Of a DNA stretch of 64,000 bases, positions 1 through 64,000 are shown in pieces. Source of the stretch: an uncultured Bacteroidales bacterium (lineage in GTDB: Bacteria > Bacteroidota > Bacteroidia > Bacteroidales > VadinHA17); contig CAVRBS010000013.1 in assembly GCA_963719235.1 (NCBI GenBank), forward strand, positions 71,708-135,707, read 5' to 3'. Under the pieces are notes generated by a model, which was not told where the DNA came from, searched no databases, and worked only from the letters and a program-made list of their open reading frames with translations. A program made the translations under genes and the position numbers. The first letter of the stretch is position 1, and every line of letters starts with the position of its first letter.

Positions 1-24
1 CAATTGGTCCCCGTATAATTTATC

Positions 25-750
25 TTATTTTGCAAGGGCAACAACGATTACCTGAAGTGCATTTGTCAGGTAGTGAGCAAATATAAGTGGAAATACACGA
101 CCAAACCGATAATAGTAGAAGGCCATTATCAAGCCGCAGATTGTCGTCCATGCAACATGGATCGGCCCGCGATAGACATGTATAAAACCGAACAGAAATG
201 CCGAGATAACTAAAATGATTAACTTGGCTATAGTTGACGGCCATGCCTTCCATAGACGACTCAGCAGGAACACCCTAATAAGTTCCTCAGAAGCTGCTCC
301 AAGGAATACCAGTGGACCGGCAAAAATAAACAACAATCCAGGACTGCTTGTCATTTCCTTGAAGAGATTTCTAATATTAGAGTCAGAGGTGGACGTTGGA
401 AATAATTCTGAAAGTAAGTATTGTGAAATGACGTTGGTAACAAGGATCACAATAGCGAGAATGAGTGTAGAAAGCAAATCTGAATACCATTTTCCAGGTT
501 TCAAGTTTAGACCACTATAACTCTCCTTACAGAGAAACCGTAGAAGCATTAATGCAATCACAATGCTCAGAGGGCAAATTACTGCCAAGTAGAAAATGAA
601 TCCCTGATTAGAAGGTGGTTGCCCTTTTTGAATCTGATAGATTATAAGACTTGAATAAAGTGGAAGAACGCCAATTATAACGGCTAGAAGTTGGACCCAC
701 GTCTTGACCTGCATAGGATCAGAGATCTTGGATGACTGATTAGTAGACAT
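25..750 (-). CDS. CPBP family intramembrane glutamic endopeptidase (CAAX protease/Abi-like)
   Basis: A 241 aa polytopic protein with EELIRVF (EExxxR), FGFIHVY (FxxxH) and a late HYLTNA motif. A strong AGGAGG lies 8 nt upstream of the ATG. Confidence 0.75.
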   Translation of the reverse strand: MSTNQSSKISDPMQVKTWVQLLAVIIGVLPLYSSLIIYQIQKGQPPSNQGFIFYLAVICPLSIVIALMLLRFLCKESYSGLNLKPGKWYSDLLSTLILAIVILVTNVISQYLLSELFPTSTSDSNIRNLFKEMTSSPGLLFIFAGPLVFLGAASEELIRVFLLSRLWKAWPSTIAKLIILVISAFLFGFIHVYRGPIHVAWTTICGLIMAFYYYRFGRVFPLIFAHYLTNALQVIVVALAK

Positions 751-857
751 TTTAAATCCTCCTAATAATTTTAAGATTACTACATACTATAAAAGAAACT
801 TATTGGAATACAAAGTTAGATGCTGTTTTACTTGTTGTCTGTTTTGTTTCGGGTTGC

Positions 858-1185
858 ACATAACGGCCCGGCAATAAGATTAGTTGGTGTTGCTGAGTGA
901 ATGGAGGTTGTGACTACCAATTTGTCATCGGGGTAGAGTCCCGGCACACAACCGTAATGAACGAAGCATGGCGCATTTTTTGCAAGTCCAGGTACAAGTT
1001 TTCTGAGTTATACGAGTGTCGCGGTACAAATTTTATTGCGGGCAGGTAACAAGTCAAGGTACACTAAGTTTAATAGAAAGCAGGTGCGTGGTCCGGGTTT
1101 GTCTTGAATTAGTAAGCTGTCTATGTGCCTGAATGCCAATGCAAAAAATGTGACAAACCTATTAATTTTATTGTCCGTGTTAGGT
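858..1185 (-). repeat. attC-like structured repeat, family A (long type, divergent copy, 328 bp)
   Basis: Starts ACATAAC and ends GTTAGGT. The termini CGGCAATAAG / TTTTATTGTCCG pair. It has GGTACAA motifs and a GCAAAAAATGTGACA box. Confidence 0.8.
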
Positions 1186-1307
1186 TTAGGGGAAATTTTA
1201 GAATTGTCAGGATGTGATCAATTTGTCTCGATAAGACTTTGCATAATATTCAGTCAGGTTGGAGTTGCAAGTGCTCCATTATAAACAAATATGCTTTTCG
1301 GGTCAGC

Positions 1308-1652
1308 TTACTCTAGCATGAATATATCGACCGAGATCTCAACTGCCGGAACCGTTCCTCTGTTCTCAAGCCAGTGTGTGGTGTTCCTATCCTCGGGCCA
1401 GCCCACTCCAGGTCCATAGTCCGTTGCGACTCCATCTCGATGGTCAGTAATCGTTCCATGCAATATGTAAACGGTTCCTGGTCTGTCAATATGGTTGTGA
1501 ACTGGGCCGATGACCCCTCCTGGCTCGATCGTCACCATACGCATTCGAAGTTGGCGCCCTGCCATGCCCTCAATCTCAGGGCCAAGGTCAACCGTTGTAA
1601 GTAACTTCACGGTAACACCTTTCGTTTCTGGTCTCATCTTTTCGTTGCTCAT
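1308..1652 (-). CDS. Cupin domain protein
   Basis: A 114 aa protein with a GPVHNHIDRPGTVYILHG cupin-type His motif. A GGAGAG-type ribosome-binding site lies upstream. Confidence 0.65.
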   Translation of the reverse strand: MSNEKMRPETKGVTVKLLTTVDLGPEIEGMAGRQLRMRMVTIEPGGVIGPVHNHIDRPGTVYILHGTITDHRDGVATDYGPGVGWPEDRNTTHWLENRGTVPAVEISVDIFMLE

Positions 1653-1824
1653 ATTGCTCTCTCCTCTCTGTTATATAACAAAGTTGGCAGTAGTTAGTTT
1701 ATTGTTTATTCAAATTATGAAATCATTGTCATTTAGTAATCCAAATCAAAAAAATCATGTGTTTGTCATCAGCCAAGCTGTTAATTGTGCGGTGGAAGCC
1801 CCGGTCTGATTGCACCTCCCTTAA

Positions 1825-2247
1825 ACCTAACGGCCCGGCAATATGGGGAGGTTGCGTTACCCGACGTAAGCACCGGGCAGGGTCCTGGTACTTTAGCCAG
1901 AAAGTTGTCACGCCGCGCCCCGCGCGAACACAGTGAGCAGCGGGGGTGCAAGGAGGGTATAGCGCACTTTTTGCCGTCATGGTACAAATTTTATTGAGTA
2001 TTACGCGTGATCGCGGTACAAGTTTGATCGGAGCCGGAAAATTATCACGGTACAAATTTGTTGTTAGGAGCACTGGCGCAGTGTCGCGGTACAATTTGTC
2101 TCAGAGCCAGAAAACTGTCACGGTGCAGGATTTTAATTGTGAATAGATGCGCGTGTCCGGGTGCAAAAACCATTACGAATTTGTCTTGGGTGCAGGAGCA
2201 AAGCAAAAACCATGACAAACAATTTACCCATATTGTCCGTGTTATGC
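1825..2247 (-). repeat. attC-like structured repeat, family A (423 bp)
   Basis: Starts ACCTAAC and ends GTTATGC. CGGCAATATGGG pairs with CCCATATTGTCCG. It has seven GGT(A/G)CA(A/G) motifs about 34 nt apart and a GCAAAAACCATGACA box. Confidence 0.85.
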
Positions 2248-2297
2248 GTTCGTACTATTATTTTTACTGGGTCATTGTTGTTGGATGGTTTACTTTG

Positions 2298-2807
2298 CTA
2301 AGTTTTGTAGAAGTCAAACCGACTTTTCAATTCTGATGATAAATCATTTATTTTATAAGATATCGCCTTAGAGTCTTGGCAATACGTTAAAGCATTAGAA
2401 CCAATCCATTGCTCATATGGATCTGTTTTAATAGTTGCAAAAGAAGTCCACCCATCTTCGCTTTGTTTATCCTGGGCAAGAAACTGACCACATATTAAAA
2501 AGTTATTTTTCGCATTTTGGCCAATTAAATTTCTGACTTGAACATTACGAAAATTGACAGGAATTGGTGGCTGGTTGTCATGAAAATCTTTGGCTGATGC
2601 GCTAAGTAAAAAAAGAACTATTGAGTCTAGTGAAGTATTCTGTGTTTCAGTTAAACCAATGCTGTCAGGACTACCTTGAGATGAATGATTTTTATTCGAA
2701 GATCGGGAGTTACATGATGGCAGAAATAATGTAAAAATTAGAATAGAAATAGGTAATAGATTTTTTTTTAGGACAGCAGTTTGTCTCAATTTCGAGAGTT
2801 TTTTCAT
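2298..2807 (-). CDS. Hypothetical lipoprotein
   Basis: 169 aa with a signal peptide and an LPSC lipobox. Confidence 0.55.
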   Translation of the reverse strand: MKKLSKLRQTAVLKKNLLPISILIFTLFLPSCNSRSSNKNHSSQGSPDSIGLTETQNTSLDSIVLFLLSASAKDFHDNQPPIPVNFRNVQVRNLIGQNAKNNFLICGQFLAQDKQSEDGWTSFATIKTDPYEQWIGSNALTYCQDSKAISYKINDLSSELKSRFDFYKT

Positions 2808-2916
2808 TTTGCTAGATTGAAAATATTGCCTACTCTAATCAGTTTTCGGCTTTCCTGTTCTTATTCTGCTAATCTTATAAACGCTTTTGGAAGTCCAATG
2901 TTCAAGGAAGTATGAC

Positions 2917-3336
2917 GCATAACGGCCCGGCGGTATAATTTAGTGGGCGTTACCCGATGCAAGCACCGGTCACGATCCTGATACTTTAGCCAGAAAGTTG
3001 TCACGCCGCGCCCCGCGCGAACACAGTGAGCAGCGGGGGTGCAAGGAGGGTACGGCGTGGTTTTTGCCATCCGGGTACAAGTTTTATCGAAGCCGGGCGT
3101 GTCGCGGTACAAGTTTGATCGGAGCCTGTAAGCTATCACGGTACAGGATATTTGTTAGGGGCACTTGCGCAGTGTCGCGGTACAAGTTTAATTGGAGCCA
3201 GAAACCTGTCACGGTGCAGGATTTATATTACGGGTAGGTGCGGGCGTCCGGGTGCAAGTTTTGGCAGGATCTGTCATGGGAGCAGGGTGCCGCAAAAACC
3301 ATGACAAGCCCATTAATTATACCGTCCGTGTTAGCA
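2917..3336 (-). repeat. attC-like structured repeat, family A (420 bp)
   Basis: Starts GCATAAC and ends GTTAGCA. It is alignable to 1825-2247 along its whole length. Confidence 0.85.
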
Positions 3337-3361
3337 TTTGGGGCAGCTTTACTTTTTTCTC

Positions 3362-3709
3362 TTATTTAGTCTTACATGTATACAATTCTTTGCGATCTGT
3401 CACTTCATTACTAAACGTATCTCCAAGAGGCGGTTCGTATACTTTTAACGAATTCCCATTACAGTCCAATAGAACAATTGGATTATAGCCATCACATACA
3501 GGATCATTCATAGTAGCATAAAAAACTGTCTGTTTATTATATGTTGCTTGAAAAATAGCCATCTGACAGGTACAATTTGTGAAGGAGGATTTCATTTCTC
3601 CAAGAAAGGCAAGATCTTCTAATGGATCGTCACAGTCGCATGTGTTATCATGTTTCTCACAACTCATTATCAGAACAATTGCTGCAAAAATCAAGATTAA
3701 CTTTTTCAT
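3362..3709 (-). CDS. Hypothetical small Cys-rich lipoprotein
   Basis: 115 aa with a signal peptide and an IMSC lipobox. Confidence 0.55.
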   Translation of the reverse strand: MKKLILIFAAIVLIMSCEKHDNTCDCDDPLEDLAFLGEMKSSFTNCTCQMAIFQATYNKQTVFYATMNDPVCDGYNPIVLLDCNGNSLKVYEPPLGDTFSNEVTDRKELYTCKTK

Positions 3710-4076
3710 AGATTGAGTATTAGGTTTTCCAGAAATCAGTGTTAAATCATTAACAACAAAAATTGTTCCAATTGAAGTGTAACAGCAATTATTTAAGTCG
3801 TGCGTAGGGAGTATCCTGATAGAAAGCAGGAGTATTGACTAAATAGCAGATGTTTTATAATGACGGCATGAAGGCAACTGTTGAGCGATGGTAAGTCCCG
3901 ATACAAGTGATGAAGTTGTCATGTTATAATAAAACTATCATAGAACTGAGTGAAGGCAAAATCTTGATTATCAGGTGTTACAGGGTTTTTCTGTTAGCAT
4001 TTAGGGGCCTTCAATTCTGTCACGTATTTATCACCAGAACTAGTTTGTCAAGGTACCCGGGGCACCAGGCCCTTAA

Positions 4077-4307
4077 TGCTAACGGCCGGCGGTATGGGTC
4101 TGTTGCCTTGTGTCGCGGTGGCATGGGTTTTTGCCCTCGAGCTAGACGACCCTTATTGTTTTCTTTGTTTACAGGGATAAATTTTCAGGTAATGCAAAAA
4201 CCATGACACCAGGAAGGGTAGGGCGGCCGGCGGCCGCAAAATTATCCCCCCTTACACAAATTTGGCATTGCCGGCCGAAGGCAATGACCTATACCGGCCT
4301 GTTAGGG
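4077..4307 (-). repeat. attC-like structured repeat, family B (231 bp)
   Basis: Starts TGCTAAC and ends GTTAGGG. CGGCGGTATGGGTCTGTTGCC pairs with GGCAATGACCTATACCGG. It has GTCGCGGTGGCATG and GCAAAAACCATGACACC boxes. Confidence 0.85.
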
Positions 4308-4583
4308 ATTGTAGCGGCGCAAAGATTTCTCGCGGTGCATTGTCAGTCGTCTTATGATATATGTTTTTGCGAACTGCATATTATGGTTATAACACGAGTC
4401 GATACTGTCCCTGAGGCGGAGGACAGAAGTTTCCATTTACGTGAAATAGCTAAGTCGAGCTATATAATTAAGTATTCTCGTCATACTCTTAATTTTCTTA
4501 GTTAGGGCGGGAGGGGAGAGTGCCCGCAGCGAGATGGCATGATGATCCCCCACGTATTAATGATATGCTATAGCCGCTATTAG
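4308..4583 (-). repeat. ORF-less cassette body, paralog 1 of 3
   Basis: Shares ATTGTAGCGGCG..TTTCTCGCGGTGCA, GGCGGGAGGGGAGA.(A/T)GCCCGCAGCG and GCCGCTATTAGCCCTAAC blocks with 15326-15597. It contains no ORF of 60 aa or more that avoids the repeats. Confidence 0.7.
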
Positions 4584-4710
4584 CCCTAACGACTGCAGGT
4601 ATGAACGCTTGCGTTTTCAGGGCCCTTTGTGGTCGAGTTAGCACAATGTAACCAATAGCACTAACCTACGCAAACCCTCTGCCAGCAATGGTTTATACCT
4701 GCTGTTATGC
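4584..4710 (-). repeat. attC-like repeat, minimal form (family D, 127 bp)
   Basis: Starts CCCTAAC and ends GTTATGC. CGACTGCAGGTAT pairs with ATACCTGCTG. It lacks the internal modules of families A-C. Confidence 0.6.
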
Positions 4711-4970
4711 ACTGGGCGTAACTTCCTGTCCCTTTTTAAATCTAGGTTTCACAAATACTCAATAAATCATTTTATCAAGTTATCCATATACATCCACTAA
4801 TCACCAATTTATTTTGTTTTTGAGAGATGACCAAAACTGCCCAACAAGGCAGAAAATATGTGCTGATTTGCAGGCTTTTGTAACTTCTGCTTTGCGGTTT
4901 GGTTTGTGTAAAATGCAAGTTTGCATGCAAAATGAGGGATTGACGATACGCCCGAGCGGTGGCCGAAAGC

Positions 4971-5789
4971 TTAATGCCACCCGCCTCCAGACGCTTGAAA
5001 ACTTGCAATCAGTAAGTCATGTGAGATCATGGCACCGCACTGAGTGCAGAGCCACCCGTGCCCGCGATTCAAGCTGTTCGACATCCCTAGGTTTCGTGCG
5101 ACACGCTCCATCTTGAGCATGATGCTGATCGCCTGTAAAAGGGTTTCCTTCTCGTTGGCCCTTGTTCGTTCCTCGTCCCAGCGATGCTTGGCACCGCAAG
5201 TGGGGCATTTAACCGCAAACTGGTTGTCCTCGAGCAGGCATAGTTGTCTGGCAATCAACTCTATATACTCGCCATCTGTCGATGCGGCTAACTCAGCCGG
5301 CTGTTTAACTGGTCTCTCATCCTTGTCGGGTCCCACAGGGACAAGTGTGGGGGGGCCGAACAGTTGTAAGCTTTCTTGATGTTCACAGTCGCATTTGGGA
5401 CAATGAGTAAACATGTATTTGTTTGAGCAACTAATCTCGCTTCCACATTTGCAGCATTTACCTTTAATGGCATCTGGCATGAAGGGAACAACGTCCTGCC
5501 CATGCAACCAAAAATAATAATGGAACCAGTTGGCGAATCCCTTGGGTTTATGCTCGTCGCAAAAGCAAGCCACTGGCTCAGGAACGTTGGTATACTGAGA
5601 ACAAACCGCGTTGGTGATCGGCTTGAGACACGCCTCATGCTTGCACCTGAGACCAGTTGATATCACTAACTTACGTCCACAAAGATCACAAAGTACAACG
5701 GCAGTGTTTCCTTCAAGAAACATTTTGCGACTGTCGAGCGTATGATCCGGACACGTTGGGCAAATTAACACGTTAACTTGGTAACCCAT
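4971..5789 (-). CDS. Hypothetical Cys-rich protein with multiple CxxC zinc-ribbon-like pairs
   Basis: 272 aa with at least 7 CxxC/CxC pairs (CPTCP, CDLCG, CCKCG, CPKCDC, CPTCG, CTQCG). AAGGAG lies 8 nt upstream of the ATG, with an AT-rich upstream region. Confidence 0.55.
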   Translation of the reverse strand: MGYQVNVLICPTCPDHTLDSRKMFLEGNTAVVLCDLCGRKLVISTGLRCKHEACLKPITNAVCSQYTNVPEPVACFCDEHKPKGFANWFHYYFWLHGQDVVPFMPDAIKGKCCKCGSEISCSNKYMFTHCPKCDCEHQESLQLFGPPTLVPVGPDKDERPVKQPAELAASTDGEYIELIARQLCLLEDNQFAVKCPTCGAKHRWDEERTRANEKETLLQAISIMLKMERVARNLGMSNSLNRGHGWLCTQCGAMISHDLLIASFQASGGGWH

Positions 5790-6050
5790 ATGTTTTCTCC
5801 TTTCTTGTCAGTGGCGTGGCCGAACTATTAAATAGGCTGCAAAATTGCAATCTATCATTCGTTAGTTTTTGGTTAGACAAATTAAATATTAGCAAATTAT
5901 AAAAATATTAGTTTGTATTAACACTGCAAGAAAATTTCATAATCTTGAAATAAAAATAAAAAAAATCAAAAAACTTATTCAGTAATATTAATAAATATTT
6001 TACATCCAAATATCATATAAACTATCAATTTAGTTCTATTTTCGCCTTGT

Positions 6051-6439
6051 GCCTAACGGCCCGGCAATATGGGGAGGTTGTGTTACCCGACGTAGCATCC
6101 GGGCAGGGTCCTGGTACTTTAGCCACAAAGCTGTCACGGTGCAAGGAGGGTATGGCGCGTGTTTTTGCCGTCATGGTACAAATTTTATTGCGTGCTGGCG
6201 CGATCGCGGTACAAGTTTGATCGGAGCCGTGAATTTATCACCCGTTACAAATTTGGTTACGGGCACTGGCGCAGTGTCGCGGTACAAATTGTCTCGGAGC
6301 CAGAAATTTGTCAGGTGCAGGATTTAAATTGCGTGCAGATGCGCGTGTCCGGGTGCAACAACCATTACAAATTTGTCTTGGGTGCAGGAGCAAAACAAAA
6401 ACCGTGACAAACAACTTACCCATATTGTCCGTGTTATAG
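6051..6439 (-). repeat. attC-like structured repeat, family A (389 bp)
   Basis: Starts GCCTAAC and ends GTTATAG. It is alignable to the other family A copies. Confidence 0.85.
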
Positions 6440-6609
6440 CCAGTGTTATTTTAAAACTGTCATGATGTGACAAATCTTAGAGTCATGGTTTGCAGGATCT
6501 AATCTTTGCAAGCTCTTTTAAAAGCTTTGGGTCAAGCATCAGCCCGCGTGGCTTTTAAAAGTGCTTGCAAAAGAATCAGATTATATATATCAGCTTACCT
6601 ACCCGATTG

Positions 6610-8868
6610 TCAAGGTGTATTTTTGTTTTCACTTTTTGTTATTGAAAATGGGATTCTCAAGCTTAATGCAATATTTCTCCCGGGATTAAATAATCCCACT
6701 TCTTTTAAAGTCGATAAATGGTCAATGTATTTTCTGTCAAAAAGGTTATTTGCACTTAGGCTGACTGACATAAGCTGGTTTTGGATTTTTATATTTCCTC
6801 CTATACTCAGATCCAAAAGAGAATAACCCGAAGTTGGTGTTTCATCAGGAGCAGCATTCATTTGGTTAAAGGCAGTAGTAGTATAAACTGAGACAAACGC
6901 TTTTTTCAGAAACAGTAAGTTTTCTTTTTCTGCCCTTAATTCAATACGTAATTTGTGCGCAGGTACAAAAGGTAAATAGTCACCATTGTCTTGTTTTCCG
7001 ATAACCGATGAGAATGTAGTTTCAAAATGGAGCCATTCTATTGGTTTAGGATGAATATGCAAACCCGCTTCACCACCAAACAAGGCTGAATTAGCCTGCT
7101 TGTATTTGTATATATAAATCCCTGAAGATGTAGTGTCGCCTGTTGGTGAAATAAAAATATAATTATTGATGATATTGTAAAATCCAGCAATGTCGAAGGT
7201 AAAATTTTCTTTATGGTAATGGATACTCAAATCCGTTTCGTAGGCATTTTCAGGAACAAGATTATTATCTCCGATTTCGTATCGCAATTCATGCTGCCCG
7301 TTTGAAGTAAGTTCAGCTAAATTTGGTGTGCGGTATGCAGCAGCAAAATTCGCCCTGAAAAGCATGTTTTCAGAAAAGTTATATGTTGCACCAAATGAAC
7401 CACTGAAACTCCCATAAGACTTATCAATAGCAGGACGATAAGTGTCTGATTCAGAAGATAAGCCGATTGTCTGCGTTGAAATGAATTTATTATCGTAACG
7501 AATTCCTGTCTGCAATTTCAATTTACTAAAAAACGTATACTGGAATAAACCAAATGCAGAGTAATTATTTGTTGTTGCATCAGGTAAAAGTATGGTCTCT
7601 CTGTCATTCAAATTTGTATTTGTTTGATTAAATCCCTGAAATCCTATTATGTATTCTGAATTTTCTTTTGAGGGCAAATGTAATTTTGCTTCATATGTTA
7701 AAGTTGCAAGTTTCATTTGAAGTTCATATACATTCTCTTCGCCAAAGTGGATCAATTCCGTATTCTGATAAGCCGAATTTATGTCAAGTTTAAATTTTCT
7801 TAAATACAGCTTGTTCTGCGAAGAAATTAAATGAGTATTCAATTCCTGATAAAAAATGTCGTTTTTTCTACCTCTGCCAGTTATTAATTCAATTGCTTCA
7901 TCTTCTACTAAACCAAGTTTCTGATTGTTGAAATCGTAAAACAATTTGAATGTTCCGATTTTATCTGTAAAGCCCGCATTTGCTTTAACTGAATACTCGT
8001 TAAACCGGGAGTTTGGGGTATATGCACCACCTCCCTGAAGAAAATCGGCATTTGTTTTTTGTCCTGCTCTTACTCCACCAAAGAATTTTTTCGATGCTCC
8101 CTTTATTCCAATATTATTTGTCATACCAAGGGTGTTTGAAAAAAGTTGCAGGTTGTAATCGCCTATAATATTACCAACAGGTGCTGGTTTTTCTTTGATA
8201 AAATTAATAACACCACCAATAGCATCAGAGCCGTAAAGCAACGAAGCCGGCCCCTTAATGATTTCAACATCTTCAATTCCAAATTCATCAATTCCAAGAG
8301 GATGATGACTGGAATACTGATAATTTTCAAACCGTACGCCATTATTTAAGACTAATATGTCATTCATCGAAAGTCCACGGATAACAGGTTTTGAAACTCC
8401 ACTCCCCTTTGAAATCATGTCAACACCTGGAACCTGAGTAAGCACTTCCGCGAAATTGGGTGTGATTTTAATTGTATGAGGATCTAGCTTTAGAACATCA
8501 ATTTTTACAGCATTATCATGTTGTGTGGAATTATAACCACCGGAAACCACAACTTCATCTGCTTCAACTGCCGTTTGTTTTAGTAATATATTAAGTTTTT
8601 TAGCTTCTCCACTCAGCTCAACTGTTTCAATACGGTTAGCGAAACCTACGAATGAAAACTGAATCCTGTTTTTACCATTTGGAATATTTATTAATTCATA
8701 ATTCCCATCTTTATCTGAAATTGTTCCTTTATTCATGTCTGAAATGAATATTGTCGCTCCTGGCAATGGTAAATTATTCTGATCAGTTATCTTTCCAATT
8801 ATCTTGTTTTGTGCGTTTAATGAATGATAAACTAATACCAAACCGCATACTATGAAGATTTTTTTCAT
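6610..8868 (-). CDS. TonB-dependent receptor with an N-terminal carboxypeptidase-regulatory-like domain
   Basis: 752 aa with a signal peptide, a plug region (DAIGGVINF) and a C-terminal beta-barrel ending in an aromatic-rich motif. Confidence 0.9.
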   Translation of the reverse strand: MKKIFIVCGLVLVYHSLNAQNKIIGKITDQNNLPLPGATIFISDMNKGTISDKDGNYELINIPNGKNRIQFSFVGFANRIETVELSGEAKKLNILLKQTAVEADEVVVSGGYNSTQHDNAVKIDVLKLDPHTIKITPNFAEVLTQVPGVDMISKGSGVSKPVIRGLSMNDILVLNNGVRFENYQYSSHHPLGIDEFGIEDVEIIKGPASLLYGSDAIGGVINFIKEKPAPVGNIIGDYNLQLFSNTLGMTNNIGIKGASKKFFGGVRAGQKTNADFLQGGGAYTPNSRFNEYSVKANAGFTDKIGTFKLFYDFNNQKLGLVEDEAIELITGRGRKNDIFYQELNTHLISSQNKLYLRKFKLDINSAYQNTELIHFGEENVYELQMKLATLTYEAKLHLPSKENSEYIIGFQGFNQTNTNLNDRETILLPDATTNNYSAFGLFQYTFFSKLKLQTGIRYDNKFISTQTIGLSSESDTYRPAIDKSYGSFSGSFGATYNFSENMLFRANFAAAYRTPNLAELTSNGQHELRYEIGDNNLVPENAYETDLSIHYHKENFTFDIAGFYNIINNYIFISPTGDTTSSGIYIYKYKQANSALFGGEAGLHIHPKPIEWLHFETTFSSVIGKQDNGDYLPFVPAHKLRIELRAEKENLLFLKKAFVSVYTTTAFNQMNAAPDETPTSGYSLLDLSIGGNIKIQNQLMSVSLSANNLFDRKYIDHLSTLKEVGLFNPGRNIALSLRIPFSITKSENKNTP

Positions 8869-8980
8869 TTTATTACGGGTTAATGTTTTACAAATAAGAT
8901 GTCTTACATCCGGGAGGATGTTTTAAATGCTATTTGTAAGTATGGGAGGAGCTCGTAATAAAAATGAGAATTGTGAGAGA

Positions 8981-9244
8981 TTAGAAAAATATACGGAATC
9001 TGTAATTATTGCAGAAATATTCTAAGGGGTTTTCCTTTTGGAAATCAATATCTCCGGTGTTTGATAAAAAGACAGAAAATTCAAAATTACATATAACACA
9101 ATTATCATGAAGGACATGGTAATGTTTCTCATTTATTGCTTTGCATTCAAAGTGTTCGTGGTGATGTTCAAGTTTAACTATTGAAGGCAGAAAGAAAACC
9201 AGCAATAGAAATAAAGAAGTAATATTTTTGAATTTTCTAATCAT
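8981..9244 (-). CDS. Small membrane-anchored His/Cys-rich protein (same cassette as the TonB receptor)
   Basis: 87 aa with an N-terminal transmembrane helix and KLEHHHEHFEC / HDNCVIC motifs. Confidence 0.45.
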   Translation of the reverse strand: MIRKFKNITSLFLLLVFFLPSIVKLEHHHEHFECKAINEKHYHVLHDNCVICNFEFSVFLSNTGDIDFQKENPLEYFCNNYRFRIFF

Positions 9245-9526
9245 TAAATATTCGTTCAGTCATGCTAATGTATGGTCCTTTATGAGGAACAAAGTTCAAA
9301 TCTAATTGTTTCGAAATGATTAAAAAAATGTCGTTCGAAGATTATCGTAAATTGGAAAACTGACCTAATCAGAAGGAGCGAGGGCATTTGGCTCTTTTGC
9401 TTTTGCATGTGTGTTGGGTCATGTGTCGCGTAAAAGCAAATGTGCCAAATAAGCGGTCGCGGTATATTCCGTGATTGTCGCGGCGTAGTCTATCTCGCTG
9501 AAAACGTGCACATTGGCTATAACGTT

Positions 9527-9745
9527 CCGGCGGTATGGGTCAGTTGCCTTGTGTCGCGGTGGCATGAGTTTTTGCCCTCGAGCTAGACGACCCTTATTGT
9601 TTTCTTTGTTTACAGAATTTTCAGGTAATGCAAAAACCATGACACCAGGGAGAGGGTAGGGCGGCCGGCGGCCGCAAAATTATCCCCCCTTACACAAATT
9701 TGGCATTGCCGGCCGAAGGCAATGACCTATACCGACTTGTTAGGC
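9527..9745 (-). repeat. attC-like structured repeat, family B (219 bp)
   Basis: Starts CTATAAC and ends GTTAGGC. Its interior is near-identical to 4077-4307. Confidence 0.85.
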
Positions 9746-9749
9746 ATTG

Positions 9750-10607
9750 TTAACCTTTCACAAATTCCCAATCTTTGACCTCTTCAAATGTTTTATAACC
9801 TTCTTGGACTGATGGATGCGTTAATACAAATTCTACACTTACTTCTAGTATTAATTCATCCGCAATACCGTTTTTAATAAACATAAAATTAAATCCTAAT
9901 TCATTTGCTCCAATTAGTCTATAGCCTTTCTTTTTAGCAAGTTTCACCATAGCTATAGGAGAGGCCCCATGATAAACGGGATGTCTTTTTGAATATTCAG
10001 ATTTAGGATCATAAGGAACGATGATATCATTTAAACCAAATTCATTATGAGTTTCAATAATAACGACTTTAGGATCAATGATTGATAGAGCATCCCAAAC
10101 CCAATAGTCATTACCATCAATATCAATTGAAAGGAGTCCAATCTCTCCACTAAATCCGGCTTTGCCAATTATTTGATTTACATTTTCGCGAGTAACCTTT
10201 TCACAAATGAATTTTGGTTTGTACTGCAATGGATTAGGGTATTTGTTATAGAAACGTCTACCACGTTTAACACTCCATTTGTCACAATCAATAAATAAAC
10301 CATACCAACCGAAATTGAAGAAGAGATTAGCACAATTGCTATTGATTCCGTCATTTGCACCAATTTCCACAAACTGTTTGTTATCCATACCGATTATTGA
10401 GAAGATGAACAGAAGTTTACCATCTTCTTCATTTTGTGAGAAGACCCGGAATCCAGTATCATTTAGGTTGAGTACCTTACCGGATTGAGCAAGATCTTGA
10501 TAATAATGAAAAAGTTTACGTTGCTGAATTTGGATCGATGGATTAAACCTATTCCGAATTTTCAGGATTAGGAACCAGTCCTTAATGATATGTTTTAGTA
10601 TGTTCAT
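9750..10607 (-). CDS. FkbM family methyltransferase
   Basis: 285 aa with a FVEIGANDG SAM-binding-like motif and FkbM-like length and organisation. Confidence 0.65.
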   Translation of the reverse strand: MNILKHIIKDWFLILKIRNRFNPSIQIQQRKLFHYYQDLAQSGKVLNLNDTGFRVFSQNEEDGKLLFIFSIIGMDNKQFVEIGANDGINSNCANLFFNFGWYGLFIDCDKWSVKRGRRFYNKYPNPLQYKPKFICEKVTRENVNQIIGKAGFSGEIGLLSIDIDGNDYWVWDALSIIDPKVVIIETHNEFGLNDIIVPYDPKSEYSKRHPVYHGASPIAMVKLAKKKGYRLIGANELGFNFMFIKNGIADELILEVSVEFVLTHPSVQEGYKTFEEVKDWEFVKG

Positions 10608-10631
10608 CTTAATTTGTTGACGGTTAATAAT

Positions 10632-10873
10632 GCCTAACGGCCCGGCGGTATGTGCAGTTGGCGCAGAGGTCGCGGTGGCGCGTGTTTTTGCACTCGTGGT
10701 GCGATGCAGGGTTACGATGTTATTACTTTATTCTCGCGTTGGCAAAAACCGTGACACCAGGAAGGAGTCCCCGGCGGGAGCCGGGGCGGCCGTGCGCCGC
10801 CACAAAATTTCTTCTTTATAACCAGATATTTTCGCGCCACGGAGCGGCAATTGCATATACCGACCTGTTAGTG
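10632..10873 (-). repeat. attC-like structured repeat, family C (242 bp)
   Basis: Starts GCCTAAC and ends GTTAGTG. CGGCGGTATGTGCAGTTGGCGC pairs with GCGGCAATTGCATATACCG. It has a CCCCGGC-GGGA-GCCGGGG hairpin. Confidence 0.85.
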
Positions 10874-10963
10874 GCCGTTTGTTTTGACATATTCGGAAAT
10901 CTTTTAATATAGATCCAATTAAACTGTAAAGAATAATTCGGATTTGGTAGCTTATTGCCCATA

Positions 10964-11269
10964 TCAAACTTCATAATATGATAAGAGAATTGCAGTAAGC
11001 AAACTTATCACAGCAAGAGCTGTCAATATCCTGTAGATGATCATATAGGTTTTGAAAAGCTTTCTAACCTTCTGGTCTTTCTCCAGTGCTATTAACTCCC
11101 TATATTTTTCATTGTCAAAGAGCAATATGGTAAATCGAAACTCCATTGATCCCTTGATAAGTTTCCTTGATGCCATATTCATTTTTATGATCAATGCCAT
11201 AATTACGGCTGCTCCGATTGAGATGAAGGCCAACAGACGAATGATTTGAAATTTGATAGAATCTTCCAT
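10964..11269 (-). CDS. Hypothetical small membrane protein
   Basis: 101 aa with two predicted transmembrane helices. Confidence 0.45.
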   Translation of the reverse strand: MEDSIKFQIIRLLAFISIGAAVIMALIIKMNMASRKLIKGSMEFRFTILLFDNEKYRELIALEKDQKVRKLFKTYMIIYRILTALAVISLLTAILLSYYEV

Positions 11270-11337
11270 GAATGGTAACCTATTATTTCATGTAAGGCTA
11301 AGTCTTATGTGAATTTGCATGGAAAGCATTTAATGGC

Positions 11338-11586
11338 CACTAACGGCCGGCGGTATGGGTCTGTTGCCTTGTGTCGCGGTGGCATGAGTTTTTGCCATCG
11401 AGCTTGACGACCACAATATTTCATTTTGATCACAGAATTTTCAGGTAATGCAAAAACCATGACACCATTGCGGGAGAACCCCGCCTGTGGCGGGGGCGGC
11501 CCGGCCAGCTAAGCTTACAGAACGAGGTTTCAATTATCATCAGTCGTGCTGGCCGGAAGGCAATGACCTATACCGACTTGTTATGT
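11338..11586 (-). repeat. attC-like structured repeat, family B (249 bp)
   Basis: Starts CACTAAC and ends GTTATGT. It has a CCCCGCC-TGT-GGCGGGG hairpin and a CCGGCCAGC/GCTGGCCGG stem. Confidence 0.85.
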
Positions 11587-11678
11587 GCAGGCATTTATTT
11601 TATCTATAATGGTTATCGTTTATATCAAATGAGAAGGAGCATAATCAATAGTAAAGCTATGAATCAGATTCGGGTATT

Positions 11679-11981
11679 TCAATTATGTTGAGATTTATGA
11701 CATAAATCGCAGACGGAGACTAGCCATTTAATGGGTTCCTTTCCGAGGTTCTTTTTTGCATATTTCTTGTGGTGGACTTGGGTTGCAGGTGCTCCACAGT
11801 ATACACAATGCCAGTTATCTCGTTTGAGCACTACATATCGCTTACGTTTCCAATCATCTGATTTTAAATACTCGTTTCGGTAATAGTTTCGACGGCGTGC
11901 ACGCTTAATATATAACGACCAAAGTGATAAAACCAATAAGACAACGAAAATGATTACAACGATTAGGATCTGATTTTCCAT
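11679..11981 (-). CDS. HNH endonuclease-domain protein with an N-terminal transmembrane helix
   Basis: 100 aa with WHCVYCG...VHHKKY...CDLCHKSQH (an HNH/zinc-finger pattern) after a hydrophobic N-terminus. Confidence 0.6.
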   Translation of the reverse strand: MENQILIVVIIFVVLLVLSLWSLYIKRARRRNYYRNEYLKSDDWKRKRYVVLKRDNWHCVYCGAPATQVHHKKYAKKNLGKEPIKWLVSVCDLCHKSQHN

Positions 11982-12071
11982 AATATTGTCTAAATGGATA
12001 TTATTTGGCGAGCACAGGATGCTGTCAATTTTCTTATAGGCTCTTCTCCCTTTTTATGCGACTTTGCTTGC

Positions 12072-12314
12072 ACATAACGGTCGGCGGTATGTGCAGTTGG
12101 CGCAGAGTCGCGGTGGCACGCGTTTTTGCACTCGTGGTGCGGTGCAGGAATATGCTGTTATTAGTTTATTCTCGCGTTGGCAAAAACCGTGACACCAGGA
12201 GGGAGTCCCCGGCGCCAGCCGGGGCAGGCCGCACCGCCGGCCACTTAACGGTCCTCTTTAGCCAGAAAATTCTCGCGGTGCGGAGCGCCAATTGCATATA
12301 CCGACCTGTTAGCA
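12072..12314 (-). repeat. attC-like structured repeat, family C (243 bp)
   Basis: Starts ACATAAC and ends GTTAGCA. It is alignable to 10632-10873. Confidence 0.85.
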
Positions 12315-12326
12315 AACGTAACAGTT

Positions 12327-12931
12327 TTATACAATGTCAATTAGCTCTTTTAACTTTTTAATGCTCAGTTTCTTAGGTTTAATGGTTATCAGACTAGGGC
12401 CAGAGTAGTAACGAATAAATAGCTGGTTTGCCTCTTTGATTTCCATTACTATTGAAACCGGTATTTCATAACTGAACCTAGTAATTTTTCTGTTATTTTC
12501 TGAATACCCTGTTGTTACAGAAACAGTTGTTGAATCTGAGGTTGGAATATCCGTTGTGTTTTCTGAGATAGTTTTCACATTTTCAAGTTCAATTTTATCA
12601 ATAGCCATGGGGTATGGCTTATTATCAATAATCAGGATTACCTTTTCATCAAGCTTGAAGCTGGAACTAGTTAGGAATAAGACATCATAGGCACGATATG
12701 ACACATCATTATTTTGATCTATTTCCTTGACGATTGACTGTGTAAAGAAATAGATTGGTGTTCGGTGATCTCGATCTTTGTAATCATATTTAAGTTCAAA
12801 TCTTTTGGTTGAGTAAACAATATCATCTTCTGAGTAGATCTTGTTAAGGTGGAGCAACTGGATAACATTGCACAAACCAGGCCTATTCCTAGGACTTGGT
12901 AGGGTACACCAATTTTGCATTGCTTTTTCAT
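12327..12931 (-). CDS. Hypothetical lipoprotein (apparent frameshift near 12850)
   Basis: The signal peptide and lipobox (AMLSSCS) lie in ORF 12719..12931. The body lies in ORF 12327..12920 in another frame. Confidence 0.45.
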
Positions 12932-12965
12932 TTCAGTTTATTATCAATTATTTACATGTTATGTT

Positions 12966-13359
12966 TGCTAACGGCCCGGCAATAAGGGTAGGTTGCGTTA
13001 CCCGACGTTAGCACCGGCCACCGTCCTGGTGCTTTAGCCAAAAAATAGTCCCGGTGCAAGGAGGGTATGGCACGCGTTTTTGCCGTCATGGTGCAAATTT
13101 TATTGAGCATTACGAGTGTCGCGGTACAAGTTTTATAGGTGGATGGGAAACTGTCTCGGTTGCAGGAAACTTGTAAATGGGCACTGGCGCAGTGTCGCGG
13201 TACAAACTGTCTCGAAGCCATAAAATAGTCTTGGTGTAGGAATTAACTTACGTACAGCTGCGCGTATCCGGGTGCCATGGCCATTATGAATTTGTCTTGG
13301 TAGCAGGATTAAAAGCAAAAACCGTGACAAGCAACTTACCCTTATTGTCCGTGTTATGC
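12966..13359 (-). repeat. attC-like structured repeat, family A (394 bp)
   Basis: Starts TGCTAAC and ends GTTATGC. It is alignable to the other family A copies. Confidence 0.85.
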
Positions 13360-13367
13360 CACGTAGG

Positions 13368-14504
13368 TTATTTAGTTTTATTCAATTTAGTTTCAAGCCT
13401 CTTTGGAATCATATCTTTATTAACCATTACTGAAATTGTTTTTAAAAGCAGATATTTTTCAGACATATAAATATATCCCCCACAATCATTATTATTACCC
13501 TCCGAATTTTTAAGAATGTAATATGCATTACCATTTTTATCTTTAGCAAGTCCAATTAAGTGCATATTATGGTCATCTTGCGTGGTGAAATTATCAAATG
13601 TAAGCTGCCTCATTTCTTGAGTAATGGAAGAATCATGTATTAAATTCCCCGCTTAGTTCTGCAATACCTTTTTCATCTTCGAATCCTGAATTCAGAGACG
13701 TCACCGTCCCAACAAAGCGAATATCCTTGTTTGAGGGCGTTATCGATAACTTCTTTAAAATCCTGTATTGGAAGGTTTAAATAAAAGTTATGATTCCAGT
13801 TCGCCGGGATTTCTAAAATAATTTTTTGATAAAATGGATGATGATTATAACTTGTAATTTCAGTGTAATCGTCTGGGTTTATCCCAATCTTTTCTGCAGC
13901 AAAGGTAATTGGAGTATAACTTTTCCCTTCATAAATAAAGGAATCAGGAGGGTTTCCAAGATATGCATTCAAAGTAGAACTCTATTGATTTTTTCCAACT
14001 GTCCTGTTTTATCTTACCATAATCTGATGCTCCAACTGATTTTACCATTGCAAATAAAAGATTGTCCATTTCGTAATGGTCATGTTTATATTCGCCAAGT
14101 ATTATTCCATTATAAAACTCTTCAGGTATTGCACCATATTTTTTATATGTATTCATTACACTAAATGTTAAATCCCCCTCAGCAAAGTAGCTATTACCAT
14201 GTAATCTAATATACTTATCTGCTTTGGCAATATATGCTGGGGTTACATAAAAAATAGGAGAAAGTATTACAGGTTCTTTACCTAATCTAATCGCTTCTGT
14301 TTCAATAAATGAAGTAGTCGCAAAACTCCAGCATGTTCCTGATGATTGTTGGTTCTTTATCGATGTGCTTTCAATTAGTTTTATAACCTTAAATCCTTCT
14401 TTTTGTTGGGAATATGTTATTAAACTAATGGGAAAATAGAAGAAAATAAAAAGAGTAAAAATTCTTGTGTTCATGTTTTTTGTTAATGATAGTAAAATTT
14501 TCAA
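13368..14504 (-). pseudogene. C1 family (aminopeptidase C / bleomycin hydrolase-like) cysteine peptidase, split into three frames
   Basis: The active-site motif QQSSGTCWSFATT is in 13944..14504. The middle part is in 13673..13972. The C-terminal His region (HNMHLIGLAKDKNGNAYY) is in 13368..13613. Confidence 0.75.
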
Positions 14505-14528
14505 TTAGTTGCACGGCCTTTCTATGTG

Positions 14529-14829
14529 GCATAACGTTTGGCCGGTATGGGTCAGTTGCCGCAGGATAGGGGTGAGGTGGTTTTGCACTCCAGCGGTGCC
14601 TGGTATTGCTTTAGAATACGATAAACTATCATCTTATTACTTTATCAGCCGCTCGATCCATGTGACCACAAATTTGTTACGCAGCAAAAGCGGCTAAAAT
14701 AGAATGTAACGTGCAAAACCATCTCACCGGTAGGGTTGACCCGGCCAGGTAAGTTTACTGAATGAGTTCGTTATATTTACTATTGGTCGCGCTGGCCGGA
14801 AGGCAATGACCTATACCGGCCTGTTAGGG
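14529..14829 (-). repeat. attC-like structured repeat, family B (divergent copy, 301 bp)
   Basis: Starts GCATAAC and ends GTTAGGG. The internal stem is replaced on both sides: GGTGAGGTGGTTTTGCAC pairs with GTGCAAAACCATCTCACC. This is a compensatory change relative to the other B copies. Confidence 0.8.
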
Positions 14830-15096
14830 ATTGTAGCGGCAGCTTATGTTTATCTGGTTACTGATGGTTATGCGTAGTAAAAACCTACTTAAAGAAATTT
14901 TCTCTGATTGCCACGTATGTGGTATAAACCACAGGCCATTTAAATGAAACAGATTGAAAAGGTGTGGGCCAGCCCAGCTATAGAGTTAATCTGAAGCATT
15001 CGAGCAGTTAAATGTTTAAACAAGGGCGCGCAGGCAGCTATTGGCCGCGATTGTCATGAGGGGTCTTTTTATAAGTCATTTCTCTGCCGCTATTGG
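14830..15096 (-). repeat. ORF-less cassette body, paralog 2 of 3 (only the ends are conserved)
   Basis: It has the same 18-nt terminal inverted repeat as the other two paralogs (GTTAGGGATTGTAGCGGC ... GCCGCTATTGGCCCTAAC). Confidence 0.6.
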
Positions 15097-15325
15097 CCCT
15101 AACGTTTGGCCGGTATGGGTCAGTTGCCTTGTGTCGCGGTGGCATGTGTTTTTGCCATCGAGCTTGACGACCGCGGATTTTCATTTTGATAACAGAATTT
15201 TCAGGTTATGCAAAAACCATGACACCATGAAGGGAGGGCCCGGCCAGCACTTTGAAAATTTACTTACATATTACTAAATTGTCCCGCTGAGCCGGAAGGC
15301 AATGACCTATACCGGCCTGTTAGGG
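15097..15325 (-). repeat. attC-like structured repeat, family B (229 bp)
   Basis: Starts CCCTAAC and ends GTTAGGG. It has B-type termini and boxes. Confidence 0.85.
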
Positions 15326-15597
15326 ATTGTAGTGGCGTAAGAATTTCTCGCGGTGCAGGTATAGTTGTTTTACCAAAATATTGAAGCGAACGAAAATCAA
15401 TTTTTATCACCCGCGTTACTGACTCTTGAGCGGAGAACTAATGTCTCCTGTTGCGTGAAATAGCCGTGTCGTGATAGAAGGTTTGTTATTCTCCTCATGC
15501 ACTTAGTTTTCTAGGTCAAGGCGGGAGGGGAGAAAGCCCGCAGCGTGACGAAGTGATGATTCTCTATATCTGTATGGCTCGCTAACGCCACTATTAG
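15326..15597 (-). repeat. ORF-less cassette body, paralog 3 of 3
   Basis: See 4308-4583. The homologous blocks occur in the same order. Confidence 0.7.
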
Positions 15598-15840
15598 CCC
15601 TAACGGTCGGCGGTATGTGCAGTTGGCTCAGAGTCGCGGTGGCGCGTGTTTTTGCACTCGTGGTGCGGTGCAGGATTATGCGGTTATTACTTTATTCTCG
15701 CGTTGGCAAAAACCGTGACACCAGGAGGGAGTGCCCCGCGGCAGCCGGGGCCGGCCTGTGCCGCCACCACTAAACCTGTCGTCTTTAGCTACAAGGTTTT
15801 CGCGGCACAGAAGCCAATTGCATATACCGACCTGTTACAG
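15598..15840 (-). repeat. attC-like structured repeat, family C (243 bp)
   Basis: Starts CCCTAAC and ends GTTACAG. The stop codon of ORF 15835..16341 lies inside the right core (CTGTAAC on the minus strand). Confidence 0.85.
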
Positions 15841-16341
15841 GGCGTTTAGTTTATTGTTAAGTATCTCTCTTAAATCATCAATTTGTTTATTTCTGGCAAT
15901 AATTTCTCCGTTTGGTGATATTAACAGTAAAGATGGATAGCTACTAATCTTTAGTTTTTCTGTGATAGAGTTTTTATCAAATTGAGTTTGATTAACAAAT
16001 AGGTGCTTCCAATCCATTTTATTTTCATTTGTAAAATCAAATACAATTTTTGGATCACTATCAAATGCTATACTGATTAATACGAAATTTTTGTCTTTGT
16101 AATCATTGTTTAAATCCTGAAGTTCAGGTATTAGCTTTATACATGGATTACACCATGTACCCCAAAAGTCAAATAAGATATATTTGCCCTCATAGTCCTT
16201 AAAAGTAAATAGTGATTTATCAAGGTAATACGCATTGAACTTTGGTACATAGAAGCCTTCTGTGAAGCCATAAGGATGAGAATTCTTACCAACATATTCA
16301 AGGAATATGCTATCACCCCATTTGGAGATCGAGTGAATCAC
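15835..16341 (-). CDS. TlpA family thiol-disulfide oxidoreductase (thioredoxin fold)
   Basis: 168 aa with a FWGTWCNPC CxxC motif. Confidence 0.8.
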   Translation of the reverse strand: MIHSISKWGDSIFLEYVGKNSHPYGFTEGFYVPKFNAYYLDKSLFTFKDYEGKYILFDFWGTWCNPCIKLIPELQDLNNDYKDKNFVLISIAFDSDPKIVFDFTNENKMDWKHLFVNQTQFDKNSITEKLKISSYPSLLLISPNGEIIARNKQIDDLREILNNKLNAL

Positions 16342-17171
16342 GTAATCATTACCCTTGACATTGAAAATATCCCCATTCCAAACGGAATGTCCCCATTTAA
16401 TTCAGAAGGCACGATACCTGTCTTTGGGAAAATAAAAAGTTTTGTTCTATTAGGCTCATAAATATTACCTGAGAAATAATTGGATGCAGTAACTTCACAT
16501 TTAGTCTTGTTCAGTGAAATGACTCCTTGTTTATATTCCGGGAAGCTGACAAAAAGGAAAAACTTCTTTTCAACCTCATTATCAGTATTATAATTAATGC
16601 CCATTGTCCCCTTATAAGGGCTTGGCATTATTTTTACAGACTTTGTTTGTACCTCATCATTTTCAAAATACTCATACTGGGTTAGTATAATAGGCAAATT
16701 TTGTTCTATTTCTTTCTGTTTCTCGATAGGAATGGGATAGTCATATTCGTTGATTTTTTCGTCGGCGAAGTCTTCATCATTATCTGAATCTACGATAATT
16801 ACTCGCCTACCGTTTTTGTCTCCAATCAGAACCAGAACTTTGCAATCAACATCCACATTCGCGAGTGTTGTTGTATCAATTTTGTAGTAGTCAATTATCT
16901 GATTAATAGTGTTTTTGTCTATCTGTTTGTTTAAATATCGGTTCCAATAATATTGATCTGGTTGCAGGGCAAGGCTTCTTACAACAAACTCAGACATATC
17001 AATGGGTACGTTTCGATAGTAAGCCGAGTCATTAATTGGGAATAATATCCTATTCCCGGGTAGAAATACGCCATAACCATCAACTGATTTGAGATCTACC
17101 TTTAGGTTTGTTGTTTTGTTTGTGCAAGAAGTTAGTAGTAGGAAAAGAATCAAAAATATATTGTTTTTCAT
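16338..17171 (-). CDS. Hypothetical lipoprotein (co-cassette with the TlpA-like gene; 4-nt overlap)
   Basis: 277 aa with a signal peptide and an LTSC lipobox. Confidence 0.55.
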   Translation of the reverse strand: MKNNIFLILFLLLTSCTNKTTNLKVDLKSVDGYGVFLPGNRILFPINDSAYYRNVPIDMSEFVVRSLALQPDQYYWNRYLNKQIDKNTINQIIDYYKIDTTTLANVDVDCKVLVLIGDKNGRRVIIVDSDNDEDFADEKINEYDYPIPIEKQKEIEQNLPIILTQYEYFENDEVQTKSVKIMPSPYKGTMGINYNTDNEVEKKFFLFVSFPEYKQGVISLNKTKCEVTASNYFSGNIYEPNRTKLFIFPKTGIVPSELNGDIPFGMGIFSMSRVMIT

Positions 17172-17194
17172 GTTTACGAAAATTTTAAAATGCC

Positions 17195-17439
17195 CTGTAA
17201 CGTTCGGCGGTATGTGCAGTTGGCGCAGAGTTGCGGTGGCGCGTGTTTTTGCACTCGTGGTGCGATGCAGGGTTATGATGGTTAGTTAGTTTATTCTCGC
17301 GTTGGCAAAAACCGTGACACCAAGAGGGAGTCCCCGGCTGGAGCCGGGGCAGGCCGCACCGCCGACCACTTAACGGTCCTCTTTAGCCAGAAAGTTCTCG
17401 CGGTGCGGAAAGCCAATTGCATATACCGACCTGTTGTGC
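17195..17439 (-). repeat. attC-like structured repeat, family C (245 bp)
   Basis: Starts CTGTAAC and ends GTTGTGC. It is alignable to the other family C copies. Confidence 0.85.
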
Positions 17440-17668
17440 CTTGTTGCCTTTACTTTACATCAATTGAGTTGTTTTTTTCTTTAAGCATTGAAATGAACTT
17501 TTCCTGGTTTTCTGGACTAATTGATATTGAACTGCCATTACCATATGATATCTCCATGCATTTCCATGACAAAGTTGGTTTGATTATCCCGCCAACAGTA
17601 TCTTGATCTAGTCTAATTGCTTTAATCTCTGGTAATATGGACAGTTTTATGCATTGGGCCTGAATTTA

Positions 17669-17893
17669 TTAGTAAATCGTCAGCTTCAATGCAGATAATA
17701 AGTATTGGTCCAGAACCAAATAAACAAACCAATTACCAGAAATAGTAATTATTGCGCTTATTAGAAAATATACTATTGAAAAATTACCAGCAATTAATGG
17801 TATTCCAAAAGCACAGAAAATAAGTAAAGAACTTACTATAAGGAGTAAAATTCCAAATCCCTTAGACTTGCGTGAACTGAATTTCTCTATCAT
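17669..17893 (-). CDS. Hypothetical small membrane protein
   Basis: 74 aa with two predicted transmembrane helices. Confidence 0.4.
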   Translation of the reverse strand: MIEKFSSRKSKGFGILLLIVSSLLIFCAFGIPLIAGNFSIVYFLISAIITISGNWFVYLVLDQYLLSALKLTIY

Positions 17894-17942
17894 GATGCAT
17901 GTTGATTAAATCGGTTCTGATTGAGTTCTGTTATGCAATTAG

Positions 17943-18191
17943 GCACAACGGGCGGCGGTATGGGTCAGTTGCCTTGTGTCGCGGTGGCATGAGTTTTTGC
18001 CATCGAGATTGACGACCACAGAATTACATTTTGATAACAGAATTTTCAGGTAATGCAAAAACCATGACACCACTGCGGGAGACCCCGCCAGTGGCGGGGG
18101 CAACCCGGCCAGCTAAGCTTACAGAAAGAAGTTTCAAATTAACATAAGTCGTGCTGGCCGGAAGGCAATGACCTATACCGACCTGTTGTGT
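17943..18191 (-). repeat. attC-like structured repeat, family B (249 bp)
   Basis: Starts GCACAAC and ends GTTGTGT. Its interior is nearly identical to 11338-11586 and 19533-19784. Confidence 0.85.
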
Positions 18192-18197
18192 GCTGGA

Positions 18198-18758
18198 GGT
18201 TATCTAAAAGCATGATTTTATGTGGATCCTGACGAGTGTCGTAAATCCTCAGAATATCAATATGATCTTTGCTATCTCTATAAAACAAAGAATTATGCTT
18301 GGTTACAGACAACCTTTCTGATTCTCTTCTTCTTGTAGATCAAAGGATATTGCTTTAGATTTCAGATACTTTGATTAATTAAGTGCTCTGTAACGGTCGA
18401 TGAATTGGTTAACTGACCTTGTAATCCCAATTAATACTAAGATTAGGCTATGGATTTGATTAAAGTCTTTTTCAGAGAAGTGGATGACACAGATAACGTG
18501 TTTATGCACGGGAATACTTTTTACGGTATTTGGATATTATCGCATTGATAGGGAAATCCCTTTGCCCGTTTCTATTTCTTCAATTGCCTCAAAAATACCG
18601 TTCCTCTGAGTATCAGTAAGTTGAGATATCCCAATTTGTCAACTCTTTCTGACCATTGATAAAGTTGACAACCACACCGTATAATTCTTCTAACTTGCTC
18701 TTTTCAAGCAAGATTTATCTGACGGAAATATTCTAAGTTTTATATCTGAAGTGGTCAT
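18198..18758 (-). pseudogene. Degraded type II toxin-antitoxin pair (RelE/ParE-like toxin plus addiction-module antitoxin-like)
   Basis: Minus-strand translation gives ...LTDTQRNGIFEAIEEIETGKGISL... It is followed, across several stops and frameshifts, by ...SLFYRDSKDHIDILRIYDTRQDPHKIM, which resembles a ParE/RelE C-terminus. Confidence 0.35.
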
Positions 18759-18828
18759 TTTACTTATTTAATTACAAAGGTTACAAAATTTAAGCCAATG
18801 ATTAATTAAGGATTCGTTATGCCCTGGC

Positions 18829-19071
18829 ACATAACGTTCGGCGGTATGTGGCGTTGGCGCAGAGTCGCGGTGGCGCGTGTTTTTGCACTCGTGATGCGGT
18901 GCAGGGTTATACGGTTATTACTTTATTCTCGCGTTGGCAAAAACCGTGACACCAGGAGGGAGCCCCCGGCGGGAGCCGGGGCAGGCCGTACCGCCGACCA
19001 CTTAGCGGTCCTCTTTAGCCAGAAAGATCTCGCGGTACGGAGAGCCAATGACATATACCGACCTGTTAGGC
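18829..19071 (-). repeat. attC-like structured repeat, family C (243 bp)
   Basis: Starts ACATAAC and ends GTTAGGC. It is alignable to the other family C copies. Confidence 0.85.
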
Positions 19072-19076
19072 AACGT

Positions 19077-19467
19077 TTATTTTAAGACAGTTACTATTTT
19101 CAATTGATTCAAATACAGGCTAATTCCATTCTCCTCAATACATAATAGAAATACTTCATCAGCACTACTAATTAGCCCGTCAGATGATGAATTAGCTATT
19201 TCGGAGAATGTGATTTGGTAGTCACTGTTAAAGACAACTTTATATTTTACTGTTGCAACGAATGGCCTTCCGGATCCGAAAATTTTCCGGACGATGTAAT
19301 AGTCTTGCTTTTCCTTAATAAGCGTGATGCTTTGACCTGCAAAACGGTCAATGATCTGTATTTCATGGTCTAAGTAGTCTTTAATTTTTGACTTTATTAT
19401 CTTTTATTTGTGCTGGAAGGGAGCAAGCTACTAGAACCAACAAAAGGACTGGGATTAGTTTATACAT
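19077..19467 (-). pseudogene. Hypothetical lipoprotein, interrupted
   Basis: The minus strand reads MYKLIPVLLLVLVACSLPAQIKDNKVKN-stop. It then continues in another frame (KDYLDHEIQIIDRFAGQSITL...VTVLK-stop). Confidence 0.3.
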
Positions 19468-19532
19468 GCTTTAATAGATTTAATTCTATTTTGTGGGTCA
19501 ATAAGGAACTCTCATCCCTATTTCATAATGTT

Positions 19533-19784
19533 GCCTAACGGTCGGCGGTATGGGTCTGTTGCCTTGTGTCGCGGTGGCATGAGTTTTTGCCATCGAGCTT
19601 GACGACCACAGAATTTCATTTTGATCACAGAATTTTCAGGTAATGCAAAAACCATGACACCATCTGCGGGAGACCCCGCCGTGTGGCGGGGGCAGCCCGG
19701 CCAGCTAAGCTTACAGAATTGAATTCTTTTTTTACAAGTAGTCGTGCTGGCCGGAAGGCAATGACCTATACCGACTTGTTAGAC
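19533..19784 (-). repeat. attC-like structured repeat, family B (252 bp; the element closest to the recombinase gene)
   Basis: Starts GCCTAAC and ends GTTAGAC. It has B-type termini and boxes. Confidence 0.85.
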
Positions 19785-19983
19785 ATTGGCGGATTAGTTA
19801 AATTGGCTTGATAAGTATGTTGTTACATACTATTGTTATGATATGTAATTTTCTGCCCAATGGGTTATTAGCAGTTAGCTTTCGGGTTATACATTAATGA
19901 ATGTATCAATTTGCTTTACCGGTCAGGGTTCAGAATTGCTGAATTTATTACAGATAAGTTCTTTCAGATAAATTACCGCTTGT

Positions 19984-20079
19984 GCCTAACTCGTTTATAT
20001 GGGTACTAAAGGTAGGCATATTTGACGGAAATGGGTGTTATTGGATACCTGTGGTGGCTTTTACAGACAACAGTAATTA
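19984..20079 (-). other. Candidate attI-like region with an orphan core site (GCCTAAC on the plus strand, GTTAGGC on the minus strand) between the recombinase stop and the first cassette
   Basis: GCCTAAC lies at 19984-19990, followed by TCGTTTATATGGGTAC. This resembles the left arm of family A (GCCTAACGGCCCGGCAATATGGGG), but no element body follows. The site lies 90 nt from the recombinase stop. Confidence 0.4.
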
Positions 20080-21252
20080 TCATAAATCATCAAACGGCGT
20101 GCGAATCTTCTGAATACTCTTCTCCGTCACATGCGTGTAAATCTCAGTAGTCCTGCTGCTCTTGTGCCCTAATAATTCCTGGATATACCGCAGATCCGTA
20201 CCTGCCTCTAAAAGATGCGTTGCATAACTGTGACGCAACCCATGAAGAGTAATGCTCTTCTTTATCCCTGCCTTCTCTACTGCCATCCTGAATACCTTCT
20301 CAATACTCGCAGCACTGTACCTGCTCACCCTGACGCTGCCCTTCAAAAAGATAAACTACCGGGACGATAACGCTTAAGATACGAAGTCTATCATCTCAAC
20401 CAGCTTCACCGAGACCGGTACAATCCGGTCCTTGAACCCCTTCGACTGCCTGACACTTAAAAGCATCCGGTCACGGTCAATATCCTCCGACTCAAGCGTG
20501 ATTACCTCACTTCTGCGCAGCCCGCATCCGTAAATAATACTTAATATCGCCCTGTGCTTCTCATTCATCGGGGCCGTCAAGATCTTCTTTACTTCTTCTT
20601 TGCTCAGTACATTGGGCAGCTTATGTCGTGTACGGGGACGGGTGAACTCGCCGGGGTCAATGACCTCACGACAAATCTCTTTGTAGAATTTCTTGACTGC
20701 ACTTATCAGCTGATTTTGAAATGAGTAACTCAATCCCTCTGGTATAATATATTCATTGACCATCCTTACGAGGTCATCAGTATTACATTCTGAGGCCTCC
20801 TTGGGCGAAACAAACCTCAGGAAGGCCACCATCATCGATGTGTAGGTCCTGACGGTTGTAGGCGGATACCTGTGCGATTCGAGCCAGCTTCGATACCTTT
20901 CAATATCATCCAGCGCCGTTTTGCTAAGCTTCTTGTCATTGAAGATCGATCTTGCTATCTCTTAGCACAGGTAGGCGTGACTCTTAAGCTGACTAATCCC
21001 TGCTTTGCTTAAACCTCTGACCTTGTCGAAAGTCCTGCTTTCTGAATCTGAATTCAATTCTGCAAATTCTGAGAGCCTTTAATAACCTGATAACTTCATC
21101 GTCAGAAATATGCCAGCAATTCATTCTCTTATCCATCTGCATCTGGTAAAGCTTCCTGACGAGTCATTTACAACCTCTTCATCATAAGGGAACTTGAGGG
21201 CAACACGCATTCCACTGTCGTGCTTCACCCTCTCGGCAATTACGGTAATCAT
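20080..21252 (-). pseudogene. XerC/D-like tyrosine recombinase (not a canonical IntI), with about 5 frame disruptions
   Basis: The C-terminal part reads [39 protein letters not shown]...IRTPFDDL. The middle part reads GLRRSEV...KGFKDRIVPV. The N-terminal part reads MITVIAERVKHDSGMRVALKFPYDEEVV. These pieces lie in different frames with internal stops. Confidence 0.8.
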
Positions 21253-21300
21253 AGTTTGCAGCGAGTAAAATTATATATCAATGGTGTTTTTGACACAGGA

Positions 21301-21395
21301 TTTATGGTACAAGGTACAAGGAGCATGGTGCAGGGGGCAGGCAGTAAGGCCATGGTGAAAGGTTAAAGGATAAAGGTTAAAGTTAAATAGTCACA
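21301..21395. repeat. Short word-like tandem repeats (GGTACAAGG, GGTGCAGGG, GGTTAAAGG)
   Basis: The sequence is ATGGTACAAGGTACAAGGAGCATGGTGCAGGGGGCAGGCAGTAAGGCCATGGTGAAAGGTTAAAGGATAAAGGTTAAAG, directly upstream of the recombinase start. Confidence 0.7.
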
Positions 21396-21545
21396 GGACT
21401 AAAGCGATAGGACAGGGCACTCCTCCGCTAAAGCGTAAGGTCTGTGTCAGCCTGAATGGATCATGGCGATTGCTCATCCTGCCTAATTTAAACCATCTAA
21501 TTCAACCCTTGCTCCTTTCAAATGATCTTTTCAATTATCGGAACA

Positions 21546-21941
21546 TCATTTCCTGAATTCAATTAATTCAACCGGAGCTCCGTTATGCTCAATCATTGCT
21601 ACGTTAATGCCTTCCGCAGTTTTATTTGGCTCTGTTATTACCTTCAGACCACGTGTCCTTAGTTCCTTCTCCAGGTCATCAACTTCAAAAGCAATATGAG
21701 GAACTGTCTTTATCAGGGCACTTATCGGACTGTCATCCTCAAACCTCATCCATTCCACACCAAAAGGACTTGTGCTGAACCCCGACACATAAAATTTAAA
21801 TTGCGGCAAGTATTTCTCGTCAGGCATAATGGTTTTTGTGGGTATACCCAGGTGATGGTATTTCCAACCCCATTTTTCCACGGCTAACGGTGGTTCGGAA
21901 TCAAGCCTCAATATCTCCATATGTTTACTGAAATTCAACAT
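21546..21941 (-). CDS. VOC (glyoxalase/bleomycin-resistance fold) family protein
   Basis: 131 aa. The length and an HHLGIPT...HIAFEVDD pattern are typical of VOC proteins. Confidence 0.5.
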   Translation of the reverse strand: MLNFSKHMEILRLDSEPPLAVEKWGWKYHHLGIPTKTIMPDEKYLPQFKFYVSGFSTSPFGVEWMRFEDDSPISALIKTVPHIAFEVDDLEKELRTRGLKVITEPNKTAEGINVAMIEHNGAPVELIEFRK

Positions 21942-21964
21942 TTATCTTCTTAAAAGCAAGCTCT

Positions 21965-22624
21965 TTATGTCCTTAGAGTTTGAAACACTTCCTGAAAGAA
22001 GAATTCCAGCTTCTGAATATCGAGACTGCCATCTGTTCTTACACCGCTGCAGACATCCACACCATATGGTCTGACAGTCTCAATTGCCAGCCTGACATTT
22101 TCCGGGTTTAATCCGCCTGCAAGAAAGACCGGACACTTTGCACTAATCCTGATACGCCGGCTCAGTTCCCAATTGTGCACCCTCCCGGTACCGCCAAGTT
22201 CTTTGATTTTTAAATTAGGATTTCCACTGTCGAGAAGGATTGCGTCGACTGATTCTGAGATCCTGATTGCTTCATTGAGCGAATTTTCATCAATGACATG
22301 AATGACCTGGACAATTTTAACGCACGGAAGAGCACTTTTAAGCTCGGCATATGTTCCTTCCGTAAGGGAATCAACAATCTGAATCGTGTTGGTATTCGTT
22401 CGCTGATGGTGCCTGATTATTTCACTCACTGAAGTTTCACTGGTCAGCATAAATGTCGCAACGGGAGGTGGCACGGTCGCGGCTATTTCCCTTATTAAGT
22501 CATCAGAAATCGGACCCGGTCCGCTTGGCATTTTAGCGACCAATCCAATCGCTGAAGCTCCGAAGCTCACGGCTATGCTTGCTTCCTCGATGCTTTTAAT
22601 GCAGCATATCTTGATTCTGATCAT
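21965..22624 (-). CDS. trpF: Phosphoribosylanthranilate isomerase
   Basis: 219 aa with an N-terminal IKICCIKS, a TIM-barrel PRAI-like pattern and LAGGLNPENV. Confidence 0.7.
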   Translation of the reverse strand: MIRIKICCIKSIEEASIAVSFGASAIGLVAKMPSGPGPISDDLIREIAATVPPPVATFMLTSETSVSEIIRHHQRTNTNTIQIVDSLTEGTYAELKSALPCVKIVQVIHVIDENSLNEAIRISESVDAILLDSGNPNLKIKELGGTGRVHNWELSRRIRISAKCPVFLAGGLNPENVRLAIETVRPYGVDVCSGVRTDGSLDIQKLEFFFQEVFQTLRT

Positions 22625-23352
22625 TGAAAATTGCTAATAATCGGTTGGTTTCGCTGCCCGCCCTGCAGTCTGTCTCCTTTTCTGTAAAAGCCCACTGAGT
22701 TGTTTTACGCTCGGTCCAGTAATGAAAGCGGCAGGCTCAGACAAGGTAGTCTTATCCAACCATACTGGCAAACGAGAAGGTGCTCCCGGCCTATCCTTTC
22801 CTACCTGCCGGCAGTGTCCTGTCCTGACGTCTTTAAGGTGGTATCTGTTAAACCGTTCTGTTGTCCCTCCGGATTCCGCAGCTTTAGCAAAAATGGCTGC
22901 TGTTCAATTCGCTCCAGGCTATTAGCGAATATGTAACAATCTGATAATCAGTATAATTAATTTGGGCTTGATCAAACCTTCGTTACGTCAGTCACACGGT
23001 CAGTATCCCCTGCATTTACCGGTATCTTATGAACAAAGACTGACAAAAGAAAAATGCAGACACATAAATTTATTAAATCCTGATGAATTATTAAACAAAA
23101 ACAGGAAAAATCTGAATTCTTATTTGAGAAACTTCAGCAAATTATTATCTGAAGCATTCCATTACGCCCTTGTAGCTTGTCAAACAGTTAGAAAAAATTT
23201 TAAGTTTGCAGACTAAGTAATACGATATCCGTCATTGATCGTCAGGCCCTTGTACAAGTACCCTGACAAACTGGACCAGCATTGTCAGATTATTTTTATG
23301 AATTCCGGTTCTTCAGTTCCGGGATGCTCATTCTGGTTTTCCTTCAGTAACC

Positions 23353-23925
23353 CTATACCAGACCTGCAAAACCCATGAATGCCAGAGCCAGAATGCCGGC
23401 AGTAACCAGAGAAATAGGCACACCTTTCATTCCCTCTGGAATATTTACCAGCTCCATCTGCTCCCTGATGCCTGCCATAATAATAAGGGCAAGTCCGAAA
23501 CCCATAGCTGTCGCACCTCCATAAATGATACCGGTGAGGAGGTCGTAATCCTTCTTTATGACCAGCAGAGCGACACCAAGGACCGCACAGTTGGTGGTAA
23601 TGAGCGGAAGAAAAATACCGAGCGCCTGATACAGAGGCCGGCTTATCTTCTTGAGAATGATCTCTACCATCTGAACAAGAAAAGCAATCACAAGGATGAA
23701 CGTGATCGTTTGCATAAAAGCTATTCCTAACGGGACAAGCACATAAGTGTAGACGAGGTATGTTGCCATTGTTGCCAGCACAATAACAAAGACAACCGCC
23801 CCTGACATACCGAGAGCTGTGCTTACCTTATTCGAAACACCCAGGAAAGGGCATACACCAAGATACTGCGCCAACACTACGTTGTTGACCAGCATCGCTG
23901 AAATTATCAGTAAAATATATTCCAT
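23353..23925 (-). CDS. rnfA: Rnf electron transport complex subunit A
   Basis: A 190 aa polytopic protein with the RnfA/NqrE family pattern, last gene of the rnf operon. Confidence 0.9.
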   Translation of the reverse strand: MEYILLIISAMLVNNVVLAQYLGVCPFLGVSNKVSTALGMSGAVVFVIVLATMATYLVYTYVLVPLGIAFMQTITFILVIAFLVQMVEIILKKISRPLYQALGIFLPLITTNCAVLGVALLVIKKDYDLLTGIIYGGATAMGFGLALIIMAGIREQMELVNIPEGMKGVPISLVTAGILALAFMGFAGLV

Positions 23926-23947
23926 TTCAGTTCCTCCTTATGCTTTG

Positions 23948-24530
23948 TTAGCCTTGTTGATCCTGTTGACGACAGCAATAAGATATCCTAGATGCGATGA
24001 ACGCTCCAGGCGCCAGAATGAACACCAGAATACCGTCTCCTTCGATGAATTTAAGCCCGAAGATGGAACCGCTGCCAAGGATCTCTCTTATTGTACCGAG
24101 TACACCCAAGGCCATCGTAAAGCCAAGTCCCATTCCGGCACCGTCAACAAACGATGACCATACCGTGTTCTTGCTGGCAAATGCTTCGGCACGTCCCAGC
24201 ACTATACAGTTTACCACAATGAGGGGAATGAATATGCCCAGTGTCTCATAGAGTGCGGGTACATAAGCCTGCATCACAAGGTCGACAATAGTCACAAAAG
24301 TGGCAATGACCACAATGAAAGCAGGAATACGCACCTTGTCAGGAATCACATTCTTCAGGAGGGATATCACTACATTCGACCCGATAAGCACGAAGGTCGT
24401 TGCAATACCCATCCCGAGGCCGTTCATCGCTGATGAAGTCGTAGCAAGGGTAGGGCAGGTACCGAGCACCAGCACAAGTATGGGATTCTCCTTCAGGAAA
24501 CCCTTGGTGAAATTCTTTAACCTGGTTCAT
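23948..24530 (-). CDS. rnfE: Rnf complex subunit E (apparent 1-nt frameshift near the 5' end)
   Basis: The ATG at 24530 gives MNQVKEF. The family-typical [24 protein letters not shown] continues in the next frame. Confidence 0.85.
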
Positions 24531-25120
24531 TTCAGACCTCCTTTCTCAAATGTGTTGTATGCTCTCTGGACCCCGTCACAGAATGCTCTTGAACTTATTG
24601 TTGCAGCTGTAATGGCATCAACCGGACCTCCATCCTTTTTAACTTTAAGGGCGAAGGTGGCAGGGTTCTTATCCTTGAACTGATCCTTGAACGCAGGCTT
24701 GTCAGGCGTTCCCTCGGGAACCATCTTTGTGCCCAGCCCGGGCGTCTCTTTCTGCTCCAGGATGCTTATATTAAAAATAGTTCCGTCTGGCCTAAATCCA
24801 ACCATGAAACCTATGTAGCCACTATACCCTTTGTTGGTATAAGATTTAACTGCATACCCTACGACCTCCTCGCCTTTCTTTGCCGGATAAACCTCGAGAC
24901 TGTCACCCTCACCTGTCGGCAGCATGAACATATCATCGTTGGGATTATTTGTAAATTCAGGTACCACCTGTTTTATGGCGTCAAGCTTCTTGTTAAGCAG
25001 TGAGATCTCTATCGGTTCCTTGGTAAACTCATAGACATATCCTAAAGCAGCGGAAGCACACAGTGAGATGAGCGTGAGCGACAACACCATATTCTTGAGT
25101 GTCGATTGCATCTTAGCCAT
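24527..25120 (-). CDS. rnfG: Rnf complex subunit G (FMN-binding)
   Basis: 197 aa with an N-terminal transmembrane helix and the FMN-binding motif DAITAATISS. Confidence 0.85.
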   Translation of the reverse strand: MAKMQSTLKNMVLSLTLISLCASAALGYVYEFTKEPIEISLLNKKLDAIKQVVPEFTNNPNDDMFMLPTGEGDSLEVYPAKKGEEVVGYAVKSYTNKGYSGYIGFMVGFRPDGTIFNISILEQKETPGLGTKMVPEGTPDKPAFKDQFKDKNPATFALKVKKDGGPVDAITAATISSRAFCDGVQRAYNTFEKGGLK

Positions 25121-26116
25121 TCTTCACCTCCTTTCCGAACCTCTTCGGCTTGATATACATATTCAATAAGGGCACAAAAGCATTCATAATTAAAATTGAA
25201 AATGACAACGCCTTCAGGGTATGCTCCCCATGTACGGATCAGCACGGTTATTATTCCTATCCCGATACCGTAAATTATCATTCCTTTGTGCGTCATCGGA
25301 GATGTTGCATAATCAGTAGCCATGTAGATGGCTCCCAGCATAAGGCCTCCTGTAAGCAGATGGAACAAAGGATCAGCAAATTTCGTCGGATCGGCCAGCC
25401 AGAGGATGCCGGTAAAGAATGCTACAGTAAGAAGGATCGAGACAGGAATGTGCCATGTAATGATCTTTTTCCAGAGGAGATAAATACCTCCGAGGATCAG
25501 TGCAGCAGCAGCAATCTCACCCATTGAGCCTCCCATCTGGCCGTAAAATAACTGCATGTGCGATGGAATCTTATCCATAATGGCGGATACGGTCTCACCG
25601 TTTTTTACACCCTCACTTAGCAACCCCAGAGGCGTGGCTCCTGTGACAGCATCAGTATAACCGGTTTTAAATCCTGTCGGAACCGGCCAGCTAGTCATCT
25701 GTACAGGAAAAGATATCAGCAGGAATACCCTGCCCACCAGTGCCGGGTTGAACGGGTTGTTGCCCAGCCCACCGAAGGTCATCTTTGCAACCCCTATTGC
25801 GATTATCGCACCGATAATAATAATATGAACCGGTAGATTCGACGGGCACATTGAATGCAAGGAGTAATCCTGTGACTACTGCGGAACCATCTGATATTGA
25901 TGGCTTTACCTTTAGAATAAACTTTTGCATGAGATACTCGACAGCGACACATGAGAGCACCGAGGTGAGAGTGACAATTATGGCTCCCATCCCGAAATAA
26001 TATATCGATGCTGCCAGCGCCGGCAGAAGAGCGATCACCACACCGTACATCAGTTTACGCGTCGTTTCAGGACTTTGCTGATGCGGAGAGGGCGAAACAT
26101 TAAGGATATTATTCAT
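25113..26116 (-). CDS. rnfD: Rnf complex subunit D (at least two apparent frameshifts)
   Basis: The N-terminal part is in 25691..26116 and the body is in 25042..25860. The family-typical C-terminus SFSILIMNAFVPLLNMYIKPKRFGKEVKNG is recovered in a third frame ending at 25113. Confidence 0.85.
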
Positions 26117-26128
26117 ATTGTTTTACTG

Positions 26129-27463
26129 CTATTTCGTAATACGTTCGCGTGCCATGCGCATCACCGTGGTCTTGCCCAGCCTGATATAATCGAGCAGCGG
26201 TCTCTTAGCCGGGCATGTATAAGCACATGCCCCACACTCCATGCAGTCAGTGATCTTTTCTTTCTCAGCCTTCTCCCACATTGCCTTCTCCGATGCTGCG
26301 GCCAGCAGATACGGCTCAAGACCCATAGCGCATGCCATTGAGCATTTGCCGCATCTTATACACGGTAACACTTCGCTTCGACGTGCTTCATCAGCCGGGA
26401 AAAGGATTATTCCCGAGGTGCCTTTGGTCACAGGCACATCGGTCATTGCCAGTGCCTTGCCCATCATCGGTCCGCCGTTGACGACCTTGCCGGTGTCTTC
26501 CGGCATTCCTCCTGCAGCCTGAATAAGGCTTGTGACCGGAGTACCTATCCGTACAAGGAAATTACCCGGATTACTGACTGACTTCCCGGTAACGGTAACC
26601 ACCCTCTCAATCAGCGGCTTGTTCTTCTGTACGGCTTCATAAACCGCGAAAGCGGTGCCTACATTCTGAACCACGACGCCCACATCAAGGGGCAGGCCTC
26701 CAGAGGGAACTTCGCGCCCGGTGCATGCTTTGATGAGCTGTTTCTCACCTCCCTGCGGATACTTGACCTTCAGCGGCTGCACCGTGACTCCCTTGAAATC
26801 CTTCGAAAGACCTGTAAGATGATTTATTGCGTCCGGTTTGTTAGCCTCAATTCCTATTATTGCTTTTTCAACTCCCAGTGCCTTCATGATGATGGTTGCA
26901 CCGATAAGCACCTCGGCGCCCTTCTCAAGCATCAGCCTGTGATCAGAGGTCAGATAGGGTTCGCATTCAACACCGTTGATGATGATCAGGTCACATTTCT
27001 TTCCGGCTGGTACAGTCAGCTTGATATGTGTGGGGAAGGTAGCTCCTCCGAGACCTACAAGGCCGCATTGCTGGCATCGTTCAATGATCTGCTCGCGCGT
27101 CATCACGACTTCCTTCACCAGGGTGCTGCTGCGGTCAACGGTGTCAACCCAATCGTCGCCCTCGACATCAATCACCACAGCCATCTGCTTGTACCCGGTG
27201 GTGTCAGTCACAGGCTCAATTTTGTTCACCTTGCCTGATACCGGGGAATGAATGTTTGCAGAAACAAAACCTTTTGCCTGGGCAATGACCTGCCCGGCCT
27301 TTACTGCAGCACCTTTCTCAATCACGACAGCCGCCGGAGCACCTATATGCTGTGAGACAGGCACTGTGACCTGGGCAGGCAATGGCAGCACGACGATGGG
27401 CTTGTCAGCTGTGAGCTTGTTCTCAGGCGGATGAATACCGCCTTTGGGGAATGTCTTGAACAC
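26129..27463 (-). CDS. rnfC: Rnf complex subunit C
   Basis: 444 aa with two 4Fe-4S motifs (CIRCGKC, CMECGAC) and an NADH-binding region. Confidence 0.9.
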   Translation of the reverse strand: MFKTFPKGGIHPPENKLTADKPIVVLPLPAQVTVPVSQHIGAPAAVVIEKGAAVKAGQVIAQAKGFVSANIHSPVSGKVNKIEPVTDTTGYKQMAVVIDVEGDDWVDTVDRSSTLVKEVVMTREQIIERCQQCGLVGLGGATFPTHIKLTVPAGKKCDLIIINGVECEPYLTSDHRLMLEKGAEVLIGATIIMKALGVEKAIIGIEANKPDAINHLTGLSKDFKGVTVQPLKVKYPQGGEKQLIKACTGREVPSGGLPLDVGVVVQNVGTAFAVYEAVQKNKPLIERVVTVTGKSVSNPGNFLVRIGTPVTSLIQAAGGMPEDTGKVVNGGPMMGKALAMTDVPVTKGTSGIILFPADEARRSEVLPCIRCGKCSMACAMGLEPYLLAAASEKAMWEKAEKEKITDCMECGACAYTCPAKRPLLDYIRLGKTTVMRMARERITK

Positions 27464-27497
27464 TGTTATTATTATTTATCTGATTATCAATATATTA

Positions 27498-28362
27498 TTA
27501 AACAGCTTCTGTTACGGCCGGCTCTGCAGGTTTTTCTTCCTTAACAGGGAAATTAATCTCAAGAATAGCACCTGTGGGGCATTCGTTAACACACTTGCGG
27601 CACAGCTTGCATTTGAATGAATCAATAAAAGCGAGGTTGTCGAGCCATTGTGATTGCGTCATAAGGGCAAACCTTAACACACTTCCCGCATCCGATGCAG
27701 GCCACCTTACATGCCTTGCGTGCCGGACCGCCCTTGTCCCTGTTCATGCATGAGACGTATATCTTACGGTCTTTTTTATTCCGTTTGCGCAGCTCTATGA
27801 GGTTACGGGGGCATGCTTTGACACAGGCGCCGCAGGATACACACTTTTCATCAATGATCACCGGCAGCTGGGTCACAGGATCCATGTACATAGCGTCGAA
27901 CTTGCATGCCGTCACACAATCGTCGCAGCCCAGGCATCCGTACTGGCAGCCTGTGGTGCCTCCGTAAAGGGCATGAGCCACCCGGCAGCTGGTTGCGCCG
28001 TCATAATATGATGTACGGGCGCAGTTTTCAGGGGTGCCGTTGCAGCGCAGCACAGCCACTTTAGGCTCTGCCGCCACAGCCTTGCGGCCGAGCATATCAG
28101 CAACTTTTCCCATCGTCTCTGCTCCGCCAACGGGACAGTTGAGACCTTCAAAGGATTCTGATTTCACAAGCGTCTCAGCAAAGGCACGGCAACCCGTATA
28201 GCCGCAGCCACCGCAGTTGGCGCCCGGAAGTAACTCAGTGACCAGATCTATGCGCGGGTCTTCAATGATCCTGAACTTCTGCGCAACAAAATACAGTATC
28301 ACCGCTGATGCCAGACCAAGCGCACTCAGCATGATGACAGTCAACAAAACAATGGAACTCAT
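27498..28362 (-). CDS. rnfB: Rnf complex subunit B (ferredoxin-like; apparent frameshift near 27650)
   Basis: An N-terminal transmembrane helix and multiple CxxCxxCxxxCP clusters. The last cluster (CRKCVNECP) is in ORF 27498..27680. Confidence 0.85.
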
Positions 28363-28365
28363 CTG

Positions 28366-28786
28366 TCAGACCTTTATTTTGAATTCAAACTTTTTTTCAA
28401 TCCTGCTCCTCAGGAGCCAAACGATAAAGTAATAAACTGCCAGGGAGGCAAAAGAGAGGAGTGCTGAACCCAGCTCATCTGCCCCTGCTGCCGTTAAGAC
28501 AATAAATACAGAAATAAGTACAACGAATGGAATAATATAACCGATAGCCAGTGCGCGGAAACCCTGCGACTGCTCCATTTCCACCGTGACTTTATCACCG
28601 GCGATTAAGTTTTGCTTCACTCCTTACATTGATAATCCTGACATCCGTGCTGCCCAGTGAGCAGGCTGATTTTGCATGACATCCGGAGCAGGCGCTTCCG
28701 GTTACGATCTCAACATCAGCAGTGCCATCGCCCGATGCTTTTAAAACTATTCCTTCATGAGTGATTATCTCTCCCTGTGGCATCAC
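28366..28786 (-). CDS. RseC/MucC-like SoxR-reducing-system protein (apparent frameshift near 28600)
   Basis: The N-terminal part reads HEGIVLKASGDGTADVEIVTGSACSGCHAKSAC, followed in another frame by two transmembrane helices. The gene lies directly upstream of rnfB. Confidence 0.65.
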
Positions 28787-28864
28787 GAAATTATTGAACC
28801 GGCAATTTTAAAGAATTGTCCGGAAATAAAACAGAACAATAGTCATTATTTTGTCAGGCAATGA

Positions 28865-28947
28865 GCAATAGGCAATAGGCAGTAGGCAGTAGGCAGTAGA
28901 ATTTCCGGAACCGGTAACTGATAACTGACAACTGATAACTGACAACT
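28865..28947. repeat. Two adjacent word-like tandem repeats (AATAGGCA/GTAGGCA units, then AACTGAT/AACTGAC units)
   Basis: GCAATAGGCAATAGGCAGTAGGCAGTAGGCAGTAG ... GGTAACTGATAACTGACAACTGATAACTGACAACT. Confidence 0.8.
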
Positions 28948-28949
28948 CC

Positions 28950-31067
28950 TCAGCTTATCTCACTCCACGTGAAGCTCTTCCCGAATAGTCTCTTCAGATT
29001 GACCTTCAGCACCTGGTTGTCTTCTCTTTCAAGTTCGGGATCGTCGGCAAGGATCTCCGCGGCGTGTGATCGTGCCAGGTTAAGTATCTGTCCGTCTCTT
29101 CCCAGGTCAGCTATCTTCAGGTCAAAGGCCATGCCGCTCTGCTGCGTCCCCTCCAGGTCGCCCGGGCCGCGCATACGCAGGTCAGCCTCCGCGATCTCAA
29201 AACCGTCGTTAGTGCCAATAATAGTGTTGATACGCTCGGACGCATCGGCAGAGCGCTTATGCGATGTCATGAGTATGCAGAACGACTGATCGGCACCTCG
29301 ACCCACACGGCCTCGAAGCTGGTGAAGCTGTGAGAGCCCGAAACGCTCGGCGCTCTCAATGACCATGACGCTGGCATTGGGTATGTCAAGACCCACCTCA
29401 ATTACCGTTGTGGCAACCATGATCTGCGCCTGGCCCTTGCGGAAGAGATTCATCGATATCTCCTTATCACGTGCAGTCATGCGTCCGTGCACAACACTGA
29501 TGCAATACTGCGGCGGCGGAAAGGCGCGCGCCATGCTCTCAAGCCCATCCTCAAGATCCTTGTAATCAAGTGTCTCAGACTCTTTTATGAGCGGATACAC
29601 GACATATATCTGCCTTCCTTCTTCGATCTGGCGGCGCATGAAACCAAACACCTTCTCGCGTTCAGCGTCGGTGAATGACATTGTTTTTATTGCTTTTCGT
29701 CCCGGGGGCATCTCATCAATGACCGATACATCGAGGTCACCGTACAGCGTCATGGCAAGGGTGCGCGGTATGGGTGTCGCCGTCATCACCAGTACATGCG
29801 GCGGACAGTCGCTCTTCTGCCACAGCTTTGCTCGCTGAGCTACACCAAAACGATGCTGCTCATCTATTATCACCAGGCCAAGGTTTTTATACTTCACGTT
29901 ATCCTCTATCAGGGCATGTGTACCTATCAGGATTGAAATGCTTCCGTCAACCAAACCATGCTCTATGCGGGTCCGCTCGCTGCGCTTCGTCGAACCGGTC
30001 AGCAGGGCTACCCCGGCATCAATGCCGCGGACAAAGTGACTTATCGAATTGAAATGCTGAATGGCAAGCACCTCCGTTGGCGCCATCAGGCAGCTCTGAA
30101 AGCCGTTGTCGGCTCCGATGAGCATGCTCATCAGGGCAACCATGGTCTTACCGCTGCCAACATCGCCCTGCAGCAGCCTGTTCATCTGCCTGCCGCTGCC
30201 AAGATCGGTGCGTATTTCACGTATAACTCTCTTCTGTGCTTCTGTAAGCACAAACGGAAGATTGTTTTTGTAAAATGAATTGAGCCTGTCACCAACGACG
30301 GAAAAGATGAAACCGTGGGTATTTTTTGCCCTGCTGCCCTTGTAGCTTAAAAGGTTGAGCTGGATATAGAACAACTCCTCAAACTTGAGCCTGAAACGGG
30401 CGTTTTCAAGGTCAGTGTTCGAATCCGGGAAGTGGATCCGGAACATAGCATCGGAAAGGCTTATCAGCCTCATCGGTTTCATCAGCGAGGCAGGCATTGT
30501 TTCTGCAAAGCGAAGCGCAGGCTGCGAAAACACTGTTGCCATCAGCTTGGCTATGATCTTTGAGTGAAGGAAGTGATCCTTCATCTTTTCGGTGGTGGTG
30601 TACTGCGCCTCGAGGGCTGAACTGACCCTGGTGGCCTTCTTCTCCGCCTCTTCGATCTCAGGATGAACTATGTTGAAGGCGCCGCTGAACAGCGTGGGTT
30701 TCCCGTAGATAATATATTCCTTTTCAACTTTATATGCATTCAGCACCCACTTCTGTCCCTTGAACCATACGAGCCTGACCATGCCCGTATCGTCATAAAA
30801 ATCAGCGGTCAGACGCTTTGCTGATCCTCCGCCCTCGGTCGAGAAACGGCGTATTTTTCCTTTTATCTGAACATACTGCATGTCGGTGTCAAGCTCGCTG
30901 ACAGTGTAAAAGCGTGTCTTGTCAACATACTTGTACGGAAAATAATAAACAAGGTCCCTGAAAGTATGGATATTTGCCTCCGCTGCCAGCAGCTCGGCCC
31001 TTTTGGGCCCCACCCCCGGAAGATATTTTATCTCTGTATCAAGCAGTTCAGACATCAGTTCAAACAA
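28950..31067 (-). CDS. recG: ATP-dependent DNA helicase RecG
   Basis: 705 aa with GDVGSGKT (Walker A) and DEQHRFG motifs plus a wedge and OB-fold N-terminus. Confidence 0.9.
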   Translation of the reverse strand: MFELMSELLDTEIKYLPGVGPKRAELLAAEANIHTFRDLVYYFPYKYVDKTRFYTVSELDTDMQYVQIKGKIRRFSTEGGGSAKRLTADFYDDTGMVRLVWFKGQKWVLNAYKVEKEYIIYGKPTLFSGAFNIVHPEIEEAEKKATRVSSALEAQYTTTEKMKDHFLHSKIIAKLMATVFSQPALRFAETMPASLMKPMRLISLSDAMFRIHFPDSNTDLENARFRLKFEELFYIQLNLLSYKGSRAKNTHGFIFSVVGDRLNSFYKNNLPFVLTEAQKRVIREIRTDLGSGRQMNRLLQGDVGSGKTMVALMSMLIGADNGFQSCLMAPTEVLAIQHFNSISHFVRGIDAGVALLTGSTKRSERTRIEHGLVDGSISILIGTHALIEDNVKYKNLGLVIIDEQHRFGVAQRAKLWQKSDCPPHVLVMTATPIPRTLAMTLYGDLDVSVIDEMPPGRKAIKTMSFTDAEREKVFGFMRRQIEEGRQIYVVYPLIKESETLDYKDLEDGLESMARAFPPPQYCISVVHGRMTARDKEISMNLFRKGQAQIMVATTVIEVGLDIPNASVMVIESAERFGLSQLHQLRGRVGRGADQSFCILMTSHKRSADASERINTIIGTNDGFEIAEADLRMRGPGDLEGTQQSGMAFDLKIADLGRDGQILNLARSHAAEILADDPELEREDNQVLKVNLKRLFGKSFTWSEIS

Positions 31068-31127
31068 AAAAGATACTCACCGAAAATACTTAAATTTGGG
31101 CTGCTTTCAAATTACCTGTCTGAAGAA

Positions 31128-31982
31128 ATGAACTTATACCCGGCAGCCGCATATCTCAGGCACCTCCTTGCTGCCCGCAGTACTGCAGGTCACGGAGTTC
31201 ACAGTCCATACGTTTATGATTTCCTGACAAAAGTGGTCAGGAACAAGACAGATATGAAGATCGTCAGTAAGGTTGAAGGCCTGCGCCGTGAGATGCTCTC
31301 TGACAAGCGAAGGATTATGGTGACGGATCTCGGTGCAGGTTCTGTGACCAAAGCAGGAGGGGAGCGAAGTGTGGCTGAGATAGCCGGATCTGCCGCATTA
31401 CCGGCAAAGGAAACGAGGTTGCTGGCGAGGATGGTCCAGGGTGCAGGGTACAGGGTACAAGGCTCTTGGTCCAATGTGCAGATGAGTGCTGCTCAGGGGC
31501 GGCACATAATTGAACCGGAGAGCATCATACTGGAGTTGGGCACGTCTCTAGGTATCAGTACACTGGCGCTGGCACTGGCAGCGCCGGAGAGAAGGGTGAT
31601 AACGGTGGAGGGATGCCCCGTAACGGCTGCAATAGCCCGTGAAAACCTTCAGAGATACGATGCATCCAATGCGGAAGTAGTGAATGCAGACTTCAGTGAA
31701 GCTCTTGAGAGGCTGAGAAACGATGGTCTGAATGTCTCCTTCGCATTCATCGACGGCAATCACAGAGGAGCGGCTCTGACTGAATATGTCTCAAAGATCG
31801 CTGCTATGGGAGATGAGATGACCATTGTGGCTGATGATGTCCACCTGACAAAAGAAATGTTCCAGGCATGGAAGTCCCTGGCAGCATCAGGAATTGCTCC
31901 GGTCACCATTGAGACACTGCGCCTCGGTATATTTTTCATGAAGCACAGCATTACGCCGGGCAGATACCGGATCAGGTATTAA
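31128..31982 (+). CDS. Class I SAM-dependent methyltransferase (O-methyltransferase-like)
   Basis: Start taken at MNLYPAAAYL. Contains an ILELGTSLGIST SAM-binding motif and an in-frame repeat-derived insertion at about 31431-31475. Confidence 0.65.
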   Translation: MNLYPAAAYLRHLLAARSTAGHGVHSPYVYDFLTKVVRNKTDMKIVSKVEGLRREMLSDKRRIMVTDLGAGSVTKAGGERSVAEIAGSAALPAKETRLLARMVQGAGYRVQGSWSNVQMSAAQGRHIIEPESIILELGTSLGISTLALALAAPERRVITVEGCPVTAAIARENLQRYDASNAEVVNADFSEALERLRNDGLNVSFAFIDGNHRGAALTEYVSKIAAMGDEMTIVADDVHLTKEMFQAWKSLAASGIAPVTIETLRLGIFFMKHSITPGRYRIRY

Positions 31983-32059
31983 CAAAAAATAACAGGACCA
32001 TAACATATTTATAGAGTAATTTGAACTAATTTCGGAACTTTAACAACACAGGCATAGAT

Positions 32060-32764
32060 ATGGTCATAGAGATACACGATATTGTAAAGAATTACCAGGT
32101 CGGAACGGTTATAGTACGTGCTCTCCGCTCGGTATCACTCACTATCAACAGGAACGAGTATGTAGCCATCATGGGCCCGTCAGGATCAGGCAAGTCAACG
32201 CTGATGAACATCCTGGGTTGCCTCGATACACCTACCAAAGGACAGTACATTCTTAACGGAACCGACGTCAGCAAGATGGAAGATGACCGTCTTGCAGAGA
32301 TACGTAACAAGGAAATCGGCTTCGTATTCCAGACCTTTAACCTGCTGCCGCGTTATTCAGCCCTTGAGAACGTGACACTGCCTCTTATCTATGCCGGCAT
32401 ACCGCGCCATGAAAGGGAAGAGCATGCAAAAGTCACACTTGATGAGGTCGGACTGGCTGACAGGATGACCCACAAGCCCAATGAGCTGTCCGGCGGACAG
32501 CGGCAGAGAGTGGCCATTGCCAGGGCCCTGGTCAACAAACCTTCAATAATTCTTGCCGATGAGCCTACCGGTAACCTTGACAGCAAGACATCATTTGACA
32601 TCATGGGACTGCTAGATAAGATCCATGAACTGGGAAACACGGTCATCGTTGTGACTCACGAAGAGGATATCGCACGCCACGCTCATCGCATAATCAAGCT
32701 TATGGACGGCGAGGTTTCAAATGATTACATCAACGAGAACCGGATTGAAGTGAGGCTTAAATAG
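32060..32764 (+). CDS. ABC transporter ATP-binding protein (MacB/LolD-like)
   Basis: 234 aa with GPSGSGKST (Walker A), [14 protein letters not shown] (signature) and [11 protein letters not shown] (Walker B). Confidence 0.9.
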
Positions 32765-32784
32765 ATATACTTCATTTCCAGCAG

Positions 32785-33336
32785 ATGAAGATATATACTA
32801 AAACCGGAGACAGGGGAGAGACCTCTATCATAGGCGGCAAGAGGCTTCCGAAACATCATCCCCGTATTGAAGCCTATGGCACAGTTGATGAGCTCATTGC
32901 ATGGATAGGATTGCTGCGCAGCGCTGATCAGCAATGTGTCAGCCATGAAGAACTCATCACAATACAATCTGCACTCATGACGTGCTGCTCTGTCATTGCA
33001 ACAGACCCTTCGGCAAAAGAACCCGTTAACATAACCGCCTCTGACACATCAGTGCTGGAGCGCTCAATAGACGCCATGGAAGCCCGGCTGCCGGTACTTA
33101 ATTCATTTATACTCCCGGGAGGACATCCTCATACAGCAAATTGTAATATTGCAAGATGTGTGTGCCGGCGGGCGGAAAGAGCCCTCCTTCGCCTTGATAA
33201 AGAAGAAAAAGTGGACCGGGAAATCATCAAATACCTTAACCGTCTCTCCGATTATCTCTTCGTACTGACACGGTGTCTGAGCTATGATGCTGGCATTGAA
33301 GAGATTAAGTGGCTTCCGGATAAAAAGGCGAAATAA
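32785..33336 (+). CDS. ATP:cob(I)alamin adenosyltransferase, PduO type
   Basis: 183 aa with the MKIYTKTGDRGETS N-terminus typical of the family. Confidence 0.85.
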   Translation: MKIYTKTGDRGETSIIGGKRLPKHHPRIEAYGTVDELIAWIGLLRSADQQCVSHEELITIQSALMTCCSVIATDPSAKEPVNITASDTSVLERSIDAMEARLPVLNSFILPGGHPHTANCNIARCVCRRAERALLRLDKEEKVDREIIKYLNRLSDYLFVLTRCLSYDAGIEEIKWLPDKKAK

Positions 33337-33425
33337 GCGATAAAAAAGTCAGGCCACTCTTTTTTTATTCTAAATAATTTTATATTTGCGGACTTTAAGG
33401 AAGGTAACAAGAATCTTTCAAAAAA

Positions 33426-33647
33426 ATGTATTGGACACTTGAATTAGCGTCAAAACTTGAAGATGCTCCCTGGCCAGCAACCAAGGATGAGCTCATTGAC
33501 TATGCAATACGGTCAGGTGCCCCTATGGAAGTCATAGAAAACCTGCAGGAGATAGAAGACGAAGGTGATATTTACGAGGGTATTGAAGATATCTGGCCTG
33601 ACTATCCATCAAAAGAAGACTTTTTCTTTAACGAAGACGAGTACTAA
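33426..33647 (+). CDS. DUF2795-like small acidic protein
   Basis: 73 aa with a WPATKDELIDYA pattern. Confidence 0.5.
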   Translation: MYWTLELASKLEDAPWPATKDELIDYAIRSGAPMEVIENLQEIEDEGDIYEGIEDIWPDYPSKEDFFFNEDEY

Positions 33648-33790
33648 AAGTTCGGAGTGACTAAAGTTCGGAGTGAACTAAAGTTGCCTTTCTCCTGCTC
33701 GCTTTAGTCACTTTAGCTCACTTTAGCTCACTTTAGCTCACTTTAGCTCACTTTAGCTCACTTTAGCTCACTTTAGTTCACTTTAGTCAC
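33644..33790. repeat. Inverted block of tandem repeats (about 9 x CTTTAGCTCA units opposite 2 x AAAGTTCGGAGTGA(A)CT units) between convergent genes
   Basis: The tandem 10-mers run from 33702 to 33790. The left arm contains the reverse complement GTGACTAAAG. The last codons and stop of the 33773..35317 ORF lie inside the repeat. Confidence 0.85.
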
Positions 33791-35317
33791 TTCTCTCAGC
33801 GGCCGCAAATCGGGTAACCATCTGAACCCGGCAAGCCTCATTTCACTGTCCGGCTTTTCCAGCGGAGGGTTAAGCGTGCCGTCGGGACTCTGGTTCTGGT
33901 ATATCTCGGCTATCTTACCGTCTTCGAGCAAGATCTCTATACTGGCGCTCTTGGCCCTGTTCACACCCACGAGTTCTTTTTTGTCAACGACATAATAGAT
34001 AGCTTCACCGTTGCCTGTTACCTTGATACGGCGCAGCTTATTGTCAACAAAGTATCCTGACAGGTTCTTTCCGCTGATCTGGTCAAAGCGGGCAGTATCT
34101 ATCGAGCTGACCACGAAGGCTGAATTATAGAGCTCCATATGATCTGCTTTGCGGTCTTTTGTGAACAGGGCGATGGAGTCTGATGACAGCTGGCTCTCAC
34201 GCGACCATACAACAGGGTCATCATACATCCTGATGACAGAGTCCATGAAAGAGTAAGACAGTGAGTCGCATCGTCCCTGAATCTCACTGCTGAATATGGT
34301 ACAGCCGTAATATGCCTTCAGCAATCTGTGATCTGTACCGAGGGTGTCTGTCTGCGGCAGCGCTCTGAGGGTGTCGGCCCGGAGTGTGAGGGTGTCATCA
34401 TCAGAGAACATTGTAAACCATGGAGCATGTGTAAGAATAAACTTTTCAGGACGCTTCAGGTACCAGGCATAACCTCCTCCGCAAATTACTTTGTCGGACG
34501 TGTCAGCTATGGCCACGTTGCCGAAGCCTTCACCCTGTCCTTTTTTCTCATCATACCATAGTGTATCACCTGTGATACGCTGCTGACGGTTGTCAATCAC
34601 AGCATTTTTCATCAGCTGTGAGATATCTTTTCTCGTATCGCTCCACCCTCTCTCACAGAAAAGGTAGATACTGTCACCTACGGCTTCTGTCGGCCCCTCA
34701 AACCAAACGATCTCATTGTACGTGTCATAACGCATCGTGTCGGCACGCATTATGAAATCAGGATTGACAATCTTCACACTGTCACGGAAGTGCAGCATTT
34801 TTCTGTCGGCATAGTAAGTCCCAATGATACTGGTTAGTGTGTTTTCACCGTTGAGAATGCGTCCGCCGTCATCATAAACTGCTATTTGTGTATTGGTATC
34901 ATAATCAATTTTGTTGGTGAACAGACGCGTCTCCTTATCAGCAAGTTCCACACTGTCAGTAATTACAGCCTTTCCGGTGTCACCATCATAAAAAAGGTAG
35001 TTACCCCATATTTGTATTGTGTCGCCCTGTCTTATATGGATGTTGCTGAAAGCATTAACCTGGTTGGTGTCATCATAATACACAGCGCTGTCGCATGTCA
35101 TGTAAAGGTCATTATGTTTCAGGCTGACGTTTCCGTTGAGCTTGTTGCGCGACCGGTCATTCATGCGGCCGTATTGCATTTCATCTGAATGAAGTATCTC
35201 AACCCTGCGTCGTGCCGGACCATTCTGCGCAGCAGACTGCAGCGGAAGAAGAGAGAAGATTAGAGGTAAAAGGAAGCAAAGATCTCTCCGGGTTATTATT
35301 TGACCTATTCGAGCCAT
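33773..35317 (-). CDS. OstA/LptD N-terminal-like domain protein
   Basis: 514 aa with a signal peptide and repeated OstA-like beta-jellyroll sequence patterns. It lies upstream of surA-like genes. Confidence 0.55.
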   Translation of the reverse strand: MARIGQIITRRDLCFLLPLIFSLLPLQSAAQNGPARRRVEILHSDEMQYGRMNDRSRNKLNGNVSLKHNDLYMTCDSAVYYDDTNQVNAFSNIHIRQGDTIQIWGNYLFYDGDTGKAVITDSVELADKETRLFTNKIDYDTNTQIAVYDDGGRILNGENTLTSIIGTYYADRKMLHFRDSVKIVNPDFIMRADTMRYDTYNEIVWFEGPTEAVGDSIYLFCERGWSDTRKDISQLMKNAVIDNRQQRITGDTLWYDEKKGQGEGFGNVAIADTSDKVICGGGYAWYLKRPEKFILTHAPWFTMFSDDDTLTLRADTLRALPQTDTLGTDHRLLKAYYGCTIFSSEIQGRCDSLSYSFMDSVIRMYDDPVVWSRESQLSSDSIALFTKDRKADHMELYNSAFVVSSIDTARFDQISGKNLSGYFVDNKLRRIKVTGNGEAIYYVVDKKELVGVNRAKSASIEILLEDGKIAEIYQNQSPDGTLNPPLEKPDSEMRLAGFRWLPDLRPLREVTKVN

Positions 35318-36654
35318 CCGGTATAATGAAAGCCGCAGCCGCGGAAATCATCACTGACACGAATATATGTCTTCTTAATCTTTCCAGTGATCCAGTCCTC
35401 ATATGCCCGGTTCTTCTTGTCCATCAAAGCAGCTTCTGACAGGTAATTGTAATCTTCCTTCGGATTGACCCTGTGGGGTGCAACTTCGTCATCAAGCATT
35501 ACGATGACATAAACGCTGTTTCCCTTGGCATCAGCGGTACGGAAAGGCTCTGAGATCTCTCCCAGCTTCATGTTACGTACAACCAGGTTGATCTCACGAG
35601 GCAGCTCATCAAGGGTGAACCAGGTTACACGGTCTGATGGATTCTCCTGCACCATCTTGCCGCCGTTAGCCCTGGTAGTCTTATCAGATGAGTATCTTAA
35701 AGCAGCCTTGTAGAAGGTAAGACTGTCTATGCGAACAAGATTGGCTATGCTGTCGAGTCTCAGGATGGCCCATTCGGTCTGTTCCGGCGAAAGCTTCGGT
35801 CTCATGAGTATATGCCGTGTGTTGACCATCTCGCCCTTTCGGTCAATGAGCTGTATGATATGGAACCCGAATTCTGACTCAACAATTTTGGAGACAGCAC
35901 CTTTTTTCAGACTCCAGGCTGCCTCGGCGTATGGTTTTGTCACCTCGCCTCTTGTGACATACCCTAACTCTCCTCCTTTAGGAGCTGTACCGGGGTCTTC
36001 TGAGTACAGCACTGCCAGCGTACTGAAGCTCTCGCCGCCAATAATGCGGCTGCGAAGATCGAGAAGGCGCTGACGCACCTCAGCCTTGCTCGATTCCATG
36101 TCAGGAGGCTCAACGGAGATGATGCTGAGCTGTACCTTCCTGGGAACCAGTGGCAGGGAGTCTTTTGACATACTGTTATAGTATTTTTTTATCTCATCAG
36201 GGGTCACGGTGATATTCTGCGCTATCGTTCCCTGTGTCTCCTGTACGATATACTGGTTCGTCAGCATCTCTCGCAGGTCTTGCTTTATCTCAGCCATGCT
36301 CTTGCTGAAGTAGTTCTCAAGAGCCTGCTCTGATCCGGCACGGCGTATATATTCCGCAAGCCTGTTGTTCAGATCGGCCTCAACATTGTCAGGTGACACC
36401 TCAATGGAGTCTATTTTCGCCTGGTCAAGAAAAAGCTTCTGGATCATCAGATCTTCCAGAACGCGGCAGCGAAGCTCCTCGACAGGAGTAGGGTCCCTCT
36501 CAGCTTTCATCTGCATCACCTGACCCTCAACATCAGAGAAAAAGATGACCTCATTTCCTACTACAGCCACAATCGATTCAACAACCTGCTGTCCGGAAGC
36601 GCTGTACCCTGCTAGCATCAACAGCGCATTTAATATGATAATTTTGATTTTCAT
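35305..36654 (-). CDS. surA: SurA-like peptidyl-prolyl cis-trans isomerase (parvulin domains)
   Basis: 449 aa with a signal peptide and a parvulin motif (FGFHIIQL). Confidence 0.75.
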   Translation of the reverse strand: MKIKIIILNALLMLAGYSASGQQVVESIVAVVGNEVIFFSDVEGQVMQMKAERDPTPVEELRCRVLEDLMIQKLFLDQAKIDSIEVSPDNVEADLNNRLAEYIRRAGSEQALENYFSKSMAEIKQDLREMLTNQYIVQETQGTIAQNITVTPDEIKKYYNSMSKDSLPLVPRKVQLSIISVEPPDMESSKAEVRQRLLDLRSRIIGGESFSTLAVLYSEDPGTAPKGGELGYVTRGEVTKPYAEAAWSLKKGAVSKIVESEFGFHIIQLIDRKGEMVNTRHILMRPKLSPEQTEWAILRLDSIANLVRIDSLTFYKAALRYSSDKTTRANGGKMVQENPSDRVTWFTLDELPREINLVVRNMKLGEISEPFRTADAKGNSVYVIVMLDDEVAPHRVNPKEDYNYLSEAALMDKKNRAYEDWITGKIKKTYIRVSDDFRGCGFHYTGWLE

Positions 36655-36669
36655 GCCTGGAATTCGTCC

Positions 36670-37521
36670 TTAATAGACTTTCAGGGTATTGTTCCTGACT
36701 GCCTCGTTATAAATACCGTCTTCAAGTTTCTGCAGGAAGTCATTCCTGCGGTTGTTAAGTATAATCGTCTTTACCTGTCCGTGAATGTATTCGAACGGGG
36801 CTATACTGTTTCTCAATTTGTACTCTCTTATAGCAACAAAATATGAGTATTTGTCATCCTTCAGCTCAACTGCGCTGTTCCTTGCCAGCCATTCCTCCTG
36901 GTTTTCAAATTCAAGAGGCACTTCCATCAGGAGGTGGGTGAACGGTATCCAGGCATCATCATAGTCATCATATCTCAGGGCGAACTGCGAACAGTAATCC
37001 TCCAGCTCCCTTAGCTCCTCCGGAATGGATGATTTATACAGTTTTCTTACTTTCCCGATGTCCGGGGTGGTTGCCGGCAGCTTGATGAACAGCGCCTTTA
37101 CAAGATTAGTCGTCAGCGAGAAGGTGTTCAGATTACTAACATAGTAGTCCTGCAGCTCACTGTCTGTAACTACTGTGTCCATCTTCTGGATGATCATCTG
37201 CTGCTGGTACTGGTAAATAAGAAGGTTGTTTCTCATTTCGTCCAGCTGCCTGTTCACTTCGTCCTTGTATTCTGCTGTCAGGTTCTCTTCAGCTCTCAGT
37301 GCCATCAGCTCCTTGCGTGACCAGCGGCGGATATAGCTTTGCACTGCCGAAGTACTGTCTGTCTCGCTCATCCCCGGCACCACAAGTGTTGAAGGTATCT
37401 GGTCAAAATAGAGTACCCTTTCGCCGGCCTTGGCAACGGCCATGCGGTCAGAATCATTTTTAACCCTGTTGCATGAGACTGCCAGGACAAGAACCAAAAG
37501 TATTGATGCTGTTCGTATCAT
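36670..37521 (-). CDS. Hypothetical lipoprotein (possibly a SurA-N-like chaperone)
   Basis: 283 aa with an AVSC lipobox. Confidence 0.45.
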   Translation of the reverse strand: MIRTASILLVLVLAVSCNRVKNDSDRMAVAKAGERVLYFDQIPSTLVVPGMSETDSTSAVQSYIRRWSRKELMALRAEENLTAEYKDEVNRQLDEMRNNLLIYQYQQQMIIQKMDTVVTDSELQDYYVSNLNTFSLTTNLVKALFIKLPATTPDIGKVRKLYKSSIPEELRELEDYCSQFALRYDDYDDAWIPFTHLLMEVPLEFENQEEWLARNSAVELKDDKYSYFVAIREYKLRNSIAPFEYIHGQVKTIILNNRRNDFLQKLEDGIYNEAVRNNTLKVY

Positions 37522-39011
37522 CAGTATTCGTTAATCTTCCGGCTGTAGTTAGGTGCTTCACGGGTGATGGTCACGTCATGCGGATGGCTTTCCGTCACAC
37601 CGGCGCTGGTTACTCTCACAAACCGGCCTTCTCTCTTAAGTGTCGGAATATCACGTGCACCGCAGTAACCCATTCCCGAGCGCAGCCCCCCGAGGAACTG
37701 GTAGATAACCTCGTTCAGGGTACCTTTGTACGGTACACGTGCAGTAATGCCTTCAGGAACAAGCTTGTGAATATCATCCTCCATATCCTGGAAGTATCTG
37801 TCTTTGGATCCCAGCTGCATAGCCTCCACAGAGCCCATGCCACGGTATGTCTTGAACTTACGTCCGTTATATATAATAGTCTCACCGGGAGATTCTTCCA
37901 CCCCTGCGAATAGCGAACCTGCCATGATGCTGTCAGCGCCTGCAGCCAGCGCTTTAACTATATCGCCTGAATAACGTATGCCGCCATCAGCTATAACCGG
38001 AACGCCGGAGCCGTCGATAGCCCTGGCCACGTTATAGATGGCTGACAGCTGCGGCACTCCGACGCCTGCTACCACCCTGGTGGTGCATATTGAACCGGGA
38101 CCGATTCCTACCTTGACGGCGTCTGCGCCCTCGTCAACAAGCATCTTTGCAGCATCGGCGGTACCAATGTTACCTGCTACAATCTCTGTTCCAGGGAAGA
38201 TCTTCTTTATGTCCCTGAGTATGTCAATCACACTCTTTGTATGACCGTGTGCAGTGTCAATGGCAATGGCATCAACACCTGCCCCGACAAGAGCCTCGAC
38301 CCTTGACAGGGTGTTGGGGGCTATGCCTACGGCAGCTGCAACCCTGAGACGGCCTTTATCGTCCTTGCAGGCATAGGGCCTGTCTTTTGCCTTCGTGATG
38401 TCCTTGTATGTCACCAATCCCTTAAGCCTTCCCTTATCATCAACTATAGGCAGTTTTTCAATCTTGTACTTCTGAAGTACCTCCGCCGCAGCCGCCAGAT
38501 CAGTCGAGTGACTGAGGGTGATAAGCCGCGACTGTGGCGTCATGATCTCGCTGATCCGGCGCGAATAGTCTGTCTCAAAGCGAAGATCCCTGTTGGTAAC
38601 AATACCCACCAGGGCACCATCGTCACTGATGACAGGTATACCTCCGATCTTGAACTCCTTCATCAGCGCCAGTGCATCGGCGACAGTGGCATTGTCGTTA
38701 ATAGTCACCGGATCAAAGATCATCACGCTCTCGGCACGCTTGACCTTTCTCACCATGGCAGCCTGCTGTCCTATTGACATGTTCTTGTGTATCACGCCTA
38801 TACCTCCCTCACGGGCAATTGCGATAGCGAGCTCGGCATCAGTTACCGTGTCCATGGCTGCCGAGACAATGGGCGTATTGATAATGACGTTACGCGTGAA
38901 CTTCGATCTCAGATCAACATCACGCGGGAGCACCTCCGAATAAGCCGGAAGAAGCAGTACGTCATCGAAGGTCAGGCCTTCAAACAGTAGTTTATCTTCA
39001 GAGAATGACAT
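37521..39011 (-). CDS. guaB: IMP dehydrogenase
   Basis: 496 aa with CBS pair domains and the catalytic loop [11 protein letters not shown]. Confidence 0.95.
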
Positions 39012-39137
39012 CGGGCAGGATTTTATTTGGGGCGAAAATTACAAAAAAATGATGAGCACCGGCACATCTTAAATGTCAATAAAACGTTAAAAATGAGATT
39101 GAGTTATTATTTTTGTAAATAAGCAGCCTGCAACACA

Positions 39138-41048
39138 ATGTTACCGGACATTTACAGGGAGACACTGGCCCGTTACTGGGGCTTCACATCATTCAGGCCA
39201 CTGCAGGAGGAGATCATCGATGCTGTGGTGTCAGGAAATGATGTCGTTGCCCTTCTTCCTACCGGAGGCGGCAAGTCGGTGACATACCAGATCCCGGCTG
39301 TAGCCCGCGAAGGGCTTTGCCTGGTGATCACCCCGCTGATAGCCCTGATGAAGGACCAGGTCACCAGGCTTAAGTCAATTAATATCAAGGCTATGGCGAT
39401 CCACAGCGGGATGACCCGCGAGGAGGTCGAAATATCACTCGACAACTGCCTCTATGGTGACTACAGGCTCCTTTATGTCAGCCCCGAGAGGCTGCAGACA
39501 CCGGTCTTCAGGGCACGCCTGCCCCGCTTCAACTTTACCCTTGTAGCCGTCGATGAAGCTCATTGCATATCACAGTGGGGTTATGACTTCCGGCCTTCGT
39601 ACCTCCATATAGCCGAGATACGTGATATCATTGGCAGGGAGGTGCCGCTCCTGGCTCTCACGGCAACGGCAACACCTGAGGTGGTAAAGGATATCATCGC
39701 CCGGCTCAGCCTGAAGAATGCCCGGGTACTGCAGGCAAGCTTCAGAAGGTCCAATATCACCTATGTGGTCAGGGAGGTCGAAGACAAAAGCGCTTACGTC
39801 ATCCGGAGCCTTAAAAAGGAAGGCGGAAGCGGAATAATATATGTCAACAGCAGAAAGAGATCCAAAACGGTAGCTGAAATGCTTATCGCCAATGATATCG
39901 GGGCAGACTTCTACCACGCCGGCCTGCCTCAGGAGATGCGCGACAGGAAACAAAATGCATGGACCACCGGTGAGGTGCGCATCATTGTCGCTACCAACGC
40001 CTTCGGCATGGGGATAGATAAGGCTGACGTCAGATTTGTGATTCACTGGGACTGCCCTGACTCAATAGAGGCTTATTACCAGGAGTCAGGCAGGGCAGGA
40101 CGGGATGGCAAACCTGCTTTCGCGGTTCTGTTATGGTCACAGGACGAGAAGAAAAGACTGGCTGACTCCGTTCATATAAAATTCCCGCCGATAGACCGGA
40201 TCAAGGATGTATATGAGGCAATAGGCAACTTCTACCAGCTGCCTGTAGGTTCGGGCAAGAACAGCGTGCACGATTTTGACCTGTGGAAATTCGTTACCGC
40301 CTTCAGATTCTCGGTGACGGAGACCTACAACAGCCTTAACTTCCTGCAGAAGGAAGGATACCTTGAATTCACTGACGAGATTAACAACCCTTCAAGAGTA
40401 CATTTCGTTTTCAGCCGCGATGACCTGTATAAATTCCAGGTGGCTAACGAAGAATATGACAGATTCATCAAGCTCCTGCTAAGAACATACAGCGGCATGT
40501 TCTCTGAATTTGTTCCTATCAACGAGGAAACTCTGGCAAGCAGATCGGGACTGACACGCGAGGCAATCTACCAGTATTTGCTGAGACTGACTTCCCAGGG
40601 TATAATTCACTTTATCCCGGGCAAGAAAAGCCCCCTGGTGATCTTTACGGAAGAAAGGCTTGACAGAAGCCACCTGACAATATCACCCGACGTCTATCTG
40701 CGGGTCAGAGAGAACTACATTGAAAGGGTAGCAAAAATAACCGAGTATGCTGATAACACTACACGCTGCCGGTCTGCTTTCCTCACCAACTACTTCGGTG
40801 AAGAAAACGGCCGTTGCGGTATGTGTGATACATGCCAGGAGAGAAATGAACTGGAACTCAGCAAGTATGAGTTCGACCTTATAATAGACCGGATAAAGGA
40901 ACTGCTCGCAGACAGTACCATGAGGCCTGAGGATCTTGCGGCCGCGATGGATCTCCCGGCAGAGAAAAGCACAAAGGTGATCCGCTGGCTTCTTGACCAT
41001 GAGAAGCTGCTTTATGACGATACCCATAAACTTTTATGGAAGCGGTGA
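39138..41048 (+). CDS. recQ: ATP-dependent DNA helicase RecQ
   Basis: 636 aa with TGGGKS, DEAHCISQWGYDFRP, a zinc-binding region and a C-terminal HRDC-like domain. Confidence 0.9.
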   Translation: MLPDIYRETLARYWGFTSFRPLQEEIIDAVVSGNDVVALLPTGGGKSVTYQIPAVAREGLCLVITPLIALMKDQVTRLKSINIKAMAIHSGMTREEVEISLDNCLYGDYRLLYVSPERLQTPVFRARLPRFNFTLVAVDEAHCISQWGYDFRPSYLHIAEIRDIIGREVPLLALTATATPEVVKDIIARLSLKNARVLQASFRRSNITYVVREVEDKSAYVIRSLKKEGGSGIIYVNSRKRSKTVAEMLIANDIGADFYHAGLPQEMRDRKQNAWTTGEVRIIVATNAFGMGIDKADVRFVIHWDCPDSIEAYYQESGRAGRDGKPAFAVLLWSQDEKKRLADSVHIKFPPIDRIKDVYEAIGNFYQLPVGSGKNSVHDFDLWKFVTAFRFSVTETYNSLNFLQKEGYLEFTDEINNPSRVHFVFSRDDLYKFQVANEEYDRFIKLLLRTYSGMFSEFVPINEETLASRSGLTREAIYQYLLRLTSQGIIHFIPGKKSPLVIFTEERLDRSHLTISPDVYLRVRENYIERVAKITEYADNTTRCRSAFLTNYFGEENGRCGMCDTCQERNELELSKYEFDLIIDRIKELLADSTMRPEDLAAAMDLPAEKSTKVIRWLLDHEKLLYDDTHKLLWKR

Positions 41049-41120
41049 CAAAGCTTCTTTTATGAATCCGGATGCATTTTTAAACTTGAAATGAATACTT
41101 TTGTCGATTATTTGTAAAAG

Positions 41121-41681
41121 ATGGAACAAGAGGAGAAGATGATTTTTTCCCGCCAGGTGGTTGAGTATGCAGCTTCAGCTAATGAATTCTGCAAATACAT
41201 TGAGGGAATCAAGGAAACAAAAGGTATTGAAATACTGAAGGTCATGCAGCGACTGCTGCCTTTCATATATCTCAGGGCGTCACTGTTGCCTCTTCTTGAA
41301 CCCGTTCTTGAAGATGGAAATGAAAAGACGGTGACCGAGTTCGACTGGACACGCGTACATGATACCCTGCTTGCCAGGATAGGTAACGATGATCCTTTTC
41401 CGGTCATAGTGGATATAGGTGACCCCGCTGACGGTCTATATACAGGGAGCATTGCCGAGAGCCTTGCAGATATTTACCAGGACCTGAAGAACTTTATAGT
41501 CAGCTATAAGAGCGGGAACGAAGAGGTGATGAATGACGCTGTCTGGGAGACGCTTATGAATTTTGAAGAATTCTGGGGAAAGAAAATGCTTAATGTCCTT
41601 GTCGCCATTCATACCGTGCTCTACTCGGTAGACGATGAAAAAGACACAAACCAACCTTCAGGCAATGACAAGACAGTTTGA
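41121..41681 (+). CDS. DUF5063-like hypothetical protein
   Basis: 186 aa. Assigned from recollection of the family pattern only. Confidence 0.4.
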   Translation: MEQEEKMIFSRQVVEYAASANEFCKYIEGIKETKGIEILKVMQRLLPFIYLRASLLPLLEPVLEDGNEKTVTEFDWTRVHDTLLARIGNDDPFPVIVDIGDPADGLYTGSIAESLADIYQDLKNFIVSYKSGNEEVMNDAVWETLMNFEEFWGKKMLNVLVAIHTVLYSVDDEKDTNQPSGNDKTV

Positions 41682-42252
41682 TGAGAGTGTCAACGATGAG
41701 GACCTGAAGAAGCTTCCTGTGATGCAGTTTGAAGGCCGCGTAAGGCTGATTGACAACATGCAGAAGTTCCGCCATGCCATGAATGAGATCAGCCGGTGCA
41801 AAATACTCGGATTCGATACGGAGACAAGACCGTCATTTAAAAAAGGCCAAAGGCATAAGGTTTCTCTCCTTCAGCTGGCAGACGATCAGGATGCCTGGCT
41901 CTTCAGGCTGAATATGATTGGATTGCCGCCGGAACTCGCTGCCCTGCTGTCAAGTCCGGATATTATAAAGGTTGGAGTGGCTGTTCATGATGATATCAAA
42001 GCCCTGAGACACCTTGAGCCATTTGAACCCGGCGGGTTCGTCGATCTGCAGACTGTGGTTGCCGCCCATGGGATAAAACAGCTGGGACTGAAAAGGCTGT
42101 CGGCTATTGTTCTTGGTTTCTCAATCTCCAAGTCACAGCAGACATCGAACTGGGAAGCACCCGGACTGACGCCGCCCCAGCAGGTATACGCTGCCACTGA
42201 CGCATGGGTTTGCCGGCGCATATACCTGCAGCTCAACGGAAAAGGAAGATAA
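41635..42252 (+). CDS. 3'-5' exonuclease (RNase D/DnaQ-like domain)
   Basis: Contains GFDTETRP (ExoI), VHDDIKAL (ExoII) and YAATDAW (ExoIII). Confidence 0.75.
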   Translation: MKKTQTNLQAMTRQFDESVNDEDLKKLPVMQFEGRVRLIDNMQKFRHAMNEISRCKILGFDTETRPSFKKGQRHKVSLLQLADDQDAWLFRLNMIGLPPELAALLSSPDIIKVGVAVHDDIKALRHLEPFEPGGFVDLQTVVAAHGIKQLGLKRLSAIVLGFSISKSQQTSNWEAPGLTPPQQVYAATDAWVCRRIYLQLNGKGR

Positions 42253-42265
42253 CAAATCAAAGCAA

Positions 42266-43453
42266 TTGACAACAGCCCGTATAACCCTCAAAAAGGGTAA
42301 GGACCAGTCGGTAAGACGATACCATCCGTGGATCTTTTCCGGTGCAATAGCAACCATTACAGGTTCGCCTGCCGAAGGTGATGTGGTGGAGGTATCCGCT
42401 TCTGACGGAACCTATCTTGCCACGGGACACTGGGCACCGGGCTCGATAGCCGTGCGCATCTTCTCGTTTATCCAGTGTGATATTAACTCAGAGTTCTTCA
42501 GGAAGAAGATAGGCGATGCCTACAGTTACAGGCTGAATGCAGGTATTGCCGGAAAGAGTGACACGAACGTCTGGAGGCTGGTGCATGGCGAAGGCGACGG
42601 CCTGCCGGGCCTTATCATTGATATCTACGGCAGCGTGGCGGTAATGCAGGCCCATACTGCAGGCTTCTGGCACATACGTGTGATGATTGCAGAGCTCGTC
42701 ATGGACGTGCTCAAAGGCTCTGTGACATCCGTCTATGACAAGAGCGAAGGAACCGTGCCATTCATGGCTAAACTGGGCGCTGTTAACAGGTATCTCGCAG
42801 GTGAAGATGCCGGCAGCAGCGCCATCGTTACCGAAAACGGCTTCAGATTCAGAATTAACTGGGAGACAGGCCAGAAGACCGGGTTCTTTATCGACCAGCG
42901 CGACAGCAGAAGCCTGTTGAGAAACTACAGCGATGGACGGAAGGTACTCAATATGTTCGGGTATACAGGAGGTTTTTCTGTCTATGCCATGGCCAATGCT
43001 GCCCTGGTGCACACCGTTGACAGCTCATCAGCGGCCACAGCGCTGGCAGATGAAAACATCAGCATGAACTACGGCGCTGACGACCGCCATAAAACATTCA
43101 CTGCTGACGCCTTCAGCTACCTGGCTGAGATGAAGCGGGAATATGATATGATAGTACTCGATCCTCCTGCCTTCGCCAAGCATCAGACTGCCCTTGACAA
43201 AGCCCTGCAAGGCTACAGGAGGCTGAATGCGATAGCTATTGAGAAGATAAAACCGGGCGGCATAATATTCACTTTCTCCTGCTCGCAGGTGGTCAGCCGA
43301 GACGACTTCCGGCGGTCAGTTTTCGTTGCTGCTGCAAATACCGGACGCAATGTGAGGATCCTGCATCAGACAGGACAGCCGCCTGATCATCCCGTAAATA
43401 TTTATCATCCGGAAAGTGAATATCTCAAGGGGCTGGTTCTGTACATTGAATAG
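42266..43453 (+). CDS. Class I SAM-dependent rRNA methyltransferase (RlmI-like, PUA plus methyltransferase)
   Basis: 395 aa with a PUA-like N-terminus and a VLDPPAF motif. Confidence 0.75.
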   Translation: MTTARITLKKGKDQSVRRYHPWIFSGAIATITGSPAEGDVVEVSASDGTYLATGHWAPGSIAVRIFSFIQCDINSEFFRKKIGDAYSYRLNAGIAGKSDTNVWRLVHGEGDGLPGLIIDIYGSVAVMQAHTAGFWHIRVMIAELVMDVLKGSVTSVYDKSEGTVPFMAKLGAVNRYLAGEDAGSSAIVTENGFRFRINWETGQKTGFFIDQRDSRSLLRNYSDGRKVLNMFGYTGGFSVYAMANAALVHTVDSSSAATALADENISMNYGADDRHKTFTADAFSYLAEMKREYDMIVLDPPAFAKHQTALDKALQGYRRLNAIAIEKIKPGGIIFTFSCSQVVSRDDFRRSVFVAAANTGRNVRILHQTGQPPDHPVNIYHPESEYLKGLVLYIE

Positions 43454-43458
43454 TTGAA

Positions 43459-45606
43459 ATGGATCCGACAACAAACATAAAGATCATTGCACAAAAACTT
43501 CACCTGCACGACTGGCAGGTTGAGAACACGTTAAGGCTTCTTGACGACGGCGCTACCATACCGTTTATAAGCCGTTACCGCAAGGAGATCACCGGTAGCC
43601 TGAACGAAGTGCAGCTCGCTGATATTCGTGACGAATATGAGCGGCTCAAAGAACTCGATAAACGGAAAGAGGCTGTCATAAAATCAATTGAAGAGCAGGA
43701 TAAGATGACGCCGGAGCTGCTCTCCAGAATCAATGATGCCCTGACACTGTCGCAGCTCGAGGATCTGTACCTGCCCTACAGGCCAAAGAGAAGGACGAGA
43801 GCTTCTGTTGCGCGTGAGAAAGGCCTTGAACCGCTTGCCCTGTGGCTGCTTGAACAGATGGCCGGAGCACCTGAGGATGAGGCAGAGAAGTATCTCACCG
43901 GGGATGTGGCGAGTATTGAGGATGCTCTTGCAGGCGCACGTGATATTATCGCGGAAAAAGTTAGCGAGAATGAGCAGGTACGCGGGAATCTGAGGATACT
44001 GTATGAACGCGAGGCTGTCATATCATCCAAAGTAATAAAAGGAAAAGAGGAGGAGGGCAACAAGTTCAGCGATTATTTTGAGTGGTCAGAACCTCTTCGC
44101 CGATGCCCTTCCCACAGGCTGCTCGCCATGCGCCGCGGTGAGGAGGAGGGGTTCCTCAAGCTCTCCGTCATGCCCCGTGAGGAAGAAGCTCTGCAGCTGG
44201 CGGAGAAGCATTTTATAAAGGCTAATAATGCCGCAGCAGCAGAGGTGCGGGAGGCTGTCAAAGACAGCTGGAGCCGCCTGCTGGCGCCGTCAATGGAGAC
44301 GGAGTTCAGAAAGGTTTCAAAGGAAAAGGCCGACGAGGAAGCCATACGGGTCTTCGCCGATAACCTGAGGCAGCTGCTGCTGTCCGCACCTCTCGGCGAG
44401 AAAAACGTTATGGGTATCGATCCCGGTTACCGCACCGGATGCAAAATAGTGTGCCTCGACAGGCAGGGCGCTTTGCTGCATAATGATGTGATATACCCGC
44501 ATCCGCCGCAGAATGAAACTGCCAGAAGCGTCAGCAAACTGCTGTCTCTGACGGATAAATTTGGTATCGAAGCTATCGCTATAGGTAACGGCACTGCAAG
44601 CCGTGATACTGAGGAGTTTGTGAAACAGTATCTTTCCTCGCATGGTGGCATAAAAGTGTACGTGGTAAGCGAGGCCGGCGCTTCAATATATTCAGCATCA
44701 AAGACAGCCCGCGATGAGTTTCCGGACCATGATGTGACTGTCCGGGGAGCCGTCTCTATCGGACGAAGGCTGATGGATCCGCTGGCCGAACTGGTGAAGA
44801 TAGATCCCCAGTCGATAGGTGTGGGGCAGTACCAGCACGACGTGGACCAGGCAAGACTGCACGCCAGCCTTGACGAGGTAGTCATGTCATGTGTGAACGC
44901 AGTGGGAGTGGAGGTAAATACAGCCAGTCCTCATCTGCTCACTTATGTCTCCGGACTTGGCCCGCGGCTGGCGCAGAACATTGTCGAGTACAGGTCGGAA
45001 AACGGCCCGTTCAGGTCACGCCCGGAACTGATGAAGGTCAAGCGCATGGGCGACAAAGCCTATGAACAGGCTGCCGGATTTCTCAGGATAAGAAATGCCG
45101 TAAATCCCCTCGACGCCTCTGCCGTACATCCTGAAAGCTATCATATTGTGGAGAGGATGGCGGCCGATGCCGGTTGCACAGTCGCTGACCTCATTCATGA
45201 CGAAGCAAAACGCAAATCGATTGTGATAGAGAAGTATATTTCACCTGACGCTGGGCTGCCAACACTCAGGGATATCATGCAGGAACTGGCAAAACCGGGA
45301 CGTGACCCGCGGTCAGCGATACAGGAATTCAGCTTTGCCGATATTCATACCCTCGAGGATGTCAAGGAGGGAATGACAGTGCCTGGAATAGTAACGAATA
45401 TCACCAAGTTCGGTGCCTTCGTTGATATAGGGGTGAAGCAGGACGGCCTCGTGCATGTCTCACAGATGGCTGACAAATATGTCGATGATCCCTCAAAAGT
45501 GGTGAAGCTGCATCAGCATGTCACCGTACGCGTGCTTGGAATTGATCTGCAAAGGAAACGGATACAATTATCCATGAAAGGACTAAAGGAAGGCAATAGA
45601 CAATAG
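43459..45606 (+). CDS. tex: Tex-like transcription accessory protein (YqgF, HhH and S1 domains)
   Basis: 715 aa with IPFISRYRKE and a C-terminal S1 domain (GIVTNITKFGAFVDIG). Confidence 0.9.
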   Translation: MDPTTNIKIIAQKLHLHDWQVENTLRLLDDGATIPFISRYRKEITGSLNEVQLADIRDEYERLKELDKRKEAVIKSIEEQDKMTPELLSRINDALTLSQLEDLYLPYRPKRRTRASVAREKGLEPLALWLLEQMAGAPEDEAEKYLTGDVASIEDALAGARDIIAEKVSENEQVRGNLRILYEREAVISSKVIKGKEEEGNKFSDYFEWSEPLRRCPSHRLLAMRRGEEEGFLKLSVMPREEEALQLAEKHFIKANNAAAAEVREAVKDSWSRLLAPSMETEFRKVSKEKADEEAIRVFADNLRQLLLSAPLGEKNVMGIDPGYRTGCKIVCLDRQGALLHNDVIYPHPPQNETARSVSKLLSLTDKFGIEAIAIGNGTASRDTEEFVKQYLSSHGGIKVYVVSEAGASIYSASKTARDEFPDHDVTVRGAVSIGRRLMDPLAELVKIDPQSIGVGQYQHDVDQARLHASLDEVVMSCVNAVGVEVNTASPHLLTYVSGLGPRLAQNIVEYRSENGPFRSRPELMKVKRMGDKAYEQAAGFLRIRNAVNPLDASAVHPESYHIVERMAADAGCTVADLIHDEAKRKSIVIEKYISPDAGLPTLRDIMQELAKPGRDPRSAIQEFSFADIHTLEDVKEGMTVPGIVTNITKFGAFVDIGVKQDGLVHVSQMADKYVDDPSKVVKLHQHVTVRVLGIDLQRKRIQLSMKGLKEGNRQ

Positions 45607-45644
45607 GCATTAGGCAATAGTGCAAAGCATGAGCATCAAAGAAA

Positions 45645-47214
45645 TCAGAAATCTCTCGGAGATCCCTGCTGTTTAAATTTCATCTCCGGCTTCCGCGGAA
45701 AGCACTCATTAAGCATTGCTGCATTATATGCGAACCAGGCTGTGATAATTGCATTTTGCCTGAGATCAGGCAACAGAAGCCGCTCCCAGGTATCAGTATT
45801 TGTGTGATAACCCCGATCATACTCTATATCATCCTGGATGAACTGGAATCCGGGAAGGCCAACACGCGTCAAAGGCCAGATGATCAGTACCGCCGGCATT
45901 CCGGTTGGTAATAGTCTCAAATTCCATATCCTCGTAAGGTTTCATCCATGCCTCAAACAGGGGGCGGGCAAGTTCGTTTTCCTGCAAGTAAATGCCACGG
46001 TAGCGGCCTGTGCCATAGTCCATATTGAAGTAAACAGAGAACTTATCATATCCGGGTTTCTTCTCTTCAGTCTTTCTGTTGTACAGGTACTTTTCAACAT
46101 AGCCTCCTGATCCATAAAAACCCTGTTCTTCACCTCCCCACAATGCAATGCGTATGGTGCGCCGTGGTTTGATGTCAAGCGATTTAAGTATCCGTATGGC
46201 TTCCATCATGACGATACAGCCTGACGCATTATCAGCAGCTCCAGTGCCTGCATGCCATGAATCAATATGCGCACCCAACAGAACCACCTGGTCTTTAAGC
46301 TTTGGATCAGTGCCGGGTATTTCTGCAATGACATTGTATACCTTCTTACCGCCATAGTATGAGGCGTCAACCTGTACCTCAACTTCCACCTTCTCACCAT
46401 GCTTCAGCAGTCTCTCCATCCGGCCATAAGCCTCCTGCGGGATGCTGATCTGGGACGTAGGAAGTTTCCCTTCCCCTTCATAACGTGATCCTGACGATCC
46501 CGGGATATTGAATGGTCTGCCTTCGCTTACGATCAGGCTGACACCTTCCTCACCCAGGAATGCGGCTATCTTTCTCCTTAACTCATACATTGCCCTCCAG
46601 TCAACAAAGTTCCTGTTCGAAGGGGTACGGTCCCTGTTCTCTGCCTTTGAGAGAGCCTCAAGCTCCTCATCATCATACCTGTCTGCCACCGGTTCATAGC
46701 TGACCTGGTAGGCATTGGCGGATGGGGTCATCACTATCTTCCCGTCAAGCTTGCCTTTATACTGGTCGAAATCTTCATCCTTTTTTATGTCAACGAGCAT
46801 CACCTCACCCCTTATCAGCCCTTCAGTACCGGCAGTCCATGCAACAGGGGTGACAGCAAAATTTACATAATAGGGGACTATCATTGCAGCATAGGCCTTT
46901 GAATACTCCCAGCCGCCGTTGGGAAAGTCCGCAGCCTCCTCAATCCTTACCTCAGACAAACCGTATTTTGCCAGCTGCGCCCTTGCTATTTCGTTGGCAC
47001 GGTCAATGCCGGAAGAGCCTGTGAGTCTCGGACCTGCGAGGTCGGTCATGAGCCAGGCAAGAGTGTCCATGTCTGAATTCTTAAGTCCTTCCTGCCTGAT
47101 CTTGTAGGCCATGCCAAGGTCAACAGCAACGTCCTGGGATACAGCCGGAAAGAGCATTGCAAAAAGAAGAATTATTGTAAGAGCAATGCGTTGAGGGTTT
47201 AATATGTTTTTCAT
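45645..47214 (-). CDS. M28 family metallopeptidase (apparent frameshift near 45830-45920)
   Basis: A signal peptide and [17 protein letters not shown]. The C-terminal GYHTNTDT motif lies in ORF 45645..45920. Confidence 0.8.
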
Positions 47215-47310
47215 ATGGCTTGGTTAGAAGGAATAAATATAGCCATAAACTTTTCTGTCCTGAAGCATTAACATTAATTAACCTTATTTTTGCTCTGAGA
47301 ATAGCATTGA

Positions 47311-49789
47311 ATGATTTACCCCGACACATACGAGACAAAAATAGGATTTGACCGCATCAGGGAGTACCTGACGGCAAACTGCCTCAGCAGTGCAGGTATC
47401 CGCAGGGTGGAGGCAATGAAGGTTTCTTTCACAGGAGAGGAGGTAAGACAACGTACTTGCCCTTACTGAGGAGTTTCAGCAGATACTCAATAGCAGCGAG
47501 CAGTTCCCCTCAGATAACTATAACGATCCTCACTCCACGCTGGAGAAGCTGCGTATTGAAGGCTCCTTCCCTGAGCTCGAGGAGGTGGTGGCTCTCAGAC
47601 GGTCACTTGACACGATAAGGCGCATCATCGGGTTCTTTAAGAACAGGAAGGATGGCAAGTATCCACGATTGACAGCCATGGCAGGAGCAGTGGTTTACTA
47701 TCCATTTGTTAATGAAGCCATTGACCGCATAATAGACAAGGAGGGCAAGGTTCGCGACAACGCTTCACCGGCACTGAAGGTCATTCGTGCCGACCTGTCG
47801 GCAAAGAGCCTGTCGGCTGTGAAAAAGCTTCATTCCGTGATGCGCCAGGCGCAGGCTGACGGCATAGTGGACCGCGATGCAACAGTGGCAGTGCGCAACG
47901 GTCGCGGGGTGATACCTGTCAGCGCCTCCGACAAGCGGGGAATAAAAGGCTTTGTGCATGACGAATCTGCCACGGGTAAGACTGTCTTCATTGAGCCGGC
48001 GGAGGTGGTGGAGCTGAATAATGAGATCACGGAGCTGGAACACCAGGAGAAGAGGGAGATAGTACGCATACTGACCGCCCTGGCAGACAATATCAGACCT
48101 TATATAGATGACCTCTCCGACAACTTCGCCTTCCTGGCCGAAACAGACTTTATAAGGGCGAAGGCACTCTTCGGGGTGAGGCTGCAGAGCATAAAACCCC
48201 CAGTTGCCGATACGCCTCACATACGATGGGTCAATGCACGTCACCCTCTGCTCACTCTTTCTTTTGCACGCACCACAGGCAGGGAGGTGGTTCCCCTGAC
48301 GGTCAGGATAGACAGCCGGGACCGTATCCTGGTCATCTCGGGTCCGAATGCGGGAGGCAAGTCGGTTTGCCTCAAGACAGTGGCACTGGTACAGTACATG
48401 CTGCAATGCGGCATGACAGTCCCTGTGGATGAAGGCACTGAGACCGGCATCTTCGGCAAGTTCTTCATTGACATAGGCGATGAGCAGAGCATTGAGAACG
48501 ACCTCAGTACATACAGCTCCCACCTGATTAACATGAAGCAGATGCTGAGACATGCCGACGACAAATCGCTGGTGATGATAGATGAGTTCGGCACAGGCAC
48601 TGAGCCGGTCATAGGAGGAGCAATAGCGGAGGCTATCCTCGCTGAGCTGAACATAAGGAAGTGCTATGGGGTGATTACAACGCACTATACCAACCTCAAG
48701 CACTTTGCCACCTCGCAGGAGGGGATAAGCAACGGCGCAATGGCCTTCGATAACCAGCTCATGCAGCCGCTGTTTCGCCTCGATCAGGGCAAGCCGGGCA
48801 GCTCATTCGCCTTTGAGATAGCAAAGAAGATAGGCCTGCCGCAGGAGATACTCAATGATGCCGCAGCCAGGGCAGGAGAGGGCAATGTCGATTTTGACCG
48901 TAACCTCAGGGAGATAGCACGCGATAAACGGTACTGGGAACGAAAACGTGAGACCGTGCGTCATCATGAGAAGAGGCTCGAAGAGCTGATCACATCATAT
49001 GAGGCGCAACTGGGCAGCATAAAGACACAGCAGAAGGAAATAATCGGGCAGGCAAAGAATAAGGCGGAAGAGATGCTGCGCGAGACTAACAAGATGATAG
49101 AGAACACTATACGTACTATACGCGAGGCGCAGGCAGAGAAGGAGAAGACGAAGGAGGTACGTGAGGAGCTCGACACCTTCCGCGAACATCTGACGGCAGA
49201 GCAGAAGCATCCCGCAGTACCCTTGCCTTCTCCGCCACCGCTTAAGAGCAGCTCGGCAGGCATAGTGAAACGCATCAGCAAAAAGGCAGCGCCGGAGCCT
49301 GTGGTTAATAAGAAGACAGGGAAGGTGGCAGCGGGGGACTATGTGAAGATCACCGGCACTGACACGGTAGGTGAGGTGACAGAAGTTAAAGGCAAAAAAC
49401 TGCAGATCATCTCCAACAGCCTGAAGATGACTGTCGATATCGACAAAACCGAGCCTGTTGATGCTGCCGCATACCTGAAGGAGATGTCAAAGAACCGCCC
49501 GCAGCAGAAGATCGACTGGTCACTTAACACCAGGAGGAACCAGTTCAACTCAGAGATCGATGTCAGGGGAATGCGGACTGAGGAGGCTTTGCAGAAGGTG
49601 CAGGAGTTCATTGACACGGCACTCGTGATACAGTTCAGGCATCTGCGCATACTGCACGGCAAGGGTAATGGCATCCTGAGGCACATGATACGGCAGTACC
49701 TGGAATCCACCGGCGCCGTGAAGAGTGCAATAGACGAGCATGTTGAGCGCGGCGGCGCCGGCATCACAATCATCGAATTGGATATTTAA
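47311..49789 (+). CDS. mutS2: Endonuclease MutS2 (Smr domain; apparent frameshift near 47450)
   Basis: The N-terminus MIYPDTYETKIGFDRI lies in a separate frame. The body has GPNAGGKS (Walker A) and a C-terminal Smr domain (LRILHGKGNGILR). Confidence 0.9.
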
Positions 49790-49822
49790 TCACTTCACGA
49801 CAATCATGAATTAAACTTATAC

Positions 49823-50820
49823 ATGCTACAATCTCATGAAAAAAAATTACTCTATATGATGACGCTACTGTGCATTACAATCGCACTCAGCGCACAGACA
49901 AACGATTTCTATGACGATGCTCCGACAAACACCCTGAAGGGAAGCAAAAAAATCCTGGTGACAGGCGAGGTGGCGAAGGAGATGACCATCGACCTGAACA
50001 AACTGCCACTGCACAGCATAACGGTAAAAGAGACAACACTGACAGACGGCGCTGTAAGCTTCGTTGGAGCATACCGCTATGACGGATACTCCCTTTATGA
50101 TATCCTTGACAAAATTGTACTGAAGAAAAAGAACGAGGCTGAGTTTCCTCCTATAATTGACCTCTATGTTGAGGTGGCAAACGAAGCAGGCGAGAGCGTA
50201 ACTTTTTCATGGGGCGAGATCTATTATCCGGTGAATCGTCACCGCATACTTATTGCCACATCTGTTGCCCGCATTGTGCCATCGAAGAGCAAAGACCTCT
50301 GGCCTCTGCCACAGCAGACCAGGGTGGTTGCCGGCAACGACCTTATCACTGCAAGGAATATCAGCAATCCTGTGCGCATCACCGTCAGGTCGCTCGACAG
50401 CAAATACGAGATAAAGAAAAACATGAGTCCCATGTTCAGCAAGACCATGAGAATATGTGTCAACGGCAAACAAAGGAACAGTCTCACTGAGCCTGCCGGA
50501 GAAGAGCGGTGAAATGACCTACAGAACAGTCTTCTACGGTCGCGGGATGGGTATCCATGGCACTACACCCTTCACAGGAATAATGCTGTCGGATGTCCTG
50601 TCAGGATACTATACGCTCATCGCCTGAGGTTCTGCAGAAAGGCATTGCCGTCATTGCAGGTGTCGACGGCTATCGTGCTGCCTTCACTCTCAGCGAACTG
50701 GTTAACAGGAATGATCAGGAGGAGATGCTGGTAATCGACCGTAAAGATGAGCAAGGTTCAGGAAGGTTTTCGCTCTTTCCTGCAGCTGACTTTTTCTCTG
50801 ACCGGGCTATCAAGTCAGTC
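49823..50820 (+). CDS. Hypothetical secreted protein with two repeated domains (apparent frameshifts; the end is uncertain)
   Basis: A signal peptide followed by a first domain in 49823..50512. A similar second domain lies in other frames up to about 50850. Confidence 0.35.
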
Positions 50821-51769
50821 ATGGAGATAAACCTGTTGATACCTGTTGGCGGGTCGAAGTGGGCTATTGTGGTACACGGCGGCGCCGGCGTCATTACCCG
50901 TGACCGCATGACACCTGAGACTCGAGGCAGAATACCGAAGGATGATAAAGGCAGTGACAGATACCGGCGCCGCTATCCTCGCCCGCGGCGGTACGGCCCT
51001 CGATGCCGTTGAGCGCACAATAAGGGTTATGGAAGACTCTCCCATGTTCAATGCCGGCAAGGGTGCGGTGTTCACTCATGAAGGCATTAATGAGCTCGAC
51101 GCAGCGATAATGGACGGCAGCGACCTCTCGGCAGGCGCTGTTGCGGGAGTTACTGACATACGTAATCCCATCTCCGCAGCAAGGAAGGTCATGGATGCAT
51201 CTCCGCATGTGATGCTCTCAGGCAAGGGAGCCTCGGAATTTGCCGCCGGGCAGGGACTGGAGATCGTCGATCCGTCATACTTCTACACAGAGAGACGGTA
51301 TCAGGACCTGCAGAGAGCTCTTGAGGACGAGAAGCACGGAACAGTAGGGTGCGTTGCACTGGACATGAACGGCGACCTCGCTGCCGGCACATCGACAGGA
51401 GGGATGACCAACAAACGCTACAACCGGATAGGCGACACTCCTGTGATAGGCGCAGGGAACTACGCCAACAATGCAACGTGTGCAGTATCGGCCACGGGTC
51501 ACGGAGAGTTTTTTATCCGTTTTACCGTCGGCCATGATATCTCAGCACTGATGGAATACAAGGGACTGACAGTTGATTCGGCATCAAGGCTGGTGATAAA
51601 GGAGAAGCTTGTGAGGGCAGGAGGCACCGGAGGTGTTATTGCCCTTGACCGGGCCGGCAATATTTCCATGCCTTTTAATACCGAAGGCATGTATCGCGGA
51701 TACCGCACCTCTGACGGATTTGCGGGGGTGTATATTTTTTCTGACGAACCCGATAAATTAATCAGATAA
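50821..51769 (+). CDS. Isoaspartyl peptidase / L-asparaginase (Ntn hydrolase; apparent frameshift near 50935)
   Basis: Contains WAIVVHGGAG, FNAGKGAVFT and the autoprocessing site GTVGCVALD. Confidence 0.8.
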
Positions 51770-51833
51770 AACACGTAGAAACGCGCGCCCAATCTCTGGG
51801 CGCCGCGTCTTCTACTAATATAATCTGCGTCGT

Positions 51834-52916
51834 TTAATAAAGCCGTACTGATCCGTAAGAAGCAGAAATCGTCACATCACTCGTGGGGTTGCTGCACTTG
51901 CCTACCTTTCCCTCAAGCTCAGTGGAGGTGTTGCCAACGATACGCCTGTCAGGTGAGAAATTGGCATCATCAATTTTTACGCTTCCATAAGAGCTGTTTG
52001 CTTTAAGGTTGTAGCAGGCCGCCGGATCTATACCAAGCTTCACTGAGCAGTAACCGGCCTTGACATTAATCCCGCTAAATCCTGCAGGGATCTTATCAAC
52101 CGAAAGATTTCCGTATTTTGTCTCAACCTCAAGCTTCTTGTTCACCGTTCCAATACCGATATCGGTGTACCCGGCCATGATAATGACATTGTTTGAGGCT
52201 GTGACTTTATAACCGTCATACTTGGCGTCAGCCACCAAAGAGCTTACCTCACCTATTGAAACCTTTGAATACCTGCTGTCAACCAGCAGGGCGGTGGCTC
52301 TGTCAATACTGAACTGTCCGCAGTAGCGTGCGTTGATCTCAGCCCATCCAAGCTCATCAACGGTTGCTTTGCCATAGGCTACCACCAGGCTGTTCAACGG
52401 CTTGACATTGCCCCTGGTCAGTTTATGAACAGTCAGATCGCCGTATTTGACTGTCAGGTTCGTCAGGCCTGATACCTCATCTACGACCGTATTGCCATAC
52501 TTGTTTGTAACATCAAGGTTGACGTATGCCGGCATTTTGACGTTATAGTTGATACTGAACGTATTGGTACCGCCTTTCCAGTTTATTGAGGAGAACTCAT
52601 CATTGAATACTGTCTCAGCCGTCAGGTTGCCGCCTGTCTCGGTGAATTTTACAGTAATCATATCCAGGAGCTTGTTAGCCTTCTCGGCTGACGAGTGCTC
52701 AACCTTGACGGTTACATCAATGACGATGTTTTTCTGGTCCCAGGTCTCTGTGACCACCGATCCAAACTTATTGATAACTGTGAGAGTGGTATTATCGGTT
52801 GGTACCATCTCCCTGTGAAAGTCTTTCTTTACCTCTACTGCCGAGGCTGAAAGGGTCACTGCGCAGAGTAACACTGCGAAGGTGACTGCCCTCTGGTTAA
52901 ATTGTAACTTTTTCAT
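51834..52916 (-). CDS. DUF4097-like putative adhesin beta-helix protein
   Basis: 360 aa with a signal peptide and repeated ...YGSV.../...GD(L/I)TV... strands. Confidence 0.5.
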   Translation of the reverse strand: MKKLQFNQRAVTFAVLLCAVTLSASAVEVKKDFHREMVPTDNTTLTVINKFGSVVTETWDQKNIVIDVTVKVEHSSAEKANKLLDMITVKFTETGGNLTAETVFNDEFSSINWKGGTNTFSINYNVKMPAYVNLDVTNKYGNTVVDEVSGLTNLTVKYGDLTVHKLTRGNVKPLNSLVVAYGKATVDELGWAEINARYCGQFSIDRATALLVDSRYSKVSIGEVSSLVADAKYDGYKVTASNNVIIMAGYTDIGIGTVNKKLEVETKYGNLSVDKIPAGFSGINVKAGYCSVKLGIDPAACYNLKANSSYGSVKIDDANFSPDRRIVGNTSTELEGKVGKCSNPTSDVTISASYGSVRLY

Positions 52917-53461
52917 GGCTGCTTGGATTTTCGGTTTCTGCTTTTATCTGTCTGAGCTGTTCAAGTAGATAGCTCATCACTTCAATTTTTTGCTGGTAAT
53001 GTTTGATCATCGCATCAATGATGCGCTGGTCGCTCGGGTTTGCCTTAAGTTCTTTCTGGAGTTCTACATAGACTGAATCCATACTTGTGAGCTCCTTCAT
53101 CATCATCTCCTTCTGGTCGGGGTTACTTAAATCGATGGATGGTGAACTCATTCTGCATGAATTTAACCTGACTGACGTAATAAGTCTCAACCTCGCGATA
53201 TTCGGGAGACACCTGGCTGAGGGTCATTGTCTTTCTCAGGTTCGGCTTGATAAAGTGGTCAAATGACCACAGTGATGAGAGGGTCACCAGAAGGGTCACC
53301 ACGGCGGCCTTGAGCAGGTACGGAAGAATGCTCCGTTTGGCTTTTCCTGTATGCAGCCGTGTTGCCAGCTTAAAACTGAACCTCTCGAAATGACCGTCTG
53401 ACGGCTCCCTGTCGTCAAACTCACCTCTTCCTTTTTTGATTATCTCTTCCAGTGTATTCAT
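52897..53461 (-). CDS. Putative anti-sigma factor (apparent frameshift near 53150)
   Basis: A single transmembrane helix protein overlapping the upstream ECF sigma gene stop. It is split over ORFs 53123..53461 and 52897..53190. Confidence 0.4.
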
Positions 53462-54078
53462 AATAAATAATTTTTACTGTTTTTTAATTCACCCACCAGC
53501 TTCTGCTTTGCCCTCGAGAGTTGTGATCTTGAGGTGCTGCTTGAGATGTTGAGCATCTCTGCAATCTCATCGTGGTCATAGCCTTCGATGAGGTAGAGAG
53601 AGAGTATCACCCGGTATCCTTCAGGCAGCCGTTCTATCGCTGCCTTCACTTCCTCAACCTTAGCTTCCACATCTTCATGATAAGCAGCATCTTCATTGCT
53701 GTCGTCGCGGAGGCCGGTGTGACTTTCAATATCTTCAAAGATCGCTTTTCTCTTCCCCAGGACGTCGAGTGATCTGTTTACCACTATCTTCTTCAGCCAT
53801 GCGCCGAAGCTGACGGTACCCGAGTAGGTGTTTATCTTCTCGAATGCTGAGAGGAATGCTTCCTGCATCACATCTTCAGCTTCCATGTTGTCGTTCACAA
53901 TACGCAGGCTCGTGTTATACATAGCCTTGTAGTAAAGCTTGTAAACCTGGAACTGAGCCTTCTGGTCTCCGTCACGACAACCGTCGATCAGGTCCTGGTG
54001 TATGTTCCTGAATGCTGCTTCAACATTTTCCATCTTTCTTTCAAGATCTGATTTGTATATGTTAGTCGCTGCACCCAC
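53458..54078 (-). CDS. ECF-type RNA polymerase sigma-70 factor
   Basis: Region 2 reads DVMQEAFLSAF. Region 4 reads YRVILSLYLIEGYDHDEIAEMLNISSSTSRSQLSRA. Confidence 0.85.
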   Translation of the reverse strand: MGAATNIYKSDLERKMENVEAAFRNIHQDLIDGCRDGDQKAQFQVYKLYYKAMYNTSLRIVNDNMEAEDVMQEAFLSAFEKINTYSGTVSFGAWLKKIVVNRSLDVLGKRKAIFEDIESHTGLRDDSNEDAAYHEDVEAKVEEVKAAIERLPEGYRVILSLYLIEGYDHDEIAEMLNISSSTSRSQLSRAKQKLVGELKNSKNYLL

Positions 54079-54168
54079 GTACTTGAACTATTCATAGCAA
54101 TGACGAATGTAATGCGCGAATGCTGCATCCAAGGTAAAAAAAAGCTGTCAGAGGATAAAAAAAAGTTT

Positions 54169-54975
54169 TCAGCCCTGTGTCACCGCTCCGGTTGCATAGT
54201 CAAGCTCTGAACCAAAGAGACTGTGAGGGATGGAATAAACCAGCAGGAGAAGGATAGCTGCAGCAATGGTGTAAGCCGGACGGTCCTTTTTGCGGTTCAT
54301 TACAACAGCCAGGATCCAGGCGAAAACTGCAATAAGTGTCTTATTGTCAGTAAGATCCCATCCAAAAGGTATTCCGGTCCACAGGTCGCCGAAGGCATAC
54401 TTCTGCACAACCGGCCCGAGGATCATTCCGCCGGCAAGCAGCAGCCACAGCGCCCACCTTCCGTATTTCTTCTGCTCAGTCCTGCCAAAGGCCGCCGTGA
54501 GACCCGCCAGGTTAGACAAAAGCATGGCAAAGAACATGATGAGAATATGGGGTATCATCACTGCTGCCGGTACATTGCCCTTGAACCGTATCACGACCGG
54601 TTCATCCTTTCTGATGACGATTTCACTGCCTGAGGGTGGCGTGAGAATGATGTAGTATTCAAGTTTTCCGGCAGCAGGCTGGGAGGGGAGCTCGCCGGCA
54701 AGACGACTCCCGTCATGGTTCATGGTCACGGAAACCCACTCTTCTTCCGTACGGAATTTCCTGTAGAATATCTTCCCGGTAATGTTAACCGGGGCCTCCA
54801 ATCCGATGGTGCAAGGGTGGGTGTTCGTCTGGCTCCTCTTCAGACTTAAATCATATTCTGAGCCCTCAATTGTCACCGGTACTCTTTCAGGATATGTCGG
54901 GCCCGTCATTCTCTGATACATTGCTGCCGCAACCGTTATCAAAGCGGCTATCACCCAGAGGAGGATCTTTTTCAT
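54169..54975 (-). CDS. Hypothetical membrane protein
   Basis: 268 aa with an N-terminal transmembrane helix, an extracytoplasmic domain and four C-terminal transmembrane helices. Confidence 0.45.
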   Translation of the reverse strand: MKKILLWVIAALITVAAAMYQRMTGPTYPERVPVTIEGSEYDLSLKRSQTNTHPCTIGLEAPVNITGKIFYRKFRTEEEWVSVTMNHDGSRLAGELPSQPAAGKLEYYIILTPPSGSEIVIRKDEPVVIRFKGNVPAAVMIPHILIMFFAMLLSNLAGLTAAFGRTEQKKYGRWALWLLLAGGMILGPVVQKYAFGDLWTGIPFGWDLTDNKTLIAVFAWILAVVMNRKKDRPAYTIAAAILLLLVYSIPHSLFGSELDYATGAVTQG

Positions 54976-54997
54976 GTCTGCTGAAAGGTTTGTGGTT

Positions 54998-56770
54998 CTA
55001 CAATTGAATAAGCAGGAGCTCGCGTTTACCGTTGCGCATCACCTCTACAGTGACCATCTGTCCCGGCTTGAGCTGGCTTAGTCTGAACATATAATCTTCG
55101 ATATTGTTCACAGGTTTATTATCAATAGCCACGATGACATCTCCTTTCACCATTCCACCTATTGCAGCGGGCTTGCCGGGTGTGACAAAGTCAGCTCTGA
55201 GTCCGTTTTTTACATTTCCTGCAAAGTCAGGCATTATTCCGAGCGTTACTCCACGGCGTCTTCCCATACCCTGGGCCGGGGCCATCGGTCCTGCTTCCCT
55301 GAAAGCCAGTCTCGCAGTGTCATTGGCTGCAGCGGTTACAATCTCGTACATGAGGTTGCCTATCCTGACCATACCTGCATAGTTCAGCTTATCAAAAGTG
55401 TCGAAAGGGGTGTGGTAGTCAAAATGCGGACCGGTGGTGATAAAAAGAACAGGAATATTCTTTCCGTAGAATGAAGAATGATCCGACGGACCGTATCCCT
55501 CATCCGTGAAGCTCAGGCTGAGCAAGGTTGTGTCGTTAAATGAAAGCACCGTGTCACGCAGTCCTGCTGCAGTGCCAACACCGCCCACCTGCACTCCGTT
55601 CCCCTCTTTCATCCTCCCCACCATATCGAGGTTCACCATCAGGTTGACAGCCGATGGGCTGATACCCATATTTTCAACAAAGTACTTCGATCCGAGCAAT
55701 CCCATCTCCTCGCCTGTGAAAGCGACAAACATAATGCTTCGTGCATGTTTCCCCTTGTCTGAAGCAAGCTTCTCGGCAAGCTCTATCATCAGGGCCACAC
55801 CTGAGGCATTGTCATCAGCACCGGAATGTATGGCTACGGTATCCTGTATCCTGCTTGATGAACCTGGTCCACCCATGCCGAGGTGATCAAAATGAGCGCC
55901 GACAATTACATATTCATCTTTCAGTTTTGCACCTTCAATGACCATCACCACATTGGCAGTGCCGGCATCCTTGGCCACCACCTCAGCCTCACCGTCGGCC
56001 GTTGAGGCAGTCATGAAACTGCCAGGCCTGAGACTGGTGTTGGCTGTCTTTTCAAGCTCTTTCAGACTTTTTCCGGAAGTCTTCAGGATGGTATCGGCGA
56101 CAGCTCTTTTAATATGCATCACCGGAATTCCTGCGCTGCTTTCACTTCGCGCCGGCTTGTCAAGATTATCGGCTGCGTCCCATTCCTCACCGGAAACGAG
56201 CAGCACACCGGCGGCTCCGTTTTCCCTTGCTGACATGACTTTCATCCGGTCAGACGACAGGGTGCTGTAGGCTGAAGCGGAAGCATTGGATTCAGGGTAT
56301 CCCCGTAACATAAGTACCCATTTGCCATTGAGATCCAAGCCCTGGTAATCATTCCATTGCATTGAATCGTTTGCTGCCATGAAGCCGTAACCGCAGAAGG
56401 CTACCTCTGCATTGAGAGCGCTGTTGGCCGTCAGGGCAAGCGGAACGAAGTCGGTCCCGGGAACCAGTGCTTGTCCGTTTATCATAAGCCTGTTCGCTTT
56501 ACCGGCCTCAACAGACACATTTACGCTGAACCGTTGCAGGCCGTCACCGGTAAAAGGGTCCAGGTTTGCTTTTCTGAACTCCCTCATAATATAGGCTGCA
56601 GCCAGCGTATCGTTGCCTGTGCCTGTTCCTCTTCCTGCAAAATCGTCATCAGTCAGGCGAGAAGTGATATCCACCAACTCATCAGAAGTGATTTTTGAGC
56701 TGTTGCGTGTGCCTGCACATGAAGAAAGAAGAAGCGTAATGGCTGCACTTGCAATTAAGATATATCTCAT
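54998..56770 (-). CDS. M28 family peptidase with a C-terminal PDZ domain (lipoprotein)
   Basis: Start taken at MRYILIASAAITLLLSSC. Contains HFDHLG, GADDNASG and a PDZ-like C-terminus (GDVIVAIDNKPV). Confidence 0.8.
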   Translation of the reverse strand: MRYILIASAAITLLLSSCAGTRNSSKITSDELVDITSRLTDDDFAGRGTGTGNDTLAAAYIMREFRKANLDPFTGDGLQRFSVNVSVEAGKANRLMINGQALVPGTDFVPLALTANSALNAEVAFCGYGFMAANDSMQWNDYQGLDLNGKWVLMLRGYPESNASASAYSTLSSDRMKVMSARENGAAGVLLVSGEEWDAADNLDKPARSESSAGIPVMHIKRAVADTILKTSGKSLKELEKTANTSLRPGSFMTASTADGEAEVVAKDAGTANVVMVIEGAKLKDEYVIVGAHFDHLGMGGPGSSSRIQDTVAIHSGADDNASGVALMIELAEKLASDKGKHARSIMFVAFTGEEMGLLGSKYFVENMGISPSAVNLMVNLDMVGRMKEGNGVQVGGVGTAAGLRDTVLSFNDTTLLSLSFTDEGYGPSDHSSFYGKNIPVLFITTGPHFDYHTPFDTFDKLNYAGMVRIGNLMYEIVTAAANDTARLAFREAGPMAPAQGMGRRRGVTLGIMPDFAGNVKNGLRADFVTPGKPAAIGGMVKGDVIVAIDNKPVNNIEDYMFRLSQLKPGQMVTVEVMRNGKRELLLIQL

Positions 56771-56777
56771 ACTGGAT

Positions 56778-57990
56778 TTACTCAAACTGGTTAATAGCCT
56801 TTTTAATAATTGAAATGGCATCGCGGAGCTGATCTTCCGTTATGACAAGCGGAGGTGCAAACCTGATTATATGTCCGTGGGTGGGCTTGGCCAGCACGCC
56901 AAGCTCCATCATTGCCAGGCATACATCCCATGCTTCCTTCCCGTTCTTCGGCCTTATGACGATGGCATTGAGGAGGCCTTTGCCCCTTACAAGCTCGATC
57001 ATATCCGACTTAGTTGCCCTCATTTCTTCGCGGAATATCTTTCCGAGATACTCAGCTTTCTCAGCCAGTTTCTCTTCCCTGATCACCTCGAGCGCTGCCA
57101 TTGCGACTTTGCCTGCCAGCGCATTGCCGCCGAAGGTCGATCCGTGTTCGCCGGGTTTAATGGTAAGCATGATACTGTCATCTGCCAGTACCGCAGAGAC
57201 AGGCATCGCACCGCCTGACAGTGCCTTGCCGAGTATCAGGATATCCGGCCTGACTCCCTCGTGGTCGCAGGCCAGCAGCTTACCGGTCCGGGCAATACCT
57301 GTCTGCACCTCATCGGCAATAAAGAGAACATTTTTCTTCCTGCAGAGGTCGTAAGGCCTTTTTGATATATCCTTCATCAGGCACGAAGACACCGGCTTCA
57401 CCCTGTATAGGCTCAACAAGGAAACCGGCGACATCAGGATCATTCAGAGCCTCTCCAAGAGCATGAAGGTCATTGTAGGGGATCGTAATAAATCCCGGTG
57501 TGAACGGGCCGTAATCCTTCCTTGCATCAGGGTCTGTAGACATGGAGACAACGGTTATGGTGCGTCCGTGAAAGTTACCTTCACAGACAATGATCTTGGC
57601 CCGGTTCTCCTTAATACCCTTAACAAGATAAGCCCATTTGCGGCACAGCTTCAGTGCAGTCTCGTCAGCTTCGGCCCCGGTGTTCATAGGCAGCACCTTG
57701 TCATACCCGAAGTACTTTGTAACATATTCTTCGTACTCACCAAGAACTGAATTGAAAAATGCCCGTGAAGTAAGGGTTAGTTTCTGAGCCTGTTCAATCA
57801 GGGCAGCGGTAATCTTTGGATGACAATGTCCCTGGTTCACGGCCGAATATGCCGAAAGAAAATCATAGTAGCGCTTTCCCTCCACATCCCATACAAACGG
57901 CCCCAGGCCTCTTTCAAGAACAACCGGAAGCGGGTGGTAATTATGGGCTCCGAACTTTTCTTCTCTCTCAATATAATCATGAGGTTTCAT
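56778..57990 (-). CDS. rocD: Ornithine aminotransferase (apparent frameshift near 57350)
   Basis: The N-terminus reads [24 protein letters not shown]. The motif [14 protein letters not shown] lies in the second frame. The junction coincides with an A5 run. Confidence 0.85.
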
Positions 57991-58069
57991 ACGTGATATT
58001 ATTATGTTATTATGTCTTTTAAGGGAAGGCAATTTTACGAACCTTTTTCGACAAAAAGAAACTAAAGGA

Positions 58070-58753
58070 TCATGATTCTCCCTTAAGTAGGTCAGGTCTC
58101 TTTTTTTCTGTGCTGCGGAGCGATTGTTCGAAACGCCATTTTTCTATTTCAGGAGTGTTGCCGCCAATCAGAATATCCGGCACCTTCCAGCCCATGAAGT
58201 CAGCCGGCCTGGTGTATACAGGAGGGGCAATTAGATTATCCTGGAAGGAGTCTGACAGTGCGGACTCAGAATCTGAAATTGCCCCGGGAAGAAGCCTCAC
58301 AATGGCATCGGTTATCACTGCTGCCGGCAGCTCCCCGCCTGAAAGGACATAATCACCAATAGATATTTCCATGGTGACAAGATGATCCCTGATGCGCTGA
58401 TCGACACCCTTGTAATGCCCCGCCAGAATGATGATATTTCTTTTCATCGAAAGCTCATTTGCAATATGCTGGCTGAAAGGGATACCGTCGGGTGAGGTGT
58501 AAATAACCTCATCATAGTCACGCTGGGCTGACAGCTGAGTGATGCAGTTGTAAACAGGCTCGATCATCATTACCATTCCGGCGCCACCTCCAAAGGGGTA
58601 GTCATCAACGTTCCTGTGTCTGTCAGTTGAATAATCGCGCAGGTTAATGATGTTGATCTCAGCCACACCTTTTGCTCTTGCTCTTTTGATTATTGATTCG
58701 TCAAAAGGGCTTCTCAGAAGCTCGGGCAATACTGTAATTATATCTATCCGCAT
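58070..58753 (-). CDS. trmD: tRNA (guanine37-N1)-methyltransferase
   Basis: 227 aa with [11 protein letters not shown] and the GGELPA motif. Confidence 0.95.
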
Positions 58754-58841
58754 AAAAAACTCAATCGGTAAATCTAATAAAGTTTTTTTTGTATTTTTGA
58801 GAGTATTAAAGTCAAATTAATCTTTATTAAAATCAGAGCAC

Positions 58842-59175
58842 ATGGGAAAATTTGTAATCTCGAAGAGAAAGAACGGTGAATTCCAGTTCAACCTGCTTGC
58901 CGGCAATGGTGAAATAATCCTTACAAGTGAAGGTTATGCATCAAAGCCATCATGCCTGAACGGTGTCAAGTCAGTAATGAAAAATGCAGCTGATGTCAAG
59001 AGGTTTGAACCGAAGGTAGCAAAGAACGGTAAATTTCATTTTAACCTCAAAGCCACAAACGGACAGGTAATAGGTTCAAGTGAAATGTACGAATTCACAG
59101 AGCACCTGCGAAAACGGTATCACATCGGTAAAGAAAAATGTCGTTGGCGCTAAAGTCGAGGATAAGGCCATTTAA
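58842..59175 (+). CDS. YegP (DUF1508) family protein (apparent frameshift near 59095)
   Basis: Two DUF1508 repeats (GEFQFNLLAGNGEIILTSEGY and GKFHFNLKATNGQVIGSSEMY). The expected C-terminus NGITSVKKNVVGAKVEDKAI lies in the next frame. Confidence 0.7.
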
Positions 59176-59232
59176 TAAATCTTCTGATATTTAATAACCC
59201 TGCCTTTATATGACAGGGTATAATATGCCGGG

Positions 59233-59481
59233 TTGAGAGCAATGGAGTGCAGAAGCGGTTGCGGAGCATGTTGCATTGCTCCCTCGATATCATCACCTGT
59301 TCCGGGTATGCCGGATGGTAAACCTGCAGGGGTGAGGTGCTTGCATCTCACCCCTGATTACAGGTGCGATCTGTGGGGCAATCCTGACCGACCTGAGGTC
59401 TGCTCAGCATTCAGGGCTGAACCGGATTTCTGCGGCAATGACCGGAATGAGGCTATGTCGATACTGACCTCCCTTATCTGA
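59233..59481 (+). CDS. YkgJ-like cysteine-cluster protein
   Basis: 82 aa with a CRSGCGACC cluster plus later Cys residues. Confidence 0.55.
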   Translation: MRAMECRSGCGACCIAPSISSPVPGMPDGKPAGVRCLHLTPDYRCDLWGNPDRPEVCSAFRAEPDFCGNDRNEAMSILTSLI

Positions 59482-59590
59482 TCTTTTTATGAGATGTCAC
59501 TAAATTTCCGATTGCAGGTATAGAATGTGAAAAATGACATTACTTTAGTTCCCTGTTAACCTGTGAAGTTAAACTCCAATAACTGAAACC

Positions 59591-60877
59591 ATGAAAAACA
59601 AGATTATCCCTCCAGGGTATCTTTTCCCTAAAGGTTACACCAATTACATATTTGTGCTGCTCTTCCTGCTCTATATGTTTGACTATATAGACAGGATGAT
59701 CGTCACATCAATGTTTGTTCATATTGAAGCGGCCCTTGGGATAACACATACACAGAGCGGACTTCTTGTATCGGCCGTTTATTGGGCAATAGTCCTTCTC
59801 ACCTTCCCCGTTTCGATCCTTATCGACCGGTGGAACCGGACCAAAACGATCGGCATTATGGCGGTTTTATGGAGCCTTGCCACGGCTCTGTGCGCCCTGA
59901 CGGGCAATTTCGCACAACTTCTGTTAACCAGGGCGCTCATTGGTGTTGGCGAGGCCGGGTACGCACCCGGTGGCAGCGCGGTTATATCAGGCCTTTATCC
60001 TGAAGATAAGCGGTCAAAGATGATGGGCCTGTGGAATGCTTCAATCCCTCTCGGGACTGCCATTGGGGTACTTGCGGGTGGCATAATAGCCACCAGGCTG
60101 GGATGGAAGCATGCCTTCGGAATAGTGGCTCTGCCGGGACTTATTGTGGCTATTCTCTTTTTCTTTATAAAGGACTACAAGACAGTTGACCTCTCCCTTA
60201 CCGACAGTAATAATAACAAGACGAAGATGAAGCCGAAGGATATCACCCGCGAATTCCTCTCCAGACCTTCGCTGTTATTCACCTACTTTGGCTTTGCCGC
60301 TGTGGTCTTTGTCACCACCTCCCTCATTACTTGGCTTTCAACCTATTTCACTGTCACCCGTGGTATTTCTGTTGAGAAGGCAGGGTCTATGGCCAGTGCA
60401 GTAATGGTACTGGCAATCATCGGAGCACCTGCCGGTGGCATTATCACCGACCGCTGGAGAAAGAAGAACATCAGGGCCCGCCTGTATTTTCCTGCCATCA
60501 CTTCTGTGCTGGCTGCGGTCTTTCTCCTGTGTGCCCTATGGCTGACAAAAGGCACTTTGCAATACGTATTCTTTCTGCTGATGGGAGTGACAGTCACTGC
60601 CTTTCTCCCGGGAGCCGCTGCTGTAACACAGGATGTAATACATCCGGGACTGAGAGCAATGTCGTACGCTATTGCCGTCGTGGTTCAGAACCTTCTCGGG
60701 GCCTCCACTGCCCCGCTGGTGATAGGCAAGCTTTATGACTTGTACACTATCAAAACGGCCCTGGCCCTGCTTCCTTTTATGCTTTTACTTGGAGCCTTAC
60801 TATTTTTTGCAGGTTCACGGTTTTACGTAAAAGATATTGATAAGACCGCCAAAATAAAACTGGAACCAGCCCTGTAA
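59591..60877 (+). CDS. MFS transporter
   Basis: 428 aa with about 12 transmembrane helices and a DRWNRTK loop motif. Confidence 0.8.
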   Translation: MKNKIIPPGYLFPKGYTNYIFVLLFLLYMFDYIDRMIVTSMFVHIEAALGITHTQSGLLVSAVYWAIVLLTFPVSILIDRWNRTKTIGIMAVLWSLATALCALTGNFAQLLLTRALIGVGEAGYAPGGSAVISGLYPEDKRSKMMGLWNASIPLGTAIGVLAGGIIATRLGWKHAFGIVALPGLIVAILFFFIKDYKTVDLSLTDSNNNKTKMKPKDITREFLSRPSLLFTYFGFAAVVFVTTSLITWLSTYFTVTRGISVEKAGSMASAVMVLAIIGAPAGGIITDRWRKKNIRARLYFPAITSVLAAVFLLCALWLTKGTLQYVFFLLMGVTVTAFLPGAAAVTQDVIHPGLRAMSYAIAVVVQNLLGASTAPLVIGKLYDLYTIKTALALLPFMLLLGALLFFAGSRFYVKDIDKTAKIKLEPAL

Positions 60878-61598
60878 ATGAGAATAGCCCTGCTTGGATA
60901 CGGCCGCATGGGGCGGGAGATTGAGCTGGCAGCTGCCTCAGGTGGTCATACAATAGCGGTAAAGACTGATATTCATAATGCGGGGGATTTCAACAGCCAT
61001 ACGGCGGCTGAGTGTGAGGTAGCCATCGAGTTTACAGGACCAGGGGCAGCCGCGGAAACCATCATCAGTGCACTTATCGTTAGGAGTACCGGTGGTCTCC
61101 GGCTCTACGGGCTGGCTGACAAGATATGACGAGGTAGTTCGTCTCTGTGCTGAGAAAAACGGTTCCTTCATCCATTCATCAAATTACAGCATAGGGGTCA
61201 ACATTCTCTTCAGGCTTAATGCGGAGCTGGCGCGAATAATGAACCTGCTTCCTGATTACCGTGTATCTGTCGGGGAGATACACCATCTGCAGAAGCTTGA
61301 TGCTCCAAGCGGCACAGCCATTACCCTTGCAGGTGATATCATAGGCCGGCACAGCGGTTATGACGGATGGCGAAAAGCTGTCGACCCTGCCGATCTGAAA
61401 AAAATAGCCGTGACCTCGGGGAGAGAAGGTACAGTTCCCGGAACGCATACGATTACATGGAAATCAGAAGCCGATATAATTACTCTCAATCACGAGGCTC
61501 TGAACCGCAAGGGGTTTGCTGCAGGAGCTATTCTGGCTGCAGAGTACATCTCAACCCGGAAAGGGGTTTTTACAATGGCTGATGTTTTAAGTATTTAA
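60878..61598 (+). CDS. dapB: 4-hydroxy-tetrahydrodipicolinate reductase (apparent frameshift near 61070-61130)
   Basis: The N-terminus reads MRIALLGYGRMG. The motif EIHHLQKLDAPSGTA lies in the second frame. Confidence 0.85.
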
Positions 61599-61631
61599 TT
61601 ATAGTTAGATTTGCAGCGAAATAGAAAAAAG

Positions 61632-63030
61632 ATGAAGGAGATTTTTCGGAGCAAATACATAAGATTTGGCATTGCAGCAGTTTTATTCATCCTCTGGGTT
61701 ATCTGGATGGGTAATTTCTGGTGGCTCTTCGGGCTGCCCGTGGTTTATGATGTCTATGTAAGCAAACTGGTCAACTGGTCTTTCTGGAAAAAGCGCTCCG
61801 GCAAGAATAATGTCGTCATAGAATGGCTTGATGCCCTGATATTTGCAGTAATAGCTGTCACCCTTATCAACATATTCCTGTTCCAGAATTATCGCATCCC
61901 CACACCATCAATGGAGAAATCACTCCTTGTGGGCGATCATCTGGCTGTAAGCAAGGTGGCATACGGACCGCGAATGCCTAACACCCCAATTGCTTTTCCG
62001 TTTACACAAAATACGATGCCTTTCTCGAACAGGCGAGGCAAGTCATGGTCAGACCTGATCCACCTCAAATACAAGAGGCTTGCCGGCTTCGGCCATGTGA
62101 AGAACAACGATGTTGTGGTATTTAATTTTCCGGCAGGTGATACGGTATGTCTTGAAAATACGACGGTAAGCTATTATGAGATTGTCAGGGAACGTGCCGA
62201 GTTGTTGACAGTAGACGATATAAGGGCAAACAGGAAACTAAAGACCAGGGAGGAGTATACTTCTGTTGCAAGGCAGCTTGTACGGAGTGAGAATACGGTT
62301 AGTCTACAGGCCTGTTGACCGTCGTGATAACTATGTTAAGCGCTGCGTGGGAATCCCCGGTGATACAATAACAATAAAGAGCGGGATACTGTATGTGAAT
62401 AACGTCGAGGTGCCTGATAACGGGACACAACAGACATCTTATTACGTGCGCACAAACGGCACACGCATCAATCCGAAGGCATTCGAGAGAATGGGAGTAT
62501 CAAAATCAGACCAGTCGCTCATGCTCTCAGGAACCGTCTACAGGCTTCCGCTTACTAAGGGCAATGCAAAGCTGATTTCAGGCTTTACCAATGTGACGGG
62601 TATTGAAATGGATATCAAGAGGGCAGGGGAGTACGCCCCTTACATCTTCCCTCATGACCCGGGGTTCAGATGGAATGAGGATAACTTCGGACCACTCTGG
62701 CTGCCCTCAAAAGGAGCCACGGTCAAAATTGACCCATCCAACATTTGCCTCTACTCACAGATCATTCAGATATATGAGGAGAATGAGTTGAAGATAACAG
62801 ACAGCCTGATCTATATCAACGGCAAGCCTGCAGACAGCTACACTTTTAAGATGGACTATTACTGGATGATGGGTGATAACAGGCACGACTCTGCCGACTC
62901 ACGTTACTGGGGGTTTGTTCCCGAGGATCATATCATCGGCCGTCCGGTGATTGTCTGGCTGTCGATTGACAAGGAGGCATCCGGTCTTAAAAAGATCAGG
63001 TTCAGAAGGTTTTTCAAATCAGCAAGATAA
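61632..63030 (+). CDS. lepB: Signal peptidase I (apparent frameshift near 62290)
   Basis: A transmembrane helix and the catalytic IPTPSMEKSL (SM). GDNRHDSADSRYWGFV lies in the second frame. Confidence 0.85.
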
Positions 63031-63100
63031 TTTCCGATTGTCGATGTGAGATTGTCGATTTTATGAGATTCTTAATCGCAAATCGCAAATCGACAGATCG
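63031..63100. repeat. Short inverted and tandem word repeats (GATTGTCGAT x2; AATCGCAAATCGCAAATCGACA)
   Basis: Seen directly between the convergent lepB and rplT genes. Confidence 0.6.
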
Positions 63101-63101
63101 T

Positions 63102-63139
63102 AAAAAAAGTCGGTGCTCGGTATTTACACCGCTTTTTTT
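63102..63139. terminator. Bidirectional rho-independent terminator between lepB and rplT
   Basis: The sequence is A7-GTCGGTGCTCGGTATTTACACCGC-T7. The stem is CGGTG/CACCG, flanked by A and T runs on both strands. Confidence 0.6.
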
Positions 63140-63485
63140 ATTCTTTTACCTTATCCACTATCGCCTTGAAGGCTTCCGGGTGGTTCATTGCCAGGTCGGC
63201 CAGGGTCTTTCGATTGAGGGTTATGCCCTTTTTGTCAAGGCCGCCGATGAATTCTGAATAGCTCATACCGTAAAGGCGTACGCCTGCGTTGATCCTCTGG
63301 ATCCACAGCGCCCTGAACTGTCCTTTCTTGTCTTTGCGGTCACGGTAGGCATAGGCCAGACCTTTCTCAAGGACATTCTTGGCAACACTGTAAACATTAG
63401 CGTTGTTGCCAAAGTACCCCTTGGTCTGTTTGAAAATCTTTTTTCTCCTCGCCTTGGATGCGGGTGCGTTTGTTGATCTTGGCAT
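63138..63485 (-). CDS. rplT: 50S ribosomal protein L20
   Basis: 115 aa with the [16 protein letters not shown] pattern. Confidence 0.95.
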
Positions 63486-63586
63486 TTTCTTTTCTCTTTT
63501 TCGGATGTAAGCGCCGTTAAGGTCTTTTATGCTTCACATCCAGGTTAATAATTCTTGTTGATTATTACGCTGTCAGGTGGTTAATA

Positions 63587-63784
63587 CTATTTTAACCCGA
63601 GCATAAGTTTGACATTCTTCTGGTCAGCCTTATCTACCATTCCGTCGTATGTAAGATTCCTCTTACGCTTGGTCGACTTCTTGGTAAGGATGTGGCTTTT
63701 AAAAGCATGCTTACGCTTGATCTTACCTGTACCGGTCAAAGTAAATCTCTTCTTTGCACCCGGATTTGTTTTAATTTTTGGCAT
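63587..63784 (-). CDS. rpmI: 50S ribosomal protein L35
   Basis: 65 aa with the [14 protein letters not shown] pattern. Confidence 0.95.
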
Positions 63785-63811
63785 GTTGTAAATATATATG
63801 TATAAAAAATT

Positions 63812-64000
63812 CTATTTCTTTTTCTTCGGAGAAAGGATAATGATCATCCTTTTTCCTTCCAGTCTCGGTGTCTGGTCTACCTTTCCGTAATCATCCAGAT
63901 CAGTGACAAACCTTGCAAGCAGTTTTTCGCCCTGTTCCTTGAAGAGAATTGATCTTCCCTTGAAGAATACGTATGCTCTGACCTTTGCTCCCTCTTCCAG
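63812..64000 (-). CDS. infC: Translation initiation factor IF-3, C-terminal part (gene continues beyond the window)
   Basis: Minus-strand translation gives [62 protein letters not shown]-stop. The gene lies in the infC-rpmI-rplT order. Confidence 0.85.

Follow-up and report, generated by a model that had tools for sequence, protein, structure and literature searches.

The analysed stretch of DNA (64 kb; hereafter, the window) from an uncultured Bacteroidales bacterium carries on its minus strand, in this order, an rnf operon, a few genes, a tyrosine recombinase gene, an attI-like site and at least 18 cassettes, each consisting of an ORF followed by a long repeated element (Table 1). The 18 repeats (127-423 bp), all read on the plus strand between positions 858 and 19784, share their ends and possess covarying internal helices; every copy listed in the preliminary description of this DNA was recovered. 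They stand in a single orientation in one contiguous array, one per gene boundary, and no copy was found in the remaining 44 kb of the window. All 24 occurrences of the motif TCGCGGTRS in the 64 kb, both strands considered, fall on the plus strand within 1-19.6 kb.

Table 1. Features of the cassette array, the attI-like site and the recombinase gene (positions in the window).
Feature	Position	Strand	Remark
Cassette array	1..19984	-	small ORFs all on - strand, one repeat 3' of each; extends past the left end of the window
attC-like site, class A, 328 nt	858..1185	+	right-end 10-mer matches next left end, 10/10
attC-like site, class A, 423 nt	1825..2247	+	GC-rich insert of ~33 nt
attC-like site, class A, 420 nt	2917..3336	+	terminal stem replaced on both sides
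attC-like site, class B, 231 nt	4077..4307	+	distal hairpin GCGGCC-GGC-GGCCGC
attC-like site, class D, 127 nt	4584..4710	+	terminal stem only, without central module
attC-like site, class A, 389 nt	6051..6439	+	
attC-like site, class B, 229 nt	9517..9745	+	
attC-like site, class C, 242 nt	10632..10873	+	
attC-like site, class B, 249 nt	11338..11586	+	
attC-like site, class C, 243 nt	12072..12314	+	
attC-like site, class A, 394 nt	12966..13359	+	
attC-like site, divergent class B, 301 nt	14529..14829	+	both halves of central stem replaced
attC-like site, class B, 229 nt	15097..15325	+	
attC-like site, class C, 243 nt	15598..15840	+	
attC-like site, class C, 245 nt	17195..17439	+	
attC-like site, class B, 249 nt	17943..18191	+	
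attC-like site, class C, 243 nt	18829..19071	+	
attC-like site, class B, 252 nt	19533..19784	+	last element before attI
attI-like site	19985..20062	-	+ strand reads CCTAAC^TCGTTTATATGGGTACTAAAGGTAGGCATATTTGACGGAAATGGGTGTTATTGG...; recombinase side conserved, cassette side variable
Tyrosine recombinase gene, Xer/IntI type	20080..21252	-	transcribed toward the array; frame interrupted at least 3 times

Four size classes are present in the window: A (328-423 nt), B (229-301 nt), C (242-245 nt) and D (127 nt). The sizes given in the preliminary description hold for A, C and D, but its range for class B (219-301) begins too low. It also ascribed to all four classes a common terminal stem and a GTCGCGGT box; the stem is indeed found in class D, but the box is absent from it, as is the TTTTTGC/GCAAAAAC pairing, and the terminal stem is the sole common feature. 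Altogether, the sites form a size continuum from a 66-nt element, which is a bare terminal stem, up to 430 nt; approximately 309 of 358 elements (86%) are at least 200 nt long, with the mode at 240-249 nt.

Each site is an imperfect palindrome, in which the plus strand, antisense to the ORFs, corresponds to the 'bottom' strand. It consists of an R box (TAAC/GTTA), of 10 bp in the circular cassette, of unpaired features and of a stem of 20-25 bp; for the unpaired features, bulges of 3 nt in the 5' arm and of a single purine (A/G) in the 3' arm are predicted, another register being possible. In place of the small loop of an ordinary attC there is a branched core, composed of a central stem (T5GC/GCA5...TGACA), a GC-rich hairpin and a 9-bp helix that covaries freely; to this core class A adds a hairpin chain with GTCGCGGTACA boxes. 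The distal hairpins on which the compensatory changes had initially been noticed are present in the sequence (CCCCGCC-TGT-GGCGGGG at 11480-11496, CCCCGGC-GGGA-GCCGGGG at about 10769-10786, and the hairpin of the class B site at 4077 at about 4221-4235, recurring at about 9662-9676), and so is the replaced central stem GGTGAGGTGGTTTTGCAC/GTGCAAAACCATCTCACC of the divergent class B copy, which contains one G·T.

The real folds of the plus strand outdid those of dinucleotide shuffles (z about -4.2). For the covariation analysis, 147 relatives with mutual identity below 93% were aligned objectively with MAFFT, and a 57-pair structure derived from per-sequence MFE folds was applied. In this set 95.3% of the cells were paired, vs 35-49% with slid partners, and double-sided changes were detected in 21 pairs and 400 cells; none of 500 shuffle controls reached the real value on any measure. 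Compensatory changes occurred in all nine pairs of helix 8 (one of them being UA in 66, CG in 55 and GC in 14 sequences), in five pairs of the terminal stem, or seven if two R-box pairs of helix 1 are included, in four pairs of the distal hairpin and in at least one pair of the central stem, while in class A copies CAT/ATG, CAC/GTG and CAG/CTG swaps were found beside the T-run. The helices are thus supported on the objective alignment, and the earlier suggestion, that double-sided substitutions reflect selection on a folded structure and not on sequence alone, is borne out. Since parts of the scaffold (TAAC, GGTATG, TCGCGG, T5GC/GCA5 and TGACA) are also conserved in primary sequence, both structure and sequence appear to be under selection. 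Within the central stem, T5GC/GCA5 is sequence-conserved and does not covary; its invariance in alignment A1 is partly a product of the search pattern. The same invariance is also seen in class A copies obtained independently of that pattern.

The two strands differ in their folding. The plus strand was more stable in 97% of 352 copies, with a mean gain of 6.8 kcal/mol, about 3.7 kcal/mol of which was left after dinucleotide-shuffle correction, and four conserved G·T pairs occur on it (in 147, 144, 133 and 106 of the 147 sequences). This bears directly on the possibility that the repeats are structured non-coding or cis-regulatory RNAs (each gene having, e.g., a stabiliser or terminator in its 3' UTR), whose folding would account for the covariation. 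The strong covariation and the branched fold would suit such an RNA, as would the location of the element directly 3' of the ORF, where it is therefore probably co-transcribed. However, the better-folding, G·T-bearing strand is antisense to every cassette ORF, and in mRNA the conserved G·T pairs become C·A mismatches, which favours a folded bottom DNA strand over mRNA. Moreover, none of the elements matched an Rfam 15 family, either at gathering thresholds or at E<=1, the hairpins have no trailing U-run, and the complementarity of neighbouring ends, the attI-like site and the linked recombinase, all described below, would be left unexplained. We consider the RNA explanation highly improbable; most likely, selection acts on a single DNA strand that folds into an integron-type recombination site.

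The ends of the sites conform to RYYYAAC...GTTRRRY. The 10 nt outside the GTT of a given element complement the 10 nt outside the AAC of the next element, not those of its own partner: the outer 4 nt of GTTRRRY were fully complementary to the RYYYAAC of the next element in 62% of 351 adjacent pairs, as compared with 5% for the two ends of the same element and 3.8% for random pairs. The complementarity reaches position 9 and then ends, and the changeover falls between positions 0 and 3, which places the crossover within GTT at a resolution of 3 nt; therefore, the first bases of a cassette pair with its own site. Of the 17 junctions in the window, 10 match at 10/10 positions and three more at 9/10, the matches between own ends being 3-7/10. 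Among spacers duplicated with at least 97% identity, the element on the 3' side of the ORF was co-duplicated in 11 of 12 pairs (mean identity 0.91 vs 0.69); the same test on older cassette pairs gave no signal. The cassette unit is the ORF with its 3' site, and cassettes are common to several genomes, those of the window having been found in other MAGs at 92-97% identity with different neighbours.

The attI-like site is a conserved block of ~75 nt starting at YTAAC^ in eight loci (the window, L007, L033, L035, L036, L048, L085 and L120). Between its outer bases and the right end of the last element, complementarity is exact in five of seven loci (the window and six others) and also in L120; the first junction of the window itself matches at 7/10 only. 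The array, the attI-like site and the recombinase follow in the same order and relative orientation in the window and in seven other loci from different MAGs, and the platform lies downstream of rnf in both loci whose upstream sequence was seen. Two of the frame interruptions in the recombinase gene of the window were examined, both being 1-nt differences in homopolymer length, and intact homologs with 57-93% identity occupy the same position in the seven other loci. The protein resembles IntI integrases (TIGR02249; VchIntIA structure 2A3V) in its catalytic and core-binding domains, which belong to the same Xer/IntI group, in the C-terminal ...IRxPxDxL motif and in the proximity of its gene to the attI site; it is 30% identical to IntI1, and 2a3v was among its top structural and sequence matches. 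Unlike IntI, it lacks the IntI-specific insertion (alpha-I2 region): a BLASTP alignment with IntI1 left a gap of 43 aa exactly there. TIGR02249 matched in two pieces with 198 bits vs the cut-off of 265, and the protein fell under every NCBIfam cut-off. A further difference from IntI is an extra N-terminal beta/alpha domain of ~70 aa with a disordered linker, for which no Pfam match was obtained. In public databases the protein is named only 'tyrosine-type recombinase/integrase' or 'XerD'.

We propose that the repeats are attC-type sites of a sedentary, integron-like gene-cassette platform on the chromosome of an uncultured Bacteroidales bacterium, and estimate the probability of this reading at about 0.85. 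It draws on the anatomy of the sites, their covariation, the strand bias, the position of the crossover, the cassette unit, the sharing of cassettes between genomes and the repeated recombinase-attI-array order, all of which were established computationally; the missing IntI domain, the non-canonical predicted bulge pattern, the broken recombinase frame and the imperfect first attI junction of the window, and the absent duplication signal in older cassette pairs count against it. The recombinase would bind the folded strand, cut within AA^C (G^TT on the top strand) and exchange, excise and insert cassettes at attI. Catalysis would presumably be performed by the enzyme encoded next to the array, the better folding and the conserved G·T pairs of the ORF-antisense strand point to single-stranded DNA as its putative substrate, and the sequence-conserved internal module may also play some role. 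As a whole, the system looks like an apparently unrecognised variant of the integron gene-capture system; in the searchable literature we found no description of it.

The closest known systems include integron attC sites (59-base elements), particularly the homogeneous repeats found in sedentary chromosomal integrons, e.g., the Vibrio cholerae VCRs. The likeness extends to the RYYYAAC...GTTRRRY ends, the imperfect palindrome with predicted R and L boxes and unpaired features, the strand asymmetry, the single site 3' of each promoterless ORF, the crossover within GTT and a structure better conserved than the sequence, as well as to tens of cassettes adjoining an attI site and a tyrosine recombinase. 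The published attC sites are ~57-141 nt long, and the default maximum of IntegronFinder is ~200 nt, whereas the sites described here are typically about 243 nt and reach about 430 nt. A conserved multi-helix junction with the sequence-conserved motifs TCGCGG, T5GC/GCA5 and TGACA makes up their 'variable terminal structure', their R box comprises 10 bp, and bulges are predicted on both arms, unlike the two extrahelical bases (typically T-N6-G) that canonical attC has on one arm of the bottom strand. The recombinase, in contrast to that of canonical integrons, is transcribed toward the cassettes. In integrons of the Treponema denticola group the integrase is likewise co-oriented with the cassettes, with attI beyond its 3' end, which is the arrangement observed here; to our knowledge, however, that group combines integrases retaining the IntI domain with attC sites of the usual length, unlike the domain-lacking recombinase and oversized sites of the present platform. 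Xer/dif modules (pdif of Acinetobacter plasmids) and archaeal XerA offer another parallel, as the recombinase core is closest to XerA and XerD and, like in pdif modules, genes are bracketed by recombination sites. Dif-like sites are double-stranded, of ~28 bp and alternate in orientation; the sites considered here are hairpins of 127-423 nt that all point the same way, accompanied by an attI-type anchor and an integron-style exchange of flanks.

The lack of the IntI domain and the broken frame of the window gene would also agree with a canonical integron array without its true IntI, either lost or encoded at another place (CALIN), next to an Xer-like recombinase that is a bystander. Nevertheless, this appears very unlikely, as the same recombinase family and an attI obeying the cassette rule occupy the same place in the same orientation in eight independent loci, a tblastn search of 662 kb of array-bearing loci with IntI1 revealed no other integrase, and the non-canonical architecture of the sites fits a different enzyme. 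An equally improbable alternative, that of selfish intergenic elements (REP/BIME- or MITE-like palindromes) spread by transposition and unrelated to the recombinase, would account for the high copy number, the palindromic and intergenic character and the several size classes, but not for the uniform orientation, the confinement to a contiguous array with one copy per gene boundary, the lack of target-site duplications, the cassette-like swapping of flanks between neighbours, the joint travel of ORF and site, or the invariable position of the array beside the attI site and the recombinase.

By standard criteria, Bacteroidetes have been reported to be nearly integron-free, with only In0 elements and one complete integron in Salinibacter (PMC9024848). 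According to the present data, many environmental Bacteroidales genomes have a complete platform, its cassette arrays measuring 20-40 kb, and this platform breaks both parts of the practical definition of an integron, namely an integrase with the IntI-specific domain and short attC hairpins. If active, it would add to the known hosts of integron-like systems and to the pool of their cassette genes, would show that a folded-strand cassette mechanism works without the IntI domain and would offer a natural test of which parts of attC are needed, because identical ends sit on sites of 66 to 430 nt. In solved IntI complexes, the IntI-specific domain touches an extrahelical base (PMC3053210). Quite tentatively, and with more doubt than confidence, it may be suggested that a separate, so far unnoticed integron class is widespread in uncultured Bacteroidales/Rikenellaceae, whose Xer-like recombinase never had or lost the IntI domain, its N-terminal domain reading the branched core (the TCGCGG boxes and the T5GC/GCA5-TGACA stem) as an arm-type recognition that replaces the reading of extrahelical bases. 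Current integron finders, which demand an IntI domain and short attC sites, would miss such a class.

On long contigs the arrays extend over 24-40 kb, and at L120, 12 of 13 array genes are co-oriented. Cassette products include a CAAX protease, a cupin, a TonB-dependent receptor and a thioredoxin-like protein, the majority being of unknown function; one product gave an HNH match under the Pfam cut-off (20.5 vs 21.4 bits), and a HigB toxin is present in one array.

Every array ORF in the ORF list of the window is small and lies on the - strand, and each gap between consecutive ORFs carries a single repeat copy in constant orientation; the G+C content of bases 1-19,800 is below that of the remaining window. 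By length the 18 copies form four classes: class A with 328-423 nt, class B with 229-301 nt, class C with 242-245 nt and class D with 127 nt. No further copy was found on either strand of the other 44 kb, and all 24 occurrences of the TCGCGGTRS box in the window are on the + strand of the array. The preliminary description had noticed double-sided substitutions in internal hairpins and stems of these repeats, taking them as evidence of selection on a folded structure, and all the hairpins and stems quoted there were found in place. Covariation was analyzed on an alignment (MAFFT only) of 147 copies of the ~243-nt class, all less than 93% identical (median 78%). Since RNAalifold recovered only 38 pairs from this alignment, and even fewer with DNA parameters, the consensus structure was derived from the DNA minimum free energy fold of each individual sequence. 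Over the 57 consensus pairs, 95.3% of the cells are paired; shifting the 3' partners by 1-3 columns lowers this value to 35-49%. Double-sided changes are seen in 21 pairs (11-16 after shifting) and in 400 cells (16-65 after shifting), and none of 500 column shuffles attained any of these measures. Covariation extends to 9 of the 9 pairs of helix 8 in the branched core, to five pairs of the terminal stem (seven with the R-box helix, terminal TAAC/GTTA) and to four of the distal hairpin. The central stem (T5GC/GCA5...TGACA) has one covarying pair in the 147-copy set, an invariance partly due to the way in which the scan pattern selected the copies; class-A copies, which are outside the selection by this pattern, show the central-stem swaps CAT/ATG, CAC/GTG and CAG/CTG with T5GC/GCA5 fixed, and shorter relatives show swaps such as CACC-TTTTGC/GCAAAA-GGTG. 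Thus, the paired cells, double changes and swaps bear out the inference of selection on structure, and part of the scaffold is conserved as sequence too. Element length has its mode at 240-249 nt and its maximum at ~430 nt, with a continuum down to 66 nt (terminal stem only), and the minimal relatives present within the same arrays represent a natural deletion series of the sites.

The + strand is the more stable one in 97% of 352 elements, by 6.8 kcal/mol on average. Base composition accounts for about half of this advantage; after subtraction of dinucleotide shuffles the excess amounts to 3.7 kcal/mol, the + strand being the better one in 90% of 40 sampled elements. Four conserved G·T pairs of the + strand, found in 147, 144, 133 and 106 of the 147 sequences, become C·A mismatches on the mRNA-sense strand. 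Strand stability and conserved G·T pairs therefore place the selected fold on the strand antisense to the cassettes, which in integrons is the recombined bottom strand (PMC3053210). This antisense location, together with an Rfam search of the elements that returned nothing at gathering thresholds and nothing at E<=1, argues against an RNA element borne by the mRNA. A comparison by eye of the class C and B consensus sequences, on both strands, with the Bacteroidetes promoter TTTG...TAnnTTTG gave no convincing match, and a terminator was rejected, as the GC hairpins on the mRNA strand lack a following T/U run.

The elements start with YTAACG... and end with ...TGTTA(G), i.e., with the RYYYAAC/GTTRRRY cores of integron attC sites. 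The test of end complementarity covered 358 elements, taken from the window together with 119 related loci among the matches listed. At 62% of 351 junctions, all four outer bases of the right end are complementary to the left end of the following element, compared with 5% for the element's own left end and 3.8% for random ends; by position, the complementarity between neighbours holds from 3 to 9 outside GTT and collapses beyond. Of the 17 junctions in the window, 10 match at 10/10 positions and three more at 9/10; own ends match at 3-7/10. This pattern is the outcome to be expected when circular cassettes are opened by a crossover inside GTT; after opening, the ORF would be flanked by both halves of one 10-bp R box. 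In 11 of 12 pairs of cassettes whose spacers share at least 97% identity, the element co-duplicated with the ORF is the one on its 3' side, which independently confirms that a cassette consists of an ORF followed by its site; the cassette-unit test on older duplicates (80-92% identity) revealed no side preference (15 vs 23). Cassettes of the window have counterparts of 92-97% identity in other MAGs, where their neighbours differ.

A tyrosine recombinase gene, co-directional with the cassettes, is located at the right end of the array. Using tblastn, homologs with 61-93% identity were found in six array-bearing loci, at the same array end and in the same orientation in each, and a seventh locus (L120), reached via the protein itself, encodes a 57%-identical recombinase. 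A block between recombinase and array, RYYYTAAC|TYGTTTATATG..AAAGGTA.GCATATTT..GAAATGGGTGTTATTG, is common to all eight loci; its recombinase side is the conserved part, and the variable bases at its outer edge are complementary to the last element's right end, with an exact match in five of seven loci and also in L120. Judged by its sequence, this block behaves as an attI site. Its boundary sets the polarity of the array: G|TT is read there on the - strand, which makes this the 'top' strand, and the cassettes therefore read ORF, then site. The order repeated in eight loci makes the adjoining recombinase the likely catalyst of cassette recombination. Its frame in the window is broken at least three times, and since the two breaks inspected are single-base homopolymer differences, these two may be assembly errors. 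Frame interruptions by 1-base homopolymer-length differences, recorded in the recombinase region and in several cassette ORFs, suggest errors in the long-read assembly rather than true pseudogenes, which makes 'pseudogene' calls in the window unsafe. In four of the eight loci, a gene of the Exo_endo_phos family (~270 aa), which may be an accessory nuclease, separates the recombinase gene from the attI-like site.

The intact homolog P0001 (404 aa) is 30% identical to the IntI1 sequence used as query, and the alignment shows a gap of 43 aa precisely where IntI1 has the IntI-specific domain. It falls under every curated NCBIfam cut-off, with 209 bits vs 220 for XerA and, in two pieces, 198 bits vs 265 for the integron-integrase model. 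Its closest solved relatives are XerA, IntI4 and XerD, and public sources name the family just 'tyrosine-type recombinase/integrase' or 'XerD'. P0001 possesses an additional N-terminal beta/alpha domain of ~70 aa, confidently predicted, and a disordered linker. The domain had no Pfam match at E<=10, and the Foldseek match list against PDB, which gives no aligned ranges, comprised mostly full-length tyrosine recombinases. We hypothesize that this domain reads the central module and the TCGCGG boxes.

The platform appears to work like an integron, yet fails two of the features by which integrons are defined. The authors of IntegronFinder concluded that a recombinase located near attC sites is no integron integrase if it lacks the IntI domain (PMC4889954); in Bacteroidetes, the only finds they reported were In0 elements and a single complete integron, that of Salinibacter (PMC9024848). 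The textbook integron site has an interior loop, whereas the sites studied here have a multi-helix junction. Classical attC sites carry two extrahelical bases on the same side, six nucleotides apart (PMC3053210); in contrast, the bulges predicted here are on opposite arms: in the commonest terminal fold, three nucleotides bulge from the 5' arm and one A or G bulges from the 3' arm, with 2 bp between the two bulges. Full-text searches of the openly accessible literature turned up no account, for Bacteroidales, of cassette arrays, of long attC sites or of a platform of this kind.

In the window the platform is downstream of the rnfCDGEA operon, and the rnf context is the same in L120, the locus with the recombinase of only 57% identity. 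The platform thus seems to occupy a conserved chromosomal site; it is chromosomal and probably vertically inherited. Searches of plasmid and phage collections (blastn, distant mode) yielded no record matching an element, and hence no sign of a mobile-element carrier. A single scan of the species-representative genome collection with the pattern GTTTTTGC-N40-70-GCAAAAACCRTGACA gave at least 119 stretches. Among the matches listed, the long contigs all belong to uncultured Bacteroidales or Rikenellaceae MAGs, with arrays of 24-40 kb (e.g., CAWFSO010000001.1, 1,184-1,224 kb; CAWHED010000001.1, 488-520 kb). Array fragments also occur in MAGs labelled Firmicutes, Cyanobacteria-related, Chloroflexi (Anaerolineae), Caldisericales, Deltaproteobacteria, Verrucomicrobiota and two archaea. 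Matches with such labels are almost all on contigs of <=24 kb; the loci listed in the table are all on contigs of this size, most of them <10 kb. Binning errors of repeat-rich contigs are a more probable explanation than real hosts in other phyla.

Features of the array-bearing loci (positions in the window unless a locus, designated L, is named)
Feature	Position	Strand	Remark
Array of attC-like sites	858-19784		18 sites
attI-like site	19985-20062		junction 10-mer TGTGCCTAAC identical to left end of element at 6051
Tyrosine recombinase gene	20080-21252	-	
rnfCDGEA operon	23353-27463	-	
rnf context in L120	L120 1-2541		
First 'cassette' beside attI	19785-19984		~200 nt, no ORF; junction vs own site only 7/10
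Interrupted frames	20340-20400; e.g. 13380-13972, 17460-17900, 18200-18780		
ORF-less cassette, ~270 nt	4312-4585; 15331-15599		two subtypes, mutually 68% identical
TCGCG(G) cluster	9380-9516		start of TonB-receptor cassette
GC-rich insert, ~33 nt	1900-1945; 2993-3040		CGCCGCGCCCCGCGCGAACACAGTGAGCAGCGGGG; only two class-A copies
Repeats related to the insert	L074 791-900		GCGCGAACGCAGTGAGCGCAAT
DUF805b RNA motif	2827-2859	-	RF02914, 36.0 bits vs gathering score 35.6
Cassette ORF	2298-2807		
Minimal relative, 66 nt	L020 275-340		terminal stem alone
Minimal relatives, 121 nt	L033 2610-2730; 3935-4055		terminal stem, short TTTTGC/GCAAAA hairpin, small hairpin
Exo_endo_phos gene			present: L048, L036, L085, L120; absent at that place: window, L033, L035, L007
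Loci in other-phylum MAGs			L016, L037, L051, L052, L059, L061, L077, L086, L088, L090, L110

The cluster of TCGCG(G) boxes is accompanied by a TTTTGC...GCAAA pair and belongs to no complete element; it may be what is left of a class-A site that decayed and fused two cassettes. The GC-rich insert looks like a small nested repeat within the sites. Copies of the ~270-nt cassette without ORF, 89-96% identical, occur in seven further Bacteroidales MAG loci. The cassette displays compensatory end pairing (TAGCGGCG..CGCCGCTA vs AGTGGCG..CGCCACT) and the hairpin GGCGGG-AGGGGAGARR-CCCGC, and GTGAAATAGC is conserved in it. It has no Rfam match and is a candidate for a structured RNA or an ssDNA cassette. 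The DUF805b motif is situated directly 5' of a cassette ORF, so that a cis-regulatory RNA motif is carried along within a cassette.
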